Of a stretch of 64,000 bases of DNA, positions 1 to 64,000 are shown one piece after another. The notes under the pieces were generated by a model. That model worked only from the letters and a program-made list of their open reading frames with translations. It did not search any database and was not told the origin of the DNA. A program made the position numbers and the translations under genes. The stretch comes from a candidate division TM6 bacterium GW2011_GWF2_28_16 (GTDB lineage Bacteria; Patescibacteriota; Microgenomatia; UBA1400; PJMF01): positions 195,407 to 259,406 of the forward strand of contig CP011212.1 of NCBI GenBank assembly GCA_001029715.1, in the 5' to 3' direction. Each line of letters begins with the position of its first letter. The stretch's first letter is position 1.

Positions 1-618
1 GGAGCAATTTCCAAGCTACATAATAAAGCCACTTTTCATTTTGTTAAACAAAAAGATAGTGATCCTTACGGAACTGCTATGCCAGTTATTTTAGCTAAAG
101 ATTATGTTAAAGATGAAGAAGCTTTTTTAGTTCTAATGGGTGATGATTTTATTTATCAAGCAGGAGAAAAAAGCGAGATAGCAATGATGATTGAGGCTTT
201 CGAAAACTCCTTTGCTAAGGGTTTAATTACTTGTGTTGAAAAACCAACTGAACTATTAAATAAATATGGAGTAGTAAAAAGCAGAACTGAGGGTAATTTT
301 CAATTTATGGAAGAAATTGTTGAAAAACCAGAGCTAGGAAAAGCTCCATCTAATTTGGCAAATATCAGTAAATATATTGTTGGTCAGGAAATTTGGCCAA
401 TTTTAGAAAAACAAACAGTTGATCCTAAATCTGGAGAGCTTTATATTACTGACACCATCCAGGCTTTAGCAAGGATGAAAAATGTTTTGGTTTACACCCC
501 TCAGGGTGAATATTTCGATGGCGGTTATCCGCTTGGTTGGTTAGCAGCCAATCTGAGAATTGCCAAAGATCGTCCTGAAATTTGGTCTCAAATTAAGGAT
601 TTCGTCAATAAAAATTAG
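1..618 (+). CDS. galU: UTP--glucose-1-phosphate uridylyltransferase, 5' truncated by window edge
   Basis: Frame 1 is open from nt 1. The GalU-like motif LVLMGDDFI and the C-terminal region match. The N-terminus lies outside the window. Confidence 0.7.
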   Translation, partial: GAISKLHNKATFHFVKQKDSDPYGTAMPVILAKDYVKDEEAFLVLMGDDFIYQAGEKSEIAMMIEAFENSFAKGLITCVEKPTELLNKYGVVKSRTEGNFQFMEEIVEKPELGKAPSNLANISKYIVGQEIWPILEKQTVDPKSGELYITDTIQALARMKNVLVYTPQGEYFDGGYPLGWLAANLRIAKDRPEIWSQIKDFVNKN

Positions 619-710
619 GCATATTTCTATTAATTCTTACATTTTCATGATTTTAATGGATTGATTTTTCTTTTCATATAGACTATCATCTATATGAAAG
701 GTTTTTATAT

Positions 711-1343
711 ATGTATACACTTCCAAACTTACCCTACGCTTACGAGGCTTTAGAGCCAAATATTGATGTAGCAACGATGCGTGTTCATCATGATAAACAT
801 CACCAGGCTTATTTAGATAAATTTAATGCAGCTTTGAAAAATTATCCTCAATTGCAAGCAGAAAATGCAGAAGATGTACTCTGGAATTTTGAGAGTCAGG
901 TTAAACCTGCGACTCCAGCTGATATTCAAGTTGCCATAAAAAATCATGGCGGTGGCTATGTTCATCATAGTTTGTTTTGGAAAACGATGTCGCCAAATGG
1001 ACCAAGAGAGGCAGTGGGCGAACTGGCCGCCGCCATCTCTAGTAGATTTTCCTCTTTCGCAGAATTTAAAACTCAATTTACTGATTTAGCTGGTAAACAC
1101 TTTGGTGCTGGTTGGGCCTGGTTGGTGCTTAATGAAAAAAAGGAACTAGAAATCTATTCATTACCCAATCAAGATTCGCCACTTTTAAGTAAACACTATC
1201 CAATCATGGGGATTGATGTTTGGGAGCATGCCTATTATCTCAAGTATCAGAATCGTCGCCCGGAATATTTAGAAGCAATTTGGAATATACTTGATTGGAA
1301 AAAAATTGAAGAGCGTTACCAAATTGGTTTAAATAAATCGTAG
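711..1343 (+). CDS. sodA: Fe/Mn superoxide dismutase
   Basis: Classic SOD N-terminus LPNLPYAYEALEPNID..HHDKHHQAYL and C-terminal DVWEHAYYL metal-ligand motif. Confidence 0.9.
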   Translation: MYTLPNLPYAYEALEPNIDVATMRVHHDKHHQAYLDKFNAALKNYPQLQAENAEDVLWNFESQVKPATPADIQVAIKNHGGGYVHHSLFWKTMSPNGPREAVGELAAAISSRFSSFAEFKTQFTDLAGKHFGAGWAWLVLNEKKELEIYSLPNQDSPLLSKHYPIMGIDVWEHAYYLKYQNRRPEYLEAIWNILDWKKIEERYQIGLNKS

Positions 1344-1377
1344 ACTTTACTCTAAAATTGTTTTAGTATGTTTGCTT

Positions 1378-1962
1378 ATGCTCGAAGTTATTCTTGACGT
1401 TGAAACAAAACAGATTTTTGACGATGTAGGTGGTTATTTTCCAGAGAAATTAGGTATTTCCTTTGTTGGAGTCTGCGTGCGCAGCGACCGCTCCCAAAAA
1501 GGTGAGATGATGTCTTTCTTTGAAAAAGATCTGCCAAAGCTTTTCCCTCTTTTAGAGCGAGCTGATGTAGTGGTTGGTTTTAATATTGATGGTTTTGATA
1601 TGCCAACTTTTATTCCTTACTATCGTGCAGATATCAGTCGTATTCCTACTTTGGATGTCATGGATCGTATCAAAAAAAGTGTTGGGCATCGCATTGGTCT
1701 TGACGCTGTAGCCAAAGAAACTTTAGGATCAGGTAAATCTGGAGATGGTCTAGATGCAATTCGTTATTATAAATCTGGCAACTTTGAAGCTTTGGAAAAA
1801 TATTGTTTACGTGATGTAGAGGTTACCAGGGATGTTTATGATTATGGTTTGAAAAACGGCAGAATCAAATTTCGCAATAAATGGAACCGTTTAATTGATG
1901 CTCCAGTAGATTTTTCTTTTGTCAGTTCTAAAGCTAGTGGAACGCAAATGAGTTTGATATGA
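1378..1962 (+). CDS. DEDD-family 3'-5' exonuclease (RNase H-like fold)
   Basis: Exo I LDVET, Exo II NIDGFD and Exo III YCLRD motifs in the expected order. ATG at 1378 is preferred over the TTG at 1372. Confidence 0.5.
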   Translation: MLEVILDVETKQIFDDVGGYFPEKLGISFVGVCVRSDRSQKGEMMSFFEKDLPKLFPLLERADVVVGFNIDGFDMPTFIPYYRADISRIPTLDVMDRIKKSVGHRIGLDAVAKETLGSGKSGDGLDAIRYYKSGNFEALEKYCLRDVEVTRDVYDYGLKNGRIKFRNKWNRLIDAPVDFSFVSSKASGTQMSLI

Positions 1963-1972
1963 TTCGTTTCAG

Positions 1973-2521
1973 ATGACTCCAAAATTCTGTTTTACAGCCT
2001 CAGTATTTCTCATTCACAATGACAAAGTTCTCCTGATTAAGCACAAAAAACTAAATATGTGGCTTGGTCCAGGAGGGCATATCGATGAGAACGAATTGCC
2101 TCATTTGGCAGCTGAAAGAGAATTTTTTGAAGAAACTGGTCTAAGAGTTAAAGTTTACAGTGCCTATAAAAAGCTGAGTATTTCGTCTAAAGACGATCGT
2201 TTTTTTCATCCCTTACCTTTTGCGATTAATGAACATTGGGTTTGCAAAGAAAACTATGAAAGACGCTTGCTTGCCGAGAAGAATAAAGCAGAATTTGCCC
2301 CAGAAACCAAATGGCCTAAAGGCTGTGAAAAACATTTGAATTTTACTTATTTGGCTAAACTCATTGGTCCTTTAGAAATTAATCCAGCAGAAGGTGAATC
2401 ACAAGAAATTACTTGGTTCTCGCTAGAAGATCTAAAAGGAAAAGATAAAAAAGGATTAATGGAAGATATTTTTAAAGAGTTGTTGAAAGCTTTTGAACTT
2501 GCTAAGTCGAGTCATTCTTGA
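1973..2521 (+). CDS. NUDIX hydrolase
   Basis: Nudix box GPGGHIDENELPHLAAEREFFEETGL. Confidence 0.75.
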   Translation: MTPKFCFTASVFLIHNDKVLLIKHKKLNMWLGPGGHIDENELPHLAAEREFFEETGLRVKVYSAYKKLSISSKDDRFFHPLPFAINEHWVCKENYERRLLAEKNKAEFAPETKWPKGCEKHLNFTYLAKLIGPLEINPAEGESQEITWFSLEDLKGKDKKGLMEDIFKELLKAFELAKSSHS

Positions 2522-2538
2522 GAGAATAACCACATATT

Positions 2539-3036
2539 ATGTCTCCTAAACATCAGCTAACAGAAAATGTTAAATTACTGCAAAAAGCAGCCATTATTCG
2601 TCAAGGTGAATCTTTTGCAGAAGTATTACTCTTAAAACGAAATATAAGTTCTCTATCCAGACCAAATTGTTGGGATTTACCAGGTGGCAATAGTGAATGG
2701 CCAGCAGTAGATCAAAACTCGGCAGCCAATCTTCATTTAAACGACATTACTAGAGAAATTACTGAAGAGACGGGTTTAGTTGTTGATGAAAAATCTTTTT
2801 CTTTAGACAAGTTGAGTCATTTATCCACCTATTTTGATGTTGATAAACAAGTTTACACAATGATTTGTGGCTGGTTTGTTGATTTTTCAGCAACTGATCA
2901 AAAAGAAATTCAGACATCTGATGAGCATCAAGAATATACTTGGGTGTCTGAAGCTGAATTGAGCAATTATGATTTTGGTGGAGAGAGCGGTGCTTTTCTT
3001 TTAGATACTATCAGAAAATCTTTTGCTAAACTCTAA
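2539..3036 (+). CDS. NUDIX hydrolase (divergent)
   Basis: Degenerate Nudix box LPGGNSE...REITEETGL. Confidence 0.55.
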   Translation: MSPKHQLTENVKLLQKAAIIRQGESFAEVLLLKRNISSLSRPNCWDLPGGNSEWPAVDQNSAANLHLNDITREITEETGLVVDEKSFSLDKLSHLSTYFDVDKQVYTMICGWFVDFSATDQKEIQTSDEHQEYTWVSEAELSNYDFGGESGAFLLDTIRKSFAKL

Positions 3037-3044
3037 AAATATCC

Positions 3045-3614
3045 ATGAAATTTTTCGTTGCTTCCAAAAATCCAGTCAAAATTAATGCAGTCATAAGTGC
3101 CATAAAAAAAGAATTTCCCAATTCCTCAGTCGAAGGCTTTGAAGTAGATAGTGCTGTTTCAGCTCAGCCGATGAGTGATGAAGAAACCAGACAAGGAGCG
3201 CTTAATCGTGCTAAAAACCTTCGAGTTTTGCTTATAAAACAAGAAGTAATTGAGCCAAAAGAAGAAGTTTTATGTATCGGTTTAGAGGGCGGTGTTTTTC
3301 ATCCTGATTTTGCTAAGAGTAAAAATGAACTTTGGTCAACAGTTTGGGCGGTTGCTATAGACCATAATAATCAAAGCTATTTTAGCAATGGCGCTCGTTT
3401 TCCTTCACCACAATTTTTATCAGATATGATCTTGGCTGGAGAAGAGATGGGTCCAGCTTTAGGTCGTCATTTGCAAGATCCAGATTTGCGGAAAAAATCA
3501 GGTATGATCGGCTTTATTACCAACCATTTTACCAATCGGACTGATGAATACGAAAGTGTTGTGAAAATTGCAATTGGCCTCTGGTATGGTCGAGACTGCG
3601 TCTTGACAAAGTAG
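3045..3614 (+). CDS. YjjX-like inosine/xanthosine triphosphatase (non-canonical purine NTP phosphatase)
   Basis: N-terminus MKFFVASKNPVKINAV and SDEETRQGALNRA resemble the YjjX family. Confidence 0.6.
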   Translation: MKFFVASKNPVKINAVISAIKKEFPNSSVEGFEVDSAVSAQPMSDEETRQGALNRAKNLRVLLIKQEVIEPKEEVLCIGLEGGVFHPDFAKSKNELWSTVWAVAIDHNNQSYFSNGARFPSPQFLSDMILAGEEMGPALGRHLQDPDLRKKSGMIGFITNHFTNRTDEYESVVKIAIGLWYGRDCVLTK

Positions 3615-3650
3615 TTTTTTCTCGGCAGAATGGGATCATAGTAATACTTA

Positions 3651-4172
3651 TTGCAAGGAAATATGTCAAAAAAACTGCAAAATTTTCTCCCTTATATTTT
3701 TCCACTAATTGCCATCATTTTGGTAGTAGTGATGTTTGCTCGCTGGTACAAAGGCAAAACTGCCGAAGCTCCAGTTAGTTTATTGGATTCACAATTAGAG
3801 GTTGAGAGTTTGCCAGTTGATGTGCAAGATAGCATTATCAAAGGAGCTACAGATTACTCAATGATAGATATGCAAGGTTCAAATTTAGCTACTGGTGAAC
3901 TACGCTATCAGATTAAAGATGACAAACTTAGTTTTACTGTAACAGCTAATTTGCAAGAATCAAAAGAAGATTATGCCGTTTGGTTGGTTGATTCTGCTAG
4001 CGATGCTAAGAAACGTGTTTTTAACCTCAAATATTCTAAAGCAGGTTATATTGGAAGTGCGATGGTTCCGGCTAATATTTTATCTGTTGAAGTAGTGGTT
4101 GCTAAAGCCTCTGATCTAATGTTAGAAGATGTGCTTTTACATGCAGAACTCTTAGCTCCAGAGGCAAATTAG
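3651..4172 (+). CDS. hypothetical N-terminally membrane-anchored protein
   Basis: Single N-terminal TM helix (IFPLIAIILVVVMF) followed by a soluble domain. No recognisable family. Confidence 0.45.
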   Translation: MQGNMSKKLQNFLPYIFPLIAIILVVVMFARWYKGKTAEAPVSLLDSQLEVESLPVDVQDSIIKGATDYSMIDMQGSNLATGELRYQIKDDKLSFTVTANLQESKEDYAVWLVDSASDAKKRVFNLKYSKAGYIGSAMVPANILSVEVVVAKASDLMLEDVLLHAELLAPEAN

Positions 4173-4247
4173 TTCTTTGTTTGATATATTTAGATGTTCT
4201 TTGACATAAAAAAATGAAAACTGCTTCTTGATTAGCTAGTCAAGTGT

Positions 4248-4292
4248 GCTAATCTTAGTAGCAGACTTACATTAATAAATAAGTCTATATTA
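4248..4292. promoter_or_regulatory. short palindrome AGACTTA-N10-TAAGTCT upstream of small gene
   Basis: 7-bp half-sites identical to the terminal stem base of the 6409-6570 element. A further TCTCTGT/ACAGAGA inverted repeat follows. Confidence 0.4.
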
Positions 4293-4334
4293 ATAAAAAT
4301 TATTCTCTGTGTTACAGAGAAAGAAGGGTACTAC

Positions 4335-4538
4335 ATGGCAAACGCCTACAGTTACACAAACTCAAAAGGTCAAACCTACTACCTCCACACCAGAGATGTC
4401 ACCTTGAAGAATGGTAGAGTTCAAACCATCTACTTTTTCGCACGTGATATTCGTGAGGGTTCCTTAAGTGCAGTTCCAGCCGCCTATCAGGTGATTGAAA
4501 CCAGCAGAACAGGAATGCCAGTTTTGAAGAAGAAATAA
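4335..4538 (+). CDS. small hypothetical protein (67 aa)
   Basis: SD-like GAAGGG sits 8 nt upstream and a strong terminator follows immediately. Unknown family. Confidence 0.5.
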   Translation: MANAYSYTNSKGQTYYLHTRDVTLKNGRVQTIYFFARDIREGSLSAVPAAYQVIETSRTGMPVLKKK

Positions 4539-4565
4539 ACTCTTCTTCACTATTTGTGAAAAGAT

Positions 4566-4591
4566 AGCCCCGCTTTCAAGCGGGGCTTTTT
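4566..4591 (+). terminator. rho-independent terminator
   Basis: AGCCCCGCTT-TCAA-GCGGGGCT hairpin followed by a T-run. Confidence 0.75.
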
Positions 4592-4608
4592 ATTGATATA
4601 TTAACTTT

Positions 4609-5064
4609 ATGAAAATCTATCTAGGTAGTGACCACGGTGGCTTTAAATTAAAAGAAGAATTTAAAAATTATCTTTTAAATAAACATCCAGAATTTGAATT
4701 AGAAGATTGTGGAGCTTTTACTTATGAAGCCGAAGACGATTACCCGAAATTTGCTTTTGAAGTAGCTTTGAAAACTGCTACTAATCAAGAATTGGGTGTT
4801 TTACTTTGCCGCTCTGGTTCGGGAGTGGTAATTGCAGCCAACAAAGTTAAAGGTATCAGAGCAGTTGAGCTTTATGATGATAGAATTGCCGCTCACAGTA
4901 AGAGTCATAATCAAGCAAACGTGATTGCTTTTAGTGGAGATTATTTATCTTTAGAAAAGATGATTGAACTATTTGAGATCTTTCTAAAAACTGGAGTGGA
5001 TAAGAGTGAACGACACCAAAGACGAATTGCTCAAATTACAAATTACGAAAATACGAATAATTAG
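4609..5064 (+). CDS. rpiB: ribose-5-phosphate isomerase B
   Basis: RpiB/LacAB motifs MKIYLGSDHGGFKLKE and GVLLCRSGSGVVIAANK. Confidence 0.85.
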   Translation: MKIYLGSDHGGFKLKEEFKNYLLNKHPEFELEDCGAFTYEAEDDYPKFAFEVALKTATNQELGVLLCRSGSGVVIAANKVKGIRAVELYDDRIAAHSKSHNQANVIAFSGDYLSLEKMIELFEIFLKTGVDKSERHQRRIAQITNYENTNN

Positions 5065-5089
5065 ATTAAAGATTTAAGGAAAACGAGAA

Positions 5090-5755
5090 ATGAACTTAGA
5101 CGTAAGCGCCAATGTTTTAACTAGTAATTTAGAGTTAGCCAAAAAACAAATCGAGTTAGCTAAAAATGCCAACTTAGAAGCCATTCAAATAGATATTGTC
5201 GATGGCATTTTTGCCGATATGCATACTTTCACTCCACAAGATTTGATTGATATAGATTTTGGCGATTTACAGATTGATTTTCATTTGATGACCGAAGAGC
5301 CGATGGATTATGTTTGGGAAATGGAAGAACATTGCCGTCATCTGCCAATTAGAGCAGTTTTTGGTCAGATCGAAAAAATGTCCTATCAAGAGGCTTTTTT
5401 GGAAGAGGTTAAAAAACAAGATTGGCGTGCAGGTTTAGCTTTGGATTTGTATACCCCTATTGAATCAATTGATGAAAATAGTTGGGAATGGATGGATTCA
5501 ATTCTTCTTTTAGGAGTCGAAGCTGGCGCTTCAGGTCAAAAACAGAATCTTTTCCTTTTTGAAAAAATCAGGGTTGTTAAAGAAAAAATTCAAAAAGGCG
5601 AGCCAATGCGAGTTTTTGTTGATGGCGGAGTAAATAAGGACAACATTGAAAAATTACAAATGACGGGAATCAGTGGAGTGACAGTTAATTCAGCATTTAA
5701 TAATGCTGAAGATTACAAACAGGCTGTAGAGGAATTTTTAAGTCATGTCGAATAA
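5090..5755 (+). CDS. ribulose-phosphate 3-epimerase-like TIM barrel (divergent)
   Basis: Collinear with Rpe motifs (IDIVDGIF..HT, DFHLM, FVDGGV). The first metal-ligand His is replaced by Gln. Confidence 0.55.
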   Translation: MNLDVSANVLTSNLELAKKQIELAKNANLEAIQIDIVDGIFADMHTFTPQDLIDIDFGDLQIDFHLMTEEPMDYVWEMEEHCRHLPIRAVFGQIEKMSYQEAFLEEVKKQDWRAGLALDLYTPIESIDENSWEWMDSILLLGVEAGASGQKQNLFLFEKIRVVKEKIQKGEPMRVFVDGGVNKDNIEKLQMTGISGVTVNSAFNNAEDYKQAVEEFLSHVE

Positions 5756-6362
5756 TAAAAAAATTACTATCCCAAAGTCTAATCGTTTGTGCAAAATAAA
5801 TAAAATTGCTTTTTATGGTAGCGCCGATTTAAATGAGTCAGATCATGAATATGCTGAGGCCTTTGCTGCTGCTAAACATGCAGCTAAGCGAGGAAAAGTT
5901 ATTGTTAATGGTGGTGGTCCTGGAATTATGGAGGCTTCTACCAGGGGAGCAAAAGCAGGTGGTGGTAAAACCTTAGTAGTTACTTTTTATCCAGAGGATC
6001 TGCCAGAGTTTGAAGGTAGAGCTGAGCAAAATATTGCTGACAAAGAAATTAGAACAGCTAATTACATCGAGCGCATGTTTGGTTTGATGGATAATGCTGA
6101 TTTGTTTGTTTGTTTCAAAGGTGGAACGGGCACCTTGAGTGAATGGGCCACTGCTTGGCTTTTGGCGCATCTTTATTATGGCAATCATAAACCCTTGATT
6201 CTCTATGGTGAGTTTTGGCATGAATTTATGGATGTGGTTCATAAAAATTTTATGATTGGTTATAAAGAAGCCAAAGTTTATCGTATTGTGAGTAATTTAG
6301 AAGAATTTAAGGTAGCTTTACGTATTTTTGAAGAAGAGATGACTGCTCGTCGTTTGAAATAA
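5745..6362 (+). CDS. LOG-family (TIGR00730) nucleotide 5'-monophosphate nucleosidase-like protein
   Basis: GGGPGIMEA motif and Rossmann-like layout typical of LOG/YgdH. Confidence 0.65.
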   Translation: MSNNKKITIPKSNRLCKINKIAFYGSADLNESDHEYAEAFAAAKHAAKRGKVIVNGGGPGIMEASTRGAKAGGGKTLVVTFYPEDLPEFEGRAEQNIADKEIRTANYIERMFGLMDNADLFVCFKGGTGTLSEWATAWLLAHLYYGNHKPLILYGEFWHEFMDVVHKNFMIGYKEAKVYRIVSNLEEFKVALRIFEEEMTARRLK

Positions 6363-6408
6363 TCCCAACTTTTAAGTTAAGATAGAGACATAAAGAAAGT
6401 CTGCCACT

Positions 6409-6570
6409 AGACTTACAGCAAAATAAAAAAAGGTTCCTTAACTTATCTTTTACATATTTTAGTCTTTTCTTCTTCCTCAAGTAGACTAAGCTACTATTGT
6501 CATCAGAAGAAGACTAAAATATAGTAAAAGCTAATATTAATTAACTCATTTTTTATTTTGCTGTAAGTCT
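6409..6570. repeat. 162-bp nested palindromic element with 22-bp perfect terminal inverted repeats
   Basis: AGACTTACAGCAAAATAAAAAA at 6409-6430 is the exact reverse complement of 6549-6570. The interior is itself near-palindromic. Confidence 0.7.
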
Positions 6571-6572
6571 AT

Positions 6573-7508
6573 ATGTATGATGTTATTTCAATCGGTTCAT
6601 CTTTGCTTGATATTTTTATCAAGTCTAATGATTTAGAATCTGATCGCGATGGCGATAGGCAAATTTTGACCTATGGCGAAAAATTAGAATTAACAGATTT
6701 TCACATTGTTACTGGTGGTGGAGGTAGTAACACTGCGGTTGCTTTTTCTCGCTTAGGATTAAACACAGCTGTAATTTCTGAAACGGGACGTGATGATTTT
6801 TCTGGATTGATTACTTCTGATTTTCAAAAAGAGGATGTGTCCACAAGCTTACTTATTCAAGAAAAATTAGAAAAGACTGGTGGCTCAGTTGCTTTGGTAG
6901 CAAAAAATTCAGAAAGAGTAATCATGGTGCACCGAGGGGCAGCTTCAATGTTAGATCCTTTTGACATTCCAGCTTTCTGGTTATCTAAAAGCAGATGGAT
7001 TCATCTTTCTAGTATCGGTGGTAACCCACAGACTTTAAGTAAGATTTTTAAGGTATTAAATAACAATCAAGAGACTAAAATGTCTTGGAATCCTGGTAAA
7101 AAAGAACTGCAGTTGTTAGTTGAAGAAAAATTTGCCATAGATCAGATTCCTTGCGAAATCTTTTTTGTGAATGAAGAAGAATGGGCTTTAGTGGAGCCAT
7201 TACACGAAGAAATTTTATTGAATTTTCCACAAGTAGTTATTACTAAAGGTAAAAAAGGTGGTGAGGTTCATCTTTTTGGTAAGAAAACTTTTGAATATGT
7301 GGGTGAGGCTAGTTCTTCAGTTGATAGCACTGGGGCGGGCGATGCTTTTGCCTCTGCCTATGTAGCAGCTATTTTAGATGGCAGAGATGTCCCAATGGCC
7401 ATTGCGTGGGGAGTTAAAAATGCTGGCAATGTAGTAGCTTATTTTGGAGGGAAAACTGGCTTGCTTCGTAAAACGCAAATCTTGGAGTTAACAAAGGATC
7501 AAAAATAG
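6573..7508 (+). CDS. PfkB-family carbohydrate/ribokinase-like kinase
   Basis: TGGGGSNTAVAF and the anion-hole motif TGAGDAFASAY. Confidence 0.75.
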   Translation: MYDVISIGSSLLDIFIKSNDLESDRDGDRQILTYGEKLELTDFHIVTGGGGSNTAVAFSRLGLNTAVISETGRDDFSGLITSDFQKEDVSTSLLIQEKLEKTGGSVALVAKNSERVIMVHRGAASMLDPFDIPAFWLSKSRWIHLSSIGGNPQTLSKIFKVLNNNQETKMSWNPGKKELQLLVEEKFAIDQIPCEIFFVNEEEWALVEPLHEEILLNFPQVVITKGKKGGEVHLFGKKTFEYVGEASSSVDSTGAGDAFASAYVAAILDGRDVPMAIAWGVKNAGNVVAYFGGKTGLLRKTQILELTKDQK

Positions 7509-7527
7509 TGTTTAATTAATTAGCCAT

Positions 7528-8031
7528 ATGAAAAAAGTCTTCTTTATTTTATTTTTACTTGTCTCTTTTTTGCTTTTTCCAAATAGTGCTCGTGCTATGG
7601 AATTAACCAAAATTGGAACTTTAGATATTACTGGTGATGGAATTGGTTCGACTGTCTCTGCTTATACTTATCCGTTGCGCTCTTTTAGTCTTTATGGTTT
7701 AGCTAACGCCTCCAGTTCAGTAGCTATTAAAGTTGATGATGTAACTTATAGCGCAACTGCTGATAAAGATGGTGCTTGGTCCACTTATCTTTCCAATTTA
7801 ACTTATGATGCTCATGGTGTAGCAATTAGTTCTACTGGTCAAACTAGTTTAAATTTTACTTTGACGATCAGTTCTGCTTCGGCAACGACTACTCCAACTG
7901 CTACTCCGACTAGTACGGCTACAACCACTAGTACTTTGCCTAGCGCAGGTGCCACAGAAAACACTTTTTTAATTGTCGCTCTAGCTTTATTTTCAATTGG
8001 CTTGGGTGTAGCAGTTAAATACAGAGATTAG
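7528..8031 (+). CDS. secreted surface protein with LPSAG sortase sorting signal
   Basis: Signal peptide, Thr-rich linker, LPSAG, hydrophobic stretch, then a basic tail KYRD. Confidence 0.6.
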   Translation: MKKVFFILFLLVSFLLFPNSARAMELTKIGTLDITGDGIGSTVSAYTYPLRSFSLYGLANASSSVAIKVDDVTYSATADKDGAWSTYLSNLTYDAHGVAISSTGQTSLNFTLTISSASATTTPTATPTSTATTTSTLPSAGATENTFLIVALALFSIGLGVAVKYRD

Positions 8032-8050
8032 TTTACCTTAATAGAAATTT

Positions 8051-9109
8051 ATGTCAGATTTTCGCGAACTTCTTAACCAAGAAATTGCTGCATTAGCAGC
8101 TAAAGTTGAACAGGGAGAACTTCCCGATGAGATGCGTTACCAGCTCAAAAAAGAAATGGTGGCGCTACAGCGTAGTGTTGAACTTGGCAATTATGATGAG
8201 AAATATGAAAAAGTTTCTCATTATGTCGATTGGTGTTTGCGCATTCCTTTTGGTAAAAAAACTGAAGATACTTTAGATATCCAAAAAGCCCAAGAGATTT
8301 TTAATCAACATCACTATGGTATGCAGGAGGTCAAAGATCGTTTTTTGGAATATTTAGCAGTTTTAAATTTACAAAAAAATAATCTTCAAGATGAAAAGTT
8401 TTCTGCTCCAATTTTGCTCTTAGTTGGCTTGGTTGGTACTGGAAAAACTACTTTTGCTTATTCGTTAGCTGAAGCCTTGGGTCGCAAACTAGTACGTATT
8501 CCTTTTGGTGGTATGGGTAGTTCTAAAGAATTACGCGGTAATTCACGCTTACTTTTGGGTTCAGAGCCAGGCAAAGTTTTAAAAGGAGTTTGCGAATCTG
8601 GAGTAATGAATCCAATTATTTTACTTGATGAAATTGATCGCGCTTCTGATGATGCCAATATGGATATCATGGGTGTTTTAGTGGAATTGCTTGATCCAGC
8701 CCAGAATCATGCTTTTACTGATGACTATGTTAATTATCCAATTGATCTCTCCCAAGCGATTTTCTTAGCAACAGCCAACAATACTCGTAAGATTGCGACT
8801 GCTGTAATGGATCGTATGGAAAAAATTAGCATGCCTTCTTATACTGATGAGGAAAAAATCGCAATTGCTAAGAAATATATCATGCCAAAAGTTCTTAAGG
8901 AAGTTGGTTTAAAAACTGAGCAGTTTGTTATTCGTGACGAAATGTGGATTAAGATGGTTCGTCCGCTTGGTTTTGATGCTGGTATTCGTACTTTGCAGAG
9001 AACTATTCAGGGCGCGGCGCGTAAAGCGGCGCGCATTATTGTTGAAGGTAAATATAACAAGGTTGAAATTGGTCAAGAAAATTACAAAATTTTCTTACCC
9101 TCCTACTAG
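8051..9109 (+). CDS. Lon-like AAA+ ATPase lacking N-terminal and protease domains
   Basis: Collinear with the Lon long helix and ATPase module (HYGMQEVKDRFLEYLAV, GLVGTGKTT, LLDEIDR, LDPAQNHAFTD). The ORF ends where the Lon protease domain would start. Confidence 0.7.
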   Translation: MSDFRELLNQEIAALAAKVEQGELPDEMRYQLKKEMVALQRSVELGNYDEKYEKVSHYVDWCLRIPFGKKTEDTLDIQKAQEIFNQHHYGMQEVKDRFLEYLAVLNLQKNNLQDEKFSAPILLLVGLVGTGKTTFAYSLAEALGRKLVRIPFGGMGSSKELRGNSRLLLGSEPGKVLKGVCESGVMNPIILLDEIDRASDDANMDIMGVLVELLDPAQNHAFTDDYVNYPIDLSQAIFLATANNTRKIATAVMDRMEKISMPSYTDEEKIAIAKKYIMPKVLKEVGLKTEQFVIRDEMWIKMVRPLGFDAGIRTLQRTIQGAARKAARIIVEGKYNKVEIGQENYKIFLPSY

Positions 9110-9135
9110 GCTCAATTCTTGATATAATATTTTTA

Positions 9136-9759
9136 ATGCATTTTACTGATTTAAAGACGCTCAAAGCAGATCTAGAAAAGAATTTTCAAAATTTACCCTT
9201 GGTAGAAAAAGTTGAAGACATCGTTCATGGTGAAGGTAATGAGAATGCTAGTGTGATGCTAATTGGTGAAGCTCCTGGTTATAATGAGAGCGTGCAGAGA
9301 AGACCTTTTGTTGGTCGCTCTGGGCAGTTGTTGCGTAAAGTTTTAGCCGAGAGTGGTTTACAAGAAGATCAAGTTTATATTAGCAACATTGTCAAAGTTC
9401 GCCCACCAGACAATCGTGATCCTTTACCAGCAGAAATTTTAGCTTTTAAGCCTTATCTAGATGCAGAAATTCAAATTATCAAGCCAAAACTAATTATGAC
9501 TTTGGGGCGTTTCAGTATGGCCAAGTTTTTGTCAGATGTAAAAATCTCGCAGATTCATGGACGTTTACATAAGGTAAAATGGAATGACCAGCTCTTATTT
9601 ATTTTGCCAATGTATCATCCCGCCGCCGCTTTGAGAGCGACTAGAGTAAAAGATTCATTTATCAAGGATTTTGCCAAAATAGATAAAATTGTGGATTGGG
9701 TGGAAAACACCAAAGACGAAGCCTTTTTTAGCGAAACAGTTAAAGAAGCATTATTATAA
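9136..9759 (+). CDS. uracil-DNA glycosylase family 4
   Basis: GEAPGYNE..RPFVGRSG family-4 motifs and a C-terminal HPAA-like motif. Confidence 0.8.
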   Translation: MHFTDLKTLKADLEKNFQNLPLVEKVEDIVHGEGNENASVMLIGEAPGYNESVQRRPFVGRSGQLLRKVLAESGLQEDQVYISNIVKVRPPDNRDPLPAEILAFKPYLDAEIQIIKPKLIMTLGRFSMAKFLSDVKISQIHGRLHKVKWNDQLLFILPMYHPAAALRATRVKDSFIKDFAKIDKIVDWVENTKDEAFFSETVKEALL

Positions 9760-9780
9760 AAAATTATTTAACAATAAATT

Positions 9781-9879
9781 AAAAAGAAAGGAACGAATTT
9801 ATTTTTCGATGCATTGCGCCACCCGAGTGAACGTCTTCACTCGAGAGACGCTGAGGAGAAAAATATAATTCGTGAAATT
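9781..9879 (+). promoter_or_regulatory. conserved ~100-nt leader element (copy A) upstream of rnj, with hairpin 9824-9843
   Basis: Near-identical to 34759-34862 upstream of tuf. The hairpin CGAGTGAA-CGTC-TTCACTCG covaries with copy B. Confidence 0.6.
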
Positions 9880-11541
9880 ATGTCCAAACTAAAACTTTTA
9901 CCCCTAGGGGGAATGGGTGGTGTCACCCAAAATATGTATTTATATCAATATGAAAAAGAAATTCTAATTGTCGATTGTGGCATTGGTTTTCCTGACATGT
10001 ATATGCCAGGCGTCGATACTTTGATTCCTGATATTAGTTATTTACAAGATCAGCTCGAACAGGGCGCTAAAATTGTTGGTATGATTCTTAGTCATGGCCA
10101 TGACGATCATATTGGAGCTTTACCTTATTTATTGGGTGAATTGCCAAGCTTCCCAATTTATGGTTCACCTTTGACGATTGGTTTTGCGCGCGATCGTATC
10201 TCAGAGAAGAAACTCGATCGTGACATGCAAGCTATTTCTGACGAGAGAATTACTAAAATTAGCGATTTCTTTTCATTTGAATTAATTCCAATGACTCATT
10301 CTGTACCAGATACAAGACACATTGTAATTGATACACCAGTCGGTAGAATTTATCACGGCAGTGATTTTAAACTTGATAAAGCTCCAGTTGATGGCATTCT
10401 GTCAGACATGGAAGAAATCAAAAGAGTTGCCGATCAGGGTATTTTGTTAGCCATGATTGATTGTTTGCGTGTTGAAAGAGATCAGTGGACTAAATCAGAA
10501 TCAACTATTACTCCAGTTTTCGAAGAAGAAATGGCCAATGTCAAAGGTAAGATTTTGGTTACCTTGATGAGTTCCCATATTCATCGTATTCAACAGGTAG
10601 TTAATGTTTGTGAAGCTATTGGACGCAAAGTGGTTTTTGTGGGTCGCAGTGTTGAGCAAAATATGGTTGTAGCCACTATGCTAAAGAAATTACGCATGGC
10701 TCCTGGAACTCAAGTGGATAAGAAACACATTAGCGAAGTTCCAGATAATCAGCTCTGTGTTATTATTGCTGGCAGTCAGGGTCAAGAGGGTTCATCGCTA
10801 GTGCGAGCCGTTTATGGCGAGCATCGTATTATCCAAATTTCTCCAGAGGATAAAGTGATTTTTTCAGCTGACGCTATTCCTGGCAATGAAATTAATTATT
10901 ATGCAGCTATTGATGAATTGTCTTCCAATAATGTTGATGTGGTTTATCCAACCATTAACTCAGGCATTCATAGCTCTGGTCATGCTAGTGCCATTGAGCA
11001 AAGAGAAATTGTCGAAGTTTTAAACGCTAAATACATCATGCCAATTGGTGGTGCCAATCGCCATCGCGCTCTTTTCAAAAAACTTGTGGCTCCAGTTCTC
11101 AATTACGATAATCGCCATGTTTTATTGCCTGATTCTGGTCAAGTGCTTGGTATCGACGAAAACGGTATCCAAGTAGTTGATGAAGTTTTACTCAATGCTA
11201 AAGCAGTTGATGGTTTAGGAATTGGTGATGTTGGACCAGTGGTTTTGTCAGATCGCCTCTCTCTTTCTAAGTCAGGTATTATTGTTTTGATTATTCCAAG
11301 AACCAAAGGACAATTTGACTTCAAAGAAATGAAAGTCATTTCTCGAGGCTTTGTCTTTATGAAAGAAGCTGATGAAGTCATTCAATTTATTAAGCAAAAA
11401 ACTGCCGAGATAGTGGGTGATGAAGCACAGAATATCAAAGATGACGATCTCAAGAGAAAAATTGAGCGTCGTTTGGCAAAAAAACTATATAAAGTGATTC
11501 GTAGAGAACCAATTATTGTACCGGTAATTTTGGAAATGTAG
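9880..11541 (+). CDS. rnj: ribonuclease J
   Basis: Metallo-beta-lactamase HGHDDHIGALPYL, beta-CASP and C-terminal domains. ATG at 9880 (MSKLKLLPLGG) is preferred over the upstream TTG. Confidence 0.85.
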   Translation: MSKLKLLPLGGMGGVTQNMYLYQYEKEILIVDCGIGFPDMYMPGVDTLIPDISYLQDQLEQGAKIVGMILSHGHDDHIGALPYLLGELPSFPIYGSPLTIGFARDRISEKKLDRDMQAISDERITKISDFFSFELIPMTHSVPDTRHIVIDTPVGRIYHGSDFKLDKAPVDGILSDMEEIKRVADQGILLAMIDCLRVERDQWTKSESTITPVFEEEMANVKGKILVTLMSSHIHRIQQVVNVCEAIGRKVVFVGRSVEQNMVVATMLKKLRMAPGTQVDKKHISEVPDNQLCVIIAGSQGQEGSSLVRAVYGEHRIIQISPEDKVIFSADAIPGNEINYYAAIDELSSNNVDVVYPTINSGIHSSGHASAIEQREIVEVLNAKYIMPIGGANRHRALFKKLVAPVLNYDNRHVLLPDSGQVLGIDENGIQVVDEVLLNAKAVDGLGIGDVGPVVLSDRLSLSKSGIIVLIIPRTKGQFDFKEMKVISRGFVFMKEADEVIQFIKQKTAEIVGDEAQNIKDDDLKRKIERRLAKKLYKVIRREPIIVPVILEM

Positions 11542-11644
11542 CTATCTCTTGCAAGTGGAGCTTTTTTCCTCTTAAATAGAGTTAGTACTTAATAAAGCAC
11601 TTGACGCGATAGTGTTTTGTGTTATATCCTATAACAATACAAAT

Positions 11645-13843
11645 ATGGCTAATTTTAAACGCAGCAAAAGAAAAAAACGCAAAGCAATTCGTCTTAAAAT
11701 GCGTAGCGACACTAGTTATTCAGTAGTGGCAGTTCTATTGATTTTGCTTGGTTTATTGGTCTTAATTTCATTTACCGGTCAAGGTCAATTGCTTATTTTC
11801 ATCAATGATATCCTGTCTTTAAAGTTTGGTTTATCAATGTTGTTTTTACCTTTTGTTTTGATTTCTGCAGGCTTAGTAATGCTACGTAGTAAACATGCTT
11901 GGTCAAAACCAACTATTTTACTTGGCACGATTTTACTAATGCTTGGTACCATGGGCGTTACTAAAAGTGGACAAGTAGGTTCAAGTCTTTTTGTTAATTT
12001 TGCCAGACTAATTACTGAATCTGGTTCCTATGCTTTTTTTAGCGCCATTGTTTTAATTGGTATTTTAATTTTGTCCCAATCTTCTTTATTGGAGCTGGTT
12101 GAATTACTTGGCAAATTATTTAAGAAGAGAGCCAAAGATAAAAAAGAAGCTAAAGATATTTTTGCTGATCAAGTCAGCGAAAAGGAAATCACTAAAGCCA
12201 AGGGTTTTTCTATTCCTAATTTTGGTTTTGGATTTAGTAAAGACAAAGGTCTTAAAAAAGGCTCTTCTTTTAATGAGGAAATTGAACAAGATAACAGTAG
12301 TGCTAAGGCAATTATTGAAGACGAGCTTAAAAAAGAAACCTCTTCTTCCAATCTTGATAATCAAGAAGCTCTTAACGCCTCTTCAGTGCCAATGATGTGG
12401 GATTATCCACCTTTATCCTTACTCTCACAAAAGTCTGGTGGCAAAGCCGACCGTGGAGATGTCAAAGGCAACGCAGCGATTATTGAAAACACTTTGGATT
12501 CTTTTGGTATTCAAGCCAAAGTGACTGAATATAATCCTGGTCCAGCAGTTACTCAATATGCGCTAGATATTAACAAAGGTACTCGTTTATCTAAGATTAC
12601 TGCTCTATCAACTGATTTAGCTTTAGCTTTATCTGCTCCAACTGGACAAATTCGTATCGAGGCGCCAATTCCAGGTCGTAATTTAGTTGGTGTTGAAGTG
12701 CCAAATCGTAGTGCTGAGTATGTCACTCTCAAAACCATGTTGTCATCTCCAGAGCTTAAAAAGCATAAATCTAAATTAGCCGTGGCTCTTGGCATAGATG
12801 TAGCTGGTCGTCCATCGATTGTTGATATTGCGGCGATGCCTCATTTATTAATCGCTGGTTCAACTGGTTCTGGTAAATCTGTTTGTATTAACTCTTTTAT
12901 GTGCTCAATTTTGTTTAGAGCTACGCCAGAAGAAGTTAAGTTTATTTTGGTTGATCCTAAGCGTGTCGAATTAACTGGCTACAATGACATTCCTCATTTA
13001 TTAACTCCAGTAATTGTTGAGCCAAATAAGGTTGTTTCTGCACTCAAGTGGGCCTGTCAAACTATGGACAAGCGCTACAAAATGTTGGCAGAAGTAGGTG
13101 TCAAAAATATTAATGAATATAATGAACTAGCTGGTTTGGCTTCCATGCCAAACATCGTGATTGTGATTGATGAGTTGGCTGATGTAATGCTCTTTGCGCC
13201 TTCAGAAGTTGAAGAGAGTGTGACGCGTATTGCTCAGATGGCTCGTGCCGTTGGTATCCATTTAGTTTTGGCTACTCAGCGTCCTTCTGTGGATGTCTTG
13301 ACCGGACTGATTAAAGCTAACGTACCAACTCGTATCGCTTTTAACGTGGCTTCGATGATGGACAGTCGTGTCATTTTGGATAGTCCAGGTGCAGAAAAAT
13401 TGCTTGGTCGTGGTGATATGCTTTTCCAAGCTCCAGACAAACCAAAGCCATCTCGTGTCCAGGGTACTTTTGTCAGTGTTCAAGAAACCAATAATTTGAT
13501 TAATTTCTTAAAATCCCAGGGTCAAAAACCTCATTATGAGGAAGAAATTACTACCAAGTATCAGTCTAGCAAAGTTACTGGGGGCAGTATGGGTTCTGAT
13601 GATGGTGGTGGATCAGATATTGATGATAAATGTGAGGCAGCGGCGCGGCTCTTTTTGACCGCCGATAAGGCTTCCTCCTCTTTGATTCAGCGTCGCATGT
13701 CTGTTGGCTATGCCCGCGCCGCTAGAATTCTAGATCAACTCTACGAACTCGGCATGGTTGGCCCTCCAGATGGCAGTAAGCCAAGAGAAGTCAACAACGG
13801 CAAAATTAGAGAGTTTTTGATGAGCAAAGAACAAGAAGGATAA
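11645..13843 (+). CDS. ftsK: DNA translocase FtsK/SpoIIIE
   Basis: N-terminal TM segments, Walker A GSTGSGKS, and a C-terminal gamma winged-helix (LIQRRMSVGYARAARILDQL). Confidence 0.85.
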   Translation: MANFKRSKRKKRKAIRLKMRSDTSYSVVAVLLILLGLLVLISFTGQGQLLIFINDILSLKFGLSMLFLPFVLISAGLVMLRSKHAWSKPTILLGTILLMLGTMGVTKSGQVGSSLFVNFARLITESGSYAFFSAIVLIGILILSQSSLLELVELLGKLFKKRAKDKKEAKDIFADQVSEKEITKAKGFSIPNFGFGFSKDKGLKKGSSFNEEIEQDNSSAKAIIEDELKKETSSSNLDNQEALNASSVPMMWDYPPLSLLSQKSGGKADRGDVKGNAAIIENTLDSFGIQAKVTEYNPGPAVTQYALDINKGTRLSKITALSTDLALALSAPTGQIRIEAPIPGRNLVGVEVPNRSAEYVTLKTMLSSPELKKHKSKLAVALGIDVAGRPSIVDIAAMPHLLIAGSTGSGKSVCINSFMCSILFRATPEEVKFILVDPKRVELTGYNDIPHLLTPVIVEPNKVVSALKWACQTMDKRYKMLAEVGVKNINEYNELAGLASMPNIVIVIDELADVMLFAPSEVEESVTRIAQMARAVGIHLVLATQRPSVDVLTGLIKANVPTRIAFNVASMMDSRVILDSPGAEKLLGRGDMLFQAPDKPKPSRVQGTFVSVQETNNLINFLKSQGQKPHYEEEITTKYQSSKVTGGSMGSDDGGGSDIDDKCEAAARLFLTADKASSSLIQRRMSVGYARAARILDQLYELGMVGPPDGSKPREVNNGKIREFLMSKEQEG

Positions 13844-13845
13844 AG

Positions 13846-14243
13846 TGGAGATGGCGGGTTATGAACCCGCGTCCGTATCCAAATGTTTAAATAGCTTCTA
13901 CAGATTTAGTTTGCTTTCGATTAAAGATCAATAAGTTGTACAAACAAACTTTTACTGACCTATCCGCGTTATGTCTTAGAACTTTTTGCAACGCGAGTTC
14001 AAAAAGTTAGCCAAGTGACTGAGTTTTCACTTACCTATCTGCATCACTAACACAAATAAATAAATGCCTAAATTAGCAATAAGCTAAAGCAGGAGCATTG
14101 AAACTGGCAACAAAATTGCTGACAGCAGTCTTTGCTTTTGAGATTATGTTATCGACATTTATTGTCCGGGCCTTTTTAATGTCTTTGGTCCAAAGACAAT
14201 CTGCGACTATCTAAAAGATGTTACGTCAAAGCAATACATCCCC
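13846..14243 (-). ncRNA. ssrA: tmRNA (SsrA)
   Basis: On the minus strand, the 5' GGGGATG pairs with the 3' CATCTCC to give G3:U70, and the discriminator is A. The T-arm is GCGGG-TTCATAA-CCCGC. An internal 44-codon stop-free frame ends ...PALAYC-TAA. Length is 398 nt. Confidence 0.7.
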
Positions 14244-14284
14244 TTTTTAAAGAACTAAGCTTATTATAGCAGATACTTGCTAAT

Positions 14285-14944
14285 TTATTCCATTTTTGAC
14301 CCTATTATCAATCCAAACACCTTCTTTGCGCCAGCTTTTTTTAAAGCTTGGCTAGCGGCATTGAGTGTAGCGCCGGTAGTTAAAATATCATCAAGTAAAA
14401 TAATTTTCTTTTCCTTGACAAAATTCTGGTATTTTTCTCTGACAGCGAATAGGTTTGCCATTCTCTCAAGTCTTTCTGCTTGGTTTTTAATTTGTGCTTG
14501 TGCTTGGTTATTAATTTTTTTCTCAAGTAAATTCTTAGCTGGAATGTTGCTAAGTTTAGCGAGTTCTAGAGCGATTTCTTGGCATTGGTTATAGCCGCGA
14601 AGCTTAAGTTTTCGAGGGTGAAGTGGCACAAAAGTAATTAAATCGGCTTCAGGGATCAGTAAATGTCGCCACAACATTTTAGCCAAAAAAGGCGCAACAT
14701 TTTTACTATTTTTATACTTGAGCGCTTTGACTAATTTTTGCAAAGTGAAGTTAAATCTAGCGATGATTTGTAATTGATCGAGGTAAGCTGTCTCAAAATG
14801 AGGAGTAATTTCCTCGAGTTTATTTTGTAGAAAATAGAACTCCAGGCCGTGATAACAATTTTCGCAAAGCAGGTAGCCTAGCTTTTGGCAATGCAAACAA
14901 AAACTAGGGAAAAACAATTCTAAGAGCAGATTTTTAAGTCTCAT
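14285..14944 (-). CDS. comFC: ComF-family phosphoribosyltransferase (ComFC-like)
   Basis: N-terminal CxxC..CxxC zinc finger plus C-terminal PRTase motif ILLDDILTTGATL. Confidence 0.7.
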   Translation of the reverse strand: MRLKNLLLELFFPSFCLHCQKLGYLLCENCYHGLEFYFLQNKLEEITPHFETAYLDQLQIIARFNFTLQKLVKALKYKNSKNVAPFLAKMLWRHLLIPEADLITFVPLHPRKLKLRGYNQCQEIALELAKLSNIPAKNLLEKKINNQAQAQIKNQAERLERMANLFAVREKYQNFVKEKKIILLDDILTTGATLNAASQALKKAGAKKVFGLIIGSKME

Positions 14945-15038
14945 CTAGCTTAATTATCGATGGCGAAGTTAGCAAGAAGTGCAACAGATTGTCTTTTCCT
15001 CCAGAGTTTTCTATAATACGACCTAGTTTGCTAGATAA

Positions 15039-15112
15039 GGACAATTAGCTCAGTTGGTTAGAGCGCACGATTCACATTCGTGAGGTCACAAGTTCGAGTC
15101 TTGTATTGTCCA
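15039..15112 (+). tRNA. tRNA-Val (anticodon CAC)
   Basis: Cloverleaf with acceptor GGACAAT/ATTGTCC, D-arm GCTCAGTTGGTTAGAGC, anticodon loop TTCACAT and T-arm ACAAGTTCGAGTCTTGT. No encoded CCA. Confidence 0.85.
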
Positions 15113-15154
15113 CAAGAAAGAGTATTAAGTTGAAATTTAAAAGGGAAAATTTTT

Positions 15155-15571
15155 ATGACAAAATCTGAGACCTTCATTTTAAAAGATGAAGAAGAAACAA
15201 ATTTTTCTTCAAATCCAGATATAGACGTACTTCGCCAATCTATTTATGATCATTTAATTGAATCAGGTAATATCTCTGTTTTAGAAGCTTATTTTAAGAA
15301 TCCAAAAGATATAATATTCTTTAGTCCTTTTAATAGACCAGGTAACACTTTAGTTGTGGTTGAACAGGAACCCGACCCAAAAGGTTTTATTTTGGATCCT
15401 TCAAAAAAGTTAGCGTTGAAGACTGTTGATGGGCAGACAAAAATTCTTCGTAATGTTAAAGATTTCACTGCCTTAGTGAAAAGCAATAACTCTAGATTAG
15501 AGGGGGAAAAATTTATCAATAATTCTCTAAAATCAATTTCAAACAAATTAAAAAGAATATTTAAAGGATAA
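15155..15571 (+). CDS. hypothetical protein
   Basis: 138-aa ORF with SD AAGGGAAAA upstream. No recognisable motifs. Confidence 0.4.
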   Translation: MTKSETFILKDEEETNFSSNPDIDVLRQSIYDHLIESGNISVLEAYFKNPKDIIFFSPFNRPGNTLVVVEQEPDPKGFILDPSKKLALKTVDGQTKILRNVKDFTALVKSNNSRLEGEKFINNSLKSISNKLKRIFKG

Positions 15572-15587
15572 ACTTAGAAAGGCTAAA

Positions 15588-16019
15588 ATGACATTAAAAG
15601 AACAACTTATGGAAGATATGAAAAATGCGATGAGGGCTCACGAAACTCTCAAATTAGATGTGGTGCGCATGATTCGTAGCGATGTGAAAAACTTTGAAAT
15701 TGATAATGGTGAGGCTGACGATGAAAAAGTGCAGAAGATTATCAAAAGCATGCTCAAGCAACAAAAAGATGCTTTGGTCGATTTTTTAAGAGCAGCTCGT
15801 CAAGATTTAATTGATGAGACTAATTCCAAAATTGAAATTTTTGCCAGTTATTTACCAACTGAACTTTCAGATGCAGAGCTAGAGGCAGTTGTTGCTGAAG
15901 TTTTAGCTAGTGTAGAAAATAAAGACTTTGGTCCACTCATGGGTCAAGTCATGAAAAAAGTTGGTAGTAGAGCTGATGGTGGCAGAGTAACTGCTTTTTT
16001 GAAAAAAGCCCTATCCTAA
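15588..16019 (+). CDS. yqeY: GatB/YqeY domain protein
   Basis: The YqeY-family pattern runs throughout, including the C-terminal GPLMGQVMKK..G. Confidence 0.75.
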   Translation: MTLKEQLMEDMKNAMRAHETLKLDVVRMIRSDVKNFEIDNGEADDEKVQKIIKSMLKQQKDALVDFLRAARQDLIDETNSKIEIFASYLPTELSDAELEAVVAEVLASVENKDFGPLMGQVMKKVGSRADGGRVTAFLKKALS

Positions 16020-16036
16020 AATTATCAAAATAAATT

Positions 16037-16681
16037 ATGCAAACTCAGACAATTGGTGATTTGTTGCGCTCTGCTAGAGAGAAAAAACATTTTACCCTAG
16101 AAGATTTGGCCAAAGAAACCCATATTAAATTAGAGTATTTGCTTGCTTTAGAAGAAAATGATTTTGACGCTTTGCCGGCAGCAACTTTTGTCAAAGCTTA
16201 TATTCGTAATTACGCCAGACTTTTTGAACTTGATGAAAAACCTTTGTTTGCTATCTTGCGCCGAGATTTTGAAGAAAGCGTCAGAGGACAATTAATTCCC
16301 AGAGAATTTCTCTATCCACAATTAAAGAAAAAAACCCTTTGGTCGCCGGTACGTCTAGTTCTGTTTTCAGTGATTACAGTTTTTCTAGTCTTTTTTTCCT
16401 ATGCTGCTTGGCAGTGGTATCAACTAAGTCGTCCGCCAGCTTTGATGCTTTCAGCTCCACTAGAAAATGAAGAAGTTTCTTCAAGAGTAATTTTGAAAGG
16501 TGACACCGAGGTAGAAGCAATTTTAACGGTTAATTCTTTGCCAGTGGCTTTGCGGGAAGATGGTTCTTTTGAAACAGAGTTGTATTTACCTCAAGAAGGA
16601 GTGAACACAATTACCATTAAAGCCAGTGATAAAAATGGTAAAAGTAGTGTTTTACAAAGATCTGTCCGCGTTAAGTTTTGA
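16037..16681 (+). CDS. RodZ-like HTH membrane protein
   Basis: N-terminal XRE-type HTH (TIGDLLRSAREKKHFTLEDLAKETHIK), one TM segment, and a C-terminal domain. Confidence 0.6.
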   Translation: MQTQTIGDLLRSAREKKHFTLEDLAKETHIKLEYLLALEENDFDALPAATFVKAYIRNYARLFELDEKPLFAILRRDFEESVRGQLIPREFLYPQLKKKTLWSPVRLVLFSVITVFLVFFSYAAWQWYQLSRPPALMLSAPLENEEVSSRVILKGDTEVEAILTVNSLPVALREDGSFETELYLPQEGVNTITIKASDKNGKSSVLQRSVRVKF

Positions 16682-16710
16682 TAAAAATTTCAACTTATGT
16701 CACAATGGTC

Positions 16711-17015
16711 TTATGACAAATGAAATTCTTCCTATCGTTCTAGTTGTTTGCTTGGTAGTTTTGACAATTGTTTTGGTGGTTGTGGCGATTAATTTAATTG
16801 GTGTTTTAGTGGAGAGCAAAAAAGTGCTCAAAAAAGCCAATGCGACAATTGATACTACTCAAGAGAAAATTACTGGGATTCTTAATCCTTTTCATAGTCT
16901 AAGTTCTTTCGTAACTAATTTTACTGCTGGTTTAAAAGTTGCTGAAGGTTTTATGTCTTTTGCTAATAAAGACAAAAAAGATAAAGATAAGGATGATGAA
17001 AAAGACGGAGAATAA
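16711..17015 (+). CDS. small membrane protein with KD-rich tail
   Basis: ATG at 16711, a single TM segment, and a charged C-terminus. Overlaps the next ORF by 23 nt. Confidence 0.4.
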
Positions 17016-17337
17016 TTCCTTATTATTATTTGCTGGCGCCTTTAGTTTGGGCGCCATTTTTTCATATTTTGCTAGTCCAAGTGGCAGCAAAAAAAGACAA
17101 GAACTTGCCGAAAAATGGGAAGAAGCTAAAGAATACCTTTGGCAGCAAGGTTTAATCAAAGACAAAAACATTTCTTTTGAAGATTTTCGCAAAGAATATT
17201 TACAGAAATTAGCAAATTCTTTTACTGGTATGAAAGATGCTTTTGAAAGCAAAAGTATAGAAAAAGAATTGGCTCATTTAGCCAAACTCAAGCGTCGCCG
17301 CAACCGTAGCAAAAAGCCAAAGTTTAAAGGTATTTAA
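16993..17337 (+). CDS. YtxH-like small membrane/coiled-coil protein
   Basis: MMKKTENNSLLLFAGAFSLGAIF TM segment, then a coiled-coil and a basic tail. Confidence 0.4.
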   Translation: MMKKTENNSLLLFAGAFSLGAIFSYFASPSGSKKRQELAEKWEEAKEYLWQQGLIKDKNISFEDFRKEYLQKLANSFTGMKDAFESKSIEKELAHLAKLKRRRNRSKKPKFKGI

Positions 17338-17374
17338 TTATTAGCAAAGCAATTGATCGGGTATAATAAGCTTC

Positions 17375-19279
17375 ATGTCAGATTTATCTTTTGTTCGTCA
17401 ACAATATTTGAACTATTTTAAGAGTTTGGATCATAAGATTGTGCCTTCAGCTCCTCTGGTTCCTGAAAATGATCCAAGTACTTTATTCACTAGTGCTGGC
17501 ATGCAGTCGATGATCCCTTATTTTTTTGGTGCGGCTCATCCTGAGGGTAAAAGAGTTGCCAATTCGCAAAAATGTTTCAGAGCTGATGACATTGAAGAAG
17601 TTGGCGATAATCGTCACACTACTTTTTTTGAAATGTTAGGTAATTGGTCTTTTGGAGATTATTTCAAAAAAGAACAGATTACTTTTGTTTTTAATTTTTT
17701 AGTCAAAGAACTAAAACTTGACCCAAAAAAGCTTTATGTATCCTGTTTTTCTGGTAATAAAGAATTAGGAATTGAGCGTGATAATGAAGCCGCTGAGCTT
17801 TGGCAGGAACTTTTTCAGAGCGTTGGAGTAGAGGCTAAAATTATTGACAATCCAGAGGAAGCTGGTTTGCAAGATGGAAAAATTTATTTTTACGGTGAGA
17901 AAAAAAATTGGTGGTCACGTTCTGGTGTGCCGGTCAACATGCCAGTTGGTGAACCGGGTGGACCAGACAGTGAGATTTTTTATGATTTTGGTGAGCAAGA
18001 TAGTGATCTAGCCAGAGCAATGCACGCTGAGAATCCTTGTCACATTAATTGCGATTGTGGCAGATTTTTGGAAATTGGTAATTCTGTTTTTATGCAGTAT
18101 CAAAAAACCAATTCTGGTTTTGTGCCACTCGCTCAAGCAAATATTGATTTCGGTGGCGGTTTAGGAAGAATTTTAGCAGCTTATCAGAATCAGCCGGATG
18201 TTTTTAAAACAGACGCCTTTTTACCTTTGATTGAAAAAATCCAATCTTTTACAAGTTTTAGTTACGACGATCAAGATAAACAAAAATATTTCCGAGTTAT
18301 TGCTGACCACATGAAAGCAGCAGTCATGTTGATGTCTGATGGAGTTTTTCCCTCAAGTAAAGAGCAGGGATATGTTTTGCGTCGTCTACTGCGTCGTGCT
18401 TTGCGCCAAGCCGCTTATTTAGAGATCAAACAGGAAACTTTAGTAGAATTAGTGCCAAGCGTAGTTGAGATCTATGCAGATTTTTATCCACAGCTTAAAG
18501 AACAACAGGCAAAAATTAGCCAAGTTTTAGCTGATGAGCAAAAGAAATTCAGTAGAAGTTTAAGTAAAGGTTTAAAAGAGTTTGAAAAAATGCTGGCTCA
18601 AAAAAGCCTTTTTACGGCTGAAATTGCCTTTTATTTATACGAAAGTTTTGGTTTTCCTTTTGAGCTTTCTCTCGAAGAGGCAAAGAATCGATCGCTGCAA
18701 ATAGAAGAAAAAATCGAAGAAAAATATCAATCCAAAAAAACTTTTCATTCGCTTAACTCCAAACAAGGTAGTCAAGCTCAGTTCAAGAGTGGTTTGGCTG
18801 ATCAAGGAGAAATGACCACTAAGTATCACACCGTCACTCATTTACTTCATGCTGCTTTACGTCAAGTTCTTGGTGACAGCGTGGAGCAAAAAGGTTCCAA
18901 TATTACTGCCGAGCGTTTGCGTTTTGACTTTTCTCATCCAAAAGCTTTAACCGCAGTAGAAAAAGCCAATGTGGAGTCTTTAATTAATGAGTGGATCAAG
19001 GCTGATTTTGAAGTTGATAAGCAGATTATGCCAAAGAGTGAGGCTCTGAAAACTGGCGCTGTTGCTTTATTTATTGATAAATATCCAGATATAGTCAATG
19101 TTTATTCAATTGGTAAAAATCCATCAGGCAATAAAAAAGGCGAAGATTTCATCTCTCGCGAGCTTTGTTCTGGTCCACATGTCGAGAGAACTGGGGTTAT
19201 TGGAGAGATCACTCTGACCAAGGAAAAAGCGGTTGCCGATGGGATCAGAAGAATATACGCTCTTCAAAAAAGCGCTTAA
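17375..19279 (+). CDS. alaS: alanine--tRNA ligase, shortened form lacking C-Ala domain
   Basis: Class II catalytic core (FTSAGMQ, RADDIEEVG, WSFGDYF) and editing HxxxH (HTVTHLLH). Only 634 aa. Confidence 0.85.
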   Translation: MSDLSFVRQQYLNYFKSLDHKIVPSAPLVPENDPSTLFTSAGMQSMIPYFFGAAHPEGKRVANSQKCFRADDIEEVGDNRHTTFFEMLGNWSFGDYFKKEQITFVFNFLVKELKLDPKKLYVSCFSGNKELGIERDNEAAELWQELFQSVGVEAKIIDNPEEAGLQDGKIYFYGEKKNWWSRSGVPVNMPVGEPGGPDSEIFYDFGEQDSDLARAMHAENPCHINCDCGRFLEIGNSVFMQYQKTNSGFVPLAQANIDFGGGLGRILAAYQNQPDVFKTDAFLPLIEKIQSFTSFSYDDQDKQKYFRVIADHMKAAVMLMSDGVFPSSKEQGYVLRRLLRRALRQAAYLEIKQETLVELVPSVVEIYADFYPQLKEQQAKISQVLADEQKKFSRSLSKGLKEFEKMLAQKSLFTAEIAFYLYESFGFPFELSLEEAKNRSLQIEEKIEEKYQSKKTFHSLNSKQGSQAQFKSGLADQGEMTTKYHTVTHLLHAALRQVLGDSVEQKGSNITAERLRFDFSHPKALTAVEKANVESLINEWIKADFEVDKQIMPKSEALKTGAVALFIDKYPDIVNVYSIGKNPSGNKKGEDFISRELCSGPHVERTGVIGEITLTKEKAVADGIRRIYALQKSA

Positions 19280-19294
19280 TTTTGCTTTAATGGA

Positions 19295-19458
19295 ATAGAG
19301 TTCTGTACTTTAATACAGTCACGCTTCACTAAAATTGTTTGTTATTTAAATTAACAATCTTCTTTTCGCTCAGTGAAGTCGCTGTTTATTGAATAAGTGC
19401 CAACTCACGCTAATTAATCAGCTCCTTCAATGGACTGTATTAAAGTACAGAACTCTAT
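19295..19458. repeat. 164-bp structured element with 26-bp perfect terminal inverted repeats (copy 1)
   Basis: ATAGAGTTCTGTACTTTAATACAGTC at 19295-19320 is the exact reverse complement of 19433-19458. The core is ~80% identical to the reverse complement of 52114-52260. Confidence 0.7.
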
Positions 19459-19477
19459 ATAATAAAAACTAAACGTT

Positions 19478-21697
19478 ATGCCCGACCAAGAGAAACATTA
19501 TTTTCTTACTGTTTTGTTGACTGATAAGTTTTTGCAATCATCTTTGGTTTCAAATAATGGTCAAGGTATTCAGATCAAAGAATTTTCAGAAATTAAGGCT
19601 TATTTCGATCGTAAAGATTTACTAGAGCAACTAGATAAAAGTTTGCAGCAGCTGGGTCCAGATTCTCAAGATGTAGTGGAAACTGTTTTTGCTTTTGATA
19701 ACACTTGGCTAGAAGATAAAGATCTAAGCGATACAAAGAAGCCTATCGTTAAGGAAATTTCTGAAGAATTAAGCTTAGATGCCATTGGACAATTTAGTAT
19801 TTCGGAAGCTATGGCTGAAGCTCGTTTAATTGGAGATGAGGGTGATTCTTGTCTTTTACTGATTTTCAAAGAAGATAGTTTTGATCTTATTTTTCTCAAA
19901 CATGGACAATTCTTAGATTTAATCACAGTTGGTCGCTCTGGAAATATAGTAAATGACTTCAATGAAGTTTTAGCCAGAGCATCTAAACATTTAGGTCAAG
20001 AAGGCAAATACTTTCCAAATAAAATTTTAATGACTTCTATTGCCCTTAAGCAAAAAGAGTTGGAGTCTTTACACGATCAATTAGTCAAAGAAGATTGGAC
20101 AAATAATCCTGGTTTCACTCAAGCTCCAAATATTGTTGTTTTGGAGGCTGATTATATGATCAAATCAGTAAGTTTGAGTGCTGGGAAAATTTTCACTAAA
20201 GAAAATTTTCTAGCTAAAATGCCAAACGCTGGCGAGCAAAGAATTGATACATCAAGGCAAGAGATAAAGCCAGAGCCAGAAAAAGAAATTGAGCCAGATT
20301 TATCATTAGAACAGGTTGAGGAATTGAAACCAGTTGGACCAACTATCGAGCCAATTAAAAATCAAATAAATGAAGATTATGCAGTTGAAAAGCCAAGCGC
20401 TAGTAGTTTTGGGATTAAATTCGATCAGAATTATTTTTCTAAAGACAAAGAGAAGGCTGTAATGCAAGATCAAGATTTCCAAAGAATCGAAGAAACAAAA
20501 AATCAGTCTAAAAAGAAACGTTCTCCTTTGGCTAGATTTTATCTAGCTCACAAGAAAATGATTTTACTTGGCTTTGCTGCCGGTTTATTAGCTGTTCTAT
20601 TAATTTTTACTATTTTTTCTTTTTTCTTTTCTAAGGTTAAAGTTATTTTAACTCCTGAACAAACCTTACTCCAAAAAAATGTTGCCATTGTTCTGGATCC
20701 GAATATTGAAGATTCTGATTTTAGTAAAGCACTTTTAAAAGCTTCTTTAGAAGATAAAGAGATTAGCGGTCAAGATGTTACTGCCACTACTGGTATTGGT
20801 TTGGTAGGTGATAAAGCAAAAGGTAAAGTTGCTATTTATAATAAAACTTCTGAAGAAACTGAACTAAATAGTGGAACGATTATTAGTAGTGAAGGAATTA
20901 AATTTTTACTTGATGAGACAGTTAAGGTTCCTGCTGCTACCGAAAAAGATGGTGGTTCTGGTGTAGATTACGGCAAAATTGAAGTAGCGGTTACAGCCAA
21001 TGATATTGGCTCAGAAGCTAATCTCAATAAAGATACCAAGTTTCGCGTGGCTGATTACTTTGATGATAAGTTTTCTGCTACTGCGACCGACACTTTCTCT
21101 GGTGGTTCTAGTCGAGAAGTTAGAGTTGTAGCAGAAGTTGATCAAAGTCGTTTGCTTGCTAGTTTGAGTGAAAAATTAGTAATCGAAGCAAGTAAAGAAC
21201 TTGAAGAAGAATCTAAAGATGGCGTCCATTTAGTTCCCACTAGTAAGACTACTGTAACAAAGAGCGATTTTTCTGCCAAAGTTGGAGATGAAACAGAGTC
21301 ATTGAGTCTGGATCTCAGCTTGGAAGTTGAAGCAGTCAAATATCTTTCTTCAGATCTTAAGCAATTAGCATTGGCGATTCTTAAAGAAGATTTGCCAGAT
21401 GGTTATGCTTTTATCGACCAAGATCCATCTTTATTAAGTGATAAAGCCCAAGTGGCATCAGGATCAAGTAAGATTAAATTAAATGCTGACTTAAGTGCTA
21501 AAGCTGTGGCTAGTTTAAAATTAGACGAGCTAAAAAAAGAAGTTTTAGGTCAGCAGTGGTCTGAAGTAATTAAGAACTTAGAAGATAAAAGTGAGATTAA
21601 GCAGGTTCAGGTAATTTACAATCCGCCTTTTTTGAATGGCATTTTACGTAAGTTGCCAAGTGATCAGTCCAGAATTACCGTAGAACTGAGTAAGTAA
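19478..21697 (+). CDS. large bitopic membrane protein, function unknown, adjacent to sortase
   Basis: 739 aa with a single central TM (ILLGFAAGLLAVLLIFTIFSFFF) separating two roughly 350-aa domains. Confidence 0.5.
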   Translation: MPDQEKHYFLTVLLTDKFLQSSLVSNNGQGIQIKEFSEIKAYFDRKDLLEQLDKSLQQLGPDSQDVVETVFAFDNTWLEDKDLSDTKKPIVKEISEELSLDAIGQFSISEAMAEARLIGDEGDSCLLLIFKEDSFDLIFLKHGQFLDLITVGRSGNIVNDFNEVLARASKHLGQEGKYFPNKILMTSIALKQKELESLHDQLVKEDWTNNPGFTQAPNIVVLEADYMIKSVSLSAGKIFTKENFLAKMPNAGEQRIDTSRQEIKPEPEKEIEPDLSLEQVEELKPVGPTIEPIKNQINEDYAVEKPSASSFGIKFDQNYFSKDKEKAVMQDQDFQRIEETKNQSKKKRSPLARFYLAHKKMILLGFAAGLLAVLLIFTIFSFFFSKVKVILTPEQTLLQKNVAIVLDPNIEDSDFSKALLKASLEDKEISGQDVTATTGIGLVGDKAKGKVAIYNKTSEETELNSGTIISSEGIKFLLDETVKVPAATEKDGGSGVDYGKIEVAVTANDIGSEANLNKDTKFRVADYFDDKFSATATDTFSGGSSREVRVVAEVDQSRLLASLSEKLVIEASKELEEESKDGVHLVPTSKTTVTKSDFSAKVGDETESLSLDLSLEVEAVKYLSSDLKQLALAILKEDLPDGYAFIDQDPSLLSDKAQVASGSSKIKLNADLSAKAVASLKLDELKKEVLGQQWSEVIKNLEDKSEIKQVQVIYNPPFLNGILRKLPSDQSRITVELSK

Positions 21698-21702
21698 TCT
21701 CT

Positions 21703-22644
21703 ATGTCAAAAAATTTCAAAATAAATAAGCAAGAGTTGCTAGGGGTTTACAGGCAAGCTCTCTTAAAGAATGTTTCTTTGGATGAGTTAGATAATAAATT
21801 TTCTGATTTTATTAAGCGTGACGCAGCTAATAAAAATTTTGAAAAAGAGCTGGATAAAAAAATTGAATCTAAATTTTGGCAGCGCATCCCACAGTATATT
21901 AAGGTTGGCGCTGCCGCAATGCCATTAATTCTAATTATCATAGGGATTGTTTTAGCTGGTAGCGCTGCTTGGCCAATTATTAGTCAAGTTTTAACTAAAA
22001 ATGATCAAAAGGCAAGTGAACTATTGTCTCCTCTGTCTAAAACTCAAATAGCAAATTCCAATAACTTAGTTTTTGCCAAATCTAGTTTAATCGATGAAAA
22101 TGAAGTAGCTCCAGTTTTAGATGAGCCAATTATTTTAGATTACAATCTCGATTACACTGACTTAAGTAATTGGTTTGATGAGCAAAGTTCTGCTTTTTCA
22201 GATGTTGATTATCAGGCTGAAGAATATCGTCTTGATATTCCAGCAGTGAATGTCAGCAATGCCAAGGTTAAAGTTGGTGGTACAGATCTCAATAAAAGCT
22301 TAATTCAATATCCTGGCACCGCTCTTCCTGGTCAGCCTGGTGCCCCAGTGATTTTTGGTCATTCTGTTTTGCGTCAGTTTTATAATCCTAGTGAAAAGAA
22401 TTCTCGTCGCTACACTTCTATTTTTAGCAAAATTATGACTCTCAAAAATGGAGATATGATTTATTTGACTTATAATAACGCCAAATATACTTATCAGGTG
22501 CAAAGCAATACCGAGGTGAAGCCAACTGATACTTTTATTTTGGCGCAACGCTATGATGCTCGTCAACTTAAGTTAGTCACTTGTGTTCCAGAGGGAACGG
22601 TTCTACGTCGAGGAGTGGTAATAGCACAGCTAATAAAAGAATAA
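21703..22644 (+). CDS. sortase family transpeptidase
   Basis: N-terminal TM anchor, catalytic His in VIFGHS, the LVTCVP Cys motif, and a downstream Arg. Confidence 0.7.
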   Translation: MSKNFKINKQELLGVYRQALLKNVSLDELDNKFSDFIKRDAANKNFEKELDKKIESKFWQRIPQYIKVGAAAMPLILIIIGIVLAGSAAWPIISQVLTKNDQKASELLSPLSKTQIANSNNLVFAKSSLIDENEVAPVLDEPIILDYNLDYTDLSNWFDEQSSAFSDVDYQAEEYRLDIPAVNVSNAKVKVGGTDLNKSLIQYPGTALPGQPGAPVIFGHSVLRQFYNPSEKNSRRYTSIFSKIMTLKNGDMIYLTYNNAKYTYQVQSNTEVKPTDTFILAQRYDARQLKLVTCVPEGTVLRRGVVIAQLIKE

Positions 22645-22645
22645 T

Positions 22646-23059
22646 ATGAAAAAATTTCTAGGAATTGATTATGGAACTAGGAGAATTGGATTAGCCTTCA
22701 ATGTGGCTAGTTTAGCTGAACCTTTTTTGGTTATTGCTAATAAAACTAGTGAAGAGAATCCAATAGCTAACGAAGAAGTCCTATCTAAAATAGCTAACAT
22801 TTGTCAAGAAAAAGCCATTAATGAGATTGTTCTAGGTATTTCGGAAGCGCAAATGGCTTTGAAAATTAAAGATTTTGCTGTTCTCCTTGAGAAAAAGACT
22901 TCTCTTCCAGTAAACATGATTGATGAAACTCTTTCTTCCTATGAAGTGGGCAGAAGAATGAAAGAAGCTGGTTTTAGCTTGAAAAAGCGTCAAGGTCAAA
23001 TTGATCATTACAGTGCTGCCCTGATCTTAGAAGATTTCCTTGAGAATTTGCCTCTATAA
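22646..23059 (+). CDS. ruvX: Holliday junction resolvase-like RuvX/YqgF
   Basis: FLGIDYGTRRIGLA N-terminal signature. Confidence 0.8.
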   Translation: MKKFLGIDYGTRRIGLAFNVASLAEPFLVIANKTSEENPIANEEVLSKIANICQEKAINEIVLGISEAQMALKIKDFAVLLEKKTSLPVNMIDETLSSYEVGRRMKEAGFSLKKRQGQIDHYSAALILEDFLENLPL

Positions 23060-23111
23060 AATTTCCTTCCAAACTATTTTTATGCTACACTTATTGCTTC
23101 AAACTTAAAAT

Positions 23112-24092
23112 ATGTTTAAAAAATTGCCAAAACTTTTCTTTTTACTTATTTCTTCACTAATTGTTTTAATTTCTTTGTTTTTTGCATTCGCTAGCTTTTT
23201 TCAGGCTAAATCAAATGTTAGTCAGCAAAGTATTCGTTTTGTAATTCCCAAAGGACAGGCTTTGTCGATCATTGCTTCCAGATTAGAAGAGGCAGATTTG
23301 ATTAAAAGCAAATGGGCTTTTCGTTTTGCAGTTTATAAAAATGACTTGACTAATAAAATTCAAGCCGGCAGTTTTGAGCTTTCATCCGACATGAATACTT
23401 GGGAAATTGCTCACGCTTTGACTGTTGGCACAGATGATACCTGGATAACTCTTCCAGAAGGTTGGCGTTTAGAAGAAATTGCGGAAAGTTTGAGTAAGCA
23501 GGGCTTAGAGAATTTTAATCAAACAGAATTTTTAAATTTAAGTAAAGGTTTGGAAGGGCAATTGTTTCCTGATACGTATTTAGTGCCAAGAGAAATTACC
23601 ACCACCACACTTTTATCTTTACTAAAAAACACTTTTGCTAGTAAAGTCAGCTCTGGGCTTAGTAAAGAAATTTCTTCAAGTAAAATGAGTCTGAACGAAG
23701 TTTTAACCTTAGCCTCTTTAGTTCAAAGAGAAAGTGCTAACGATGGAGAAATGCCACTTGTGGCACAGATTTTACTCAATCGTCTCGATATAAATATGCC
23801 TTTGCAAGTTGATGCAACACTACAATATGTTAAGGGTTATAGCAAAACCGAACTTTCTTGGTGGCAAACTCCTTTAGCTGAGGATAAGAAATTGGATTCA
23901 CTTTACAATACTTATAAAAACGCAGGTCTTCCTCCTGGACCAATTTGCAATCCAGGCTTAGCAGCGATCAAAGCGGCTTTAAATCCAGGTCAAACTCAGG
24001 CGCTCTATTATATTCATGATAATAGCGGTAAAATTCATACTGCTATTACTTTGGAGGAACATAATACTAACGTAAATAAATACTTGCGCTAG
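23112..24092 (+). CDS. mltG: endolytic murein transglycosylase MltG (YceG-like)
   Basis: N-terminal TM plus YceG motifs (QAGSFEL, LPEGWR, SLVQRE). Confidence 0.8.
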   Translation: MFKKLPKLFFLLISSLIVLISLFFAFASFFQAKSNVSQQSIRFVIPKGQALSIIASRLEEADLIKSKWAFRFAVYKNDLTNKIQAGSFELSSDMNTWEIAHALTVGTDDTWITLPEGWRLEEIAESLSKQGLENFNQTEFLNLSKGLEGQLFPDTYLVPREITTTTLLSLLKNTFASKVSSGLSKEISSSKMSLNEVLTLASLVQRESANDGEMPLVAQILLNRLDINMPLQVDATLQYVKGYSKTELSWWQTPLAEDKKLDSLYNTYKNAGLPPGPICNPGLAAIKAALNPGQTQALYYIHDNSGKIHTAITLEEHNTNVNKYLR

Positions 24093-24210
24093 AGATTATT
24101 TGTTGCTATAATAGCAAATTGTCTAAAAGGGACTGAGTAGAAAACTAGCAGAAAAAACAAAGATTGGTGACTTTAGTTTTTATAAAACAACTAAGCAAGT
24201 AGTTTGGTTC

Positions 24211-24244
24211 ACACAGCGTTATCGAGCATAAGCTGTGTTTTTTT
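24211..24244 (+). terminator. hairpin plus T-run in the mltG-rpoB intergenic region (terminator or attenuator)
   Basis: CACAGC..GCTGTG stem followed by TTTTTTT. Confidence 0.5.
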
Positions 24245-24336
24245 GCTTTGTTAATCTTTGTTTATTTTTACTTTGTTCCTTTTAAAAATCAAGTAGCAAG
24301 AAGAAATAGTTACACTAAAACTAAAAAGGAATTTTC

Positions 24337-27300
24337 ATGCCACAAAAAGCACGTCGTCAAAATTGGGGTCAAAAGCACCAGATTTTGCCAATCTTAGATC
24401 TTATTCAACTCCAAAGTGAGAGTTACAAGGATTTCTTAGAAAATGGCATTGCGGTTGCTCTCAAAGAAGTTAACGGCGACAAAGGCATTGAAGATTTTAC
24501 CGGTAAAAATTGGTCCCTAACTTTTGGCAAATATCGTTTTGGTGAAGTTAAATACAGTCCAGCTCAAGCCAAATCAAAAAATGTTTCCTATGACATGCCT
24601 TTATACGTTGAAGCCACTCTTCTTAATAAGAGAACTGGTGAGGAACGTACTCAAGAAGTTTTCTTAGGTGATATTCCAAAGATGACCGCTACTGGCAATT
24701 TTATTGTCAATGGTATCGAAAGAGGAATCGTTACTCAGTTAGTTAGATCTCCTGGTGTTTTCTTTTTGGGTGAAGAAGATTCAGCTAGTAAGCAATTACT
24801 TTATAAAACCGAACTTCGTCCAATGCGTGGTTCTTGGTTAGAGGTAACTGTCAGTCGTCGTAATGTAATCACTGTCAAAATTGATCGTCGTCGTAAGATG
24901 CCTGTGACTGTTTTACTTAGAGCTTTTGGTTATGAAAGCAATGATGATATTGCTGCTCTTTTTGAAGATGTGCTCAAAAAAGACAAATTAGATTTACTAA
25001 ACAATACTCTCAAAAAAGATTCCACTACCAATCAAGCTGAAGCTTTGATTGAAATTTATGAAAAGATGAGACCTGGTGAACCAGCTGTGCTCGAAACAGC
25101 TCGTGAATTTTTAAATCACATGTTTTTCGACGATCGTCGTTATGATCTCGGTGAAGTTGGTCGTTACAAAGTTAATCGTCGTTTAAAAATTGATGTTGAT
25201 AAGAAAAAAACCATTTTAGATCCTCAAGATCTGGTGGCTGCTATTGGCTACTTAATTGCGCTACAAAATGGTGAAGGTAAAGTCGATGATATTGACCATC
25301 TATCTAACCGTCGTGTTCGTCGTGTTGGCGAATTGGTTGCAGGCAATGCTTTCCGTATTGGCTTAATTCGTTTAGAGAGATCTATCCGTGAAAAAATGTC
25401 TTTAACTAAAACTGATGAAATTTTAACTCCATCAGCTTTAGTTAATGCTAGACCATTAATTGCTGCTGTTTCTGAATTTTTCCGTCGCAATCGTTTATCT
25501 GCAATTTTAGATCAAACTAATCCTTTATCTGAAGTCGATAACTTGCGTCGTTTATCCGTGATGGGAACTGGCGGTGTGACTCGCGAACGTGCTAGTTTCT
25601 CTATGCGTGACATTAATGCTTCCCAATATTCTCGTATTTGTCCAATTCGCTCACCAGAGGGTCCAAATATTGGTTTGGTGACTTACTTGTCACTTTATAC
25701 CAGAGTTAATGACTATGGTTTCTTAGAAGCTCCTTACCTTAAAGTTATCAACGTCAAAGGTAAGATGAAGATTACTGATGAGATCGTCTATTTAAGTGCT
25801 GATGAAGAAGAAGATTATCACATTACTCACGCTAGTATTGGCATTAGCGATGATGGCTACATTACCGAAGAGTGGATTCCAATGCGTTATAGAAATGAAT
25901 TCATTGAAAGTAGCGTTGAAGAAGTTGAATATATTGACGTTGTTCCAAGACAAGTGGTTGGTAGTTCTGCTTCATTAATTCCTTTTATTGCTCATGATGA
26001 AGCTAACCGTGCTTTGATGGGTTCTCATATGCAATGTCAGGCTGTGCCTTTAGTTAAAGCACAGGCTCCTGTGATTGGTACTGGTATGGAAGCAGAAATT
26101 GCTGCCGCCATGGGTCGTACCATCTTAGCTCCATTTGATGGTGTTATTGAATATGTAGACAGTAGTAAAGTTATTCTTAAATTAGATAAGAAACTTCATG
26201 AGAAAGCTAAAACTTTTGTAGAAGTCAGCAATAATGAATTAATTGAATTCAATAAAGGTTCAATTGAATACAAGCTGTCTAAATATGTTAGAACTTCGCA
26301 AAGTACCTGTTTCTCTCAAAAAGCTGTCGTTAAATTTGGCCAAGAAGTCAAAAAAGGCGACGTCTTAATTGATGGTCCAGCTACTGATCAAGGAGAATTG
26401 GCTCTAGGTACCAACTTATTAATTGCTTACACCTCATTTAATGGTTTAGGCTATGAAGATGCTTTGGTTATTTCAGATCGTTTAGTTAAAGAAGATGCTT
26501 TAACTTCTATCCAAATCAGTGAACATAAAGCTAAAGTCATGGACACTCGCTTAGGACCTGAGGAATTGACTAATGATATTCCAAATGTTAGCGAAACTTT
26601 CTTAGCTAATCTGACTGTTGATGGCATCATCCGTATTGGTAGTCACGTTAAATCAGGCGATATCTTAGTTGGTAAAGTTGCTCCAAAAGGTGAAACTGAA
26701 CTTTCTCCAGAAGAGCGTTTGCTCAGAGCTATCTTTGGTGAAAAATCCAAAGAAGTGCGCGATACTTCGCTTAGAATTCCTCATGGTGAAGAAGGTGTGG
26801 TTATTGATGTACAAATCTTAGATCGTGATTTAGGCGATGAGCTAGATCCAGGTACAATCAGAGAAGTAATCGTCAAGATTGCTGAAATGAGAAAAATCAC
26901 CGTTGGTGATAAGCTCGCTGGTCGCCATGGTAATAAAGGTGTTATTTCTAAGATTGTTCCAGCTGCTGATATGCCTCATTTAGAAGATGGCACTGCAGTG
27001 GATATTATCATTTCACCTCTTTCTGTTTTGGCTCGTATGAACCTTGGTCAGCTGCTCGAAACCCATTTGGGTTGGGCTGCCGATAAGTTGGGCTACAAAG
27101 TAGCTGTACCAGCTTTTGAAGAATTCAATGAAGATAAAATTTGGAATGAGCTAGAAAAAGCAGGCTTGCCAGTTTCTGGTAAAGCACAGCTTTACAATGG
27201 CTACACAGGTGAAGCTTACCGTGAGAAATCAGTGGTTGGTATCAACTACATTCTCAAATTAAGTCACATGGTTGAGGATAAAACTCATGCTCGTTCAACT

Positions 27301-27786
27301 GGTCCTTACTCCTTAGTTACTCAACAGCCTTTGGGTGGTAAAGCTCAAATGGGTGGACAGAGAATGGGTGAAATGGAAGTTTGGGCACTTGAAGCTCACC
27401 GTGCCGCTCATGTTCTTCAAGAAATGTTAACTATTAAGTCCGATGATGTTCATGGTCGTGCCAAAGCTTTTGAAGCTATTGTTAAGGGTGAGGATATTCC
27501 AACCCCAACCGTTCCAGAAGCTTTCAGAGTCTTGTGTAAAGAACTCAATTCTTTATCTTTAAATGTCATTGCTCTCGATCCAACTGAAGAAGAAGTTGTG
27601 GAAAAAGTTGCCGCAGTTGCACCAGAAGAAATTCTAATTCTTGATGATTTGGAAGGTACAACTATCACTAGTGGAGATGAAGAAAAAGTTGATTTAGAAG
27701 AAGATGAAGAAGTAGAAGATTTTGATGGAAAAGAAGAAGAGATAGAAGACGAAGTCTCCGAGACAGAAGAGGAGACTTTAAACTAA
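24337..27786 (+). CDS. rpoB: DNA-directed RNA polymerase subunit beta
   Basis: Full-length RpoB with conserved blocks (e.g. GDKLAGRHGNKGV) and an acidic C-terminal tail. Confidence 0.97.
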   Translation: MPQKARRQNWGQKHQILPILDLIQLQSESYKDFLENGIAVALKEVNGDKGIEDFTGKNWSLTFGKYRFGEVKYSPAQAKSKNVSYDMPLYVEATLLNKRTGEERTQEVFLGDIPKMTATGNFIVNGIERGIVTQLVRSPGVFFLGEEDSASKQLLYKTELRPMRGSWLEVTVSRRNVITVKIDRRRKMPVTVLLRAFGYESNDDIAALFEDVLKKDKLDLLNNTLKKDSTTNQAEALIEIYEKMRPGEPAVLETAREFLNHMFFDDRRYDLGEVGRYKVNRRLKIDVDKKKTILDPQDLVAAIGYLIALQNGEGKVDDIDHLSNRRVRRVGELVAGNAFRIGLIRLERSIREKMSLTKTDEILTPSALVNARPLIAAVSEFFRRNRLSAILDQTNPLSEVDNLRRLSVMGTGGVTRERASFSMRDINASQYSRICPIRSPEGPNIGLVTYLSLYTRVNDYGFLEAPYLKVINVKGKMKITDEIVYLSADEEEDYHITHASIGISDDGYITEEWIPMRYRNEFIESSVEEVEYIDVVPRQVVGSSASLIPFIAHDEANRALMGSHMQCQAVPLVKAQAPVIGTGMEAEIAAAMGRTILAPFDGVIEYVDSSKVILKLDKKLHEKAKTFVEVSNNELIEFNKGSIEYKLSKYVRTSQSTCFSQKAVVKFGQEVKKGDVLIDGPATDQGELALGTNLLIAYTSFNGLGYEDALVISDRLVKEDALTSIQISEHKAKVMDTRLGPEELTNDIPNVSETFLANLTVDGIIRIGSHVKSGDILVGKVAPKGETELSPEERLLRAIFGEKSKEVRDTSLRIPHGEEGVVIDVQILDRDLGDELDPGTIREVIVKIAEMRKITVGDKLAGRHGNKGVISKIVPAADMPHLEDGTAVDIIISPLSVLARMNLGQLLETHLGWAADKLGYKVAVPAFEEFNEDKIWNELEKAGLPVSGKAQLYNGYTGEAYREKSVVGINYILKLSHMVEDKTHARSTGPYSLVTQQPLGGKAQMGGQRMGEMEVWALEAHRAAHVLQEMLTIKSDDVHGRAKAFEAIVKGEDIPTPTVPEAFRVLCKELNSLSLNVIALDPTEEEVVEKVAAVAPEEILILDDLEGTTITSGDEEKVDLEEDEEVEDFDGKEEEIEDEVSETEEETLN

Positions 27787-27813
27787 TTTTAGTAAATTTT
27801 TTGAAAGAAACTT

Positions 27814-30800
27814 ATGAAAAACATTGTCGACTTCTCAGCCCTACAAATTAAAATAGCTTCTCCAGATGACATCATGAGCTGGTCTCATGGTGAAGTCAAA
27901 AAACCAGAAACTATTAACTATCGTTCTCTTAAGCCAGAAAAAGATGGTCTTTTTGATGAAAAAATCTTTGGACCAAGTAAAGACTACGAATGTTATTGTG
28001 GAAAATATAAGCGCATTCGTTATAAAGGTATTATCTGTGACAAATGTGGTGTGGAAGTTACTGAAGCTAAAGTTCGTCGTGAACGCATGGCTCACATCAA
28101 GTTAGCTTCTCCAGTTGCTCATATCTGGTTTTTCAAGGGAGCTCCTTCTAAATTGTCTTTACTTTTGGATATTTCTCCAAGAAATCTTAACTCCATCATG
28201 TACTTCTCTCAGTATGTAGTTCTTGCAGTTGATGATGAAGAAAAGAAAGCAGTTCTAGAGAGATTAGATATTGATCAAGTTGCTGCAGCTGACCAGTTAC
28301 GTGACAATGCTGAAAAAGCCATTCTTACTCTTAAAGAGACCTTAGATCAAGAGAAAACTTCCCTAAGCGAAAGAGTTAAGAGTAAAGAAGCTATGCAGCT
28401 TAAAATTACTGAACTCGAGCTTAAGGCTAAAAACAAAATTATTGCTACCAAACAACAATTAGAAGTTCAACTTGAGCAAACAGAAGAAATTTTCAAGACC
28501 ATTAAACAAATGGTTAAAAAAATCAAAATCAAAACTGTTTTAACTGAAGATGAATATCTCAAGTTAGATGAATACGATGCTGCTTCTCATTTAGAAGTTG
28601 GTATGGGTGCAGAAAGTATTTTGGCTTTGGCTAAAAAAGTTGATTTAGACGCTGAAGTTAAAATTTTAAGAGATGAATTAGCTGAAAGCAAAGGTGCTAA
28701 AAAAGCCAAAGTTACCAAGAGACTGCGCGTAGTTGAAGGTTTCAAAAAGTCTAGTATTGACCCAGCTTGGTTGTTCTTAACAGTTTTACCAGTTTTACCT
28801 CCAGACTTGCGTCCTATGGTGCAATTATCTGGTGGTCGTTTTGCAGCTTCAGATCTTAATGATCTCTATCGTCGTGTCATTAACCGTAATAATCGTTTGG
28901 CTCACTTAATTAATTTAGGTGCCCCAGAAATCATTTTACGTAACGAGAAAAGAATGCTCCAAGAAGCTGTTGATTCTTTAATCGATAGTTCTCAAACCAA
29001 GCAAACTCGTCGTCGTAGTAATCGTCGTCCACTGCGTTCTCTTTCTGAGATGTTACGTGGTAAGACTGGTCGTTTCCGTCAAAACTTACTTGGTAAACGT
29101 GTCGACTATTCAGGTCGTAGTGTTATCGTGGTCGGTCCAGAACTAAAACTCAACCAATGTGGTTTACCAAAAGACATGGCTTTGGAAATTTTCAAACCTT
29201 ATGTTTTGAGAGAATTAATTCTCAAAGGCATTGCTCCAAACGTTAAGAGTGCTCGTCATTTAGTTGATCGTCGTGAATCTAGTGTTTACGCAATTCTTGA
29301 GCAGGTTATCGAGAACCACCCGGTTCTTTTAAACCGTGCTCCTACTTTGCATAAATTAGGTATTCAAGCTTTCTTCCCAGTTTTGATTGAAGGTGGGGCT
29401 ATTTCGCTTCATCCTTGTGTTTGTTCTGGCTATAATGCTGATTTTGATGGTGATCAAATGGCTGTTCACGTACCTTTGACCAAACAAGCTCAACAAGAAG
29501 CGATCGATTTAATGATGGCTAACCACAATTTGCTCAAGCCAGCTAATGGTGAACCTATTACTGTGCCAAATAAAGAAATGGCTCTTGGTGCTTATTACTA
29601 CACTAGTTTTGATGAAAAGTTTGAGCTTTTCCCATCTATTTTGGGTAGTAAGAATGAGGCTTATCATTTACATCAGATTGGCAAACTTGATCTTCGTCAA
29701 AAAGTTAAAGTTTTTATGAAGATTAAAGGTAAAAAACAAATTGTTGAAACCAATATTGGTCGCTTGCTTTTCAATAGTGTTTTACCTGAGAGTTTGCGTT
29801 TTATCAATGAACCAGTTAATGCCAAAATGATTAAACAAATTGTCACTAAAGCTATTGAAATCGAAGATAACGAAGTGGTAGCCAAAATGATTGATGACAT
29901 TAAAGATTTAGGTTTTGAAGCAGCTACTGTCTCTGGTTTATCTGTTTCAGTCAGCGATTGTGAAATGCTTGCTGAGAAAGATCAGGTTGTCGATGCCGCT
30001 AATCAAAAAGCTGAATTAATTCGTGATAATTATTTACAAGGTTTGATTACTGATGAAGAACGTCGTCGTCAATCTCTTGATGTTTGGATTAAAACCACCG
30101 ATGAATTAGCCGAAAAAACTTGGAAAACCTATGCCGATGACAACTCAGTCAAAGTAATTATTGATTCAGGTGGTACTCGTGCTTCCAAAGATCAGGTGAA
30201 GCAGTTAGGTGCCATGCGCGGATTAGTGGTTGATCCACTTGGAAACATTGTGGAAATGCCTACTAAATCTAACTTTAGACAGGGTTTATCTATCTTTGAA
30301 TATGTGACTTCAGCTCGTGGTTCTCGTAAAGGTTTGACTGACTCAGCTATTAAAACTGCTGATGCTGGTTATTTAACCCGTCGTTTAGTGGATGTCTCTC
30401 ATGATGCTATTATTCGTCAAGAAGATTGTGGAACTACAGAGGGAATAGAGCTAGTAAGAGCACCTAGAAATGATGTTTTCTATTACAGAATTCTTGGTCG
30501 CTATACTAGTAAAGATATTAAAATTGGCAAAAGAACCGTAGTCACTGCTGGTGAATTAATCAATGATGATATGGCTAAAGAGATTGCCGCCTCAGACTTA
30601 GAATCAGTTTGGGTGCGCTCTCCAATTACCTGTCATTGTAACAAAGGTCTTTGTAGCAAATGTTATGGTTGGGATTTTGCCACCAGAACAGACGTAGAAA
30701 TTGGTGTACCAGTTGGTGTCATTGCTGCTCAGTCAGTAGGTGAACCAGGTACTCAGCTTACAATGCGTGTTAAACATTCAGGTGGTATCGTCGGTTTAGA

Positions 30801-31503
30801 CGTGACCCAAGGTTTGCCTCGTGTGGAAGAATTACTTGAAGCACGTAATCCAAAAGTTCAAGCTTTGATTGCTCATATTGTTGGTAAAGTTAAAATTGAA
30901 GAAAAAGATGGTGAAAATATTATCACCATTAAAAATAAAGAAGGTGAAGAAGAAACCTTTACTCTCCCAGCTTCAGTTGCTTTGCTAGTTAAAGATAAAG
31001 ATTTGGTTTTTGCAGGTCAAAAATTAACTAGTGGTGGTGTGAACATTCAAGAGCTTTTACAACTTAAGGGTCTAATCTTCACACAGCAACACATCATTGA
31101 CCAAGTTCAAGAGGTTTATGAATCTCAGGGTGTAACTATTAATGATAAGCATTTTGAAGTTATCACTCGTAAAATGGGTGACAAACTCCAAATTGAACTT
31201 TCTGGAGACACTGATCTCTTAGTTGGTGAAGTAGTCGAGCGTGCTCGCTTCGTAGAAGTGAATGATAATGTTATGGCAGCCGGTGGTGATCCAGCTACTG
31301 CAAGAGTTTTGCTTTTGGGTATTACCAGATCATCTCTCTTTACCAGTTCTTGGTTGTCTGCTGCTTCTTTCCAACACACCAAGCATGTTTTGACCGATGC
31401 TGCTTCTGAGGGCGCGATCGATTACCTGGAAGGTTTGAAAGAAAATGTTATTATTGGTCGTTTAATCCCAACTAGTGAGGAAAGGGCCAGAGCAACAGTA
31501 TAG
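27814..31503 (+). CDS. rpoC: DNA-directed RNA polymerase subunit beta'
   Basis: Zinc-binding CxxC motifs, [12 protein letters not shown] catalytic motif, and trigger-loop regions. Confidence 0.97.
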
Positions 31504-31570
31504 AAGTAATAATGAAAAAACAAGGCTAATGTGTTAAAATTGTTGCCTTGGAGAAATAGAAAATAAAATT

Positions 31571-31981
31571 ATGCCTACAATCAGTCAATTAATTAGAAAA
31601 GGTGGCCGCGTCAGCAGAGTCAAACGTATCAAAGCTACAGCTCTTCGCCGTAGTTTTAATTCAAATGATAATCGCCCAGTTGCTACCAATAGTCCTCAAA
31701 AAAGAGGTGTTTGTACTGTGGTTAAAACCATGACTCCAAAAAAACCAAACTCAGCTCTTCGTAAAGTAGCTAGAGTACGTTTGTCCAATAAAATGGAAGT
31801 CACCGCTTATATTCAAGGTGAAGGTCATAATTTGGCTGAACATAGTATTGTTATGATTAGAGGCGGTCGTGTTAAAGATTTACCAGGTGTTAAATACCAT
31901 ATTATTCGTGGTAAATATGACTGTGCTGGTGTTGAGGGTCGTAAAACCAGTCGTAGTAAATATGGAGTCAAGAAAAGTTAA
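31571..31981 (+). CDS. rpsL: 30S ribosomal protein S12
   Basis: [23 protein letters not shown]. Carries a small N-terminal insertion. Confidence 0.95.
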
Positions 31982-31992
31982 AGGAAAATAGT

Positions 31993-32469
31993 ATGAGAAC
32001 CAAAAAGGCTCAAGTTCGTGAAATAGAAAAAGACGCTAAATACGGATCTGTTTTAGTGCAGAATATTATCAATCGCAGTATGCAAGATGGTAAGAAATCT
32101 GTCGCTCAAAAACAAGTTTACGATGCATTAGCTATTGTCGAAAAAGAAACCAAGCGTAAAGCTTTGGAAGTTTTAGAAGAAGCTATCGGCAAGATCCAAC
32201 CTCAAATGGAGGTTCGTTCTCGTCGTGTTGGTGGTGCTTCTTACCAAGTGCCTATGCCAGTACGCGGTCGTCGTGCCAATTCTTTAAGTGTAAGGTGGCT
32301 AGTCACTGAATCTAATAAACGTCCAAACAAGCAATATCATAGTTACGCTGAAAAATTAGCAGCTGAACTACTCGATGCTTTAATTGAACAAGGTGGTGCA
32401 ATAGAAAAGCGTAATGGTTCTCACCGTATGGCTGAATCCAACAAAGCTTTCTCCCACTTTAGATGGTAA
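31993..32469 (+). CDS. rpsG: 30S ribosomal protein S7
   Basis: S7 motifs DGKKS..Y and the C-terminal W. Confidence 0.95.
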   Translation: MRTKKAQVREIEKDAKYGSVLVQNIINRSMQDGKKSVAQKQVYDALAIVEKETKRKALEVLEEAIGKIQPQMEVRSRRVGGASYQVPMPVRGRRANSLSVRWLVTESNKRPNKQYHSYAEKLAAELLDALIEQGGAIEKRNGSHRMAESNKAFSHFRW

Positions 32470-32523
32470 GGTTTTATATTCCGCATTTATTATTAGCTAG
32501 AGAAATTGTAAAATTATAGATCT

Positions 32524-34662
32524 ATGTCAGACATTTCAAAATCAAGACAAGTTCCATTGGAACGCATCAGAAATATTGGTATTATTGCTCACATCGATGC
32601 TGGTAAAACTACCACCACCGAGCGTATCCTTTTTTATACTGGTCGTAATTATAAAATTGGTGAAGTTCACGAGGGCGCAGCCACTATGGACTGGATGGCT
32701 CAGGAACAGGAGCGTGGAATTACTATCGTTTCTGCTGCTACCACTTGTTTTTGGGAACCATATTTTAAAACTGTTTTGCCAAAGGCAAAATATCGTTTTA
32801 ATATCATTGACACCCCAGGACACGTTGATTTTACTGCTGAAGTCGAGCGCTCATTACGCGTTTTAGACGGTGGAATCACTGTTTTAGATGCTTCTGAAGG
32901 CGTACAATCTCAATCTGAAACTGTTTGGCGTCAAGCTGATAAGTATAATGTGCCTCGTATTTGTTTTGTTAATAAAATGGATAAATTAGGTGCTGATTTT
33001 AATGCTACCGTAGAAGATATTCGTGTCAAATTTGGTGTTACTCCAGCAGTGATGGTTTTGCCAATGGGTAGCGAAAACTTTTTTGAAGGAGTCATTGATT
33101 TAATTTCCCGCGATGCTTATTTTTGGGAAGATCACGAAGCCGCTACTGAACCAGAAATTAAAGCAATTCCAGAGGAATACAAAAAAAAAGTTGAAGAAGA
33201 AAGACTGAAATTAGTTGAAGCTATTGCTGAAACTGACGATGCTTTAATGGAAAAATTCTTTGCTGAAGAAGAAATTAGTATTGAAGAACTTAAGACAGCT
33301 TTACGCAAAGCTGTTATTGGTTATAAATTAGTTCCAGTTTTTGCTGGTTCTTCCTTAAAGAATACTGGTATTCAACCTTTACTTGATGCTGTTATCGAAT
33401 ATTTACCATCTCCAACCGATATTGATCACATCGAGGGTCACGTCCCAGGAAAAGTAGAAGAGATAGTGCAACGTAGATTAGTTCCAGAAGAGAAGTTTTG
33501 TGGTCTAGCTTTTAAGATTCAAACCGATCCTCACGTTGGTAAGTTAACTTACTTCCGTGTTTATTCAGGTTCAATTAAAGCTGGTTCTTATGTCTACAAC
33601 TCTAGTAAAGATGTTAAAGAAAGAGTTGGTCGTTTACTTTTAATGCATGCTAATGACAGAGAAGATGTAAATGAAGCTTTTGCCGGAGAGATTATTGCTG
33701 TGGTTGGTCTTCGTGATACTAAAACTGGCGACACTCTTTCTGATGAAAATGCTCCAGTAATTTTGGAAGGCATTACTTTTGCTGATCCAGTTATTTCTTT
33801 AGCTATTGAACCAAAAACTAAGTCTGACCAAGAAAAAATGGGTATGGCTTTGGCTAAACTTTCTGAAGAAGATCCTACTTTTAGCATTACTGTTGATCAT
33901 GAAACTGGACAAACCATCATCGGTGGTATGGGCGAGTTGCATTTGGAAATCATTGTTGATCGTCTCAAAAGAGAATTTAAAGTTGATGCCGATGTAGGCA
34001 AGCCTCAAGTAGCTTATCGTGAAACTATTACCAAAGAAGCCAATGGTGAGGGTAAGTACATTAAACAATCTGGTGGACGTGGACAATATGGCCACGTTTT
34101 ACTCAAAATTGAGCCAAAGGATCGTGGCACTGGTTATGAATTTGTAAATGCTATTACTGGCGGTGTTGTTCCACGTGAATACATTGAGCCTACCAATAAA
34201 GGTATTAAAGAATCTCTTGACAGAGGTTTCTTGGCCAGCTATCCAATGGTGGATGTCAAAGTTACTCTTTATGATGGTTCTTATCATGATGTTGACTCTA
34301 GTGAATTATCTTTTAAGATGGCCGGTTCTCTTGGTATGAGAGATGGTCTTGCTAGAGCAGGAATGATTTTAATAGAACCTGTTATGAAGGTTGAAGTTAG
34401 CACCCCAGAAGAATTCATGGGTGATATTATTGGTGACCTCGGTTCTCGTCGCGCTCAAATTCAGGGTACTAATACCAGAGGTAATGTAGTAATTATTACT
34501 GCTTTAGCTCCTTTATCTGAAATGCAAGGCTATGTAACTAACTTACGTGGCATGACTCAAGGTCGCGCCAGTAGTGTTATGCTTCCAAGTCACTACGAAG
34601 AGGTGCCAAAAAATATTACCGAAAAAATTGTTGAAGAGAGAAAAGGAATTAGAAAAAGGTAA
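32524..34662 (+). CDS. fusA: elongation factor G
   Basis: G-domain [21 protein letters not shown]. Full five-domain length. Confidence 0.95.
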
Positions 34663-34758
34663 ATAATCCAAATCGCTTGTTTTGCCTGTTTTTTTAAGGT
34701 AAAATACAAGCTCGACAGCAATAATAATTGTTATTTTATAAATTAGTAAACAAATAAA

Positions 34759-34862
34759 AAAAAGAAAGGAGTGAATTTATTTTTAGATGCATTTGATCAC
34801 CTGAGTAAACGTCTTTACTCAAGAGATCACTGAGGATAAAAATAAGATTCACGACATACATT
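34759..34862 (+). promoter_or_regulatory. conserved ~100-nt leader element (copy B) upstream of tuf, with hairpin 34802-34821
   Basis: Aligns base-for-base with 9781-9879. The hairpin TGAGTAAA-CGTC-TTTACTCA carries two compensatory base-pair swaps relative to copy A. Confidence 0.6.
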
Positions 34863-36059
34863 ATGGCAGACGCAAAAAAATTTGTCAGAAGTAAGCCGCA
34901 TGTTAACATTGGTACCATTGGTCACGTTGATCACGGTAAAACCACTTTAACTGCAGCTATTACTCAAACCTTAGCTAAACAGGTTCCATGTGAAACCAAT
35001 AAAGCTATGCTTTACTCAGATGTTGAGAGCAGTCAAGAAGAAGTTGCTAGAGGTATTACCATCAATATTAAACATATTGAATATGAAACCTCAAAACGTC
35101 ACTATGCTCATATTGATGCTCCAGGTCATGCTGATTACATCAAAAATATGATTACTGGCGCTGCTCAAATGGATGGTGCTATCTTAGTCGTAGCCGCTAC
35201 TGATGGCCCAATGCCTCAAACTCGCGAGCACATTTTGTTAGCTAATCAGGTTAACGTGCCAAAGATCGTTGTTGCTTTAAATAAATGTGACATGGTCGAT
35301 GATGCAGAATTATTAGATTTAGTTGAATTTGAAGTTCGTGATCTTTTGACTAAATACAATTACGATGGAGAGAATACCCCAGTCATTCGCGTTAGTGCAG
35401 CTAAAGCTTTGGCAGGTGATGCAGATGCTCAGGCCAAAATCATGGAATTAATGGATGCAGTAGATAGCTACATTCCAGAGCCAGTTCGTGATATTGATAA
35501 GCCTTTTAGTATGTACATCGAAGATGTTTTTTCAATCAAAGGTCGTGGCACTGTCGTTACTGGTCGTATTGAAAGTGGTGTCGTCAAAGTTGGCGAAAAC
35601 ATTGATATCATTGGTATTCGTCCTAAAGTATCATCTACCGTTACTGGTGTTGAAATGTTTAGAAAAATGCTCGATCAAGGTCAAGCAGGCGATAACGTTG
35701 GTATTTTGCTTCGTGGCATCGAAAAAGATGGTGTTGAAAGAGGTCAGCTCTTGGCTAAGCCAGGTTCTGCTTCTGCTCACAAGAAATTCGAAGCTGAAGT
35801 TTATATTTTGAAAAAAGAAGAAGGTGGTCGTCACAAACCTTTCTTCTCTGGTTACAAACCTCAGTTCTACATTAGAACAACTGATGTTACCGGTGAAATT
35901 AAACTTCCAGATGGAGTTGAAATGGTTATGCCTGGTGATAATGCTAAGATGACTGTTGAACTCTTAGTGCCAGTCGCTGTTACCGAGGGTTTCCGCTTCG
36001 CTATTCGTGAAGGTGGATTAACTGTTGGCGCAGGTGCTGTGACCAAGATTTTGGATTAA
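34863..36059 (+). CDS. tuf: elongation factor Tu
   Basis: [36 protein letters not shown]. Confidence 0.97.
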
Positions 36060-36091
36060 CTTTCACAGTCTTAGAAAAAAGAAACAAAGAA

Positions 36092-36116
36092 ACCCCGCTT
36101 TATAGCGGGGTTTTTC
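36092..36116 (+). terminator. rho-independent terminator after tuf
   Basis: ACCCCGCT-TTATA-GCGGGGT hairpin followed by TTTTT. Confidence 0.8.
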
Positions 36117-36330
36117 TTTATTAGTTACTCTTGCTCTCCCTACTTCCTTCTGGTACAATACAATCCTCTCGAGAAATATGGGAGTAATTTGTTTTTTTGA
36201 GCATTTCTAAAGAAAACTGTTTGAAGAAATATACAAATTTCCCCTGTACAAGAGGGAGAGAATTAGATATAATCGCGTTTTGTGATTTAAGAGATCACAA
36301 ACATAGAGAAAGCAATAAATTAAAAATAGT

Positions 36331-36651
36331 ATGAATAAAAATCAAAACTCATACAAGATTAGAGTTAGGCTCAAATCTTACGACCACCGCGTTATAGACG
36401 AGGCTTCTCGTAAGATTTTGCAAACCGCTTTGTCTACTGGTGCTAAAGTTATTGGCCCAGTACCATTGCCAACTCATAAAAAATCTTTTACAGTTTTGGT
36501 TTCACCTCATACGGATAAAAATGCTCAAGAGCATTACGAGATTCGTACTCATAAGCGTTTGATCGACATCGTCGATCCAACCAATAAGACCATCGATTCT
36601 TTAATGCACTTGGAACTACCTGCTGGTGTTGATATTCAAATCAAAATGTAG
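36331..36651 (+). CDS. rpsJ: 30S ribosomal protein S10
   Basis: [17 protein letters not shown] signature. Confidence 0.95.
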
Positions 36652-36709
36652 TTTAAGGCAGTAGGATAAGTTAGCTTGAAAACCTAACGCTTTATTTTGT
36701 TGACAAACA

Positions 36710-37453
36710 ATGCTAAATACAATATTTGCTACCAAAGTGGAAATGTCCCAAGCCTGGTCAGAGGATGGTAAGCGCTTGCCTATTACAAAGCTTAAGGTAA
36801 GTGATAACGTCGTTTTATCCAAAAAAGAAACCCAAGATAAACAAGTCACCGTTGAAATTGGTTATGGTCAAAAAAAATTAAAGAATGTTGCTAAACCACT
36901 CAGAGCAAAGATTGCGAAAAGTGGTTTTTCTTTTGGTGTTAAGCAAGTTGAAGGTGTCAAATTAGCCACTCAAGAAGAGGGTGAAACTGTTGTAGAAGCG
37001 GGTCAAACTTTAGCTTTAACCGATGTTTTATCAATTGGCGATGTAGTCGAAATTCAAGGATCAACTAAAGGCCGTGGTTTTGCCGGTGCTATCAAGAGAC
37101 ATGGTTTCCATGGTGGCCCAAAAACCCATGGTCAATCAGATCGTGCTAGAGCTGTTGGCTCTATTGGCTCAGGTACTACTCCAGGTCGTGTTTGGAAAGG
37201 CAAGAGAATGCCAGGCAGATATGGTTGTGATACTAAAACCGTTTCTGGCTTGGTTGTTGTTTATATTGATCAAAAAAGTAATGAAGTTTGGGTTAATGGT
37301 CCTGTTCCAGGATACAGAACTTCAACAGTCAGGATCAGCAAAACTGGAATCAATAAAGAAATTAAATTAAATTTGGGAATGCTTGGTTTGGCTATTCAAA
37401 GTGAACCAGAAGTACCAGAAGTAGCAGAAGTTACTGAGGAAAGTAAATCATAA
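36710..37453 (+). CDS. rplC: 50S ribosomal protein L3
   Basis: Position in the S10 operon and L3 motifs (KGRGFAGAIKRHGF). Confidence 0.93.
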   Translation: MLNTIFATKVEMSQAWSEDGKRLPITKLKVSDNVVLSKKETQDKQVTVEIGYGQKKLKNVAKPLRAKIAKSGFSFGVKQVEGVKLATQEEGETVVEAGQTLALTDVLSIGDVVEIQGSTKGRGFAGAIKRHGFHGGPKTHGQSDRARAVGSIGSGTTPGRVWKGKRMPGRYGCDTKTVSGLVVVYIDQKSNEVWVNGPVPGYRTSTVRISKTGINKEIKLNLGMLGLAIQSEPEVPEVAEVTEESKS

Positions 37454-38097
37454 TGCAATTGACAGTGATCGATTCTGCCAGCAAAAATGAAAAAGTCAGA
37501 GTAAGTGACTCTTTGTTTACTGACTCCGGCTCTGACGTACTTTTGTCTCAATCAATCAGAGTTTATTTGAGTAATCTAAGACAGGGTACTAGTCACACTA
37601 AAACCAGATCTGAAATCAATAGAACCAAGAAGAAGTGGTATAAACAAAAAGGTACTGGTAATGCTCGCCATGGTGCTCGTACTCCAAGTATTTTTGTAGG
37701 TGGTGGAGTTGCTTTTGGTCCAAGAGGAAATGAGAACTGGAGTAAGACTTTAACTGCTAAGAGTAAACTTTTAGCCCTTAAATTAGCCTTAAGTGCTCAA
37801 AAAGCCAATCTCTTTTTAAGTAAAAATATTTCTTCTTTAAATGGCAAAACAAGCGAAGCTGTTTCTCTTTTATCTTCTGTAAGTAAAGAAGATGAGAAAG
37901 TTTTGGTAGTTCTAGCCAAGAGTTCAGAATTAGCTCTTCGTTCCTTGCGTAATTTAGAGAATGTTTTAGTAATGACTGCAGATCGTATTAATTCTTTACA
38001 CGTCGCCATGGCTGACAAAATCATTATTGATTTTACTGCCCTCAAAATTTTAGAAGAAAGATTATTAAAAGTTAAGAAAACAGTGATCAAAAAATAA
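37453..38097 (+). CDS. rplD: 50S ribosomal protein L4
   Basis: Operon position. [11 protein letters not shown] motif. Confidence 0.93.
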
Positions 38098-38099
38098 TC

Positions 38100-38399
38100 A
38101 TGAATGCCTATTTAATTAAAAAACCAGTTGTCACAGAAAGATCTCTTAGCTTAGCCAAGAAAGAGCATGTTTATACTTTTGAAGTAGAAATGGGTGCTCA
38201 CAAAGGTCAAATTAAAGAAGCCGTTGCCTCCGTTTTTGGAGTCAAGGTTCTTTCAGTTAACACTGTGGTTAGACATAGAGTTAAAAAGAAAACTGGTAAG
38301 AAAAGAATGAATACTGTTAGTCCAAAAACCAAAAAAGCTTACGTGACTTTGGCTAGTGACAATCATATTGATCTTTTTGATGTAGGAGGAGAAAGCTAA
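38100..38399 (+). CDS. rplW: 50S ribosomal protein L23
   Basis: Operon position. L23 fold motifs. Confidence 0.9.
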   Translation: MNAYLIKKPVVTERSLSLAKKEHVYTFEVEMGAHKGQIKEAVASVFGVKVLSVNTVVRHRVKKKTGKKRMNTVSPKTKKAYVTLASDNHIDLFDVGGES

Positions 38400-39235
38400 T
38401 GTTAAAGAAAATGAAAGGCACCACTCCAGGAAAGAGACATCGCGTTGATAACGATCGCAGTAGTTTACATAAAGGCGATCCTGAAAAATCTCTTTTGGCC
38501 AAGGGTCATAAAAAGAGACAAGGTAAAGATGCTTCTGGTCACATTTCAATGAGACATAGAGGTGGCGGTGTCAAAAAGAAAATGAGAGTAGTCGATTTTC
38601 GTCGCACTAAAGTTGGTATTCCAGCTATAGTCAAGAGAATTGAATATGATCCAATGCGCAGCGCTAATGTTGCTTTGCTTTTTTACAAAGATGGTGAAAA
38701 AAGTTACATTATTGCTCCAGAAGGTTTGGAAATCGGTGCTGAAATTATCGCTGATGAAAAAACTGAGGTTAAAGTTGGTAACTGTATGAAATTGAAGAAT
38801 GTGCCAATTGGTGTTGAGATTCATAACATTGAGTTGCGTGCAGGAAAAGGTGCTCAAATTGTTAGAGGAGCTGGCCTTGGAGCCATGATTCAGTCTAAAG
38901 AAGGTAAATATGCTATCATTGCTTTGCCTTCCAAAGAACATCGTTTGGTTAACTTAGAATGTATTGCTACTATTGGAAGCGTTGGTAATCAAGAATGGAA
39001 GGGTGTTAAATTAGGCAAAGCCGGTAGAAAAAGAATGATGGGTATTCGCCCAACGGTTAGAGGTACTGCTCAACATCCAGACAGTCATCCACACGGTGGT
39101 GGTGAAGGTCGTAGCGGTGTAGGTATGAAGCACGCTAAGTCTCCATGGGGTAAGAATGTTGCTCCAGGTAAGAAGACCAGAAGTGTTAGAAAATCAAACC
39201 GCCACTTAGTAAGAGATCGTCGCGCTAAAAATTAA
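38399..39235 (+). CDS. rplB: 50S ribosomal protein L2
   Basis: SMRHRGGG and the C-terminal HPHGGGEGR. Confidence 0.95.
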   Translation: MLKKMKGTTPGKRHRVDNDRSSLHKGDPEKSLLAKGHKKRQGKDASGHISMRHRGGGVKKKMRVVDFRRTKVGIPAIVKRIEYDPMRSANVALLFYKDGEKSYIIAPEGLEIGAEIIADEKTEVKVGNCMKLKNVPIGVEIHNIELRAGKGAQIVRGAGLGAMIQSKEGKYAIIALPSKEHRLVNLECIATIGSVGNQEWKGVKLGKAGRKRMMGIRPTVRGTAQHPDSHPHGGGEGRSGVGMKHAKSPWGKNVAPGKKTRSVRKSNRHLVRDRRAKN

Positions 39236-39256
39236 TTAAAGTAAAGTATAAAAATT

Positions 39257-39541
39257 ATGTCTAGATCAAGTAAAAAAGGACCATACATCGACCCAAAGCT
39301 TTTAAAAAAGGTTTTAGCCCAAAAAGCATCTGGAGAGAAAAAGCCAATCAAAACTTGGAGTCGCGCTTGCGTGATTGCTCCTGAATTTGTTGGTCATACT
39401 TTTATGGTTCATCAAGGCAAGAACTTTATTGAAGTTTTTGTATCTGAATTAATGGTTGGTCATAGCTTAGGCGAGTTTTCTCCAACCAGAACCTTTAGAG
39501 GTCACGGTAAGATCGTCAAGAGAACACTTACTAAGACTTAA
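39257..39541 (+). CDS. rpsS: 30S ribosomal protein S19
   Basis: SKKGPYID and GHTF.VHQGK motifs. Confidence 0.95.
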
Positions 39542-39559
39542 AATTTTGGAAACAATAAA

Positions 39560-40111
39560 ATGATAATTAAAGCAGAACAAAGAAACACCAGACAAACATC
39601 TCGCAAAGTGCGATTAGTTGCTGACGTGGTCAAGAAAATGAGCATCGTTGATGCTATTAATCAATTGGCCGTAATGAATAGAAAATCTAGTCTTTTGGTT
39701 CTAAAAGTTTTGCGCCAAGCAACTGCTAACGCAACTAATAATTTTAATTTAGTTCTTAGCGATTTGGAAATTGACAACATTGTTATAAATGATGGTCCTG
39801 CACTCAAGAGATGGAGAGCTGTTAGCCGTGGTCGTGCTCATACTATTTTGAAAAGAACCTGTCACGTTAGAGTAGACTTAAGAACTAAAAAAGAAGTTGA
39901 GCCTACAAAAATTGTTAAAAAAGAAGTTACTAAAAAAGTAGAAGAAGTTAAAAAAGAATCTGAAGTTAAAGAGGTCAAGAAAACCACTGTTAAGAAAGCT
40001 CAGGATGCTATTAAGTTAGATCGTAGCAAGAGCCAAGCTGCAAATCTACAGGGTTCTGGCAAAGGTCAAGCTAACAAGTTAATACAAAGTCAGAAAAAGG
40101 GATCTAAATAA
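39560..40111 (+). CDS. rplV: 50S ribosomal protein L22 with Lys-rich C-terminal extension
   Basis: RKVRLVADVVKKMSIVDAI core plus a roughly 70-aa basic tail. Confidence 0.9.
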   Translation: MIIKAEQRNTRQTSRKVRLVADVVKKMSIVDAINQLAVMNRKSSLLVLKVLRQATANATNNFNLVLSDLEIDNIVINDGPALKRWRAVSRGRAHTILKRTCHVRVDLRTKKEVEPTKIVKKEVTKKVEEVKKESEVKEVKKTTVKKAQDAIKLDRSKSQAANLQGSGKGQANKLIQSQKKGSK

Positions 40112-40115
40112 AGAT

Positions 40116-40766
40116 ATGGGACAAAAAGTTAATCCAATTAATTTTAGAACAGGCGGGATTTTCAACTGGAAATCTCTCTGGTTTGCTAGCAAAACAGATT
40201 ATGCTGAAAAAGTTCTAGAAGATTACAAGTTGCGTGAGTATTTGGAAAAGAATCTCGCCAATGCTGGATTAGTTGAAATTGAAATCAGACGTTCTATCAA
40301 TAAACTTTTAATAGTTTTATCAGTGGCCAGACCAGGTGTGGTGATTGGTAAAGGCGGCACAAATTTAGAAAAAGTTAAAAAAGGTGTCGAAAGAATGACT
40401 AACGTTTCTAAAGATAAGAAAGACAAGGCAAGAGTCGAATTAAAAGTCGAAGAAGTTAAAAAACCAGACTTAAGTGCTAAATTAGTTTTAGAGAGAATTA
40501 TTTCTCAACTATTAGCTAGATATCCACATCGTCGTGCTGTTACTCAGGCTATGGAAAAGGTCATGGCGGCTGGCGCAAAAGGTGTTAAAATTCAACTCTC
40601 CGGTAGAATCGCTGGAGCCGAAATTGGTCGTAGTGAAAAATACTTTCAAGGTAGTATTCCAACACAGACTTTGAGAGCAAATATTGATTATGCCGAAGCC
40701 CCAGCCAAAACAAGATCTGGCTACGTGGGTATTAAAGTATGGATTTATAAAGGGGAAGTAGTCTAG
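40116..40766 (+). CDS. rpsC: 30S ribosomal protein S3
   Basis: MGQKVNPI N-terminus and KH domain. Confidence 0.95.
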
Positions 40767-40768
40767 CA

Positions 40769-41176
40769 ATGTTACAACCAAAAAAAGTAAAATACCGTAA
40801 GACCTTTAGAGGTAAGAATAGAGGTAAAGCCTTAAGAGGTTGTGAAATTGTTTTTGGCGAATATGGTCTTAGATCTTTAAGTTTAGGAGAGATTTCTGCT
40901 CGTCAAATTGAAGCAGCTCGTAAGAAAATTACTTATGCTACCAAAAGAGAAGGAAAATATTGGATTAAAATTTTTCCTCACAAGCCTTTAACCCAAAAGC
41001 CACTTGGTGTCAAAATGGGTTCAGGTAAAGGTGCTATTGAAGAATATGTCGCTCTTGTAAAACCTGGAGTGATTATGTTTGAGATCGGTGGAGTTAGTGA
41101 AGAAATTGCAAAATCAGCTATGCAAAAAGCTGCTGCTAAATTATCAGTTAAAACAGAGTTTGTAAAGAAAAAATAA
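40769..41176 (+). CDS. rplP: 50S ribosomal protein L16
   Basis: [11 protein letters not shown] signature. Confidence 0.95.
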
Positions 41177-41383
41177 ATGAAAAGAAACGATATTAAAGCC
41201 CTCCATCAAAAAACTGAAGTAGAACTCAACAAGGAATTGCTTGATTTGACCCACAGTTTGGCTAACATGCGTTTGCAAAAGAAAGTTGGAAAGCTAAGTA
41301 GTGTTTCTAAATTAAAGAATTTAAGTGATGACATAGCTAGAATAAAAACCATTTTGACAGAAAAGAAAACTCAAATTAAATAA
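41177..41383 (+). CDS. rpmC: 50S ribosomal protein L29
   Basis: Operon position and the L29 helical pattern. Confidence 0.85.
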   Translation: MKRNDIKALHQKTEVELNKELLDLTHSLANMRLQKKVGKLSSVSKLKNLSDDIARIKTILTEKKTQIK

Positions 41384-41384
41384 T

Positions 41385-41624
41385 ATGAAAAAGTTACAAG
41401 GCAAAGTTACATCTTTAAAGACAGTGAACACAGCAATTGTTAGTGTAGAGCGTAAGTGGGCTCACCCTCTTTATCAAAAATTGGTTAGACGCAGTAAAAA
41501 ATACGCTTGTGACTTTGATGTAAAATCTATTGAATTAGTTTTAAATGATGTGGTCGAAATCCAAGAAACTCGTCCTCTCAGTAAAACTAAGAGATTTAAA
41601 GTAGTCAAGAAAATTGGAAAATAG
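41385..41624 (+). CDS. rpsQ: 30S ribosomal protein S17
   Basis: [14 protein letters not shown] motif. Confidence 0.9.
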
Positions 41625-41626
41625 AA

Positions 41627-42001
41627 ATGATACAACTAAAAACCGTACTAGCGATAGCTGACAACAGCGGTGCCAAAAGAATTAGAGTAATCCAGGTTTA
41701 TGGTGGCTCTAAGAGAAGATTTGGTGGTGTTGGTGATATGGTTATCGGTTCAGTCATTGCTGCCGATGCCAATGGCACAGTTAAAAAAGGTGAAAAAGTT
41801 AGAGCCGTAATTGTGCGTACTAGAAAAGAACAAAGAAGAGCTAGTGGTGAGTATATTCGTTTCGATGAAAATGCTGCCGTGATTGTTCAAGCCAGAAATA
41901 ACAAAGAACCAATTGGTACTCGCGTTTTTGGACCAATTGCCAGAGAAGTTAAAGATCAAGGTTATAATAAAATTGCTAGTTTAGCTCCGGAGGTATTATG
42001 A
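41627..42001 (+). CDS. rplN: 50S ribosomal protein L14
   Basis: MIQ..T.L.VADNSGAK signature. Confidence 0.95.
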
Positions 42002-42333
42002 AATTAAAAATTGGAGATAAAGTCTTAGTTACCGCCGGTAAAGATAAAGGCAAAAGAAGTGAAATTATTGCTGTTTTTCCTGCTACTGATAAAGTTTCAG
42101 TCAAAGACGTCAATCTTTACTTTAAGCACGTTAAGCCTTTTATGGATAAACCAGGTGAAAGAACCAGAAAAGAACGTCCTATGTCTGTGGCCAAAGTTGC
42201 CATTATTAATGACAAAGATCAGGCAGATAGAATTTCTTACAAAGTTACCGCTGATGGTAAAAAGGAAAGAATTTTTAAGAAAACTGGTCAATTAATTAAA
42301 GACCAAAAAGAAACTAAACCTAAGAAAAAATAA
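41998..42333 (+). CDS. rplX: 50S ribosomal protein L24
   Basis: [19 protein letters not shown] motif. Confidence 0.93.
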
Positions 42334-42335
42334 AT

Positions 42336-42899
42336 ATGAATCGTTTGAAAGAAAAATACCAGCAAGAAGTTTTAAAAACTTTGATGAAGGAGTTCTCTTA
42401 TAAGAATCCTAATCAAGTGAGTAAAATTGAAAAAGTTATCTTAAACATGGGTGTTGCTGAACCTCAGGATCCTCATGCTAGAGAAAAAGTGATGCCTTTA
42501 ATTGTTAAGCAATTTGAAGATATTACTGGACAACATCCTCAGGTTACTAAAGCTCGTAAAGCTATTTCTAACTTTAAATTAAGAGCAGGTGACCCAATGG
42601 GTGTGATGGTGACCTTGCGTGGAGAATTAATGTGGGAATTCTTAGATAGATTAATTTCTATCACATTGCCACGTGTTAAAGATTTCCGTGGAGTCAGCAA
42701 AGTGGCTTTTGATGGTCAAGGAAATTATAGTCTTGGAATTGAAGAGCAAATTTCTTTTCCAGAGATAGAATTTGATCAAATCGATCGTATTAGACCACTT
42801 CAAGTTAACATTGTAACTAGTAACAAAGATGACAAAGAGGCATTCCGCCTTTTAGAACTCTTAGGTATGCCTTTCAAGAAGGAAGAGAAAAATAATTAA
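42336..42899 (+). CDS. rplE: 50S ribosomal protein L5
   Basis: L5 motifs and operon position. Confidence 0.95.
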
Positions 42900-42901
42900 T
42901 T

Positions 42902-43132
42902 ATGGCAAAGAAATCAAAGATTGCTAAAACAAAAAAACTTTTGGCTAAAAATGAAGTCTTGTTAAAGTCAGAAGTTAAAAAAGTGAATAGAGTCTCGACT
43001 AGAGGCGTTAATCGTTGTAAAATTACGGGTCGTCCAAGAGGCTACATGCGTTTTTTTGGTTTGAGCCGTATTACTTTTAGAGAATTAGCAGCCAAGGGTG
43101 AATTACCAGGTGTAGTAAAAAGCAGTAAATAA
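42902..43132 (+). CDS. rpsN: 30S ribosomal protein S14 (short type, single Cys, no full Zn ribbon)
   Basis: Operon position. R.RGY motif. 76 aa. Confidence 0.85.
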
Positions 43133-43136
43133 AATT

Positions 43137-43526
43137 ATGACCGATCCTATAGCAGACATGATTATCAGAATTAAGAACAGCGTAATGGCAGGACGTAAAG
43201 ATCTTGTAATGCCTCATTCTAAATTGAAAGAAGCACTGGCAAGAATCTTAAAGGACTTCGATTACATTGATGCTTATGAAGTTTTAAATACTTCTGACTT
43301 TAAAGAAATTAAAATTACTCTCAAGTATGCTGGTAAAGCATCGGTAATTAGTGGAGTTAAAAGAGTTTCTAAGCCAGGATGTCGTATTTATAAAAGTGCT
43401 GACGCTATTCCAAATACTTTAAATGGTTATGGTTTAACCATTTTATCAACTAATAAAGGTATTATGGATGGCAAGAGTGCTCGCAAGAATAATATTGGTG
43501 GAGAGGTACTTTGCCAAATTTGGTAA
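43137..43526 (+). CDS. rpsH: 30S ribosomal protein S8
   Basis: MTDPIADMIIRIKN signature. Confidence 0.95.
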   Translation: MTDPIADMIIRIKNSVMAGRKDLVMPHSKLKEALARILKDFDYIDAYEVLNTSDFKEIKITLKYAGKASVISGVKRVSKPGCRIYKSADAIPNTLNGYGLTILSTNKGIMDGKSARKNNIGGEVLCQIW

Positions 43527-43541
43527 AGAATTCAAAAAGAT

Positions 43542-44081
43542 ATGTCAAAAATTGGTAAAAAAATCATTACAATCCCAAGTCAAGTCATTGCTACACTCGT
43601 TGGTGATGAATTGACCACGAAGGGTCCAAAAGGCGAATTGAAATTAACTATTCTGCCTAATATTGTAGTGAAAATTGATGGCAACGAAATATCTTTGTCT
43701 CGCAAAAATGATGAGAAACAAAATAGAGCTAATCATGGTTTAATGAGAAGTTTGATTGCCAATAACATCGAGGGTGTAGCCAATGCTTATAAAAAGACTT
43801 TAAAACTAATTGGCACTGGTTATAGAGTAACTTCTAGGGGTGCTGGTTTATCCATGACCTTGGGCTATTCTCACACTACTGAGGTTGTGGCAGTCCCAGG
43901 TATTACTTTTAAAGTTGAGGGAAATGATACGGTTAATATTGAAGGCATTGATAAACAATTAGTTGGTCAGGTTGCCGCTGATATTAGAAGTTTAAGACCA
44001 CCAGAGCCTTATTTAGGCAAAGGTATTCGTTACAGTGATGAAATAGTCAAAAAGAAGCCAGGCAAAGCAGCCGCTAAATAA
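43542..44081 (+). CDS. rplF: 50S ribosomal protein L6
   Basis: SKIGKK..I N-terminus and a two-domain L6 layout. Confidence 0.93.
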   Translation: MSKIGKKIITIPSQVIATLVGDELTTKGPKGELKLTILPNIVVKIDGNEISLSRKNDEKQNRANHGLMRSLIANNIEGVANAYKKTLKLIGTGYRVTSRGAGLSMTLGYSHTTEVVAVPGITFKVEGNDTVNIEGIDKQLVGQVAADIRSLRPPEPYLGKGIRYSDEIVKKKPGKAAAK

Positions 44082-44092
44082 TTAGGAAAAAA

Positions 44093-44452
44093 ATGTCAGA
44101 TATTAAATTATTAAACAAAAATAGAATCAAGAGACAGAAGCGTATCAGAACAAAGATTGTTGGAACCACTCTTCGTCCTCGTTTAACTGTTTTCCGTTCC
44201 AATGAGCATATTTCACTTCAAGTGATCGATGATTCAATTGCTAAAACTTTGGTTAGTGCCGATGACAAGTCTAAAGACAAAAAAGTTAAAGGTACTAAAA
44301 CAGAGAGAGCGATTGCTACTAGCAAAGTTTTATTAGAACTTTTGAAGAAAAATAAAATTGAAAATTTAGTTTTTGATCGTTCTTATTATAAATATCACGG
44401 CAGAATTAAAGCAGTTGCTGAAACTCTTCGTGAGGGTGGAATTAAATTATAA
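44093..44452 (+). CDS. rplR: 50S ribosomal protein L18
   Basis: RLTVFRSN.HI..Q.ID motif. Confidence 0.93.
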   Translation: MSDIKLLNKNRIKRQKRIRTKIVGTTLRPRLTVFRSNEHISLQVIDDSIAKTLVSADDKSKDKKVKGTKTERAIATSKVLLELLKKNKIENLVFDRSYYKYHGRIKAVAETLREGGIKL

Positions 44453-44454
44453 AT

Positions 44455-45117
44455 ATGGCAAGAGATAATTTCGGTAAACCAGAAGTCAAAGAATTTGAAG
44501 AGAAAGTCATTCAAATTTCTAGAGTATCTAAAAAAACCAAAGGTGGTAATAAGGTTGGTTTTTCAGTATTGATGGTGGTCGGTGATAAAAAAGGTCGCGT
44601 TGGTGTTGGTCTTGGAAAAGCTGGCGATGTTTTAGCCGCTATCAAAAAAAGTGTCAAAAAAGCCAAGAAAAAATTAATTAGTATTCCTCTTGATGGAACC
44701 ACTATTCCTTTTGCTATTACTGTTAAAAAAGGTGCTGGCAAAGTTATGTTAAAACCATCCTCTAAAGGAACTGGTGTTATTGCTGGTGGTCCAGTTAGAG
44801 CCGTTGTCGAAGCTGCTGGTGTTAGAGATATTACCTGCAAAATTATGGGTAGCGATAATCAAGCTTCTTCAGTTTATGCAACCTTTGAAGCACTTAAACA
44901 AATTTCTAAGATAGTTGCAATTAAAGGCATTAAATTACGTTCTATTTCTGATATCGAAGAAGAAGAGAGAAAGAAAGTTGAAGAATTACAGAAACACGCT
45001 GTTGAAGTTGCTGAAAAACATGAAGAAACTATTAAAACCGAAGTAGCTAAGCAGAAACCAGTTGCTAAAAAACTAGCAGTCAAAAAACCAACTGCTAAAA
45101 AAGCAGCCAGTAAATAA
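44455..45117 (+). CDS. rpsE: 30S ribosomal protein S5 with C-terminal K/A-rich extension
   Basis: RVSKKTKGG and GTG.IAGG motifs plus a roughly 55-aa extension. Confidence 0.93.
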   Translation: MARDNFGKPEVKEFEEKVIQISRVSKKTKGGNKVGFSVLMVVGDKKGRVGVGLGKAGDVLAAIKKSVKKAKKKLISIPLDGTTIPFAITVKKGAGKVMLKPSSKGTGVIAGGPVRAVVEAAGVRDITCKIMGSDNQASSVYATFEALKQISKIVAIKGIKLRSISDIEEEERKKVEELQKHAVEVAEKHEETIKTEVAKQKPVAKKLAVKKPTAKKAASK

Positions 45118-45126
45118 GGATTTAAA

Positions 45127-45567
45127 ATGTCTATTTTAAGTATAATTAAAAAAATCAGCACAAATAAAATGAAACGCCTTGGTAGAGGTTATGGTTCTGG
45201 AAAAGGTGGTCACACTTCATCCAGAGGTCAAAAGGGTCAAAAATCTCGTACTGGCTCAAAGGTTCCTCTTTGGTTTGAAGGTGGTTCTTTGCCTCTTTCT
45301 AAAAGAATTCCAATGTGGAGAGGTAAAGGTCGTTTTAAAAATTTGAATCCTAGTGCAGAGTTGACATTCGACGATCTGAACAAAATTGAATTAACTGATA
45401 TTACCTTAGACTCTCTTAAGTTAAATAGAATTATTGATAAAAGATTTAAAAAAGCTAAAGTGATTAGCAAAGGTAAATTAAACAAAAAAGTTAATTTAAA
45501 AGGCATCGGCGCCTCTGCATCTGCTAAAAAAGAAATCGAAGCCCTTGGCGGTGCTGTTGAAATTTAA
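45127..45567 (+). CDS. rplO: 50S ribosomal protein L15
   Basis: RLGRGYGSGKGGHTSSRG signature. No rpmD lies between rpsE and rplO. Confidence 0.93.
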   Translation: MSILSIIKKISTNKMKRLGRGYGSGKGGHTSSRGQKGQKSRTGSKVPLWFEGGSLPLSKRIPMWRGKGRFKNLNPSAELTFDDLNKIELTDITLDSLKLNRIIDKRFKKAKVISKGKLNKKVNLKGIGASASAKKEIEALGGAVEI

Positions 45568-45624
45568 AAGCTTCTTGCTTTTATAATAGTCTTTGCTTTA
45601 GAATATTAACTTCTTGCCATAGAA

Positions 45625-46911
45625 GTGATAGAAAAAATTTTAAATAAAATTCAAGCGATTATTTCCAATCCAAAGCTTAAAAGCAAGCTCTTATTTACCC
45701 TAGCAATTTTTGCTCTTACCAGAGTTCTCGCTCATGTTCCAGTTCCAATCGTTGATTTATCACAATTAAAGTTTTTATTTGATTCAAATCAATTTCTTAA
45801 TTTCTTGAATGTTTTTTCAGGTGGAACGTTGTCTCAGTTTTCCATTGTGGCTGTTGGCATTAATCCTTATATTACTGCTTCTATCATTATGCAGCTGGCG
45901 GGAATGGTTATTCCTAAAATCAAAGAAATGCAAAAAGAGGGCGAAGCCAGTCGAGCTAAACTTAATCAATATATGCGTTTAATGTCGGTGCCAATTGCAA
46001 TTGTTCAATCTATTGCGGTGATTGCTTTACTTAACTCTCAAAATTTACTTAGTAATTCAGGCCTGTCTAATATGATTGTAGTGGTAGCTACTTTAGTTGC
46101 TGGTTCAATGATTATGATGTGGCTTGGTGAAATTATTAACGAGAAAGGAATCGGTAATGGTATTTCTATGATTCTTTTGGCTGGTATTATTAGTCAAATT
46201 CCAACGAGTACCGCTTCGCTTTTTGCTTTAGCAGATACGATTGATCTAACTTCACTTTTAGTAATCTTGGCTTTGCTAGTTGCTGTGATTTGGATGGTTG
46301 TTTTTATGAATGAGGCAGTGCGTAAAATTCAAATTCAATACGCCAAGAGAATTAGAGGTGGTAGGCAATATGGTGGTCAGCAAACTCATTTACCAATTAA
46401 GGTTAACGTGGCCGGAGTGATGCCGATCATTTTTGCAATCTCTCTAATGATGTTGCCATCTTTTGTGGGTAAGTTATTACTCTTGGCTAAGAGTGAATCA
46501 CTAATTAGCTTTGGAGAAAAAATAACTGTTTGGTTTGCACCAACTTCTTCTATTTATTTGATTACTTATTTTGTTCTGGTTTTTGTTTTTAGTTATTTTT
46601 CAGCGATTATCTTTTTTAATGCTCAGGATATTTCTGATGAGCTAAAAAAAAGTGGCGCTTTTATTCTTGGTATAAGACCAGGAAGTCCAACTAAAAAATT
46701 CTTAGAATTTGTAGTAACCAGAATTACTTTTGCTGGAGCTATCTTTTTAGCCTCTATCGCTATCTTGCCTTCTTTGGCCCAAATCATGACCGGCATTCAG
46801 TCATTAGCTGTGGGTGGAACAAGTATTTTAATTGTGGTTTCAGTTATTTTGGAAACTTCCAAGCAAATTAATTCTCAACTTTTGAGTGAAAACTATGAAA
46901 AATATTCTTAA
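45625..46911 (+). CDS. secY: preprotein translocase subunit SecY
   Basis: Ten-TM layout and GINPYITASIIMQL motif. Confidence 0.95.
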   Translation: MIEKILNKIQAIISNPKLKSKLLFTLAIFALTRVLAHVPVPIVDLSQLKFLFDSNQFLNFLNVFSGGTLSQFSIVAVGINPYITASIIMQLAGMVIPKIKEMQKEGEASRAKLNQYMRLMSVPIAIVQSIAVIALLNSQNLLSNSGLSNMIVVVATLVAGSMIMMWLGEIINEKGIGNGISMILLAGIISQIPTSTASLFALADTIDLTSLLVILALLVAVIWMVVFMNEAVRKIQIQYAKRIRGGRQYGGQQTHLPIKVNVAGVMPIIFAISLMMLPSFVGKLLLLAKSESLISFGEKITVWFAPTSSIYLITYFVLVFVFSYFSAIIFFNAQDISDELKKSGAFILGIRPGSPTKKFLEFVVTRITFAGAIFLASIAILPSLAQIMTGIQSLAVGGTSILIVVSVILETSKQINSQLLSENYEKYS

Positions 46912-46941
46912 TTTACAAAATCCAATTAGCAGAAAGGCATC

Positions 46942-47502
46942 ATGCAATTAGTTTTGGTAGGTATCCAAGGAGCTGGCAAATCCACCCAAGGAAACCTTTT
47001 ATCAGAAAAATTTAAAATTCCTTATCTTTCTTCAGGTCACGTTTTTCGTGAGATGTCCAAGGAAAAGACTCCACTCGGTCGTTTCTTAAAAGAGACTCTT
47101 AATGCTGGTTATCTAATTCCTGATGACAAAACAGTTGATATTGTTATGGAATATTTAGAAAAGCCAGAATACCAAAATGGTTTTATTCTCGATGGCTTTC
47201 CACGTACAGTTCCTCAAGCTGAAGCTTTTCAAAAATTCACTAAAGGAGAAGAGGTAACTATTTTAATTGATGTATCAGATAAAGAAGCATTATGGAGAAT
47301 CTCTGGTAGAGTCAGTGATCGCAGCGATGAGACATTACAAGCTATTCGCAAAAGAATTGATCTTTTTCATGAAAAAACTTCTAAAGTTTTAGATTATTAT
47401 GCTGATCGTAAGCATTTAGCTGTAGTTGATGGTGAAAAAAGCGTGGAAGAAGTTTTTGAGCAAATTGTTGAAAAAATAGAGGCTATTTGTTCAAAAAAGT
47501 GA
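46942..47502 (+). CDS. adk: adenylate kinase (short, no lid Zn motif)
   Basis: P-loop GIQGAGKSTQ and the NMP-binding region. Confidence 0.9.
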   Translation: MQLVLVGIQGAGKSTQGNLLSEKFKIPYLSSGHVFREMSKEKTPLGRFLKETLNAGYLIPDDKTVDIVMEYLEKPEYQNGFILDGFPRTVPQAEAFQKFTKGEEVTILIDVSDKEALWRISGRVSDRSDETLQAIRKRIDLFHEKTSKVLDYYADRKHLAVVDGEKSVEEVFEQIVEKIEAICSKK

Positions 47503-47574
47503 TTAGTTTTGCTAGAGGATGATTATTTTTCTAAATCTGGTATAATATTGCGGTTACTTTGAAAAAATAATCAT

Positions 47575-47904
47575 ATGGGTAAAGTACAAGATCATAAAAG
47601 AAGTTCTAAGGTCAAGCGACAGGTCGATTTTACGCTTCATAGCGCCGATAGTCAGACTGACCGCTTCGAAATACTTGGCGAAGTGGTAGATTGTCTACCA
47701 AACACCATGTTTAGAATTAAAGTGACAGAGGCCACTGCAGAGCAGATGGTTGGAAGAATGTTGTTGGGAACTTTGGCTGGCAAAATGCGCCTTTATCGCA
47801 TCAGGGTAATGCCTGGAGATTTTGTCAAAGGTTATGTCTCTAAATATGACTTAACCAAATGTAAAGTGACCTACCGCAGTAGTAAAGAAAAAAGTATAAA
47901 ATAA
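47575..47904 (+). CDS. infA: translation initiation factor IF-1 with N-terminal extension and an internal insertion
   Basis: LPNTMFRIK...GKMR.YRIRV..GD.V..Y.SKYDLTK.KV.YR S1-like core. Confidence 0.8.
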
Positions 47905-47989
47905 ATCCGCGAAAGCAGGTTTAATTAGCGCAATTGCCTCTTTAAAAAGTCGCTTTTATGAGGTATATTGCGAGGCTATTGTTATTATT

Positions 47990-48103
47990 ATGAAAGTTAA
48001 AGCATCATTAAAGAAAATGTGCATCAATTGCAAGTTTGTAAAACGCAAGGGAAAGTTGTTTGTTATCTGTACTAATCCTAAACACAAACAGCGCCAAGGA
48101 TAA
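47990..48103 (+). CDS. rpmJ: 50S ribosomal protein L36
   Basis: Manual translation gives [37 protein letters not shown]. Missed by the ORF track because it is too short. Confidence 0.9.
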
Positions 48104-48105
48104 TT

Positions 48106-48510
48106 ATGTCACGTATTGCAGGTCAAGATTTACCAGATCATAAAAAAGTGCCTTACGCACTACGCTATATTTTTGGTGTTGGTCCAAAAATAGCTGATGA
48201 TGTTGTCAAAAAAGCTAGAATTAATCCAGATAAAAGAGCCAACGAATTAAGCTCCGAAGAGGTTACTAAGATTCAGGCTGCTTTAGATCAAATTATGATT
48301 GAAGGTGATCTTCGTAGAGAAATTAATGATAATATTTCTCGTTTAAAAAGAATTCATGCTTATCGTGGTTTACGCCATATGGCTGGTTTACCAGTCAGAG
48401 GTCAGAGAACCAGATCTAATGCTCGTACCAAAAGAGGTGCTAAGAAGACCATCGGTGCATTAAGTAAAGAAGCAGCAACTAAAGTAGAAGAAACAAAAAG
48501 TACTAAGTAA
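48106..48510 (+). CDS. rpsM: 30S ribosomal protein S13
   Basis: MSRIAGQDLP N-terminus and basic C-terminus. Confidence 0.95.
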   Translation: MSRIAGQDLPDHKKVPYALRYIFGVGPKIADDVVKKARINPDKRANELSSEEVTKIQAALDQIMIEGDLRREINDNISRLKRIHAYRGLRHMAGLPVRGQRTRSNARTKRGAKKTIGALSKEAATKVEETKSTK

Positions 48511-48525
48511 TTAAATTAATGAGAT

Positions 48526-48915
48526 ATGGCCAAACAAATTAAGAAAACTCAAAAAAAGAAAGTCATTCGCGTTGTTCCTTCTGGGAGATTATACGTTAGT
48601 GCTACTTTTAACAATACTTTAGTTAGTATTACTGATGAACAAGGTGCAGTTTTATGCTGGTCAAGCACTGGTGAAGCTGGTTTTTCTGGTTCTCGTAAAT
48701 CTACTCCTTATGCAGCTACTGTTGCTTTAGAAAATGCCATTAATAAAGCCAAGAATTACGGCATGAATAAAATGGATGTTTTCATCAAGGGTCCAGGTCC
48801 AGGTAGAGATGTTGCTTTGCGCGTACTTCGTGCACAGGGCATTAGAGTCTCAATGATCGCTGACCTCACCCCAGTGCCTCATAATGGCACTAGACCAAGA
48901 AAGGCTAGACACTAA
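48526..48915 (+). CDS. rpsK: 30S ribosomal protein S11
   Basis: ATFNNT.VSITD..G and GPGPGR motifs. Confidence 0.95.
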   Translation: MAKQIKKTQKKKVIRVVPSGRLYVSATFNNTLVSITDEQGAVLCWSSTGEAGFSGSRKSTPYAATVALENAINKAKNYGMNKMDVFIKGPGPGRDVALRVLRAQGIRVSMIADLTPVPHNGTRPRKARH

Positions 48916-48916
48916 T

Positions 48917-49522
48917 ATGGCAAGATATATTGGCCCAAAACAGAGATTACAGAGGCAAATAGGCGAAGATTTAGGTCTTAAGACCAATGCTTTGAAAACT
49001 GCTCGTAGATTAGCCACTAGACCTGGTCAGCATGGTGCTAAAGGTCGTCGTAAAATTTCTAACTATGGTGTTCAGCTCAAAGAAAAACAAAAATTGAAAT
49101 ATATTTATGGTTTACTTGAAAAGCAATTGCGTGCCACCTATGAAGAGGCTGCAAAAAATCCAGCCGCTACTGGTAGTGCAATGTTGAGTTTCTTAGAGAG
49201 AAGACTTGATAATGTTGTTTATCGTTTGGGTTGGGCTCCTACCAGAGCAGCTGCCAGACAATTAGTTAATCATAATCATTTCACTCTTAATAATAAAAAA
49301 ATGAACGTTCCTTCATATCAGGTGAAAGTTGGCGATATTTTGGCTATGAAAGCTAAAACCGCTAAAATTCCAGCTGTGATGGAAGTCATGAAACAAGAGA
49401 CTAATTTGCCGGCTTGGTTGGAAGCTAAGAATGGCGTTGCTCATGTAGCCAAATTACCAGTAAGAGAAGATATTACTGAAAAAATTGAAGAGCAATTAAT
49501 AGTTGAGTATTACAATAGATAA
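48917..49522 (+). CDS. rpsD: 30S ribosomal protein S4
   Basis: MARYIGPK start is preferred over the upstream TTG. S4 domain present. Confidence 0.92.
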   Translation: MARYIGPKQRLQRQIGEDLGLKTNALKTARRLATRPGQHGAKGRRKISNYGVQLKEKQKLKYIYGLLEKQLRATYEEAAKNPAATGSAMLSFLERRLDNVVYRLGWAPTRAAARQLVNHNHFTLNNKKMNVPSYQVKVGDILAMKAKTAKIPAVMEVMKQETNLPAWLEAKNGVAHVAKLPVREDITEKIEEQLIVEYYNR

Positions 49523-49580
49523 TTATAAATTACGGAAACGGATTTCTCCAAAAATGGAGAGAGATGAAACAAAGGAAAAT

Positions 49581-50525
49581 ATGTCAAACAAAATCAAAGA
49601 CTACGCAGTCATGAACCCAAGCTTTAGTGTGGTTGAAGTAGAGGCTAGCGCTTCTCGTTCAACTATTGTTATTGAAGCTTTGGAAAGCGGTTATGGTCAC
49701 ACTTTGGGCAATGCTTTGCGCCGTGTGCTTCTAACTTCCTTACCAGGTGCAGCTATTACTAAATTAAGTATCGATGGGGTTGCTCATCAGTTTACTTCTT
49801 ATGAAGGTATGACCGAGGATGTAGTCGAGTTAATTTTAAACTTAAAACAAATTCGTATTAAGTCAGATAGTGATGAGTCTGGTATTTTGAAATTAAACGT
49901 TAAGGGCGCTAAGGAAGTCACAGCTGCTGATGTTGAATGTGAAGCAGGTTTTGAAATTGTTAATAAAGATTTGTATTTAGCTACTTTAGCTAAAGGCAAA
50001 GCTTTGAGTATTGAAATGATTGTTGAGTCAGGAGTTGGTTATAAATTAGCTTCAGAAACTGAGACTGAAGTAGTTGACCAAATTGCTGTTGATGCTCTTT
50101 TTTCTCCAGTCATTAAAGTTTCTTATAAGGTCGAAGCCACTCGTGTTGGTCGTCGTACTGATTTTGATAAAATTGTTTTTGATATTGAAACCAATGGAGC
50201 AATTTCTCCTTTGGACGCTGTCAAACAAGCTGCTGAAATTTTAATCAAACAATTTGATCAAATTCTTCACCCAGTCATCAAAGAAGTCGAAGAAGAACTA
50301 AGTAGTTTAAGTCAAGAAGAAATTGAAACCATGAAGTTGACCGTTGAGGAACTCGACTTGCCAACCAGAATTGCCAACGCTCTTCGTAAGGGTGGTTTCG
50401 AGACAGTTTCTGATTTAACCAAATCGCCAAAAGATGAAATTTCTAGAGTCAAGAATTTAGGTGGTAAGAGTATTGATTTAATCGAAGAAGCTCTTGGTAA
50501 AAAGGGAGTTGTCTTAACTGACTAA
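49581..50525 (+). CDS. rpoA: DNA-directed RNA polymerase subunit alpha
   Basis: GYGHTLGNALRRVLL motif and C-terminal alpha-CTD. The ATG at 49581 has an AGGA 7 nt upstream. Confidence 0.9.
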   Translation: MSNKIKDYAVMNPSFSVVEVEASASRSTIVIEALESGYGHTLGNALRRVLLTSLPGAAITKLSIDGVAHQFTSYEGMTEDVVELILNLKQIRIKSDSDESGILKLNVKGAKEVTAADVECEAGFEIVNKDLYLATLAKGKALSIEMIVESGVGYKLASETETEVVDQIAVDALFSPVIKVSYKVEATRVGRRTDFDKIVFDIETNGAISPLDAVKQAAEILIKQFDQILHPVIKEVEEELSSLSQEEIETMKLTVEELDLPTRIANALRKGGFETVSDLTKSPKDEISRVKNLGGKSIDLIEEALGKKGVVLTD

Positions 50526-50543
50526 GATTTTTGAAAGCTGATT

Positions 50544-51047
50544 ATGAAACATAGAGTAAAAACTAAACATTTCAACAGAGACACCAAGAGTCGTAAGGCT
50601 CTATTGAAGAATTTATTACGTGATCTCTTTGAACATGGTGAAATCAAGACTAGTGAAGCAAGAACTAAAGAGGTAAGAAGATTGGCTGATAAGCTAATCT
50701 CAGTAGCCCAAAAGAACACTTTGGCCGCTCGCAGAGAGTTACATAAGGTTTTTGGCAGAAGAGACGTAGTTAATGCTTTGGTGGATAAAATCGCTCCAAG
50801 TTTTGGCAATAAAAAATCTGGTTTTACTTCTTTAGAAAAAACTGCTCCTAGACGCGGTGACAATATGACTGTTTTTAAACTAAGTTTATTAACAGGTGAT
50901 CTTAAATTGACCACTTTAAAGAAAGAAAAAATTGCTGAGGAAAAGACTGAAGTTAAGGCAAAAGCCAAAGCTCCAGTAGCCAAAGCCAAGCCAGCTGTCA
51001 AAAAAGCTCCAGCTACTAAAGCTAAAAAATCAGAGGAGAAAAAATAA
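50544..51047 (+). CDS. rplQ: 50S ribosomal protein L17 with K/A-rich C-terminal extension
   Basis: L17 core plus a roughly 50-aa tail. Confidence 0.9.
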   Translation: MKHRVKTKHFNRDTKSRKALLKNLLRDLFEHGEIKTSEARTKEVRRLADKLISVAQKNTLAARRELHKVFGRRDVVNALVDKIAPSFGNKKSGFTSLEKTAPRRGDNMTVFKLSLLTGDLKLTTLKKEKIAEEKTEVKAKAKAPVAKAKPAVKKAPATKAKKSEEKK

Positions 51048-51481
51048 TGTTTCAAAAATTTAAAACTTATAGTCAAAAAAAAGAAGAGGTTAAGAGAGAG
51101 TGGTTGCAGTACGATGCTACTGGCAAAGTATTAGGCAGATTGGCTACTGAGATCGCAGAGAAACTAATCGGTAAAGATAAAGTTACTTTCACCCCAAATA
51201 TTGATGGTGGAGATTATGTTGTCTTAATTAATGCTGAAAAAATTGAAGTAACCAGAGATAAAGCTAATAAAAAAGTTTATTCATGGAACACTGGTTTCCC
51301 AGGTGGACTGAGACAGCGCACTTTTGCTGAAATGCTGGCCAAAAACCCAGAAAAATTGATCAAAAGAGCAGTCAAAAACATGATGCCAAAGAATAGATTG
51401 AGAGATGAAAGACTGAATAGATTGAAGGTTATCGTTGGTAGTGAGAATCCATACCAAGGAATGATAAAAAAGGCAAAATAA
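51047..51481 (+). CDS. rplM: 50S ribosomal protein L13
   Basis: W...DA.GK.LGRLAT.IA motif. Confidence 0.93.
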   Translation: MFQKFKTYSQKKEEVKREWLQYDATGKVLGRLATEIAEKLIGKDKVTFTPNIDGGDYVVLINAEKIEVTRDKANKKVYSWNTGFPGGLRQRTFAEMLAKNPEKLIKRAVKNMMPKNRLRDERLNRLKVIVGSENPYQGMIKKAK

Positions 51482-51482
51482 T

Positions 51483-51998
51483 ATGGCAATAAGAATGAAC
51501 AAGAAAAACGCTAAGGCTAAAAAAGTAATTAAAAAAATAATTGCTCCAAAAGTTGTTAGTAAGAAAAAAACAGTTGAAGCCGAAAAAAACTTCAAGATCC
51601 CAAAAAGTAAATATTTTGAAGCAATGGGGCGTCGCAAAGTTGCCAGTGCTAGAGTTCGTATTTATGAAGGTCAAGGTGATTTTGTAGTTAACAATCTATT
51701 GGTGTCTGAATATTTTAAAAATGTTAGAAATGCTCCAGCTATTTACATGAAGCCTTTTGAGTTAACCGGTACTAAGGGAAAATTCTCAGTTACTGTGAAA
51801 ATTTCTGGATCAGGACTAGATGCTCAATTAGATGCTTTGTTAAATGGTGTAGCTAAAGCTTTAGTTGCTTTCAATCCAGATTTCCGTACTTTCTTAAAGC
51901 CAGCTGGTTTATTAACCAGAGATGACAGAATGAAAGAAACTAGAAAAATGGGCATGGGTGGTAAAGCTAGAAGAAAGCGTCAATCTCCAAAACGTTAA
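51483..51998 (+). CDS. rpsI: 30S ribosomal protein S9 with N-terminal basic extension
   Basis: GRRK.A.ARV and a C-terminal ...RR.QSPKR. Confidence 0.93.
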   Translation: MAIRMNKKNAKAKKVIKKIIAPKVVSKKKTVEAEKNFKIPKSKYFEAMGRRKVASARVRIYEGQGDFVVNNLLVSEYFKNVRNAPAIYMKPFELTGTKGKFSVTVKISGSGLDAQLDALLNGVAKALVAFNPDFRTFLKPAGLLTRDDRMKETRKMGMGGKARRKRQSPKR

Positions 51999-52053
51999 AC
52001 TTATCTCGTCCTCCGTCTCCACTCCGGACATTCCCTCGCAAAGCTCGGTCAAA

Positions 52054-52080
52054 AAAACCCGCTCTTTTGAGCGGGTTTTT
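52054..52080 (+). terminator. rho-independent terminator after rpsI
   Basis: AACCCGCTC-TTTT-GAGCGGGTT hairpin followed by TTTTT. Confidence 0.8.
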
Positions 52081-52113
52081 AAATTCATTCCATTAAGAAT
52101 TGCGATATTTTTA

Positions 52114-52260
52114 GCACTTAAACTCATGTCCATTGAAGGAGCTGATCTATAAAACATAAATTAGCACTTACGTAATGGAACAGCGACTTCACTGAGTGAG
52201 ACAAAGATTGATGCTTAAAAAAGCAAACAATTTTAGTCGAACGTGACTGAGTTTAAGTGC
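52114..52260. repeat. 147-bp structured element (copy 2), homologous to 19295-19458 in reverse orientation
   Basis: Terminal stem GCACTTAAACTCA/TGAGTTTAAGTGC differs from copy 1. The core (GTCCATTGAAGGAGCTGAT, AACAGCGACTTCACTGAG, CAAACAATTTTAGT) is conserved. Confidence 0.7.
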
Positions 52261-52269
52261 AAAAATATA

Positions 52270-52545
52270 TTACCAAACTTCTTTTTTAAGAGGTTTGCCA
52301 ACACGGAAGTTAATGACCTTATGTCCTTTAACTAATTGTCTCTTAGCTTTATCGCCAAAAGGTTCGACGTGCTTATCATTGACTTTATTTACATAAAAAG
52401 TACCAAAGCCGGATAAAACGACTTTATCGCCTTTTTTCAAACTGCGAATGATTTCTTCAAACAATGACTCAACTGCTTCTGAGGAAGCTTTCTTGGTCAA
52501 ATGAGCTTTTTTGGCGACGACATTAATCAAATCTGATTTTGTCAT
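52270..52545 (-). CDS. hup: HU-family DNA-binding protein
   Basis: MTKSDLI..VA and GFGTF...R arm motifs. Confidence 0.9.
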   Translation of the reverse strand: MTKSDLINVVAKKAHLTKKASSEAVESLFEEIIRSLKKGDKVVLSGFGTFYVNKVNDKHVEPFGDKAKRQLVKGHKVINFRVGKPLKKEVW

Positions 52546-52632
52546 GATGGCCTTTCTATAATAATTGGTTCAAAAGAACCTGTTAAATACTATCCCAAGT
52601 GTACTATTTTGATTTAGTAAGTCAAGAAGTAA

Positions 52633-53022
52633 TTAGATCAATTTTAGTTGATATAACAATGCAGTTGTCACTCCAAGCATATCATAGCCCATATCTCTCA
52701 AAGTGGGGTATCTACCCGGAACGGTGCTTTGATGAAGCTCATCAGTTAAAGAATAAATTAGACTAATTAAAAGTGGAAATAAATAACTTTTGCGAGTGAT
52801 TTTTTTACCATTTGTTTTTTGGTAAGCTCTAAAAAGTAATAGATATAGAATAGCGTAAACAAACATGTGAGCGCTCTTTTTGAAAATGAAATCGTAAACT
52901 GATACTGAAAAACCAGGCAATACTTCTTGTGCTGATAAAACAAAAATAAAAGCAGCCCAAAGAGTTGGAACTGAATAAGCTAGAAAATAGGTTTTAATAG
53001 TGTTTACTTTTAACTTTGGCAT
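52633..53022 (-). CDS. VanZ-like membrane protein
   Basis: Four TM segments and the DELHQ..VPGR motif. Start may be 53040; either start overlaps the upstream LTD gene end. Confidence 0.6.
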   Translation of the reverse strand: MPKLKVNTIKTYFLAYSVPTLWAAFIFVLSAQEVLPGFSVSVYDFIFKKSAHMFVYAILYLLLFRAYQKTNGKKITRKSYLFPLLISLIYSLTDELHQSTVPGRYPTLRDMGYDMLGVTTALLYQLKLI

Positions 53023-53680
53023 AAATGAGAAATAGAGCACTAAGAATAATTAAGGAACTTCCAATTATAGCACCTAGGACCTCTGCTTGTCCTTGCTTTT
53101 TTCCAAAGAAAACCAAACGTCCTACTCGGTTTTCAAATATTTTATCTTGACTTTCTAACTTAATTTTACTGAGGTCGTAGTAATGGTATTTTTTACTTTT
53201 TTTTGGAGATGGAGCTGGATTTGTAGGGCTAGCAGTTGGAATTGTAGAGAGGGTTGGCGTTGGAGTTGCAGTTGGACTTATAGTCGGATTCGGTTCTTCA
53301 GTGGGAGCAAGTGTTATTAGCGGATTTACTAGGTTACAACTAGCTTCACTTAATGAAAAAATACTCGAATCAATTTCTCTTGCCCAGCTCAAGCCTTTTT
53401 CGGTTTCTAGGTAGCTAAAGGAATCGATGATATTTCCTGTAGCATTTTTAATAATAACACTGTCTTGGTCATTATTCAGTCCACTGACTTCTACAACTAA
53501 TAATTGATTAAGGAATTGCTCATCACCGCTAAATCTATAGATTTGGTGATAACTGTCAAAAATAGTGTAATCTTCTATACTAAAATCTTCAGCAATCTTT
53601 TCAGTGACAATCAGCTCTACCCATTCACTACCGGTTTCTGGATTTGGATAGACTTCATTGATTAGAATTTGTGGCTCCAC
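52994..53680 (-). CDS. lamin-tail-domain (LTD) surface protein with PT-rich linker and C-terminal TM anchor
   Basis: INEVYPNPETGSEWVELI LTD signature, a Pro/Thr-rich linker, and a hydrophobic C-terminus. Confidence 0.65.
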   Translation of the reverse strand: MEPQILINEVYPNPETGSEWVELIVTEKIAEDFSIEDYTIFDSYHQIYRFSGDEQFLNQLLVVEVSGLNNDQDSVIIKNATGNIIDSFSYLETEKGLSWAREIDSSIFSLSEASCNLVNPLITLAPTEEPNPTISPTATPTPTLSTIPTASPTNPAPSPKKSKKYHYYDLSKIKLESQDKIFENRVGRLVFFGKKQGQAEVLGAIIGSSLIILSALFLIYAKVKSKHY

Positions 53681-53789
53681 TTTTTTATTATTTCATCTCC
53701 AGTTTGCAATAAGTGTGACAATGTTGCACTTGTATTATTTATATTTCTTTGTTAAAAGTTAAACTAATACAAATTACAAAAAGTAACCT

Positions 53790-54170
53790 ATGAAAAAAAT
53801 TCTTCCACTATTGCTAGCATTACTTTTGGTTCCTGCCTTTTATTTTTACCAAAAATCCAATCAACTAGTTCAACAAGAAAAAGCCACAGAGGAAACCAGC
53901 CCGTCTCCATCAACAAATAAATACTCCCTTGCTGAAATAGAAAAACACAATACCAAAGATAATTGTTGGTTTGCCGTCAGTGGTAAAGTTTATGACGTCA
54001 CTCCATACGTAGCTAGTGGCATGCATCCTGGTAAGGAAGCTATATTAGAAGGTTGTGGTAAAGACGCCACTGTTCTATTTAATACCCGTCCAATGGGTTC
54101 TGGCACAGCACATTCTGATAGAGCTAGAGACTACTTAAACAACTTCCAAATTGGTGATTTACAGGAGTAA
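53790..54170 (+). CDS. cytochrome b5-like heme-binding domain protein, secreted or membrane-anchored
   Basis: Signal/TM segment, then HNTKDNCWFAVSGKVYDVTPY..HPG...GKDAT.LF b5 pattern. Confidence 0.65.
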   Translation: MKKILPLLLALLLVPAFYFYQKSNQLVQQEKATEETSPSPSTNKYSLAEIEKHNTKDNCWFAVSGKVYDVTPYVASGMHPGKEAILEGCGKDATVLFNTRPMGSGTAHSDRARDYLNNFQIGDLQE

Positions 54171-54201
54171 TTTTAGTCTTTACGCATCTTGAAATTAGAG
54201 C

Positions 54202-54225
54202 ATATATAGATTATGATCTATATAT
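54202..54225. promoter_or_regulatory. palindromic operator candidate ATATATAGA-N6-TCTATATAT abutting the ArsR start codon
   Basis: 9-bp perfect inverted repeat ending 1 nt before the ATG at 54227. Confidence 0.5.
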
Positions 54226-54226
54226 T

Positions 54227-54508
54227 ATGCAAGCTACTTTCTGTAATCATTGTTTCTCTAATTTAGCTGTTGATTCACGGATGAAAATTTTTATCTTTCT
54301 TAAAGATAATGGTCCTAAAACTGTTTCCGAAATTGTCAAACAAACTTCGCTTAGTCAGCCAACTATTTCTTATCATCTTAAAAGCATGAGTGAGGCTGGT
54401 CTTCTTTCAAAGCAGAGAGAGGGCAAGGAAATTTATTATAAGGTCAATAAAGATTGTCCAAATAATAAGAAAATTTGTATGCTTAAACAAATGGATTTCA
54501 GTAATTAA
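54227..54508 (+). CDS. ArsR/SmtB-family transcriptional regulator upstream of suf operon
   Basis: HTH LSQPTISYHLKSMSEAGLL. Cys residues at both ends. Confidence 0.7.
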   Translation: MQATFCNHCFSNLAVDSRMKIFIFLKDNGPKTVSEIVKQTSLSQPTISYHLKSMSEAGLLSKQREGKEIYYKVNKDCPNNKKICMLKQMDFSN

Positions 54509-54525
54509 TTTTTTAAAGGAGTCCC

Positions 54526-55257
54526 GTGTTCAAAATAAAAAATCTTCAAATTTCATTAAATAAAAAAAATATCTTAGATAAAATTGATTTATCAATCAAA
54601 GATGGTGACACACATATTTTAATGGGCCAAAATGGCGCCGGAAAAAGTACTCTTGCTCAAAGCATCATGGGCAATCCAAATTATTTGGTAAAAGGTGAAA
54701 TTTCCTTTAACTCTCATGATTTACTCAAATTAGATCCACAGCAAAGAGCTGCTCTTGGAATATTTTTATCTTTTCAACAAATTCTGGAAATTCCTGGAGT
54801 GAAAATTTATGATTATTTGAAATTGCTCTATAAAACTAGCCACGAAAAGAAGTTTACCCCATTGAAATTTAAAGAGTTCTTAAAAGAAAGAATGGCGATT
54901 CTGAACTTTAATGAAGAGTTTTTGACAAGATCATTGAATTATGGCTTTTCTGGCGGTGAAAAAAAGAAAATGGAAGTTTTGCAAATGTTAGTTTTAGAAC
55001 CAAAACTAATTATTTTGGACGAAATTGATAGTGGTTTAGACATTGATGCCATTCAAGCGGTAGCCAAAGCAGTGAACTTTTTGAAAAAAGAAAAACAGAG
55101 CTCAGTACTACTGATTACACATTATTCTAGAATTTTATCTTTTCTGAATATTGATGTAGTGCACTTATTAAGTAAGGGAAAAATTATTAAAACTGGTTCC
55201 AATGATTTAGTTACAGAAATTGAAGAAAAAGGCTTTGCTAATTTTCTTAAAGCATAA
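54526..55257 (+). CDS. sufC: Fe-S cluster assembly ATPase SufC
   Basis: Walker A GQNGAGKST and the ABC signature. Confidence 0.9.
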   Translation: MFKIKNLQISLNKKNILDKIDLSIKDGDTHILMGQNGAGKSTLAQSIMGNPNYLVKGEISFNSHDLLKLDPQQRAALGIFLSFQQILEIPGVKIYDYLKLLYKTSHEKKFTPLKFKEFLKERMAILNFNEEFLTRSLNYGFSGGEKKKMEVLQMLVLEPKLIILDEIDSGLDIDAIQAVAKAVNFLKKEKQSSVLLITHYSRILSFLNIDVVHLLSKGKIIKTGSNDLVTEIEEKGFANFLKA

Positions 55258-55266
55258 AGATATTGC

Positions 55267-56676
55267 ATGAAACGAACCAATCTCAAAAAACTCAATGATG
55301 CTTATGCCGATAAATTTGGATTTTCTATGCCAGAGAAATCGGTTTTGAGTTTTGACTTTGGTCTTTCGCAAAAAATTATCAGTGATATTTCTACCAGCAA
55401 AAATGAGCCCCCATGGATGAGGGAATTTCGTCAAAAATCTCTGCAAGTTTTTAGAAAAATGAAGTTGCCAAGTTGGGGCCCAAGTTTAGCAGAAATTGAC
55501 TTTGAACAAATCCGTTATTTTATTAAAGACACTGATGTGGAAAAGAAAACTTGGGCGGAAGTGCCTAAAGAAATCAAAGACACATTTGATCGTTTAGGAG
55601 TTCCGCAAGCAGAAAGAGAGTTTTTAGCTGGAGTGAAAGCTCAATATAATAGCGAAGTAGCTTATTCTTCCTTGCAAGCAGAACTAGATGAACAAGGAGT
55701 AATTTTTTGTTCAATGGAAGAGGCTCTGCAAAAACACAGCGATCTTTTTAAAGAATATTTTGGCAAACTGGTTCCTGCCGCTGATAACAAATTTGCTGCT
55801 CTTAATAGCGCAGCTTGGTCAGGTGGTTCTTTTGTTTATATTCCCCCAAACACACACGTCAAGAGGCCTCTACAGAGCTATTTTCGTATTAACGCTGCTC
55901 GCATGGGTCAGTTTGAGAGAACTCTGATTATTGCTGATGAAGGTTCTAGTGCTAATTATGTAGAAGGTTGCACTGCACCGGTTTACAGTGAATATTCGCT
56001 TCACGCTGCAGTAGTAGAAGTTTTTGTGAAAAAGAACGCTCGCTTTCGTTATACTACCATCCAAAATTGGTCAGGAAATATTTATAACTTAGTAACTAAG
56101 CGTGCTAAGGTTTTTAAAGATGGTGTCATGGAATGGATCGATGGCAATTTAGGAGCCAAAACCACCATGAAATATCCTAGCTGTTATTTAGCAGAAGAAG
56201 GTGCTTATGGAGAAATGCTCTCTATCGCTTATGCTAAAAATAATCAGATTCAAGACACTGGTGCAAAAATGTTACATTTGGCCAAAAATACTTCATCTAA
56301 GATCATTGCTAAATCAGTCAGTCTTGGTGGAGGGCAAAGCAATTACAGAGGTTTAGTTTATATTTCTAAAGCAGCGGTTGATAGTAAAAGCAAAGTGGAA
56401 TGTGACGCATTAATTTTAGACAAAGATTCTGCGACTTGCACTTACCCAGATATGAAAGTTTCTGGTGAGAATGCAACCATGGAGCATGAGGCGAGTGTGA
56501 GTGAGATAGAAGAAGAAAAACTTTTTTATTTAATGAGTCGTGGTTTAACTAAAACTGAGGCTATGACTTTGTTGGTCGCAGGTTTCATTGAACCAATTGT
56601 TAAAGAATTACCGCTTGAATATGCTGTTGAACTCAATCGTTTAATTGAGTTAGAAATGGAAGGGAGCGTAGGTTAA
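55267..56676 (+). CDS. sufB: Fe-S cluster assembly protein SufB
   Basis: Full-length SufB C-terminal beta-helix motifs. Confidence 0.9.
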   Translation: MKRTNLKKLNDAYADKFGFSMPEKSVLSFDFGLSQKIISDISTSKNEPPWMREFRQKSLQVFRKMKLPSWGPSLAEIDFEQIRYFIKDTDVEKKTWAEVPKEIKDTFDRLGVPQAEREFLAGVKAQYNSEVAYSSLQAELDEQGVIFCSMEEALQKHSDLFKEYFGKLVPAADNKFAALNSAAWSGGSFVYIPPNTHVKRPLQSYFRINAARMGQFERTLIIADEGSSANYVEGCTAPVYSEYSLHAAVVEVFVKKNARFRYTTIQNWSGNIYNLVTKRAKVFKDGVMEWIDGNLGAKTTMKYPSCYLAEEGAYGEMLSIAYAKNNQIQDTGAKMLHLAKNTSSKIIAKSVSLGGGQSNYRGLVYISKAAVDSKSKVECDALILDKDSATCTYPDMKVSGENATMEHEASVSEIEEEKLFYLMSRGLTKTEAMTLLVAGFIEPIVKELPLEYAVELNRLIELEMEGSVG

Positions 56677-57263
56677 TGCAAATGGTTCTATTAGAAAAGC
56701 AAACTGAATTCACCCTAGAACCAAAGGTAGATACTTTTTATTTGGTTTTGTTGGATAAAAATGTAGAGCAAGGCAATATTAAAGTTGATGTATCTTTTAA
56801 GAAAGCAGGTGTTTCATGCCAATTACTTTTTCTTGGTCGTTTGAAAAATAATAGTAGTTGGCAATTAGAAAGTAATACGAGGCATTTTGTGACTGGAACG
56901 AGTTGTTTGACCAATGTCTATTTAAGTCAAAGTGAAGAATCTAGAGTTGATTATTTTGGGCAAATTTATATTGATCGTTTAGCTTCTCAAACAAAATCAT
57001 TTTTAAAAGAACAAAGTTTGATATTGGGTAAAGCCACTTACAATCGCTCTCGCCCAATTTTAGAGATTTTTAATAATAAAGTTAAAGCCTCTCACAGTGC
57101 TAGTAGCAGTAGATTGAGTGAAGCCGATCTTTTTTATTTAATGAGCCGCGGTTTTAAAAAAGTAGAAGCGCAAAAGATTTTAGAAGAAGCTTTTTTTAAC
57201 AAGGTTTTAGATTCGATTAAAGTAGAATTGGCACGTAAACTAATTAAGGATTATTTATGTTAG
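56676..57263 (+). CDS. sufD: SufD-like protein (short)
   Basis: C-terminal SufBD domain (ADLFYLMSRGF). Only 195 aa. Confidence 0.6.
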   Translation: MQMVLLEKQTEFTLEPKVDTFYLVLLDKNVEQGNIKVDVSFKKAGVSCQLLFLGRLKNNSSWQLESNTRHFVTGTSCLTNVYLSQSEESRVDYFGQIYIDRLASQTKSFLKEQSLILGKATYNRSRPILEIFNNKVKASHSASSSRLSEADLFYLMSRGFKKVEAQKILEEAFFNKVLDSIKVELARKLIKDYLC

Positions 57264-58471
57264 ATATTGAAAAAATAAAAAAAGATTTTCCAATTTTTGC
57301 TAATCATAAAAAATTAATTTATTTGGATAGTGCTGCTACTAGTCAAAAACCACAAATAGTAATCGACAGAATTGCTAAATTTTATAGTAGCGAGAATGCT
57401 AATGTGCATCGGGGTGTTCATCCTCTGAGTGAGCAAGCAAGCGAAGCTTACGATTTAGCGAGAAAAAAAGTGGCTAATTTCATTGGCGCTAAAAGTAATA
57501 GAGAAATAATTTTTACCAAAGGTACAACTGAATCACTAAACTTAGTGGCACAAAGTTTTGCTTTGGAAAATTTAAAAAATGGTGATGAAATTTTAGTTAC
57601 TGACTTTGAACATCACAGTAATCTTTTACCTTGGCAAATGGTTTGCCAAAAGACTGGCGCAATTTTAAAAATTTTAAATAGCGATGAAGCTGGTTTTATT
57701 GGTCCACAGGAATTAAAAAACAAGTTGAATAAAAAAACTAAAATAGTCGCTGTCGCTCACGCCTCAAATGTTTTGGGAATAATCAGCGATATTAAAAAAA
57801 TTGCTAAGATAGTTCACAATGTTGGGGCAGTTTTAGTGGTTGATGGTGCACAAGCCATTCCGCATTTGCAAGTTAATGTGCAAGACTTAGATTGTGATTT
57901 TTACGCTTTCAGTGGACATAAAATGTTAGCCCCAATGGGCATTGGTGTTTTATATGTTAGAGAAGAAATTCTAGCCGAGATGTTTCCTTACCAATTAGGT
58001 GGCGGAATGATTGAGGAAGTTACTTTTGAAAAAGTAACTTTTGCTGATTATCCAGAAAAATTTGAAGCTGGCACACCTAATGTAGCCGGAGCAATTGCAC
58101 TAGCAAGTGCAGTGGATTATTTATCAGCAATTGGTTTGGAAGAAATTAGAAAACATGAAATTGAATTAAGTAAATATTTGTTAGATGGTCTAAGTAAAAT
58201 AAAAGAGGTCAAACTTTTAGGCAATGCTTCTGCCAAAGAACGTACTGGTTTAGTTTCTTTTTATGTTGAAGATATTCATGCTCATGATTTGAGTGACTTT
58301 TTAGCTAAGCAGGGTTTAGCTTTGCGTGCTGGTTTTCACTGCAGCATGCCACTTCATCAAAGCCGTCACTGTGGTGCTACACTACGAGCTTCTTATTATT
58401 TGTATAATAACGAACAAGACTTAAAATCTTTATTTAATAATTTAAAAAAGGCAATTGCTTACTATGGATGA
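57257..58471 (+). CDS. sufS: cysteine desulfurase SufS
   Basis: PLP Lys in SGHK and catalytic Cys in HCSMP. Confidence 0.9.
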   Translation: MLDIEKIKKDFPIFANHKKLIYLDSAATSQKPQIVIDRIAKFYSSENANVHRGVHPLSEQASEAYDLARKKVANFIGAKSNREIIFTKGTTESLNLVAQSFALENLKNGDEILVTDFEHHSNLLPWQMVCQKTGAILKILNSDEAGFIGPQELKNKLNKKTKIVAVAHASNVLGIISDIKKIAKIVHNVGAVLVVDGAQAIPHLQVNVQDLDCDFYAFSGHKMLAPMGIGVLYVREEILAEMFPYQLGGGMIEEVTFEKVTFADYPEKFEAGTPNVAGAIALASAVDYLSAIGLEEIRKHEIELSKYLLDGLSKIKEVKLLGNASAKERTGLVSFYVEDIHAHDLSDFLAKQGLALRAGFHCSMPLHQSRHCGATLRASYYLYNNEQDLKSLFNNLKKAIAYYG

Positions 58472-58841
58472 TCTTTATCGCAGTGAACTAATGGAGATTT
58501 ATAAGGATCCAAGTCATCATGGCAACCTTAATAATCCTTCTGTGGTTTTAGAAAAACAAAATGCTTTTTGTGGCGACAAGCTTCATCTGTCTATAAAGAT
58601 TAAAAATAATATTATTGAAGATGCTAAATTTGAGGGCAGTCTTTGCTTCGTGAGTATTATTGGAGCTGAGTTTTTAATAGAAGAAATTATTGGTAAAACT
58701 ATTGAGGAAGCAAAAAAAATTGACCAAAAAAAATTGCTAGAATTAATTAATTTGAATTTAAGTACTAGTCGCGTGGCTTGCGCCACGCTAACCCTCAAAG
58801 CTCTACAAGAGGCTTTGAAAAAATATGACAAAAAAGATTGA
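58455..58841 (+). CDS. sufU: SufU/IscU-type Fe-S scaffold or sulfur acceptor
   Basis: Three conserved Cys (FCGD, LCFVS, ACAT). Confidence 0.8.
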   Translation: MLTMDDLYRSELMEIYKDPSHHGNLNNPSVVLEKQNAFCGDKLHLSIKIKNNIIEDAKFEGSLCFVSIIGAEFLIEEIIGKTIEEAKKIDQKKLLELINLNLSTSRVACATLTLKALQEALKKYDKKD

Positions 58842-59043
58842 CAAAAACAGCAACATTGCTGAGTTAATTGGAGAAAATCCAGAGCTAAATGATGTTCTAT
58901 ATGAATATGGTTTATATTGTGGCAATTGTTTTGCGGCTGGCTATGACACTTTAGAGGCAGGAGCACAGATGCACGGCTTAGAAACTGAGGAAATCGAAGA
59001 ACTCATTCAAGAACTAAATAAAAAAACAAAGAAAAATCTATGA
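58825..59043 (+). CDS. DUF1858-type small redox-disulfide domain protein
   Basis: IAELIGENPELNDVLYEYGLYCGNC....LEAGAQMHGL pattern. Confidence 0.6.
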   Translation: MTKKIDKNSNIAELIGENPELNDVLYEYGLYCGNCFAAGYDTLEAGAQMHGLETEEIEELIQELNKKTKKNL

Positions 59044-60074
59044 AACTAAAAGTTGTATTAGGAATGAGTGGTGGAGTGGATAGCTCAGTGGCAGCAGCTT
59101 TACTCACAAAGCAAGGTTATGAAGTTTTGGGCGTGACGATGCAAATTTGGGAGAATGATCAGGAGTTAGCAATTGCCGATGCTCAAACAGTGGCCAAAAA
59201 ATTAAACATTGAACACCGAGTTTTAGATTTTAGAAAAATCTTCAAAGAGAAAATTATTAAATATTTTACCGATGAATATTTAATTGGTAAAACTCCCAAT
59301 CCATGTATTGCTTGTAATCATGAAATTAAATTTGGCGAGTTGCTTGACTATGCTCTATCTATTGGAGCTGATTTTGTTGCTACTGGTCATTACGCCAAAA
59401 TTGTCAAAGAAAATGATCGCTATTTACTAAAAAAATCTAGCAGTCAAAACAAAGATCAAACTTATCCGCTTTATCATTTAACTCAAAAACAATTAGCTCA
59501 CATTCTTTTTCCTTTAGCTAATTATGAAAAAACTGAAGTTAGAAAAATGGCTACCGATCTTGATTTAGCAGTAGCTAATAAATCAGATAGTCAAGATATC
59601 TGTTTTGTGACTAATCAAAATTATTCATCCTTTATTGAAAAAGAAACTGGTGTTAAAGTTCAAGAAGGGAATTTTGTGGACAAATCAGGAAATATTCTTG
59701 GTAAACATCGTGGCATCTATAACTATACGATTGGTCAGCGTAAGGGTTTGGGTATTGCCACTGGCAAGCCAATTTTTATTTCAAAAATAGATGCTACTAA
59801 AAATGAAATAGTTCTAGGCGATGAAGAAGATATTCTATCTAAAAGTTTGATTGCTAAAAAACTTAATTTTATTCCTTTTGATAAATTAGAAAAAGAAATT
59901 CTGGCGAAGGTCAAAATTAGATATGGAGCTAGAGAAGTTCCTGCTCGAATTTTTCCACAAGGATTGAATGAAGTTGAAGTAGTTTTTGATCAGCCACAAA
60001 GAGCGGTCACAGCCGGTCAATCAGTAGTTTTCTACCAAGGAGATTTGGTTTTAGGTGGTGGAGTTATTTGCTAA
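59040..60074 (+). CDS. mnmA: tRNA-specific 2-thiouridylase MnmA
   Basis: PP-loop SGGVDSSV and the catalytic Cys region. Confidence 0.9.
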   Translation: MKLKVVLGMSGGVDSSVAAALLTKQGYEVLGVTMQIWENDQELAIADAQTVAKKLNIEHRVLDFRKIFKEKIIKYFTDEYLIGKTPNPCIACNHEIKFGELLDYALSIGADFVATGHYAKIVKENDRYLLKKSSSQNKDQTYPLYHLTQKQLAHILFPLANYEKTEVRKMATDLDLAVANKSDSQDICFVTNQNYSSFIEKETGVKVQEGNFVDKSGNILGKHRGIYNYTIGQRKGLGIATGKPIFISKIDATKNEIVLGDEEDILSKSLIAKKLNFIPFDKLEKEILAKVKIRYGAREVPARIFPQGLNEVEVVFDQPQRAVTAGQSVVFYQGDLVLGGGVIC

Positions 60075-60127
60075 TTGCCTCATAATGTTTTTGTAATTGA
60101 AAAATTATTTAAAATAAAGAAAGGCGT

Positions 60128-61183
60128 GTGATGTCTACAACCTTTTATAAATACCTTGGTAAAACGGAAGAATGGCCAAATCTCAGTAATGTTCAGCCAG
60201 CCAGCCTCACTTATGATGATGTACTTTTAGTTCCTCAGGCTAAAACAGCAATAGATTCTAGAAAGGAGACCGATATCTCTGTTGAATTTGGTCCATTTTC
60301 TTTAAGAAAACCAATTGTTACCGCTCCGATGGATACGGTCAGTGGTGAAGAAATGGCGCGTTTAATGCAACGACTCGGTGGTCTAACTTTTATGCCAAGA
60401 GTTTTTATTGATGAAGCTTTGGCAGCTTGCAAGCGTTTACAAAAAGATAAGATCGACGCGGTTTATTCAATTGGTCTTAAAAATGCTTTGGCAGATGCCA
60501 CGGCTTTTAAGAAATTGGGAGCTAAAGCATTGTTGATAGATGTAGCTCATGGTGGAATGCAAAACGTTGTGGAAACTGCTAGAGAGATTCAAGAAAAATT
60601 AAAAATAACTGTCATTGCTGGCAATATTGTTAGTTTTGATCAAGTGATGACTTATAAAGAAGCGGGTTTAAAAATTGCTAGAGTTGGTGTAGGTGGTGGT
60701 GGAATGTGTATTACTCGCTTAGTAGCTGGAGTTGGTTTTCCACAATTATCTGCAGTTTTTGAAACTGTTTCTTCAGGTTTGGAAATTATTGCTGATGGGG
60801 GTATTCGTAAGCCAGCAGATTTTGCTAAAGCTATTGCCGCTGGAGCTAGAGTGATTATGATTGGTTCAATGTTGGCAGGAACCGAGGAAGCTCCTGGCGA
60901 AGTTGTAGGTGGAGTAAAAAAAGCTCGTGGTCAAGCCTCTGAAGATTACATGAAAGATAATGGTTCAAAGCTTGGAGAATTCCGCAGTGCTGAGGGTATT
61001 ACGGCAATGGTGCCATATAAAGGCTCAGCAGAATGGATTATTAATGATTTAGTCGGCGGATTACGCAGTGCCATGTCATATATCGGAGCGAAGAATATTA
61101 AAGAGTTTCAAGCTAAAGCTCAATTCGTAGTGGCCTCAAATTCAGCACAGGGTGAGGGAGTGGCGCATATTGAGAGAGGGTAA
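60128..61183 (+). CDS. guaC: GMP reductase/IMPDH-family TIM barrel without CBS domains
   Basis: GVGGGGMCITR catalytic Cys loop and ADGGIR. Length and C-terminus match GuaC. Confidence 0.7.
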   Translation: MMSTTFYKYLGKTEEWPNLSNVQPASLTYDDVLLVPQAKTAIDSRKETDISVEFGPFSLRKPIVTAPMDTVSGEEMARLMQRLGGLTFMPRVFIDEALAACKRLQKDKIDAVYSIGLKNALADATAFKKLGAKALLIDVAHGGMQNVVETAREIQEKLKITVIAGNIVSFDQVMTYKEAGLKIARVGVGGGGMCITRLVAGVGFPQLSAVFETVSSGLEIIADGGIRKPADFAKAIAAGARVIMIGSMLAGTEEAPGEVVGGVKKARGQASEDYMKDNGSKLGEFRSAEGITAMVPYKGSAEWIINDLVGGLRSAMSYIGAKNIKEFQAKAQFVVASNSAQGEGVAHIERG

Positions 61184-61196
61184 GGTGCGCTCTCTT

Positions 61197-61889
61197 CTAC
61201 TTTTTTGCTTTTTCTTTTTTTAGACTCAAAAATTTTTCAAATAAATGATCTTTTATTTTAAGTAAAGAATATAGCACTAATAAACAAGCAACGATCAATA
61301 TAGTCATAAAAAGAGGGTTATCTTTAACTTCTTGCCAAATATTTTCAAGTTGTGTGATGCCCACGTATCCCACCCATAGATAGAAAGAGTTTCTAATTAT
61401 CACTCCAAGAAAAGTGGTGATGATGAAAGATTTTTTACTGTATTTAATCACTCCAGCTCCCACAGAAACAAGACTAGTAGGAATAAATGGTAGAGCTCTA
61501 GCCAAAACCATCAGAAAATCATCTACCCAAGTACCAGTTAAGAATCCACCAATTTGTTCAATTAGTTTGTGACTAACGCCAATGTATTTACCTAGTTTTC
61601 CAACCACCACGTCTTCTAATTTGTCGGCAGCCAGGTAAATTAAGAAACTAGAGACTGTTTTAGCTAAAGAAGCGACGAGCACAATTACAGCCAATTGTAA
61701 GAAAACATAATTTTGGGCTTGAGCTAAAGCAGCGGTGGTAGTCATGACAAAAGGTGAAGGAATAGGAGCAATAATTTCTTCCAAAAATGAACCAATTACT
61801 ACAAAGAGTTGTAAATTGATGGTTTGTGATAAGTGTTCAAGCCAGGTGACGATTTGATCGATAATAGACATAGGACTTGATGGTAACAT
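61197..61889 (-). CDS. DedA/VTT-family membrane protein
   Basis: Multi-TM protein with DedA-like pattern. Start is ambiguous (61889, 61871 or the track's 61967). Confidence 0.55.
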   Translation of the reverse strand: MLPSSPMSIIDQIVTWLEHLSQTINLQLFVVIGSFLEEIIAPIPSPFVMTTTAALAQAQNYVFLQLAVIVLVASLAKTVSSFLIYLAADKLEDVVVGKLGKYIGVSHKLIEQIGGFLTGTWVDDFLMVLARALPFIPTSLVSVGAGVIKYSKKSFIITTFLGVIIRNSFYLWVGYVGITQLENIWQEVKDNPLFMTILIVACLLVLYSLLKIKDHLFEKFLSLKKEKAKK

Positions 61890-62083
61890 AAAAAATGAGT
61901 GAGGGGAATAAAGCTTTTTTAAAGCGTGCTTGCTTGACTGTGCGGAGATGACTCGCCCTGCGGGCATTAGGCGGGAACTTGTCGCGCTTTGCTCGATTGC
62001 GTTCTCTCCGTCAGGATTTAGAATAATCTTTTTCTTCTTTCACATTGTCAATCACTTTAGCTTCGCTAGATTGTTTGCCAATG

Positions 62084-62166
62084 CGGAGATGACAGGATTC
62101 GAACCTGCGAAGCCGTGAGGCTCACGCTTTCCAAGCGTGTGCAATTGACCGCTATGCGACATCTCC
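62084..62166 (-). tRNA. tRNA-Ser (anticodon GGA), type II with long variable arm
   Basis: Acceptor GGAGATG/CATCTCC, anticodon loop TTGGAAA, variable arm AGCCTCACGGCTTC and T-arm GCAGGTTCGAATCCTGT. No encoded CCA. Confidence 0.85.
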
Positions 62167-62238
62167 TTTTGTGAAGTATTTCAAAGAACTGTCAAATTAT
62201 ATCAGAAAAGTTCTGGAATTATTTGCTAGAGAATATTT

Positions 62239-62883
62239 CTATACGAGCAAATTTCTTTTCATTTCTTTTTTGTGCTTGTACATTAATTTATCAGCTCTAT
62301 CTTTGGTATTTTCCAAATTTCCATCTTTTTTTTCATAAACAGCCACCCCATACGCAAAACTAATCTCTGTTCTTTCATCTTTATTTTTAGGTTTTTCTGC
62401 CATAATTTTTACTATTTTTTTCTTCAAATTTTCTTCAAAATTCTCATCATTGTTATTATTGTGACAAATTATAACGAATTCATCTCCGCCAATTCTACAA
62501 ATTTCATCACCATCTCTAAACTTAGATTCTAGATAGCCAATAATGTTTTTAATTGTCTGATCTCCAATTCTGTGAGTGTATTGATCGTTGATTTTTTTAA
62601 GTCCATTTAGATCAATGAAAATGAGACCAATCTTATTATGGTCAGTTTCAGGATTAAATCTGCTTTTTTTGAAAGATTCAAAGTAAGCTCTATTCATGAC
62701 GCCGGTTAATGGGTCAGCATTGATTTTCCTATTTAATTTATTGCTTTTATCAATTGAGGGGACGCCAATTAAACCTCTTTTAATTTCAAAGTTTATTTCT
62801 TTTGCTTTTGTACGACTTTCTTCATTCCAGTTGTTACCTTGCCAGGAATTTGGATTTTGATTTTTATATTCAGGATTTAACAT
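62239..62883 (-). CDS. GGDEF-domain protein (putative diguanylate cyclase)
   Basis: RIGGDEF active-site motif. ATG at 62883 is preferred because the upstream GTG lies inside the terminator hairpin. Confidence 0.7.
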   Translation of the reverse strand: MLNPEYKNQNPNSWQGNNWNEESRTKAKEINFEIKRGLIGVPSIDKSNKLNRKINADPLTGVMNRAYFESFKKSRFNPETDHNKIGLIFIDLNGLKKINDQYTHRIGDQTIKNIIGYLESKFRDGDEICRIGGDEFVIICHNNNNDENFEENLKKKIVKIMAEKPKNKDERTEISFAYGVAVYEKKDGNLENTKDRADKLMYKHKKEMKRNLLV

Positions 62884-62905
62884 ATAAGTTTCTATTTTAA
62901 AACAG

Positions 62906-62932
62906 AAACGCCAGGTTTTCACCTGGCGTTTT
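62906..62932 (-). terminator. rho-independent terminator for the RRM protein gene
   Basis: AAAACGCCAGGT-TTTC-ACCTGGCGTTTT perfect hairpin, T-run on the minus strand. Confidence 0.8.
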
Positions 62933-62951
62933 CAAATTTTGATCTAAAAGA

Positions 62952-63305
62952 TTAATATCTACGATCTCTATTTTGTGGTCTGCTGTTACCAAAAGAACGA
63001 TTGTTATCTCTACGAGGGAAACTATCATTTCTTGGCTCACGAGGTCGAGCGATGTTAATAACCAACTCTCTTCCTTCTACTGCGATTTGCTTTTTAGTGG
63101 CAGCATCAGCAGCGGATTCTTCGGCAAATTCTACAAAAGCGAAACCCTTAGAACGGCCGGTCATTCTATCAGTGATTAAACTGATTTGGGTAATTTCGCC
63201 AAATTCGGAAAACAGTTCTTGTAAACCATCTTGGGTCATGCTGAAAGGCAAGTTACCCACGAAGATTTTTTTCTTGTTTTCCATGGTGTCATTTTGATCT
63301 GACAT
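62952..63305 (-). CDS. RRM-type RNA-binding protein with Arg-rich tail
   Basis: RNP-2 IFVGNL and RNP-1 KGFAFVEF. C-terminal R/N/D-rich tail. Confidence 0.8.
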   Translation of the reverse strand: MSDQNDTMENKKKIFVGNLPFSMTQDGLQELFSEFGEITQISLITDRMTGRSKGFAFVEFAEESAADAATKKQIAVEGRELVINIARPREPRNDSFPRRDNNRSFGNSRPQNRDRRY

Positions 63306-63397
63306 AAATATGGACTCTTCTTTCTTGGACTAAATATCCAAGACAATTAATACTGTGGAGTATTATAGCTTATTTGCCTAAATTAGATAGAGTTGAA

Positions 63398-63976
63398 TCA
63401 AAAAGCCTGGCCTGCAAGCTCTGTAATCTTTTCTAAAATCTTTTCTCTTGCGGCTTTATCTTTTTTACGTAGCTGACCAATGCGAGTGATCTTAACTGGC
63501 TTGATTCCACAAAACTCTAGTGTTGCTTGTTTCATTACTCTAGTGGTGGCTGAGCCACAAAGATAAATACTTTCAAAAATAGTAGGTCCATCCATGGTTA
63601 TAATCAAGTGTGCGCTGCGACCACTGAGCAATTTTTCATGTCTACTGCCGGATAGATAGTGATGAGAAAATCCAGAAAGAAAAACCCGATCAATAAAGCC
63701 TTTGAGCAAAGCAGGAACATTTCCCCACCAAATTGGATAAATAAATACCAAATGTTCTGCCCACGAGATGTCTTTCTGAGCTTTCTTCAAATCTGGTTCT
63801 AGTTCGACATTGCGATCGTGTGGATTGCGAAAAACTACATCGAAGTTCAATTCCCCCAGTTCTAGGGTGCGAACTTGATGTCCAGCAATACGAGCACTTT
63901 TTATATAGTGCTTAAATATGGCGCCGTTAAAGCTCTCAAGAGAGGGATGCCCAAGAATTACCAAGATTTTTTTCAT
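63398..63976 (-). CDS. flavodoxin-like NAD(P)H:quinone oxidoreductase family protein
   Basis: MKKILVILGHP..S.N and Flavodoxin_2 pattern. The alternative start at 63994 is near the window edge. Confidence 0.65.
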   Translation of the reverse strand: MKKILVILGHPSLESFNGAIFKHYIKSARIAGHQVRTLELGELNFDVVFRNPHDRNVELEPDLKKAQKDISWAEHLVFIYPIWWGNVPALLKGFIDRVFLSGFSHHYLSGSRHEKLLSGRSAHLIITMDGPTIFESIYLCGSATTRVMKQATLEFCGIKPVKITRIGQLRKKDKAAREKILEKITELAGQAF

Positions 63977-64000
63977 TAGCTGACATTCTAACATTTTCTT

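Follow-up and report, generated by a model that had tools for sequence, protein, structure and literature searches.

A natural Lon-type AAA+ module without N-terminal or protease domain, from an undescribed family of Patescibacteria

The window, that is, the whole stretch of 64,000 nucleotides that was analysed, encodes a 352-aa protein (8051..9109, + strand, ATG start, from the ORF call on the window) which is a Lon AAA+ module on its own. We regard this identity and this architecture as practically certain. The protein is a member of an undescribed family found across Patescibacteria (CPR), and our literature search returned no work on Lon in CPR, nor on any protease-less Lon occurring in nature. 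The best overall explanation is that it is a stand-alone, non-proteolytic, ring-forming ATPase or remodeller, which we consider somewhat probable. The narrower proposal, that it works by a remodeller or chaperone mechanism, falls a little short of probable. The features of the gene are the following.

8051..9109, + strand: complete CDS of the protease-less and N-domain-less Lon-type AAA+ ATPase, 352 aa plus stop (profile, PDB sequence, model and fold evidence)
8051..8386, + strand: helical region at the N-terminus (aa 1-112), which aligns with Lon residues ~249-350 and is equivalent to the C-terminal part of the LonA HI(CC) domain/three-helix bundle
8387..8836, + strand: nucleotide-binding (alpha/beta) domain, aa 113-262 (Pfam AAA at aa 122-259; strand and helix order in the model)
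8426..8449, + strand: Walker A, G126-L-V-G-T-G-K-T133 (alignment; GPPGVGKT in Lon, with a family-specific change of PP to L[V/Q])
8537..8572, + strand: pore-1 loop, G163-N-S-R-L-L-L-G-S-E-P-G174 (alignment; G-H-R-R-T-Y-[VI]-G-[AS]-[ML]-P-G in Lon, the Tyr being replaced by an aliphatic residue)
8615..8632, + strand: Walker B, I189-I-L-L-D193-E194, with D193 and E194 invariant
8645..8665, + strand: pore-2 loop region, S199-D-D-A-N-M-D205, where the 'F/W-R-G-D-P' of Lon is lost
8777..8779, + strand: sensor-1 Asn243 (T-A-N), aligned with EcLon Asn473
8813..8815, + strand: Arg finger Arg255 (D-R-M-E), aligned with EcLon Arg484
8837..9106, + strand: Lon-type alpha-helical lid (H) domain, aa 263-352 (Pfam Lon_lid at aa 283-335; alignment)
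8987-8989, + strand: sensor-2 Arg313, aligned with EcLon Arg542

The NCBIfam model TIGR00763 'lon' aligns aa 11-337 of the protein to its positions 253-571 of 795 (E 2.3e-93). The score of 314.1 bits is below the full-length equivalog cutoff of 608.05, and that of PRK10787 (243.8) is likewise below its cutoff (891). In Pfam, the protein matches AAA (PF00004, aa 122-259, E 2.7e-16) and Lon_lid (PF22667, aa 283-335, E 2.7e-9), and neither Lon_C (PF05362) nor LON_substr_bdg (PF02190), the two domains that an earlier note on this DNA had proposed to look for. A sequence search of the PDB finds B. subtilis Lon (3m6a, E 2e-74) and aligns the protein collinearly with residues 245-564 of MtaLon and 250-577 of E. 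coli Lon; the identity to the PDB Lon sequences is 36-43% (E 1e-67 to 1e-74). The collinearity with Lon that the earlier note described is therefore seen with both the profile and the PDB sequences, and it runs from the final part of the helical region to the end of the AAA+ module. The AF2 model of the protein has a pLDDT of 89.4, and its top Foldseek matches, with TM 0.80-0.85, all belong to the AAA+ modules of LonA/LONP1. With the co-extensive E. coli fragment 6n2i included, the TM range is 0.80-0.87. The same note had considered that a profile search might point to a different AAA+ family. This is not what profile and fold searches give: the next NCBIfam matches, ClpV and ClpA, score at most 34 bits versus 314 for Lon, and the top folds are all Lon. 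PADLOC returns only generic AAA-level matches, of at most 38 bits, and no specific defence model (BrxL, IetA, DolB). These scores, together with the housekeeping-block context, rule out a defence-system AAA+ protein.

The protein starts near Lon residue 245-250, with five helices in the N-terminal region of the AF2 model (2-21, 26-45, 49-64, 77-87 and 92-111) and the Lon-like motifs Y58-x-x-W61...P66 and H88-Y-G-M...K95 in invariant columns of the alignment. The missing N-terminal domain amounts to ~245 aa, the earlier estimate being ~240, and the TIGR00763 alignment begins at 253. The last residue corresponds approximately to the last residue of the AAA+ lid (EcLon ~582), so that the ORF does end at the AAA+/protease boundary, as had been claimed. 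The C-terminus sits at the start of the Lon AAA-to-protease linker, where a family motif, [FY][LIV]P, aligns with YLG of Lon. For comparison, the crystallised E. coli Lon AAA+ fragment spans residues 235-584 (PMC6722904). The stop codon (9107-9109) is followed by a gap of 26 nt and then by the ATG of a UDG-family gene at 9136; because of this short gap, a protease domain is impossible in any frame.

The missing domains were searched for with Lon_C and Lon-N HMMs of our own, which passed positive controls. Nothing was found in the six-frame translations of the whole window. Six-frame scans of 169 loci, with 2.47 Mb (1.58 + 0.89 Mb) of flanking sequence, were likewise negative; in particular, the ±10 kb around 165 loci from 16 lineage groups contain no Lon_C. 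A frameshifted or truncated lon is ruled out by the 26-nt gap, by these negative six-frame scans and by the boundaries, which are the same in all relatives.

The same architecture (about 325-507 aa) is found in all 165 related loci scored, which disposes of the suggestion that a Lon_C might appear in frame after correction of a sequencing error. About 250 proteins of Patescibacteria in the databases (Pacebacteria, Woesebacteria, Dojkabacteria, Nomurabacteria) have it as well, and a relative is encoded in 242 stretches of GTDB species genomes. The best matches to the protein (120 of 120) are 351-368 aa long and have no Lon_C. Lon_C is likewise missing from all 120 matches to a distant member, P0154, which are 342-507 aa long and some of which are named Dojkabacteria or Nomurabacteria. 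Lon_C is present in 0 of 250 short proteins versus 67 of 69 full-length controls. In a NJ tree of 76 short and 67 Lon sequences, the short proteins are monophyletic and stand apart from full-length Lon. An identical protein occurs on at least 24 independent contigs, and the dN/dS of the gene is 0.03-0.07. With a median identity of 68.5%, versus 42-63% for eight neighbouring genes, it is the most conserved gene of its block.

No full-length Lon attributable to Patescibacteria was found. The closest full-length Lons that can be placed are of Clostridia type: P0272 lies in a tig-clpP-clpX-lon context and P0165 is from Clostridiales. Another best full-length match is from Trichoplax.

The ATPase motifs align with EcLon 356-363, 419-424, N473, R484 and R542, and G126-T133, D193-E194, N243, R255 and R313 are invariant across 19 diverse members of the family. 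The AAA+ signature is thus complete: Walker A GxxGxGK[TS], Walker B hhhhDE, sensor-1 Asn, Arg finger and sensor-2 Arg. Asn473 is the sensor-1 residue of EcLon (PMC6722904). Judging from the alignment, all the residues for ATP binding and hydrolysis are kept, including the trans-acting Arg finger, and the protein is predicted to be an active ATPase. The retention of the Arg finger points to a ring oligomer, since this residue is meaningful only there.

The pore loops are different. The conserved pore-1 tyrosine is Tyr398 in EcLon and Tyr397 in MtLon (PMC6722904). The T-Y pair is present in 100% of the 67 Lon sequences, and L-[LIV]-L-G takes its place in 41 of 41 sequences of this protein's clade, in a loop of the same length. 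In distant members the Tyr position is variable: an aromatic residue is found somewhere in the loop in 64 of 130, and about half keep Tyr or Phe at or beside the canonical position, which rules out that the pore-1 aromatic was lost family-wide. The other fixed, family-specific changes with respect to Lon, besides the Walker A PP, are M172E, W299 and the replacement of Y-T-R-E by P-x-G-x-D; the lid also has family-specific P305 and G307. That both the pore-1 Tyr, invariant in Lon, and the pore-2 GDP are lost speaks against processive unfolding of the Lon type. Of the non-proteolytic AAA+ unfoldase that the earlier note had envisaged, the non-proteolytic AAA+ part holds, but since the pore-1 Tyr is unconserved, it is not certain that 'unfoldase' applies in the strict sense, that of Lon/ClpX.

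Among the three options of that note (a product of genome reduction, a non-proteolytic AAA+ protein, a gene with a split partner), an ancient reduction product that is now a non-proteolytic AAA+ ATPase fits best. The ORF is intact and of expressed type, and encodes a Lon AAA+ module that stands alone in nature. The family, monophyletic, vertically inherited and specific to Patescibacteria, would descend from LonA, both the N-terminal substrate-binding domain and the Ser-Lys protease domain having probably been lost early in the radiation. An ATP-dependent hexamer may then remodel or hold client proteins without degrading them, as the 'chaperone half' of Lon. The pore-1 loop would have kept the length of Lon's, with a gripping residue that is aliphatic in this clade and not fixed family-wide. 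The altered pore-1 suggests lower-force or more specialised substrate handling than processive unfolding. What counts against this explanation is that the protease domain contributes to hexamer formation in LonA, so that ring assembly without it is not assured. The isolated E. coli Lon fragment crystallised as an open helical hexamer (PMC6722904).

The protein could instead be the ATPase half of a two-component protease, docking on a peptidase ring (Lon_C/S16, ClpP or HslV) encoded elsewhere. ClpX and HslU, which are in the same AAA+ clade as Lon, work in this way, and the free C-terminal tail of the protein, which ends at the start of the AAA-to-protease linker, would be compatible with docking. 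Split genes mostly remain adjacent, however, and there is no adjacent partner here. In addition to the absence of Lon_C near the 165 loci, no peptidase family is recurrent within ±4 genes in them, and the split partner of the earlier note is thus unsupported locally. The elements that have lost conservation, the translocating pore-1 Tyr and the pore-2 motif, are precisely those required for feeding a peptidase chamber, and the C-termini vary in distant members, some of which have long disordered tails. We consider this alternative unlikely.

The genes that flank the ORF encode a PfkB kinase, a 167-aa surface protein, UDG, RNase J and FtsK. None of them is related to proteolysis, in agreement with the earlier description of the flanks as unrelated. 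Across related loci, a conserved block has the gene order S15-PNPase-LonAAA-UDG-RNase J-FtsK: S15-PNPase immediately precedes the gene in 32 loci (7 lineage groups), UDG occupies position +1 in 88 loci (6 groups), RNase J is next in 97 loci (5 groups) and FtsK is found in 73 loci (5 groups). This linkage across 5-7 lineage groups raises the possibility that the protein is a nucleic-acid-associated AAA+ motor or regulator, tied to PNPase, RNase J, UDG and FtsK, which retains the DNA/RNA binding of Lon. LonA and LONP1 bind DNA through the AAA+ module, and the lid is basic in this clade (median pI 9.6), as in Lon. But distant members lack a basic lid (median pI 6.2), the protein taken as a whole is acidic (pI 5.4-5.8), and other lineages have different neighbours. 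In Bacillus subtilis, moreover, the same order (rpsO-pnpA ... rnjB ... spoIIIE ... rodZ) is not known to include a Lon gene. The block therefore looks ancestral, and these neighbours look like an ancestral housekeeping set rather than functional partners. Overall, this alternative is as improbable as the two-component protease, although its conserved position between PNPase and RNase J would allow a role connected with nucleic acids. An operon-based assignment of function was also rejected: the promoter/terminator scan was no better than shuffles, and the block is conserved but looks ancestral.

Chaperone genes are seen near some relatives. GroES is divergently upstream in 19 loci, and GroES, GroEL and ClpB lie within 10 kb in one locus (L091); this proximity gives weak support to a proteostasis role. 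A tmRNA gene is located 4.7 kb downstream of the Lon AAA+ gene.

It is less likely still that the protein is a non-autonomous subunit, which co-assembles with or caps another AAA+ machine (full-length Lon, FtsH) as a regulatory or structural ring similar to the low-activity D1 rings found in AAA+ proteins with two rings. Degenerate pore loops with a conserved ATP site are typical of structural or regulatory AAA+ rings, and stacked modules do exist, since the Candidatus Dependentiae proteins P0121 and P0122 have 2-3 tandem Lon AAA+ modules before one Lon_C. Against this, no partner gene is linked, Patescibacteria offered no full-length Lon that could serve as the partner, and the very high sequence conservation suggests an autonomous essential activity. 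An artefact or pseudogene, i.e., a full-length lon cut by a sequencing or assembly error or by recent decay, has the unusual architecture in its favour and nothing beyond, and is negligible in view of the identical protein on independent contigs, the low dN/dS, the start and stop boundaries shared by 165 loci and about 250 proteins, and the short gap to the next gene, with no Lon_C remnants in any frame.

Lon is treated as an obligate motor-protease fusion, and the case for a 'chaperone' role of its AAA+ module that does not depend on the protease has come mainly from catalytic-site mutants. A bacterial family that consists of the module only, and is large, ancient and strongly constrained, would be a natural test case for Lon motor function without a degradation chamber, for ring formation without the protease domain and for the extent of pore-loop divergence. 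It also has consequences for annotation. Family proteins are called 'ATP-dependent Lon protease' by JGI versus 'AAA family ATPase' by NCBI; because of the former name, metabolic reconstructions may credit Patescibacteria with a Lon protease which this gene is unable to provide. This bears on ideas of how misfolded or tmRNA-tagged proteins are degraded in reduced cells. A more tentative proposal, which we think rather doubtful, is that the gene for the short protein is the sole Lon-type gene remaining in these Patescibacteria, Lon proteolysis having been discarded while the ATPase/'chaperone' half, with a re-tooled pore, was kept under very strong selection. It would then be a natural separation-of-function allele, which would mean that an essential activity resides in the Lon AAA+ module itself; this activity might involve the syntenic RNA-decay and chromosome-maintenance machinery.

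The closest known system is LonA (MEROPS S16; E. coli Lon, B. subtilis LonA, M. taiwanensis Lon, human LONP1). The C-terminal part of its HI(CC) domain and its NB and H domains are co-extensive with the protein described here, and Walker A and B, sensor-1, Arg finger, sensor-2 and the Lon-type lid are shared. The engineered E. coli Lon fragment 235-584 (PDB 6n2i) is also co-extensive; the present protein is a natural stand-alone version of it. Unlike LonA, the protein lacks the beta-rich N domain, the long coiled coil and the Ser-Lys protease domain, and the LonA-invariant pore-1 T-Y and pore-2 G-D-P are unconserved. LonB differs in having a protease domain and a transmembrane insertion in AAA+, whereas here there is no Lon_C, and the model has no inserted hydrophobic segment.

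ClpX and HslU (HCLR clade) are, like this protein, stand-alone single AAA+ modules of similar size; a hexameric ring with an axial pore is predicted for this protein as well. However, they keep the GYVG pore loop, peptidase-docking elements and the usual clpP/hslV adjacency, none of which is apparent here, and both sequence and fold put the protein in Lon. The plant FtsHi/Ycf2 motor consists of protease-dead FtsH derivatives and is another case of an AAA+ protease lineage repurposed as a non-proteolytic ATPase, but FtsHi proteins keep a degenerate protease domain, which is absent here, and the AAA+ family, the organisms and the membrane context differ. The Dependentiae proteins P0121 (1113 aa) and P0122 (1075 aa) also have Lon AAA+ modules that do not directly precede a protease domain, some with degenerate pore loops; in contrast to the short proteins, these modules are fused in one chain that ends in Lon_C, and they belong to another phylum and fall outside the short-protein clade.

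Finally, M. taiwanensis LonC was described as 'A Lon-like protease with no ATP-powered unfolding activity' (PMC3391209). The degenerate ATPase of the LonC subfamily is not found here, where the ATPase motifs are intact. Both are Lon derivatives that have given up one of the two catalytic activities, and they are mirror images of each other: LonC is a protease with a non-functional ATPase module, whereas the present family is an ATPase without a protease.

The open reading frame at 8051..9109 (+) starts with ATG and encodes a protein of 352 residues, here called LonAAA. Pfam assigns it an AAA domain (aa 122–259) and the Lon-specific lid PF22667 (aa 283–335), and finds no match in it to LON_substr_bdg, the N-terminal substrate-binding domain of Lon, or to Lon_C, the Ser-Lys protease domain. 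Positions 253–571 of 795 of the NCBIfam equivalog TIGR00763 ("endopeptidase La") align with aa 11–337 of the protein (E 2.3e-93). The score (314 bits) is below the curated cutoff of 608, as expected since LonAAA covers no more than the central part of this model. In phmmer searches of PDB sequences, the protein is collinear with B. subtilis Lon 3m6a (E 2e-74), human LONP1, M. taiwanensis Lon (residues 245–564) and E. coli Lon (250–577). A uracil-DNA glycosylase-superfamily gene (UDG) starts 26 nt after the stop codon. The feature is real: the earlier note had described a Lon AAA+ module lacking both terminal domains, collinear with Lon, ending where the protease domain should begin and flanked by unrelated genes (here PfkB, a 167-aa surface protein, UDG, RNase J and FtsK), and it was right on all points, including under the Pfam profile check that it proposed.

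The AlphaFold2 model, computed from a 19-sequence family alignment, is a confident one, with a pLDDT of 89.4 and a pTM of 0.82. AAA+ modules of LonA/LONP1 make up all of its best 50 PDB matches (TM 0.80–0.85), and the target-normalized TM is 0.87 against 6n2i, the isolated AAA+ fragment of E. coli Lon, which has ADP bound and packs as an open helical hexamer (PMC6722904). LonAAA is the natural equivalent of that fragment.

Short proteins (Patescibacteria relatives of LonAAA without Lon_C) were aligned with full-length Lons, first 18 with 12, then about 170 with 67. Walker A (G126–T133), Walker B (D193–E194), sensor-1 (N243), the arginine finger (R255) and sensor-2 (R313) are invariant and align with E. 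coli Lon 356–363, 419–424, N473, R484 and R542. The pore-1 loop of Lon reads G-H-R-R-T-Y-[VI]-G-[AS]-[ML]-P-G, with T-Y in 100% of the 67 full-length sequences; the conserved pore tyrosine is Tyr398 in E. coli (PMC6722904). The short family has a loop of equal length that still carries the flanking G and ends in PG, but its core is changed: it is R-L-[L/I/V]-L-G in 41/41 sequences of the window's clade and variable in distant clades (e.g., GTPRYSVDGEPG, GQSRAYLDAEPG, GRSKANPDAEPG), where 64 of 130 sequences have an aromatic residue somewhere in the loop. Ahead of PG, the Met of Lon gives way to a fixed Glu, and the R-G-D-P motif of the Lon pore-2 loop is absent. Other fixed, family-specific features are the change of the Walker A PP to L[V/Q], W299, and P-x-G-x-D in place of Lon Y-T-R-E ahead of sensor-2; the helical region has a three-residue insertion carrying a conserved Tyr. 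Several distant members have low-complexity Pro/Gln/Thr-rich tails at the N- or C-terminus, which the window protein does not have. The ATPase engine and the oligomer-dependent Arg finger are thus preserved in the short family, and constraint on the channel elements which grip substrate and feed it to the protease chamber has been released or changed.

LonAAA is a Lon-derived AAA+ module with a complete ATP-hydrolysis site and no proteolytic domain in cis or nearby. It would assemble into a ring in an ATP-dependent manner, since it is hard to see why the trans Arg finger would otherwise be retained, and would act on macromolecular clients without degrading them. A role as a protein remodeler or holdase, a "Lon chaperone half", is favored on four grounds: LonAAA retains the helical bundle of the entry side and a pore-1 loop that is hydrophobic, it is acidic overall, as Lon is, chaperonin genes adjoin LonAAA in two lineages, and mitochondrial Lon has established protease-independent chaperone-like roles. 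Based on pore-loop mutagenesis in HslU, FtsH and ClpX, an aliphatic or variable pore residue is predicted to grip more weakly than Tyr, which would suggest unstructured or specific clients and disfavor a general unfoldase role.

In the window, RpiB, Rpe, LOG-like, PfkB, the 167-aa surface protein, LonAAA, UDG, RNase J and FtsK follow each other on the + strand, tightly packed, and this order is retained in nearly all 80 close genomes. A promoter/terminator scan gave results no better than shuffled sequence. The ±4 neighbors were clustered over 165 loci in 16 lineage groups, with representatives checked by Pfam.

Neighbors of LonAAA in related loci
S15-PNPase, directly upstream: 32 loci, 7 lineage groups
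GroES, divergently upstream: 19 loci, 2 lineage groups
UDG, position +1: 88 loci, 6 lineage groups
RNase J, downstream: 97 loci, 5 lineage groups
FtsK, downstream: 73 loci, 5 lineage groups
RodZ-like HTH_25 protein, further downstream: 11 loci, 3 lineage groups
Distant locus L008: DUF4012 protein, PilM/FtsA
Distant locus L009: dCMP deaminase, AhpC
Distant locus L091: ribosomal protein L25, PilM/FtsA; GroES-GroEL-ClpB within 10 kb
Distant locus L092: M16 and M23 peptidases

That LonAAA is the ATPase of a peptidase encoded in trans is unlikely; no recurrent peptidase family occurs among the ±4 neighbors of the 165 loci. A nucleic-acid-linked role, in keeping with UDG, RNase J and PNPase as neighbors, is also unlikely. 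The block S15-PNPase ... LonAAA-UDG-RNase J-FtsK ... RodZ-like (HTH_25) is common to several Patescibacteria lineages (window 1–16700; L008, L094–L173). It appears collinear with the B. subtilis order, rpsO-pnpA ... rnjB-tepA-spoIIIE ... ymfM/rodZ, and for this reason is read as probable ancestral synteny, evidence of vertical inheritance and not a function-defining operon. That LonAAA serves another AAA+ machine as a regulatory or stacking subunit is less likely still.

Other features of the window were recorded alongside the remodeler or holdase candidate.

7528-8031 (+): the protein of 167 aa that precedes LonAAA, without a Pfam family and conserved in the closest clade only (25 loci); it has a signal peptide, a Thr/Pro/Ser-rich stalk, and a C-terminus (LPSAG, a hydrophobic segment, KYRD) that looks like a sortase sorting signal
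13843-14243 (-): tmRNA gene immediately after ftsK (Rfam RF00023, 89.4 bits, gathering score 47), not called by ARAGORN; the sole long frame past the resume region, a tentative assignment, ends in DNIISKAKTAVSNFVASFNAPALAYC and a stop, an unusual tag end
19478-21697 (+): large 739-aa protein of no known function, whose sole match, Baseplate_J-like, is weak (E 4e-4, below cutoff); in a distant lineage, a 637-aa protein that shares this weak similarity (L091 13459-15372) adjoins a PilM/FtsA-like gene near the Lon-type gene
21703-22644: sortase (Pfam Sortase), directly downstream of the 739-aa gene
53790-54170 (+): cytochrome b5-like heme-binding protein, in a very small genome
55267-57263 (+): SUF operon, with a full-length SufB/D-type gene (469 aa), then a very short SufBD-core protein (195 aa) in which the core domain is reduced to its C-terminal half; the long and short arrangement recurs in a distant relative (L009 12136-13981)
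62239-62922 (-): GGDEF diguanylate-cyclase domain protein, likewise in a very small genome

The tmRNA gene bears on which protease clears tagged proteins where "Lon" has no protease domain.

An identical protein is encoded on at least 24 contigs of independent samples, e.g., JAHIUB010000002.1 (751 kb) of GCA_018817305.1. In a large protein database, all 120 best matches have 351–368 aa (plus one 325-aa partial), 68–93% identity, no Lon_C, and the names Pacebacteria, Woesebacteria or Patescibacteria. With P0154, a 38% identical member, as seed, the best 120 matches (342–507 aa, some named Dojkabacteria and Nomurabacteria) again lack Lon_C. Relatives are encoded in 242 stretches of GTDB species genomes, of which 80 loci were kept, and a metagenome scan with an alignment of distant members gave 80 further loci. 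HMMs for Lon_C and Lon-N, built on 27 full-length Lons, recovered other full-length Lons that had been held out (E 1e-44 to 1e-88). They had no match in six-frame translations of the window and 89 loci (1.58 Mb), nor in the 80 loci of the metagenome scan (0.89 Mb). Lon_C is present in 0/250 short proteins, compared to 67/69 full-length controls, and gene lengths cluster at 325–375 aa (165 loci). LonAAA is the most conserved protein of its neighborhood across 80 species (median identity 68.5%; RpiB, Rpe, LOG, PfkB, UDG, RNase J and FtsK, 42–63%), and dN/dS against close orthologues is 0.03–0.07, approximate values because dS is near saturation. The family is therefore under very strong purifying selection and widely distributed in Patescibacteria, and the probability of an artefact or pseudogene is practically nil. 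In a simple midpoint-rooted NJ distance tree of the AAA+ region, 76/76 sampled short proteins form one clade and 67/67 full-length Lons the other, which points to a single, old truncation, probably followed by strong purifying selection.

In L129, L150 and one more metagenome contig, the C-terminal ~100 aa of the Lon-type protein lie in an ORF of their own, immediately downstream of the main one; frameshifts, insertions or sequencing errors in these contigs may explain this. The Patescibacteria-type gene and its whole syntenic block also occur on contigs deposited under unrelated names, such as DASPLQ010000012.1 (L059, 1.41 Mb, "Vitreimonas sp."), L055 ("Limisphaerales") and L075 ("Methylococcaceae"), and many MAGs with this gene among L010–L089 are labeled "uncultured Pseudomonadales"; these are likely placeholder labels or mis-binning.

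Databases call the proteins "AAA family ATPase" or "ATP-dependent Lon protease", the latter name being misleading. NCBIfam and Pfam have no model specific to the family, PADLOC gives generic AAA matches only, and a full-text literature search found no paper describing it. The closest full-length Lons that could be placed taxonomically are Clostridia-type and none is attributable to Patescibacteria, which is absence of evidence only. The family is of moderate interest to AAA+ and proteostasis specialists and to annotators of CPR genomes, and would gain in interest if LonAAA were the sole Lon-type gene, genome-wide, in these cells.

LonAAA descends from the LonA AAA+ module and would work like it. 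It falls outside the Lon protease family as TIGR00763 and MEROPS S16 define it: it lacks the N domain, the protease domain and the pore tyrosine, and its score is below the curated one. Many multi-module proteins of 900–1700 aa head the representative search, similar to P0121 (1113 aa) and P0122 (1075 aa) from Candidatus Dependentiae; in these two, a hydrophobic N-terminus and a single Lon_C enclose Lon-type AAA+ modules in tandem (three in P0121, two in P0122), with the pore-1 loop deleted in one internal module. LonC is the reverse case: it retains a protease but its ATPase is dead (PMC3391209), whereas LonAAA keeps the ATPase and has no protease. Protease-dead FtsH derivatives offer an analogous theme. 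ClpX and HslU differ from LonAAA in family, in pore loop and in having a linked peptidase. LonAAA is intact and belongs to a Patescibacteria-wide, hitherto undescribed family of Lon ATPases without protease or N-domain, whose pore loops are remodeled.

Follow-up and report, generated by a model that had tools for sequence, protein, structure and literature searches.

Hairpins located in operon leaders and intercistronic regions serve as RNase III processing sites in E. coli, as in rnc, pnp and metY-nusA-infB, and in the early mRNA of phage T7. In CPR bacteria (Patescibacteria), very few recognisable regulators are present. A hairpin may also lie within the translation initiation region, as in the experimentally demonstrated split ribosome-binding sites (RBS) of genes 38 and 25 of phage T4, where the intervening hairpin shortens a spacing of 22 nt to 5 nt and one of 27 nt to 11 nt (PMC3014915). 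Here we analyze a stretch of 64,000 nucleotides (hereafter the window) in which a Shine-Dalgarno (SD)-like box and the start codon are also set apart by a hairpin, both at rnj and at tuf, and we compare this arrangement with the described systems.

Structure of the two copies in the window

Pairwise alignment of the rnj copy (positions 9781-9879) with the tuf copy (34759-34862) gave a mean column identity of about 85% over a region that spans from ~40 nt 5' of the AAAAAGAAAGGA box through to the start codons. The two copies form the longest direct repeat of the 64-kb window (family D1), in agreement with the original prediction, which had placed two copies of ~100 nt at these positions. When two sub-patterns of the element were searched with up to three mismatches, matches were found at the rnj and tuf sites only, the shuffle expectation being 0.00-0.15. 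The sequence of the element at both sites was the same across independent ENA, NCBI, JGI and Logan assemblies, and the agreement among these four sources excludes an assembly artefact. In one NCBI assembly (GCA_018817305.1; L002:10020), the AGAGA loop of the tuf copy reads AGATA, a G-to-T change which breaks a C-G pair; the G is present in all nine other assemblies, and AGATA is either a true variant or an assembly error.

The element is predicted to fold into one imperfect hairpin of 81-82 nt (Table 1). From the base upward, P1 comprises 15 bp, is A/U-rich and contains one bulge, and is followed by a 4 × 4 internal loop (GAUG/AGGA), P2 (2 bp), P3 (3-5 bp), an internal loop of C/U-CACC versus AGAGA that holds two isolated C-G pairs and, at the tip, an 8-bp P4 closed by a CGUC tetraloop. 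In the tuf copy, P3 is UGAU/AUCA with one C bulged. The central 8-bp hairpin to which attention had been drawn at the outset does exist, but it is only the tip of this larger structure. The AGAAAGGA box is located directly 5' of P1, and 6-10 unpaired nucleotides separate the hairpin from the ATG. In the predicted folds, the box of the rnj copy is mostly unpaired, and the hairpin still forms in a wider sequence context, with the box and the AUG remaining largely accessible.

Table 1. Coordinates of the features of the element and its surroundings in the window.
Feature	Position	Strand	Basis or remark
AGAAAGGA box, extended SD-like, rnj copy	9785..9792	+	same in 5/5 copies and in the short L020 version
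81-nt hairpin, rnj copy	9793..9873	+	folds, covariation, covariance-model score of 126 bits
P1, rnj copy	9793-9807/9858-9873	+	fold and covariation
Internal loop GAUG/AGGA, rnj copy	9808-9811/9854-9857	+	
P2 CA/UG, rnj copy	9812-13/9852-53	+	
P3 GCG/CGC, rnj copy	9816-18/9849-51	+	
Loop CACC/AGAGA, rnj copy	9820-23/9844-48	+	
P4, rnj copy	9824-31/9836-43	+	
Tetraloop CGUC, rnj copy	9832-35	+	
6-nt spacer GAAAUU and rnj ATG (RNase J, 553 aa)	9874..9882	+	
Promoter-like block TTGTTT-17 nt-TAAAAT, fusA-tuf spacer, 5' of the element	34677..34705	+	conserved in L021/L022
AGAAAGGA box, tuf copy	34763..34770	+	
82-nt hairpin, tuf copy	34771..34852	+	architecture as in the rnj copy; 115 bits
10-nt spacer GACAUACAUU and tuf ATG (EF-Tu, 398 aa)	34853..34865	+	

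The earlier statement that the element is not recognisable as a described riboswitch or r-protein leader was confirmed. At gathering score, Rfam 15 retrieved only the tmRNA and two tRNAs from the window and left the element unmatched, and a scan of both window copies at E<=10 returned just far-sub-threshold eukaryotic snoRNA/miRNA noise, with no credible match. Nothing relevant was found in the literature on a CPR motif resembling the element. The tmRNA gene (13843-14243, minus strand, 89 bits) is located directly after an ftsK-like gene, and tRNA-Val and tRNA-Ser genes occupy positions 15039-15113 and 62083-62166 of the window.

Additional copies of the element

A core-pattern scan that covered 185,579 species genomes yielded a single match, in MAG bin-0562, situated 9 nt 5' of the ATG of a short-chain dehydrogenase (SDR) gene. 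A scan of metagenome contigs, in which the stem sequence was left free, gave two matches, which share one 751-kb contig from the window species, and the covariance model together with sequence inspection identified them as new loci, distinct from the window copies. One of them is located 5' of rplK (context nusG-rplK-rplA) and the other 5' of nusA (context dnaJ-nusA-infB). The known set comprises the rnj, tuf, rplK and nusA copies of the window species and the SDR copy of a second species.

All five copies share a single orientation and a common layout of AGAAAGGA box, hairpin, 6-10 nt and ATG. The hairpin begins 0 nt past the GGA of the box, the post-hairpin spacers measure 6, 10, 9, 6 and 10 nt, and the linear distance from box to ATG is 87-92 nt. 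Every copy lies between co-directional genes (UDG-rnj, fusA-tuf, nusG-rplK, dnaJ-nusA and ABC-SDR). The genes downstream have gene-expression functions in four of the four window-species copies, and the fifth copy precedes a dehydrogenase gene.

Within the 64-kb window, the covariance model run with filters off detected no further copies (next best score, 14.9 bits), and the 86 kb of relatives' loci contained, at lower scores, only a short hairpin in L020 (29 bits) and a terminator of tuf (21.8 bits). Apart from an A-rich stretch of 24 nt that matched by chance, the element was not found in viral, phage or plasmid collections. Placing a hairpin between SD and AUG does not appear to be a general habit, as a generic scan for such hairpins returned only family members, L020 and one weak infA look-alike. 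This look-alike (window 47514-47577) consists of AGAGGA, 2 nt, a palindrome ATTATTTTTC...GAAAAAATAAT around TGGTATAAT, 3 nt and the ATG of an infA-like ORF of 109 aa, whose IF-1 domain starts at residue 32; its layout is element-like and its stem resembles upper P1, and its fold was no better than those of shuffles (z=-0.93). In the window, the tuf-rpsJ spacer (36060-36330, 270 nt) contains an intrinsic terminator after tuf, CCCCGC-TTTATA-GCGGGG-TTTTT (~36093-36115), and a small hairpin before rpsJ, TGTGAT...ATCACA (36281-36299), with AAGAGATCAC common to the tuf copy of the element.

Covariation of the stems and invariance of the loops

In an alignment of the five copies that was fitted to the model, the copies being mutually related, compensatory double changes were observed at 13 of the 30 base pairs and 97.3% of the cells were in standard pairs. 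The closing pair of P4 occurs as three pair types among the five copies. None of 500 shuffles reached the observed pairing and covariation values, and sliding the partners by 1-3 columns made pairing fall to 34-54% and the number of covarying pairs to three at most. Between the rnj and tuf copies alone, five compensatory pairs were counted by RNAalifold and three more were found in the middle helix; the two compensatory pairs previously reported in the apical 8-bp stem (C-G/U-A and G-C/A-U) are correct.

Variable columns amounted to 30 of 60 among the paired positions versus 4 of 22 among the unpaired ones (Fisher p=0.012), and these four variable unpaired columns correspond to bulges or helix-adjacent positions. 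The GAUG, CACC, CGUC, AGAGA and AGGA motifs, as well as the box, are unchanged over the five copies, and variability is highest in the basal arms. As far as sequence comparison goes, these data support a structured element selected for pairing rather than a chance similarity. The fixed orientation just 5' of a start codon fits the cis-acting RNA of the original prediction. The combination of compensating stems with frozen loops is the signature of a folded nucleic acid with a sequence-specific reader, and the invariant loops on covarying stems suggest recognition by a trans partner, be it a protein, the ribosome or a nuclease. The likeness of the loops to 5S loop E (GAUGGUA/GAGAGUA), to the sarcin-ricin loop (CGAGAGGAC), to K-turns and to two-GGA CsrA sites was considered and rejected, since they misfit the covariation-supported pairing.

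Coding content and start codons

Since nearly all RNase J homologues have 553 aa, the rnj start is fixed at ATG 9880; the EF-Tu start is ATG 34863. In some gene calls RNase J appears as a 575-aa protein (P0001) starting from TTG 9814, inside the element, and NusA is called as 440 aa from the element's ATGCAT (L013:6774-6848). The 575-aa start is very probably wrong, and both the 575-aa and the 440-aa forms are probably start-codon misannotations in public records, so that a practical effect of the element is to mislead start-codon calling.

A leader peptide or an N-terminal extension was also considered and rejected. The ORF starting at the invariant AUG has 19 codons in the rnj copy and 5 in the tuf copy, as had been pointed out before, with neither frame nor length conserved; only for rplK and nusA does its frame agree with that of the gene, and its stop codon in the tuf copy, TGA, is made by a covarying stem base. 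Because frame and length of this ORF vary, the element is not coding.

Orthologous sites in related genomes

In the closest relatives (RNase J 84-78%, EF-Tu 93-87%) the gene order is retained, the spacers are short and the hairpin is absent. At the rnj locus, L014 (RNase J 84%) keeps the UDG-rnj synteny with a 40-nt spacer, ...AAAGAAAGAAAAAATTATG, that contains no hairpin, and two more relatives (82% and 78%) are also without it. At the tuf locus, the spacer of L021 (EF-Tu 93%) measures 104 nt versus 200 nt, ends in AAAGAAAGAAAACAAATATG and has no hairpin, and more distant relatives carry ordinary AAAGGAG sites. The SDR orthologues of the window species (79%) and of another relative (82%) have neither box nor hairpin. 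The hairpin is absent in the nearest relatives at all three checkable orthologous sites (rnj, tuf and SDR). L014 and L021 are on one 68,682-nt contig and very probably belong to one organism.

At the rnj position of a further relative, L020 (RNase J 77%), a AAAGAAAGGA box is followed by a 28-nt hairpin (GCAAGTTATTC-TTGAGG-GAATAATTTGC; L020:2061-2088), 9 nt and the ATG. This hairpin, of 11-12 bp with a UUGAGG loop (z=-4.4), has the architecture of the long element, apparently with its basal stem and UGAGG, and either derives from it by deletion or represents its precursor. The tuf-locus spacer of the same organism is, by length only, 121 nt.

The loci of the element differ between the two species in which it is present, and stem identity of the rnj copy was 0.87 with the other-MAG copy versus 0.72-0.80 with the copies of its own species. 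The lack of a hairpin at the orthologous sites of the nearest relatives points to a lineage-specific, dispersing insertion; on the sequences compared, either the element was inserted in this lineage or it has been repeatedly and precisely lost. Judged from these comparisons, the element is a dispersed module of recent origin rather than a leader of rnj and tuf conserved since ancient times. Of the conserved structured leader that had been predicted, the covarying structure stands and the conservation at rnj and tuf does not, the relatives being without the hairpin.

Probable transcription of the element

The promoter-like TTGTTT-17-TAAAAT block of the fusA-tuf spacer is kept in the relative L021/L022 although the spacer there has no hairpin, and in more distant relatives TGTATAAT takes up a similar position in the spacer. 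Transcription of tuf probably starts at this block (34677-34705), which would place the hairpin in the 5' UTR. An extended -10 promoter-like site was found ~80 nt 5' of the nusA copy, and in relatives the spacer before rnj leaves no room for a separate promoter, which suggests co-transcription with the UDG gene. We infer that the hairpin is transcribed as plus-strand RNA; this strand is favoured by the constant spacing between hairpin and ATG, and the evidence from G·U versus C·A positions is mixed. A plus-strand attenuator or terminator was ruled out by the missing U-run (T-run) after the hairpin, and a terminator scan detected no intrinsic terminator at any copy on either strand.

In SDR orthologues (L029:1985-2003; L032:1435-1450) a -10-like TATACT lies 2-7 nt 5' of the ATG, which suggests that leaderless mRNAs occur in the lineage. 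By crude gene calls using the first ATG, an RGGR motif within 16 nt of the ATG was found in 16 of the 74 window genes and was lacking in the other 58, and the leaderless reading fits this second group.

Discussion

We tentatively propose, at a probability that we place somewhat below even, that the element is a transcribed cis-acting module of the translation initiation region whose folding joins a split SD to the AUG and whose loops dock a factor. The module would be made up of the extended SD AGAAAGGA, the 81-82-nt hairpin at once after it, 6-10 unpaired nucleotides and the AUG. The base of the folded hairpin would set the SD box at a normal distance (6-10 nt) from the AUG, and through such bridging the ~80 inserted nucleotides could be tolerated in essential genes such as tuf. 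Through a trans partner that binds the loops, tuf, rplK-rplA, nusA-infB and rnj could be adjusted jointly at the level of translation or decay, and the module would be young and dispersing among leaders.

Two features expected of a split RBS were found at these sites: the linear SD-AUG distance is overlong (87-92 nt), and a hairpin supported by covariation, with predicted folding energies of -20 to -27 kcal/mol, leaves 6-10 nt, where a cut in spacing to ~5-11 nt is expected. The box is present at six of the six hairpin-bearing sites (the five copies and L020), compared with the RGGR motif in 16/74 window genes, and the post-hairpin spacers contain no alternative SD. We take AGAAAGGA to be complementary to the common bacterial 16S 3' tail, ...CCUCCUUUCU, and on sequence it is a better candidate for the functional SD than GAGGAG. 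The GAGGAG/GAGGAT box that had been singled out originally lies 21 and 25 nt from the ATG and is probably not the functional SD. Several points speak against a split RBS. The hairpin is about four times the length of the T4 precedents; most genes of the genome apparently have no SD, so that tuf may not need the box; and the constant 6-10-nt spacer would also be expected trivially from site-specific insertion just after an existing SD. Against the module as such, close relatives thrive without the element, and its fifth copy precedes a dehydrogenase gene. A more ambitious form of the proposal, which we regard as rather unlikely, is that of a portable initiation module in which the ~80-nt hairpin bridges SD and AUG and the loops bind one trans factor, through which a regulator-poor, ultra-small CPR bacterium would coordinate EF-Tu, L11/L1, NusA/IF2 and RNase J post-transcriptionally, and which spreads in the manner of a mobile element.

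The main rival to the split-RBS module, which we also regard as rather unlikely, is a selfish or passively spreading hairpin DNA, mobilised as ssDNA like REP/REPIN, IS200/IS605-derived or attC-like elements. It would insert just 3' of a target resembling AAGGA, would be tolerated because folding removes it from the path, and would not regulate anything. Presence and absence at the orthologous sites of close relatives, the different loci in the two carrier species and the closer kinship of the rnj copy with the other-MAG copy than with those of its own species are in line with such an element, as are the constant left junction right after GGA and the GA found on both sides of the hairpin in four of the five copies. 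Hairpin-DNA recombinases also yield covarying stems with conserved unpaired bases, and compensatory changes are known in REPINs (PMC3116915). However, there are just four copies on window-species contigs, one match among the 185,579 genomes and none in the collections of viruses, phages and plasmids; variation peaks in the basal arms, the reverse of what is seen in REPINs and in MITEs bearing TIRs; and all five copies are located between SD and AUG, four of them at core gene-expression genes, where purging would be expected. Moreover, no transposase gene was found beside any copy and no RAYT gene was seen adjacent to any, and the AAGGA target is missing from the SDR orthologues. As for the features of a TIR-bearing MITE, the termini are variable, and the left GA of the flanks present in 4/5 copies belongs to the conserved box. 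A high-copy REP/REPIN was rejected on copy number (two copies in the window and two more on the 751-kb contig), placement and conservation pattern. A role in mRNA processing or stability appears improbable: either RNase III-type cleavage of the interrupted duplex of ~30 bp would uncouple the downstream cistron from the gene before it, or the SD-like box and the hairpin would form a 5' stabiliser against the 5'-3' exonuclease RNase J, in the manner of the STAB-SD of cry3A. The position of every copy between co-directional genes and the length of the duplex, with its internal loops, agree with this role; RNase J is encoded by the organism, with one of the copies in front of its own gene, and STAB-SD, an SD-like sequence, associates with the 30S subunit and halts RNase J1 (PMC4113751). 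Yet loops of invariant sequence are not a requirement of RNase III, a cut in the lower stem would part the SD box from the AUG, and the tuf and nusA transcription starts, probably ~50-75 nt 5' of the box, would mean that the box is not 5'-terminal.

Two further readings concern DNA or the opposite strand. It is very unlikely that the element is a promoter or operator palindrome, with transcription starting just past a -10-like TAnnAT in the 3' arm, near-leaderless mRNAs and a repressor bound to the palindrome. The rnj copy does contain TCGAGA-17-TATAAT, matching at 10 of 12 positions, TAAGAT (tuf) and TAGAAT (SDR) stand at the equivalent position, and the SDR orthologues look leaderless; but the promoter scan found no plus-strand promoter-like site within the other four copies, the -10-like hexamer falls in the most variable part of the stem, and a dimer operator should conserve its half-sites and not covary via three pair types at one position. 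A promoter block with the transcription start downstream of the hairpin is likewise not favoured, because the internal promoter-like match is restricted to the rnj copy and promoter-like blocks are located upstream of the tuf and nusA copies. The least probable reading takes the minus strand as the functional one, the hairpin followed by UCCUUUCUUUU being an intrinsic terminator or the body of an antisense RNA. In all five copies the minus strand folds more stably than the plus strand (-28 to -41 versus -20 to -27 kcal/mol, a predicted gain of 4-14 kcal/mol), the CCACC/AGAGA loop and several C·A mismatches turn into G·U pairs, and a U-rich tract follows the hairpin. Nevertheless, the terminator scan was negative on both strands, no minus-strand genes are nearby and no conserved antisense promoter was seen, the plus strand is the one favoured by the GAUG/AGGA loop and by the U·G pairs in tuf and L020, and this reading does not account for the constant spacing to the ATG downstream.

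If the hairpin bridges a split RBS, it would far exceed in size every other insertion known to be accommodated between SD and start codon, and the module would be the first of this kind common to several core operons. One RNA module before tuf, rplK-rplA, nusA-infB and rnj would provide a simple co-regulation of gene expression, and the regulon would have originated through dispersal of a structured element. Were the element merely a selfish palindrome, essential initiation regions would still be shown to be able to absorb 80 nt of foldable sequence.

With the hairpins processed by RNase III, the element shares long interrupted duplexes between co-transcribed genes, gene-expression operons included; unlike it, those hairpins are not known to have common conserved loops or to lie between SD and AUG. 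The STAB-SD of B. thuringiensis cry3A (PMC4113751) differs in that it has no initiation role, is situated at a processed 5' end and carries no attached conserved hairpin. Like the REPIN/REP sequences mobilised by RAYT transposases (PMC3116915), the element is a dispersed extragenic hairpin of ~100 nt with compensatory changes and a lineage-specific distribution. REPINs, however, combine highly conserved terminal REP arms with a variable spacer and are present in tens to hundreds of copies at random extragenic positions, whereas the element has variable basal arms, invariant inner loops and four known copies, always between SD and AUG. The T4 hairpins, of ~17 nt and at single genes, differ from the element in size (81-82 nt here), in its conserved internal loops and in its occurrence in at least four operons, where it is known from sequence and predicted folds. 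As in T4 genes 38 and 25 (Nivinskas/Malys; PMC3014915), the SD is linearly too far from the AUG and a stable hairpin gives a spacing of 5-11 nt, and in both cases the arrangement arose only within a narrow clade.

Follow-up and report, generated by a model that had tools for sequence, protein, structure and literature searches.

A patchily distributed family of palindromic repeats in Microgenomates-type bacteria

The DNA analysed here, a stretch of 64,000 nt (the window), holds two copies of a palindromic element. Copy A (19295–19458, + strand, 164 nt) lies between alaS (17375–19279, +, Pfam tRNA-synt_2c) and an ORF of 739 aa (19478–21697, +). Its first base lies 16 nt past the end of the alaS stop codon, and 19 nt separate its end from the next ORF (19478). 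Copy B (52105–52268, − strand, 164 nt) starts 1 nt past the stop codon of hup (52270–52545, −, Pfam Bac_DNA_binding), which encodes HU. It is located between this stop codon and the rpsI/hup bidirectional terminator, a G+C-rich hairpin with flanking A/T runs (52053–52080) found by repeat search between rpsI and copy B. The hairpin was assigned as a bidirectional terminator by its form, and it is kept in relatives without the element.

The window alaS product has 634 aa, and its homologues in the retrieved relatives have 618–684 aa; the alanyl-tRNA synthetases of model bacteria are longer than 634 aa. The 739-aa ORF gave only a sub-threshold Baseplate_J match and is followed by a sortase gene (window 19478–22644). 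The order alaS, ~730-aa ORF, sortase, ruvX, yceG, rpoB, rpoC is syntenic in all relatives fetched; in the contig of one of them (L152), part of the yceG region is hidden by a run of N that starts at about 16047. Rfam matches in the window were a tmRNA (13843–14243, −, 89 bits) and two tRNAs (15039–15112, +; 62084–62166, −), and none other.

The two arms of the copy A closing palindrome (P1; 19295–19320 and 19433–19458) are paired at 26 of 26 positions, all Watson–Crick. By repeat search the inverted repeat extends to 41 nt at 85% (19280–19320 / 19433–19473). The inner part of the 5' arm (about 19305–19320) reads GTACTTTAATACAGTC and is common to copies at other loci, whereas the outer ~10 nt are locus-specific. 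The closing stem encloses two hairpins. P2 (19323–19369) has a variable distal loop. P3 (19371–19432) has an almost invariant base, in which CA.UGAAG.UC.GCUG (19371–19384) pairs with CAGC.UC.CUUCA.UG (19419–19432), and a variable distal part (19385–19418). The 5' half of P3 also has an alternative 5-bp hairpin (19371–19390, +; CAGUG AAGU CGCUG, then UUUAUU) that a scan flagged as terminator-like. A compensated change in one other copy (L018b) keeps P3 and not this alternative hairpin.

In copy B, a repeat search placed the 5' arm at 52245–52268 and the 3' arm at 52105–52130 (both on the minus strand). The closing stem has 24 pairs and two bulged bases, both in the 3' arm. Copies A and B aligned with 82% column identity. 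Their arms have different sequences, yet they are complementary within each copy; four paired positions differ between the copies, and all four differences are compensated. Two blocks, CTCAGTGAAGTCGCTGTT and ATCAGCTCCTTCAATGGAC, are identical in A and B and absent elsewhere in the window, where 0.00–0.04 matches are expected by chance. Folded as RNA, either strand of both copies gave z = −9.0 to −9.9, and none of 200 shuffles was as good; folded as DNA, both copies gave z = −8.8 against shuffles. A preliminary description of this DNA had reported a 164-bp element with 26-bp perfect inverted termini 16 nt after the alaS stop, an interior about 80% identical to the reverse complement of 52114–52260, and termini that differ between the two copies while both form long closing stems. 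Our coordinates, arm pairing and alignment agree with each of these points, the second region being the interior of copy B.

Relatives of the element were then collected. A scan of a genome collection with the two-block pattern gave 8 real relatives among 118 loci listed, and the rest were mostly chance matches in G+C-rich coding DNA. The same scan of metagenomes added three copies, and the covariance model R1 added two more. The family has at least 15 copies in about nine Patescibacteria assemblies. R1 scored the 15 copies at 104–157 bits (copy A, 153.8; copy B, 146.4), and all else in ~560 kb of scanned Patescibacteria DNA at 25 bits or less. About 400 kb of DNA from relatives yielded no additional copy. 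Copies are 155–176 nt long with closing stems of 21–31 bp, and at least two copies are present in each of four metagenome-assembled genomes (MAGs) and in the window.

The hosts include Ca. Microgenomatus, a "Parcubacteria group" MAG, several AT-rich MAGs labelled Pseudomonadales, and three metagenome contigs. The HU, AlaRS and Obg proteins of the relatives carry source names including Woesebacteria, Pacebacteria and Patescibacteria group. Loci L002, L113, L019, L072 and L161 (CAZFIY01, CAZBVY01, CAZIBP01) come from MAGs of 34–37% G+C titled "uncultured Pseudomonadales bacterium". Their gene order is of the Patescibacteria type and their proteins are those of the clade to which the window belongs; the label looks wrong.

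Known families gave no match. With Rfam 15 at gathering thresholds, nothing was found at copy A or B, the 6S, SRP, Y RNA, hammerhead and tRNA-like families included. In a permissive search, the best matches by E-value were plant miRNA hairpins at 18–19 bits, against cut-offs of 56–144 bits. The suggested comparison with known small RNA classes such as 6S thus yielded no Rfam family. Likenesses to retron msr/msd, 6S, SRP, 5S and Y-RNA were set aside, as they had no Rfam support and no reverse transcriptase is adjacent. A hammerhead-like motif on the reverse strand (CUGA..GA / GAA) was rejected for its junction lengths and a paired 15.1–16.1 position, again without an Rfam match. A small ORF was also rejected: the reverse-strand Shine–Dalgarno-like GAAGGAG has no start codon after it, and by eye the conservation is not codon-like. 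Plasmid, phage and viral collections gave no match (viral contigs were scanned with three patterns, including single-block ones), and no description of such a palindromic repeat was found in the literature searched. The family is a previously undescribed, patchily distributed palindromic repeat of Microgenomates-type bacteria.

All 15 copies have the same consensus fold, a three-way junction made of the closing stem P1 and the hairpins P2 and P3. The core is ~115 nt long and consists of the two imperfect hairpins with conserved mismatches. Of the alignment cells, 92.8% are paired, and double changes occur at 18 pairs, a number reached by none of 500 shuffles. Among the 16 pairs modelled for the closing stem, 14 covary; this signal is confounded by the capture of flanking DNA (see below). 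Covariation in the interior, which flank capture does not account for, comes from three pairs. The P2 junction pairs 19–67 (GC 11, AU 3, GU 1) and 20–66 (UA 8, CG 7), which are 19323–19369 and 19324–19368 in copy A, covary across the family, and the P3 pair 72–130 has a single compensated change, from U–A to A–U, in L018 2432–2573.

The covarying fold is one reason to consider a structured non-coding RNA family, in which an RNA of ~165 nt, made from its own promoter or processed by RNase III, would act in trans or in cis on the flanking mRNAs. Such a family would be new to Rfam. We regard this reading as possible but on balance unlikely. The conserved 2 × 2 internal loops in the near-invariant helices are tandem G·A/A·G mismatches on the reverse strand, and that strand folds ~4 kcal/mol better in 12 of 14 copies; both are weak points in favour of an RNA. 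On the other hand, when only the interior was folded the stability was modest (mean z −1.7 forward and −2.5 reverse). The preliminary description had argued for a structured RNA family; the family and its conserved fold proved real, but the case for an RNA is weakened by the strand symmetry, the mixed orientation and the origin of the obg-site arms described below.

The copies are flanked by functionally unrelated housekeeping genes. The neighbours include alaS, hup/rpsI, dnaX, obg/M23 peptidase, an xerC-like gene, a GT2 glycosyltransferase, an rluB-like gene, sufD/sufS, a PduO-type adenosyltransferase/lexA-like pair (the lexA-like call was made by eye only) and pilin/TPR genes. Each window copy lies 3' of a gene in the same orientation, as had been pointed out earlier. 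Two further, independent contexts depart from this arrangement: at obg (L018, L119, L161) and likewise at the rluB site (L064, L121), the element is antisense to both of its co-directional neighbours. Occurrence in both orientations speaks against a structured RNA family. Promoter signals were no more helpful to that reading. Boxes resembling −10 elements, including extended ones, were equally frequent on both sides of the element, which gives no support to an own promoter, and consensus promoter and terminator scans of the copies gave nothing above shuffles. A cis-regulatory leader or riboswitch was likewise rejected, since there is no relation among the downstream genes, and some copies lie antisense or ahead of a terminator. 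The unrelated neighbours, the mixed orientation and the lack of a promoter signal therefore indicate a dispersed repeat rather than a regulon leader or an RNA gene with a visible promoter.

Two neighbourhoods had further features. In L019, ~1.6 kb beside the copy (1227–2830) contains neither an ORF of at least 100 aa nor an Rfam match, and a gene for a XerC/D-type tyrosine recombinase begins ~20 nt beyond the other side of the element. In L164 (9232–9420) and L018 (2420–2640), the called GTG start of a pilin-like (N_methyl) gene falls inside an arm. The resulting protein is 11 aa longer than in element-less relatives, and the start is probably mis-called.

Homologues of HU, AlaRS and Obg served to fetch orthologous loci. 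Next to alaS, the element is present in the window and in L113 (AlaRS 79% identical). The site is empty in L155/L156, whose alaS is 95% identical to that of the window, and in L150/L151 and L152–L154; in these relatives the ORF corresponding to the 739-aa one follows alaS after a spacer of 21–26 nt. The hup–rpsI spacer is 52–107 nt and without the element in every relative examined, with empty alleles in L158–L160 (HU 90–91%), L132 and L138–L149. At the copy B position, L133–L136 (L133 6347–6452) have only a 13-bp hairpin, TTTTTTGTTCTTTAT/AAAAAGTACAAAAAA, homologous to the arms. It represents either a symmetric central deletion of the element or an excision footprint. Between the M23 peptidase gene and obg, L018, L119 and L161 carry the element; L162, L163 and L164/L165 lack it, and the Obg of L164/L165 is 94% identical to that of L018. 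At two sites, the element is missing in the nearest relative and present in more distant ones, which means that it either inserted more than once at one spot or was cleanly lost several times.

Filled and empty alleles thus occur among close relatives, and the element has therefore been gained and/or cleanly lost on short time scales. Presence and absence between very close relatives is the behaviour of mobile or unstable DNA and not of a housekeeping RNA gene; at every site checked, the element is missing in the closest relatives. This pattern is the one line of evidence that bears on mobility, and it suggests that the element may move. Direct target-site duplications, which had been named as a test of a MITE origin, were sought in the filled/empty comparisons at alaS, hup and obg, and none was found. 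At the obg site the duplication is inverted, not direct.

The obg site revealed where variable arm sequence can come from. The empty allele reads TAA-TTATTAAATAAAAGGTTTACGA-ATG. In the filled allele of L018, one arm leads into the start codon as ...GGCTAAGAAAATATAAAAAGGTTTACGA-ATG, and the opposite arm starts with the inverted copy TCGTAAACCTTTTTAT. The L018 arm adjoining the obg start codon ends in ...ATAAAAAGGTTTACGA-ATG, which is the native spacer with its Shine–Dalgarno-like AAAGG, and the outer 16 nt of this arm are the native spacer of the empty allele. In L119 and L161, only ATAAAGG/CCTTTAT is included in the palindrome. With the native spacer in one arm and its inverted copy in the other, the outer stem at this site is an inverted flank duplication whose extent depends on the lineage. 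Read along the element, the native flank forms the outer 5' arm and its inverted copy the outer 3' arm. The obg-site arms grew by flank capture at the DNA level, and one arm holds local DNA. At this site (L018 5795–6024; L119; L161 9813–10000), the AAAGG of the essential obg gene lies inside a 22–28-bp perfect palindrome, which in L018 abuts the ATG.

At the alaS site, the native alaS–ORF spacer TTTTGCTTTAATGGA (19280–19294, +) is present in all empty alleles (L150–L156), and a right-hand tail, ATAATAAAAACTAAA (19459–19473, +), is present in filled alleles only. The two are weakly complementary (9 of 15 positions). The tail is probably a diverged inverted copy of the spacer, although the match is suggestive and not significant alone. 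At the hup site, no flank capture was found. The similarity between the alaS target site and an element arm (CTTTAAT in the alaS spacer) was judged not significant.

Across loci, the outermost 5–15 bp of the element are different every time. The family's inner inverted repeat is ~12–18 bp, with the consensus GCACTTTAATACAGTC / GACTGTATTAAAGTGC. The inner 16 bp of copy A are 88–94% identical to those of L019, L113, L120 and L002, and the inner ~16 bp of the stem are 88–97% identical among copy A, L019, L113 and L120. They are common only to a subfamily of copies, and their occurrence at different loci makes them part of the element itself. The earlier argument that different termini with preserved pairing point to RNA is undercut by the obg-site result. 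Because the arms at obg include copied neighbouring DNA, differing stems are by themselves no proof of an RNA gene, and the outer stem of that site does not count in favour of one.

Template switching creates, homogenises and expands inverted repeats (bioRxiv 10.1101/2021.04.15.439925; PMC8604942; PMC13100816), and such switching during replication would explain the obg-site arms. We compared the same-site copies L018 and L119. Their inner stems are ~50% identical and their whole arms match at ~15 of 28 positions (by eye). This divergence is near neutral, as four-fold sites are 41–47% identical, yet the arms stay paired. Near-neutral divergence with kept complementarity is predicted by copying from arm to arm and is harder to obtain by paired substitutions. 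In the L018b/L164 pair, one arm collects uncorrected changes, and homogenisation is therefore intermittent rather than constant.

The pairing statistics are symmetric between the strands. In the closing stems of 15 copies, 375 positions comprise 354 Watson–Crick pairs, 6 G·U, 6 A·C and 9 other mismatches, with 4 bulges in addition. The interior helices P2 and P3 have 6 G·U against 8 A·C, and all helices together have 12 G·U-type against 14 A·C-type pairs. For a strand-specific RNA, G·U is expected far above A·C on that strand. G·U did not exceed A·C on either strand in any helix; this speaks against a constraint from a strand-specific RNA and for one that acts at the DNA level on both strands alike.

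The core is nevertheless conserved, and this counts among the points in favour of a non-coding RNA. In three same-site comparisons, core identity is 73–81% and the two blocks are 100% identical, far above the four-fold degenerate sites of the flanking genes (40–49% identical, which is saturation). The core is therefore constrained or homogenised. Part of the identity may come from conversion between copies, as suggested by L113, whose P2 is 88% identical to its paralogue L002 and 73% to the same-site copy A. Another part may reflect ascertainment: copies were found via exact matches to the two core blocks, which inflates the apparent core conservation. Such conservation is not expected of a purely selfish relic and suggests instead a function for the host or as an RNA, or else frequent conversion. 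Mismatches conserved in the near-invariant hairpins suggest that a protein recognises a folded single strand.

We also considered a canonical MITE, which would have arisen from an insertion sequence by deletion and would be moved in trans by a transposase that binds its terminal inverted repeats. The element is short, non-coding, intergenic, multi-copy and palindromic, shows presence/absence polymorphism, and in one subfamily has a common ~16-bp inner stem at different loci. These are MITE features, and yet this origin is improbable. The outermost termini are not shared between copies and three filled/empty comparisons are without direct duplication, in line with the initial judgement that this is not a transposase-recognised MITE with identical termini. 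The interior is more conserved than the ends, the reverse of the situation in MITEs. No transposase lies beside any copy, the sole recombinase-family neighbour being the XerC/D-like gene in L019, and the searches of plasmid, phage and viral collections gave no match.

Least probable is that the P3 arm is a mimic or relic of the 16S rRNA 3' end, serving as a decoy for factors that bind there or left from an internally deleted rRNA gene with its processing stem. The arm, GUGAAGUCG-[~35-nt hairpin]-AUCAGCUCCUU, resembles 16S 1488–1496 / h45 / 1530–1540; when aligned collinearly to E. coli rrsH (L157), 13 of 15 copies match best at precisely 1488–1496 plus 1530–1540, with similar spacing, and TGGATCAGCTCCTT in L019 matches the 16S end locally at 13 of 14 positions. 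However, for most copies 1–25 of 200 shuffles reached the chain score, the copies are not independent, the intervening P3 hairpin is variable and lacks the conserved h45 loop, and the two P3 blocks pair together in the element as the corresponding 16S blocks do not. No rRNA gene is present in the retrieved relatives' loci. The preliminary description had seen a likeness of the core to the 16S anti-Shine–Dalgarno sequence; the resemblance is there, but the CUCCUU in question lies inside helix P3, paired with GUGAAG, and is marginal against shuffles. We treat it as a lead and not as a finding.

With modest confidence, we favour a dispersed non-coding palindromic repeat of Microgenomates-type Patescibacteria, MITE-like in an atypical way, that behaves like a non-autonomous mobile element. 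Several known systems resemble it in part. Correia/NEMIS elements of Neisseria and ERIC elements of enterobacteria are MITEs that are co-transcribed and form long hairpins. Like them, the present element is 100–170 bp in size class, intergenic, near gene ends, found in both orientations and variably present, with hairpins formed by terminal repeats. In contrast to it, those MITEs carry conserved terminal repeats together with a TA duplication; here the outer arms are locus-specific, no direct duplication was seen, and the interior is conserved. REPINs, which are REP doublets mobilised by RAYT, are also hairpin-forming dispersed repeats that persist at their sites for long and keep their pairing, and their mobilisation is thought to act on folded single strands without target duplication. 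REPINs differ in that conservation lies in the REP arms around a short, variable loop, while the present element has variable arms and a conserved, structured loop of 115 nt. No RAYT gene was seen in the DNA retrieved.

Integron attC sites offer another parallel. These imperfect palindromes vary in sequence but retain their fold and particular unpaired bases; they lie at the 3' ends of genes, and recognition acts on their folded single strands. They have R'' (RYYYAAC) and R' (GTTRRRY) outer core sites and no conserved interior, and they occur in cassette arrays with an integrase alongside. The outer ends of the present element are free and locus-specific, its interior is conserved, and its neighbours are core housekeeping genes; membership among attC sites was rejected on the outer ends and the neighbours. 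Finally, homogenisation of inverted repeats by template switching (quasipalindrome correction) accounts for near-perfect arms, paired changes without wobble intermediates, and growth into the flank at obg. It is a mutational process and not an element, and it leaves the homologous core at unrelated loci unexplained.

These features can be combined into a model for the favoured dispersed repeat. The unit would comprise the ~115-nt three-way-junction core, the inner inverted repeat and, as seen at obg, an outer extension derived from neighbouring DNA. It would land in very short intergenic spacers, by start or stop codons and in either orientation, without direct target duplication. During replication, the hairpin would promote intramolecular template switching (snap-back synthesis), which would copy the adjacent native flank, inverted, onto the far side and re-homogenise the arms in some copies. 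If flank copying is general beyond obg, arms would differ between loci and still stay almost perfectly Watson–Crick. The same hairpin may make the element prone to clean deletion. When read-through from a neighbouring operon covers it, either strand would give a long perfect duplex, a likely RNase III or termination site; this transcript duplex would be a by-product and not the constraint that shaped the arms. The core may be kept by purifying selection or by conversion between copies. It would most likely be recognised as a folded single-stranded nucleic acid by a protein, either a mobilising recombinase or a host factor. A mobilising gene, an autonomous parent and a conserved target motif were not found.

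A more specific version of the model would make the family a new kind of small mobile element, which integrates or grows by snap-back template switching and not through a cut-and-paste transposase, leaves an inverted flank duplication, and has a core selected for recognition, as a folded single strand, by a Patescibacteria protein. We hold this version to be doubtful.

Spacers are very short in the tiny, streamlined genomes of Patescibacteria, which makes any repeat kept between essential genes worth noting. For the discovery of non-coding RNAs, the family carries a caveat: perfect compensation in a long closing stem can come from palindrome maintenance at the DNA level together with flank capture, and not from selection on an RNA. 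It is a natural example of that caveat, with the flank copying directly visible at one site. The conserved structured core can be tracked by a covariance model and could lead to a partner protein or a mobilisation mechanism.

Follow-up and report, generated by a model that had tools for sequence, protein, structure and literature searches.

What is the element that lies between fusA and tuf, directly before the tuf start codon, and that recurs upstream of rnj in the same 64-kb stretch of DNA (64,000 nt in full; hereafter the window)? The initial annotation took it to be a conserved leader of tuf with a second copy elsewhere, consistent with translational control of two highly expressed genes. 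As described below, the element is a dispersed module, gained and lost among relatives, that splits the ribosome-binding site of its host gene; it is not a leader conserved with tuf.

Two homologous copies were found in the window, one upstream of rnj (9777-9882; copy A) and one upstream of tuf (34755-34865; copy B). With about 84-85% identity, the two rank first among the repeat families of the window. A 32-nt pattern derived from both copies matched those two sites only within the window, with 0.00 matches expected in shuffles, and a covariance model detected each copy at about 122 bits (E about 1e-25) and nothing further in the window. The second copy, previously placed at 9781-9879 and adjoining the rnj ATG at 9880, was confirmed as homologous and structured. 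The 20-nt hairpin TGAGTAAA-CGTC-TTTACTCA, recognised at 34802-34821 upstream of the tuf ATG at 34863, is also present, but it is the apical helix (P3) of an 82-nt hairpin spanning 34771-34852. Similarly, the similarity between the copies does run up to the ATG, as had been noted, but what reaches the start codon is the 3' strand of the basal helix (P1) and a short tail, and not a separately constrained start region.

The changes that distinguish the two window copies in P1, P2 and P3 are compensatory. The Shine-Dalgarno (SD) sequence is located 5' and the start codon 3' of the hairpin, so that the two stand on opposite sides of the structure (Table 1). The last G of GAAAGGAG in the tuf copy can also make the first pair of P1, and the SD of this copy has a mean unpaired probability of 0.85 as assessed by the partition function. 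The promoter-like site of the fusA-tuf spacer is nearly identical in L001, a relative without the element (L numbers designate loci from other genomes), and the N-terminus of EF-Tu (MADAKK..) is likewise common to relatives that lack it. Searches of the window and of six copy-bearing loci against Rfam 15 at the gathering threshold returned tmRNA and tRNA matches only; in E-value mode, both window copies gave only chance-level matches (E of at least 0.05). Elsewhere in the window, an intrinsic-terminator-like hairpin with a T run is found downstream of tuf (36093-36116), the leader of rpsJ (S10 operon) contains a hairpin TTTGTGATttaagagATCACAAA (36279-36301) downstream of a TATAAT-like site, and the first ORF (79-618) is a truncated gene.

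Table 1. Positions, in the window, of the parts of both element copies and of associated genes (copy A, rnj; copy B, tuf).
Feature	Position	Strand	Remarks
Promoter-like TTGTTT-17 nt-TAAAAT, fusA-tuf spacer, 5' of element	34677-34705	+	Predicted from sequence; not listed by the consensus scan
Extended SD GAAAGGAG, directly 5' of copy B hairpin	34764-34771	+	GAAAGGA invariant in 8/8 canonical copies
Copy B, whole 82-nt hairpin	34771-34852	+	MFE and centroid folds, z = -4.33; covariation
Copy B, P1 (15 bp)	34771-34785 with 34837-34852	+	
Copy B, main internal loop, GAUGCAUU opposite CUGAGGA	34786-34793 opposite 34830-34836	+	
Copy B, P2 (5 bp)	34794-34798 with 34825-34829	+	
Copy B, 3x3 loop, ACC opposite AGA	34799-34801 opposite 34822-34824	+	
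Copy B, P3 (8 bp)	34802-34809 with 34814-34821	+	Tetraloop CGUC, 34810-34813
Single-stranded tail GACAUACAUU, hairpin base to tuf AUG (10 nt)	34853-34862	+	
tuf (EF-Tu, 398 aa)	34863-36059	+	Start codon putatively served by split ribosome-binding site
Copy A, SD GAAAGGA	9786-9792	+	
Copy A, 81-nt hairpin	9793-9873	+	Fold z = -2.92
Copy A, P1	9793-9807 with 9858-9873	+	
Copy A, internal loop, GAUGCAUU opposite UGAGGA	9808-9815 opposite 9852-9857	+	ACC/AGA loop also present
Copy A, P2	9816-9820 with 9847-9851	+	
Copy A, P3	9824-9831 with 9836-9843	+	Loop CGUC, 9832-9835
Tail GAAAUU (9874-9879, 6 nt), then rnj (RNase J, 553 aa from ATG 9880)	9874-11541	+	
tmRNA gene	13843-14243	-	Ordinary
tRNA gene	15039-15112	+	Ordinary
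tRNA gene	62084-62166	-	Ordinary

A family of hairpins with a constant place

Further copies were sought on both strands with patterns made of hairpin-internal positions only; neither the SD nor the ATG was included. Scan 1 used both sides of the main internal loop together with the adjacent T5/A5 runs of P1, and scan 2 the loop nucleotides only. The scans recovered an rplK copy in Pacebacteria UBA6188 (L005), a dnaK copy in MiH-14oct19-109 (L006), rplK (L008) and nusA (L011) copies at two loci of one 751-kb contig, and a nusA copy in another metagenome (L009). Protein-guided look-ups yielded another canonical rplK copy (L030) as well as three degenerate copies: L027 (rnj) has an 81-nt hairpin with an intact P1, mutated loops and a decayed apex; L031 (rplK) has lost the apex and measures about 60 nt; and L032 (rplK) retains only a 21-nt mini-hairpin, still located between GAAAGGAG and the ATG. 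The host genes of the family are tuf, rnj, rplK, nusA and dnaK. Two other metagenome matches, L007 and L010, were rejected as coding-like chance matches without a hairpin. A strict pattern gave 2 matches in 185,579 species genomes, and no copies beyond those identified were detected in any fetched locus; since the model was run on the window and on fetched loci rather than on whole genomes, both the size of the family and the range of its host genes are underestimated. No pattern match was obtained in IMG/VR and no blastn match in phage or plasmid collections, and an origin from a phage or plasmid found no support in these searches. A gene on the opposite strand was also rejected: the reverse strand reaches no more than about 23 bits, owing to palindromy, and all copies are co-oriented with their genes. 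We conclude that the family consists of 81-82-nt RNA hairpins in a clade of ultrasmall, Microgenomates-type CPR/Patescibacteria.

Separate minimum free energy (MFE) folds of each copy gave the same hairpin, with three coaxial helices and two internal loops, at a dG of -23 to -31 kcal/mol and with z from -2.5 to -4.4. When four copies were aligned with MAFFT, 97.9% of the cells were paired and 10 pairs showed double changes. With the eight canonical copies, 96.9% of the cells were paired and compensatory (double) changes occurred in 18 of 24 pairs; no shuffle out of 500 equalled this, and slid registers were at most 56% paired. P2 consists of 5 bp in every copy after register correction. P3 shows compensatory changes in six of its eight pairs, and the P3 of L009 is wholly different in sequence with its pairing kept. 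The P1 and P3 stems contain three G.U pairs and no A.C pairs. The SD, the tail and the AUG are mostly unpaired across copies (partition function); one dominant fold per copy was obtained and no competing pairing of the SD or AUG was predicted, although a negative prediction of this kind carries little weight.

The layout of the copies is constant: AGAAAGGA(G) is followed by the hairpin, usually by GA and 4-8 nt, and then by AUG (GUG in one copy). All 11 copies, eight canonical and three degenerate, lie between GAAAGGA and the start codon in the orientation of the gene. In full-length copies, the hairpin measures 80-82 nt and the tail 5-10 nt; GA is found directly 3' of the hairpin in all but one of the eight canonical copies, and the start of GAAAGGA is 91-99 nt from the AUG in the seven canonical copies for which the true SD was located automatically. 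Where relatives lack the hairpin, the SD shows the ordinary spacing of 6-9 nt. Removal of the hairpin from the rnj site on paper leaves AAAGGA/GAAAUUAUG (slashes mark the junction), a textbook ribosome-binding site, and the window rnj sequence then reads AAAGAAAGGA/GAAATTATG. More generally, empty sites read GAAAG/A and filled sites GAAAG/GA-hairpin-GA. A generic scan for an SD, a hairpin and an AUG at ORF starts in about 0.5 Mb found no unrelated case at real gene starts, and so the arrangement is no general habit of these genomes. Purine-rich sites of the GAAAG(G) type 6-9 nt before the start codon are common in the clade (window 15588, 27814, 46942, 50544 and 60128; L032:17142-17175). Potential empty targets are thus widespread, yet only two are occupied in the window.

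The element also affects gene prediction. Gene callers start RNase J at a TTG inside the element (9814), which gives a protein of 575 aa (P0121) instead of 553 aa. They likewise read on through the element at L11, which lengthens that protein to 150-164 aa, as in MHCITRASVLAREMLR... The false N-termini are the element read in frame (P0121, P0241, P0250, P0265 and P0268) and provide a cheap detector of it. The element thus causes wrong N-terminal extensions of RNase J and L11 in public CPR annotations.

Gain and loss among relatives

Judged by its best EF-Tu matches, the host of the window is a Microgenomates-type member of the CPR/Patescibacteria; it belongs to the same species as GCA_018817305.1 and GCA_000991725.1. 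The tuf copy is kept in six contigs of that species (L012-L017), one of which carries a single substitution; this change, from AGAGATCA to AGATATCA in strain GCA_018817305.1 (L013:9893-10000), breaks the C-G pair that closes P2. If the element were a conserved leader of tuf, it should be found upstream of tuf elsewhere in the lineage; only these same-species contigs carry one. The fusA-tuf spacers of the nearest genomes outside the species, L001, L002 and L003, whose EF-Tu proteins are 93, 87 and 85% identical to that of the window, have no hairpin and present the ordinary sites AAAGAAAGAAAACAAATATG, AAAAGGAGATAAGTTTATG and AAAAGGAGATAAAAGTTATG, respectively. L004, which codes for the same EF-Tu protein as L003, gave no covariance-model match. 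L001 and the window are collinear at about 85% identity, and the sole break in the alignment is at the element, with 94 nt of the window (34768-34861) opposite 5 nt. The reading as a conserved leader of tuf was therefore not borne out.

The same pattern was seen at other host genes. The rnj locus of the relative L022 reads AAAGAAAGAAAAAATTATG; exactly 81 nt of the window sequence (9794-9874, with a placement ambiguity of 1 nt) are absent, and no other sequence replaces them. The rnj gene of L024 is also without the hairpin, and L022 and L024 represent the two closest other lineages. No target-site duplication is evident at rnj, where the filled site exceeds the empty one by 81 nt and no more, and elsewhere only a possible GA was found. 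L011 and L018, the latter from the species of the window, are 97.8% identical, and the nusA copy is present in L011 only; in L018, the promoter and the terminator-like hairpin are identical but are followed by AAAAAGAAAGATTTTTATG. A dnaK element is present in L006 and absent in its relative L011. Thus, presence/absence polymorphism at orthologous sites occurs at tuf, rnj, nusA (there within a species) and dnaK. The identity between L011 and L018 is 91% on the left of the nusA element (L011:6128-6723) and 97.8% on its right (6840-11183). With only 91% identity in the left flank, this drop suggests a recombination tract or breakpoint next to the element, and possibly transfer by recombination.

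Sharing a host gene does not make copies from different genomes more similar than copies located at different genes: the nusA copies of L009 and L011 are 63% identical, and the window rnj copy and the rplK copy of L005 are 86% identical. The rplK element is kept with full loops in genomes that are about 73-79% identical in DNA (L005, L008 and L030). At rplK and rnj, a decay series could be assembled, from the full element (L030) to the apex-deleted form (L031) and the 21-nt mini-hairpin (L032), with L027 showing mutated loops and an intact P1. Decay from the tip leaves a smaller hairpin.

Function and origin of the element

The proposal that the element controls the translation of two highly expressed genes holds as to location: it sits in the initiation regions of tuf and rnj, and with homologous, structured copies in both, an effect on translation is the natural expectation. 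A regulator shared by tuf and rnj, in contrast, is not what we see, since copies at rplK, nusA and dnaK in other genomes mark the element as a dispersed module. The data may reflect regulation or mere compatibility with translation.

The best explanation, which we consider reasonably probable, is a looped-out split ribosome-binding site, reused as a dispersed hairpin module that is gained and lost. The hairpin would fold on the mRNA and loop out on the platform of the 30S subunit. The looping would restore a functional distance between the SD (AGAAAGGAG, putatively complementary to the 3' end of 16S rRNA) and the start codon, which are 88-98 nt apart linearly, and the ribosome would initiate over the folded hairpin. 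As it is the folded hairpin that would restore this distance, the translation of tuf and rnj would depend on it. The module would spread by insertion or conversion into ribosome-binding sites of the GAAAG type, and the internal loops (GAUGCAUU/UGAGGA and ACC/AGA) may bind a putative partner, which could be a regulatory factor or an enzyme that mobilises the module. The invariant position, the constant tail, the accessible SD and AUG and a decay that always leaves a hairpin would all fit a split site. Against it, many genes of the window have a weak SD or none, so that these ribosomes may not need a juxtaposed SD, and the hairpin could simply be unwound. In addition, the 81-nt insert is several times longer than the inserts of the phage T4 precedents, and the model leaves the conservation of the loop nucleotides unexplained. 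Nor did a target-site duplication, a transposase or any other means of spread come to light.

In genes 38 and 25 of phage T4, an intervening structure brings the SD closer to the AUG (from 22 to 5 nt in gene 38 and from 27 to 11 nt in gene 25), and mutations that destabilise this structure lower initiation (PMC3014915, citing Nivinskas et al. 1999; Malys & Nivinskas 2009). For the present element, the natural compensatory changes in 18 of 24 pairs are the sole proxy for such an effect. As in these genes, the SD and AUG are linearly too distant here, with an intervening hairpin to restore a functional distance, and the insertion is lineage-specific, present in close relatives and absent from more distant ones. 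The SD-start separation of the family, however, is far beyond the functional spacing of 5-11 nt in T4, and the hairpin alone, with three helices and two internal loops, measures 81-82 nt, as compared to total spacings of 22 and 27 nt. Moreover, the T4 cases are single phage genes, whereas here one homologous module is found at no fewer than five chromosomal housekeeping genes in several CPR genomes, with polymorphism within a species; also unlike in T4, the split site is known here from sequence and folding only. For thrS of E. coli, it was shown that the 30S subunit accommodates a long hairpin without unfolding it, the site being split by the hairpin (PMC3936740). The present element resembles thrS in having a long hairpin in the ribosome-binding region, which in thrS is also a protein-binding operator. 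Yet thrS is a single autoregulated gene, and here several host genes are involved. The placement differs as well, since the thrS hairpin precedes the SD and is not flanked by SD and AUG.

Our literature search found no description of such an element in Patescibacteria, nor of a repeat inserted in ribosome-binding sites, and the literature found on a hairpin looped out between SD and start codon concerned phage T4 genes only. The same looping principle would here be implemented by a homologous, reused 81-nt module at the genes for EF-Tu, RNase J, L11, NusA and DnaK. If initiation indeed proceeds over an 81-nt folded insert, this would stretch the presumed tolerance of the bacterial 30S subunit, and the filled and empty alleles that occur naturally would be available for testing. 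The gain and loss of the element also raise the question of how a sequence lands precisely inside ribosome-binding sites. Very little is known about gene regulation in the CPR/Patescibacteria.

It also seems possible, although we think it unlikely, that the element is purely selfish, a palindromic repeat comparable to MITEs, REPs or Rickettsia palindromic elements. It would insert into GAAAG-type sites, survive only where its hairpin loops out without harm, and offer the host neither benefit nor regulation. The pairing of the stems would be kept for the sole reason that an unfolded insert would part the SD from the AUG. The presence/absence differences among close relatives and within one species, the clean 81-nt indel at rnj, the decayed copies that lose loops or apex and keep a hairpin, the lack of any closer likeness between copies at the same gene (63% as compared to 86% in the example above) and the drop in flank identity beside the nusA copy, which suggests transfer by recombination, are all in line with this idea. 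The copy number, however, is very low, with two copies in the 64-kb window, no further one in any fetched locus and the two strict-pattern matches among 185,579 species genomes; a single orientation and position in 11 of 11 copies is unlike a random inserter; neither a target-site duplication nor, in the 10-kb flanks available, a transposase came to notice; at rplK, complete loops are retained across the identity range of about 73-79%; and no phage or plasmid copy was found. The Rickettsia palindromic elements (RPEs), the Correia elements of Neisseria, REP/BIME and ERIC are dispersed palindromic repeats, that is, short imperfect palindromes that fold as RNA when transcribed and show presence/absence polymorphism; RPEs occur inside coding regions. 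Judged by their description, these repeats share with the element the short imperfect palindrome, the presence/absence pattern and the tolerance in unusual places, and differ from it in that the element has a very low copy number, a strict orientation and placement in ribosome-binding sites, and no target-site duplication. The many copies in either orientation and at varied intergenic positions that characterise a MITE were not seen in the window and the fetched loci.

The conserved loops, which a looped-out split site does not account for, suggest a partner that would bind them. The unpaired GAUGCAUU, CACC, AGAGA and UGAGGA are identical in all eight canonical copies, an invariance that is inflated, and in part a matter of ascertainment, since five of the eight owe their detection to patterns in which the loops were obligatory. 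In the copies detected independently of such patterns, the loops are kept in three (window tuf, window rnj and L030) and lost in three (L027, L031 and L032). A partner of the loops, be it a regulatory protein, the ribosome, a ligand or a mobilising enzyme, is plausible on these grounds. Only CACC being invariant, we treated the likeness of class II GAUCACCU to the 3' end of 16S rRNA as chance. A K-turn, as suggested by the C/D-box-like GAUG../CUGA, was also rejected: G.A/A.G can form atop P1, but 6 further nt lie on the opposite strand, and with 4-5 nt instead of 3 in the loop of the 3' strand, there is no 3-nt bulge next to the tandem G.A.

A translational operator or riboswitch-like sensor, in which a protein or small molecule on the loops would stabilise or distort the hairpin and so tune the initiation of tuf, rnj, rplK, nusA and dnaK together, up or down, is in our view rather doubtful. 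The four loop segments are identical in window tuf, window rnj and L030 at an overall identity of 69-80% and with differing stems, the element is in the initiation region, and the host genes are all abundant core-machinery genes, as an operator would have it. But the set of host genes varies between genomes and even strains, the host's own species has no nusA copy (L018) and close relatives have no tuf and rnj copies, unlike a stable regulon. Some lineages have the hairpin and not the loops, and no switching structure was predicted, the SD and AUG being accessible in a single dominant fold; nor is the loop a K-turn or the element a match to any Rfam family. Like cis-regulatory 5' leaders (ribosomal-protein leaders and riboswitches), the element precedes highly expressed genes as a structured 5' UTR segment that covaries and has conserved nucleotides outside its helices; it differs from them in having no stable tie to one gene family, no predicted switching structure and no Rfam match. 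A related idea, to which we give similarly little credence, is that of a portable translational operator: a site-specific mobile hairpin that would insert 3' of GAAAG without duplication and whose loops would bind a trans-acting factor. If true, any highly expressed gene could be recruited to a common circuit, and a regulon could be built by insertion in the genome-reduced CPR.

Less probable still is an element for mRNA processing or stability, in which the quasi-continuous helix of about 30 bp would serve as a substrate for RNase III or, jointly with the strong SD, protect the 5' end of the mRNA from RNase J, as the STAB-SD (GAAAGGAGG) does for the cryIIIA mRNA of B. thuringiensis. The long coaxial helix broken by internal loops, the strong SD-like GAAAGGAG at its 5' base and the fact that one host gene codes for RNase J itself speak for this possibility; however, cleavage in P1 would part the SD from the AUG, and a stabiliser has no need of the constant tail of 5-10 nt.

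We regard it as very improbable that no RNA structure is involved and that the element acts at the DNA level, as an internal promoter or protein-binding palindrome, or codes for a leader peptide from the invariant GAUGCAUU AUG. The 3' arm does contain a -35-like TCGAGA/TCAAGA and an A/T-rich -10, and the promoter scan lists TCGAGA-17-TATAAT in copy A, but the covariation of P1 leaves the -10-like hexamer without conservation, and copy B gave no scan match; an internal promoter, flagged in copy A only, was judged unlikely. The presence of G.U without A.C pairs and the sense orientation of all copies favour a sense transcript. The loop AUG does not vary, and some copies can be read from it in frame into the gene, but the frame that it opens ends after 2-5 codons in class II copies, extends over 19-24 codons in class I, and in neither window copy matches the frame of the gene; with neither frame nor length conserved, the leader peptide was rejected.

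Other structures upstream of nusA and rplK

Besides the hairpin module, further conserved structures are found upstream in the leaders of rplK and nusA. The nusA leaders (L011:6655-6725; L018:528-597; L009:9680-9750, minus strand) have a promoter-like site, TTTGCTATAAT, followed by a block, TAAGAGGAGGACTGTTGAAAGACAAGTCCTTTTTT, with 100% conservation among the nusA leaders compared. In this block, an SD-like AGAGGAGGA precedes a terminator-like hairpin and its U run. We consider this block a candidate nusA attenuator; it had no Rfam match in L011 or L009. In the rplK leaders (L005:4100-4125; L008:5410-5440; L030:6496-6522; L031:4172-4196; L032:9918-9944), a promoter-like site, ATGCTATAAT, is followed by GGTGGATTAGGGATCCGCGCTTCTCA, the stem of which covaries (GGAT..ATCC as compared to GGC..GCC). 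This is a candidate L11/L1 operon leader located upstream of the hairpin module, and no Rfam match was obtained for it at the gathering threshold in L005, L008 and L030. Finally, toxin-antitoxin pairs of the BrnT/BrnA type are inserted beside the nusG-rplK-rplA cluster in two genomes (L030:5464-6013 and 8052-8593; L032:11378-11919).
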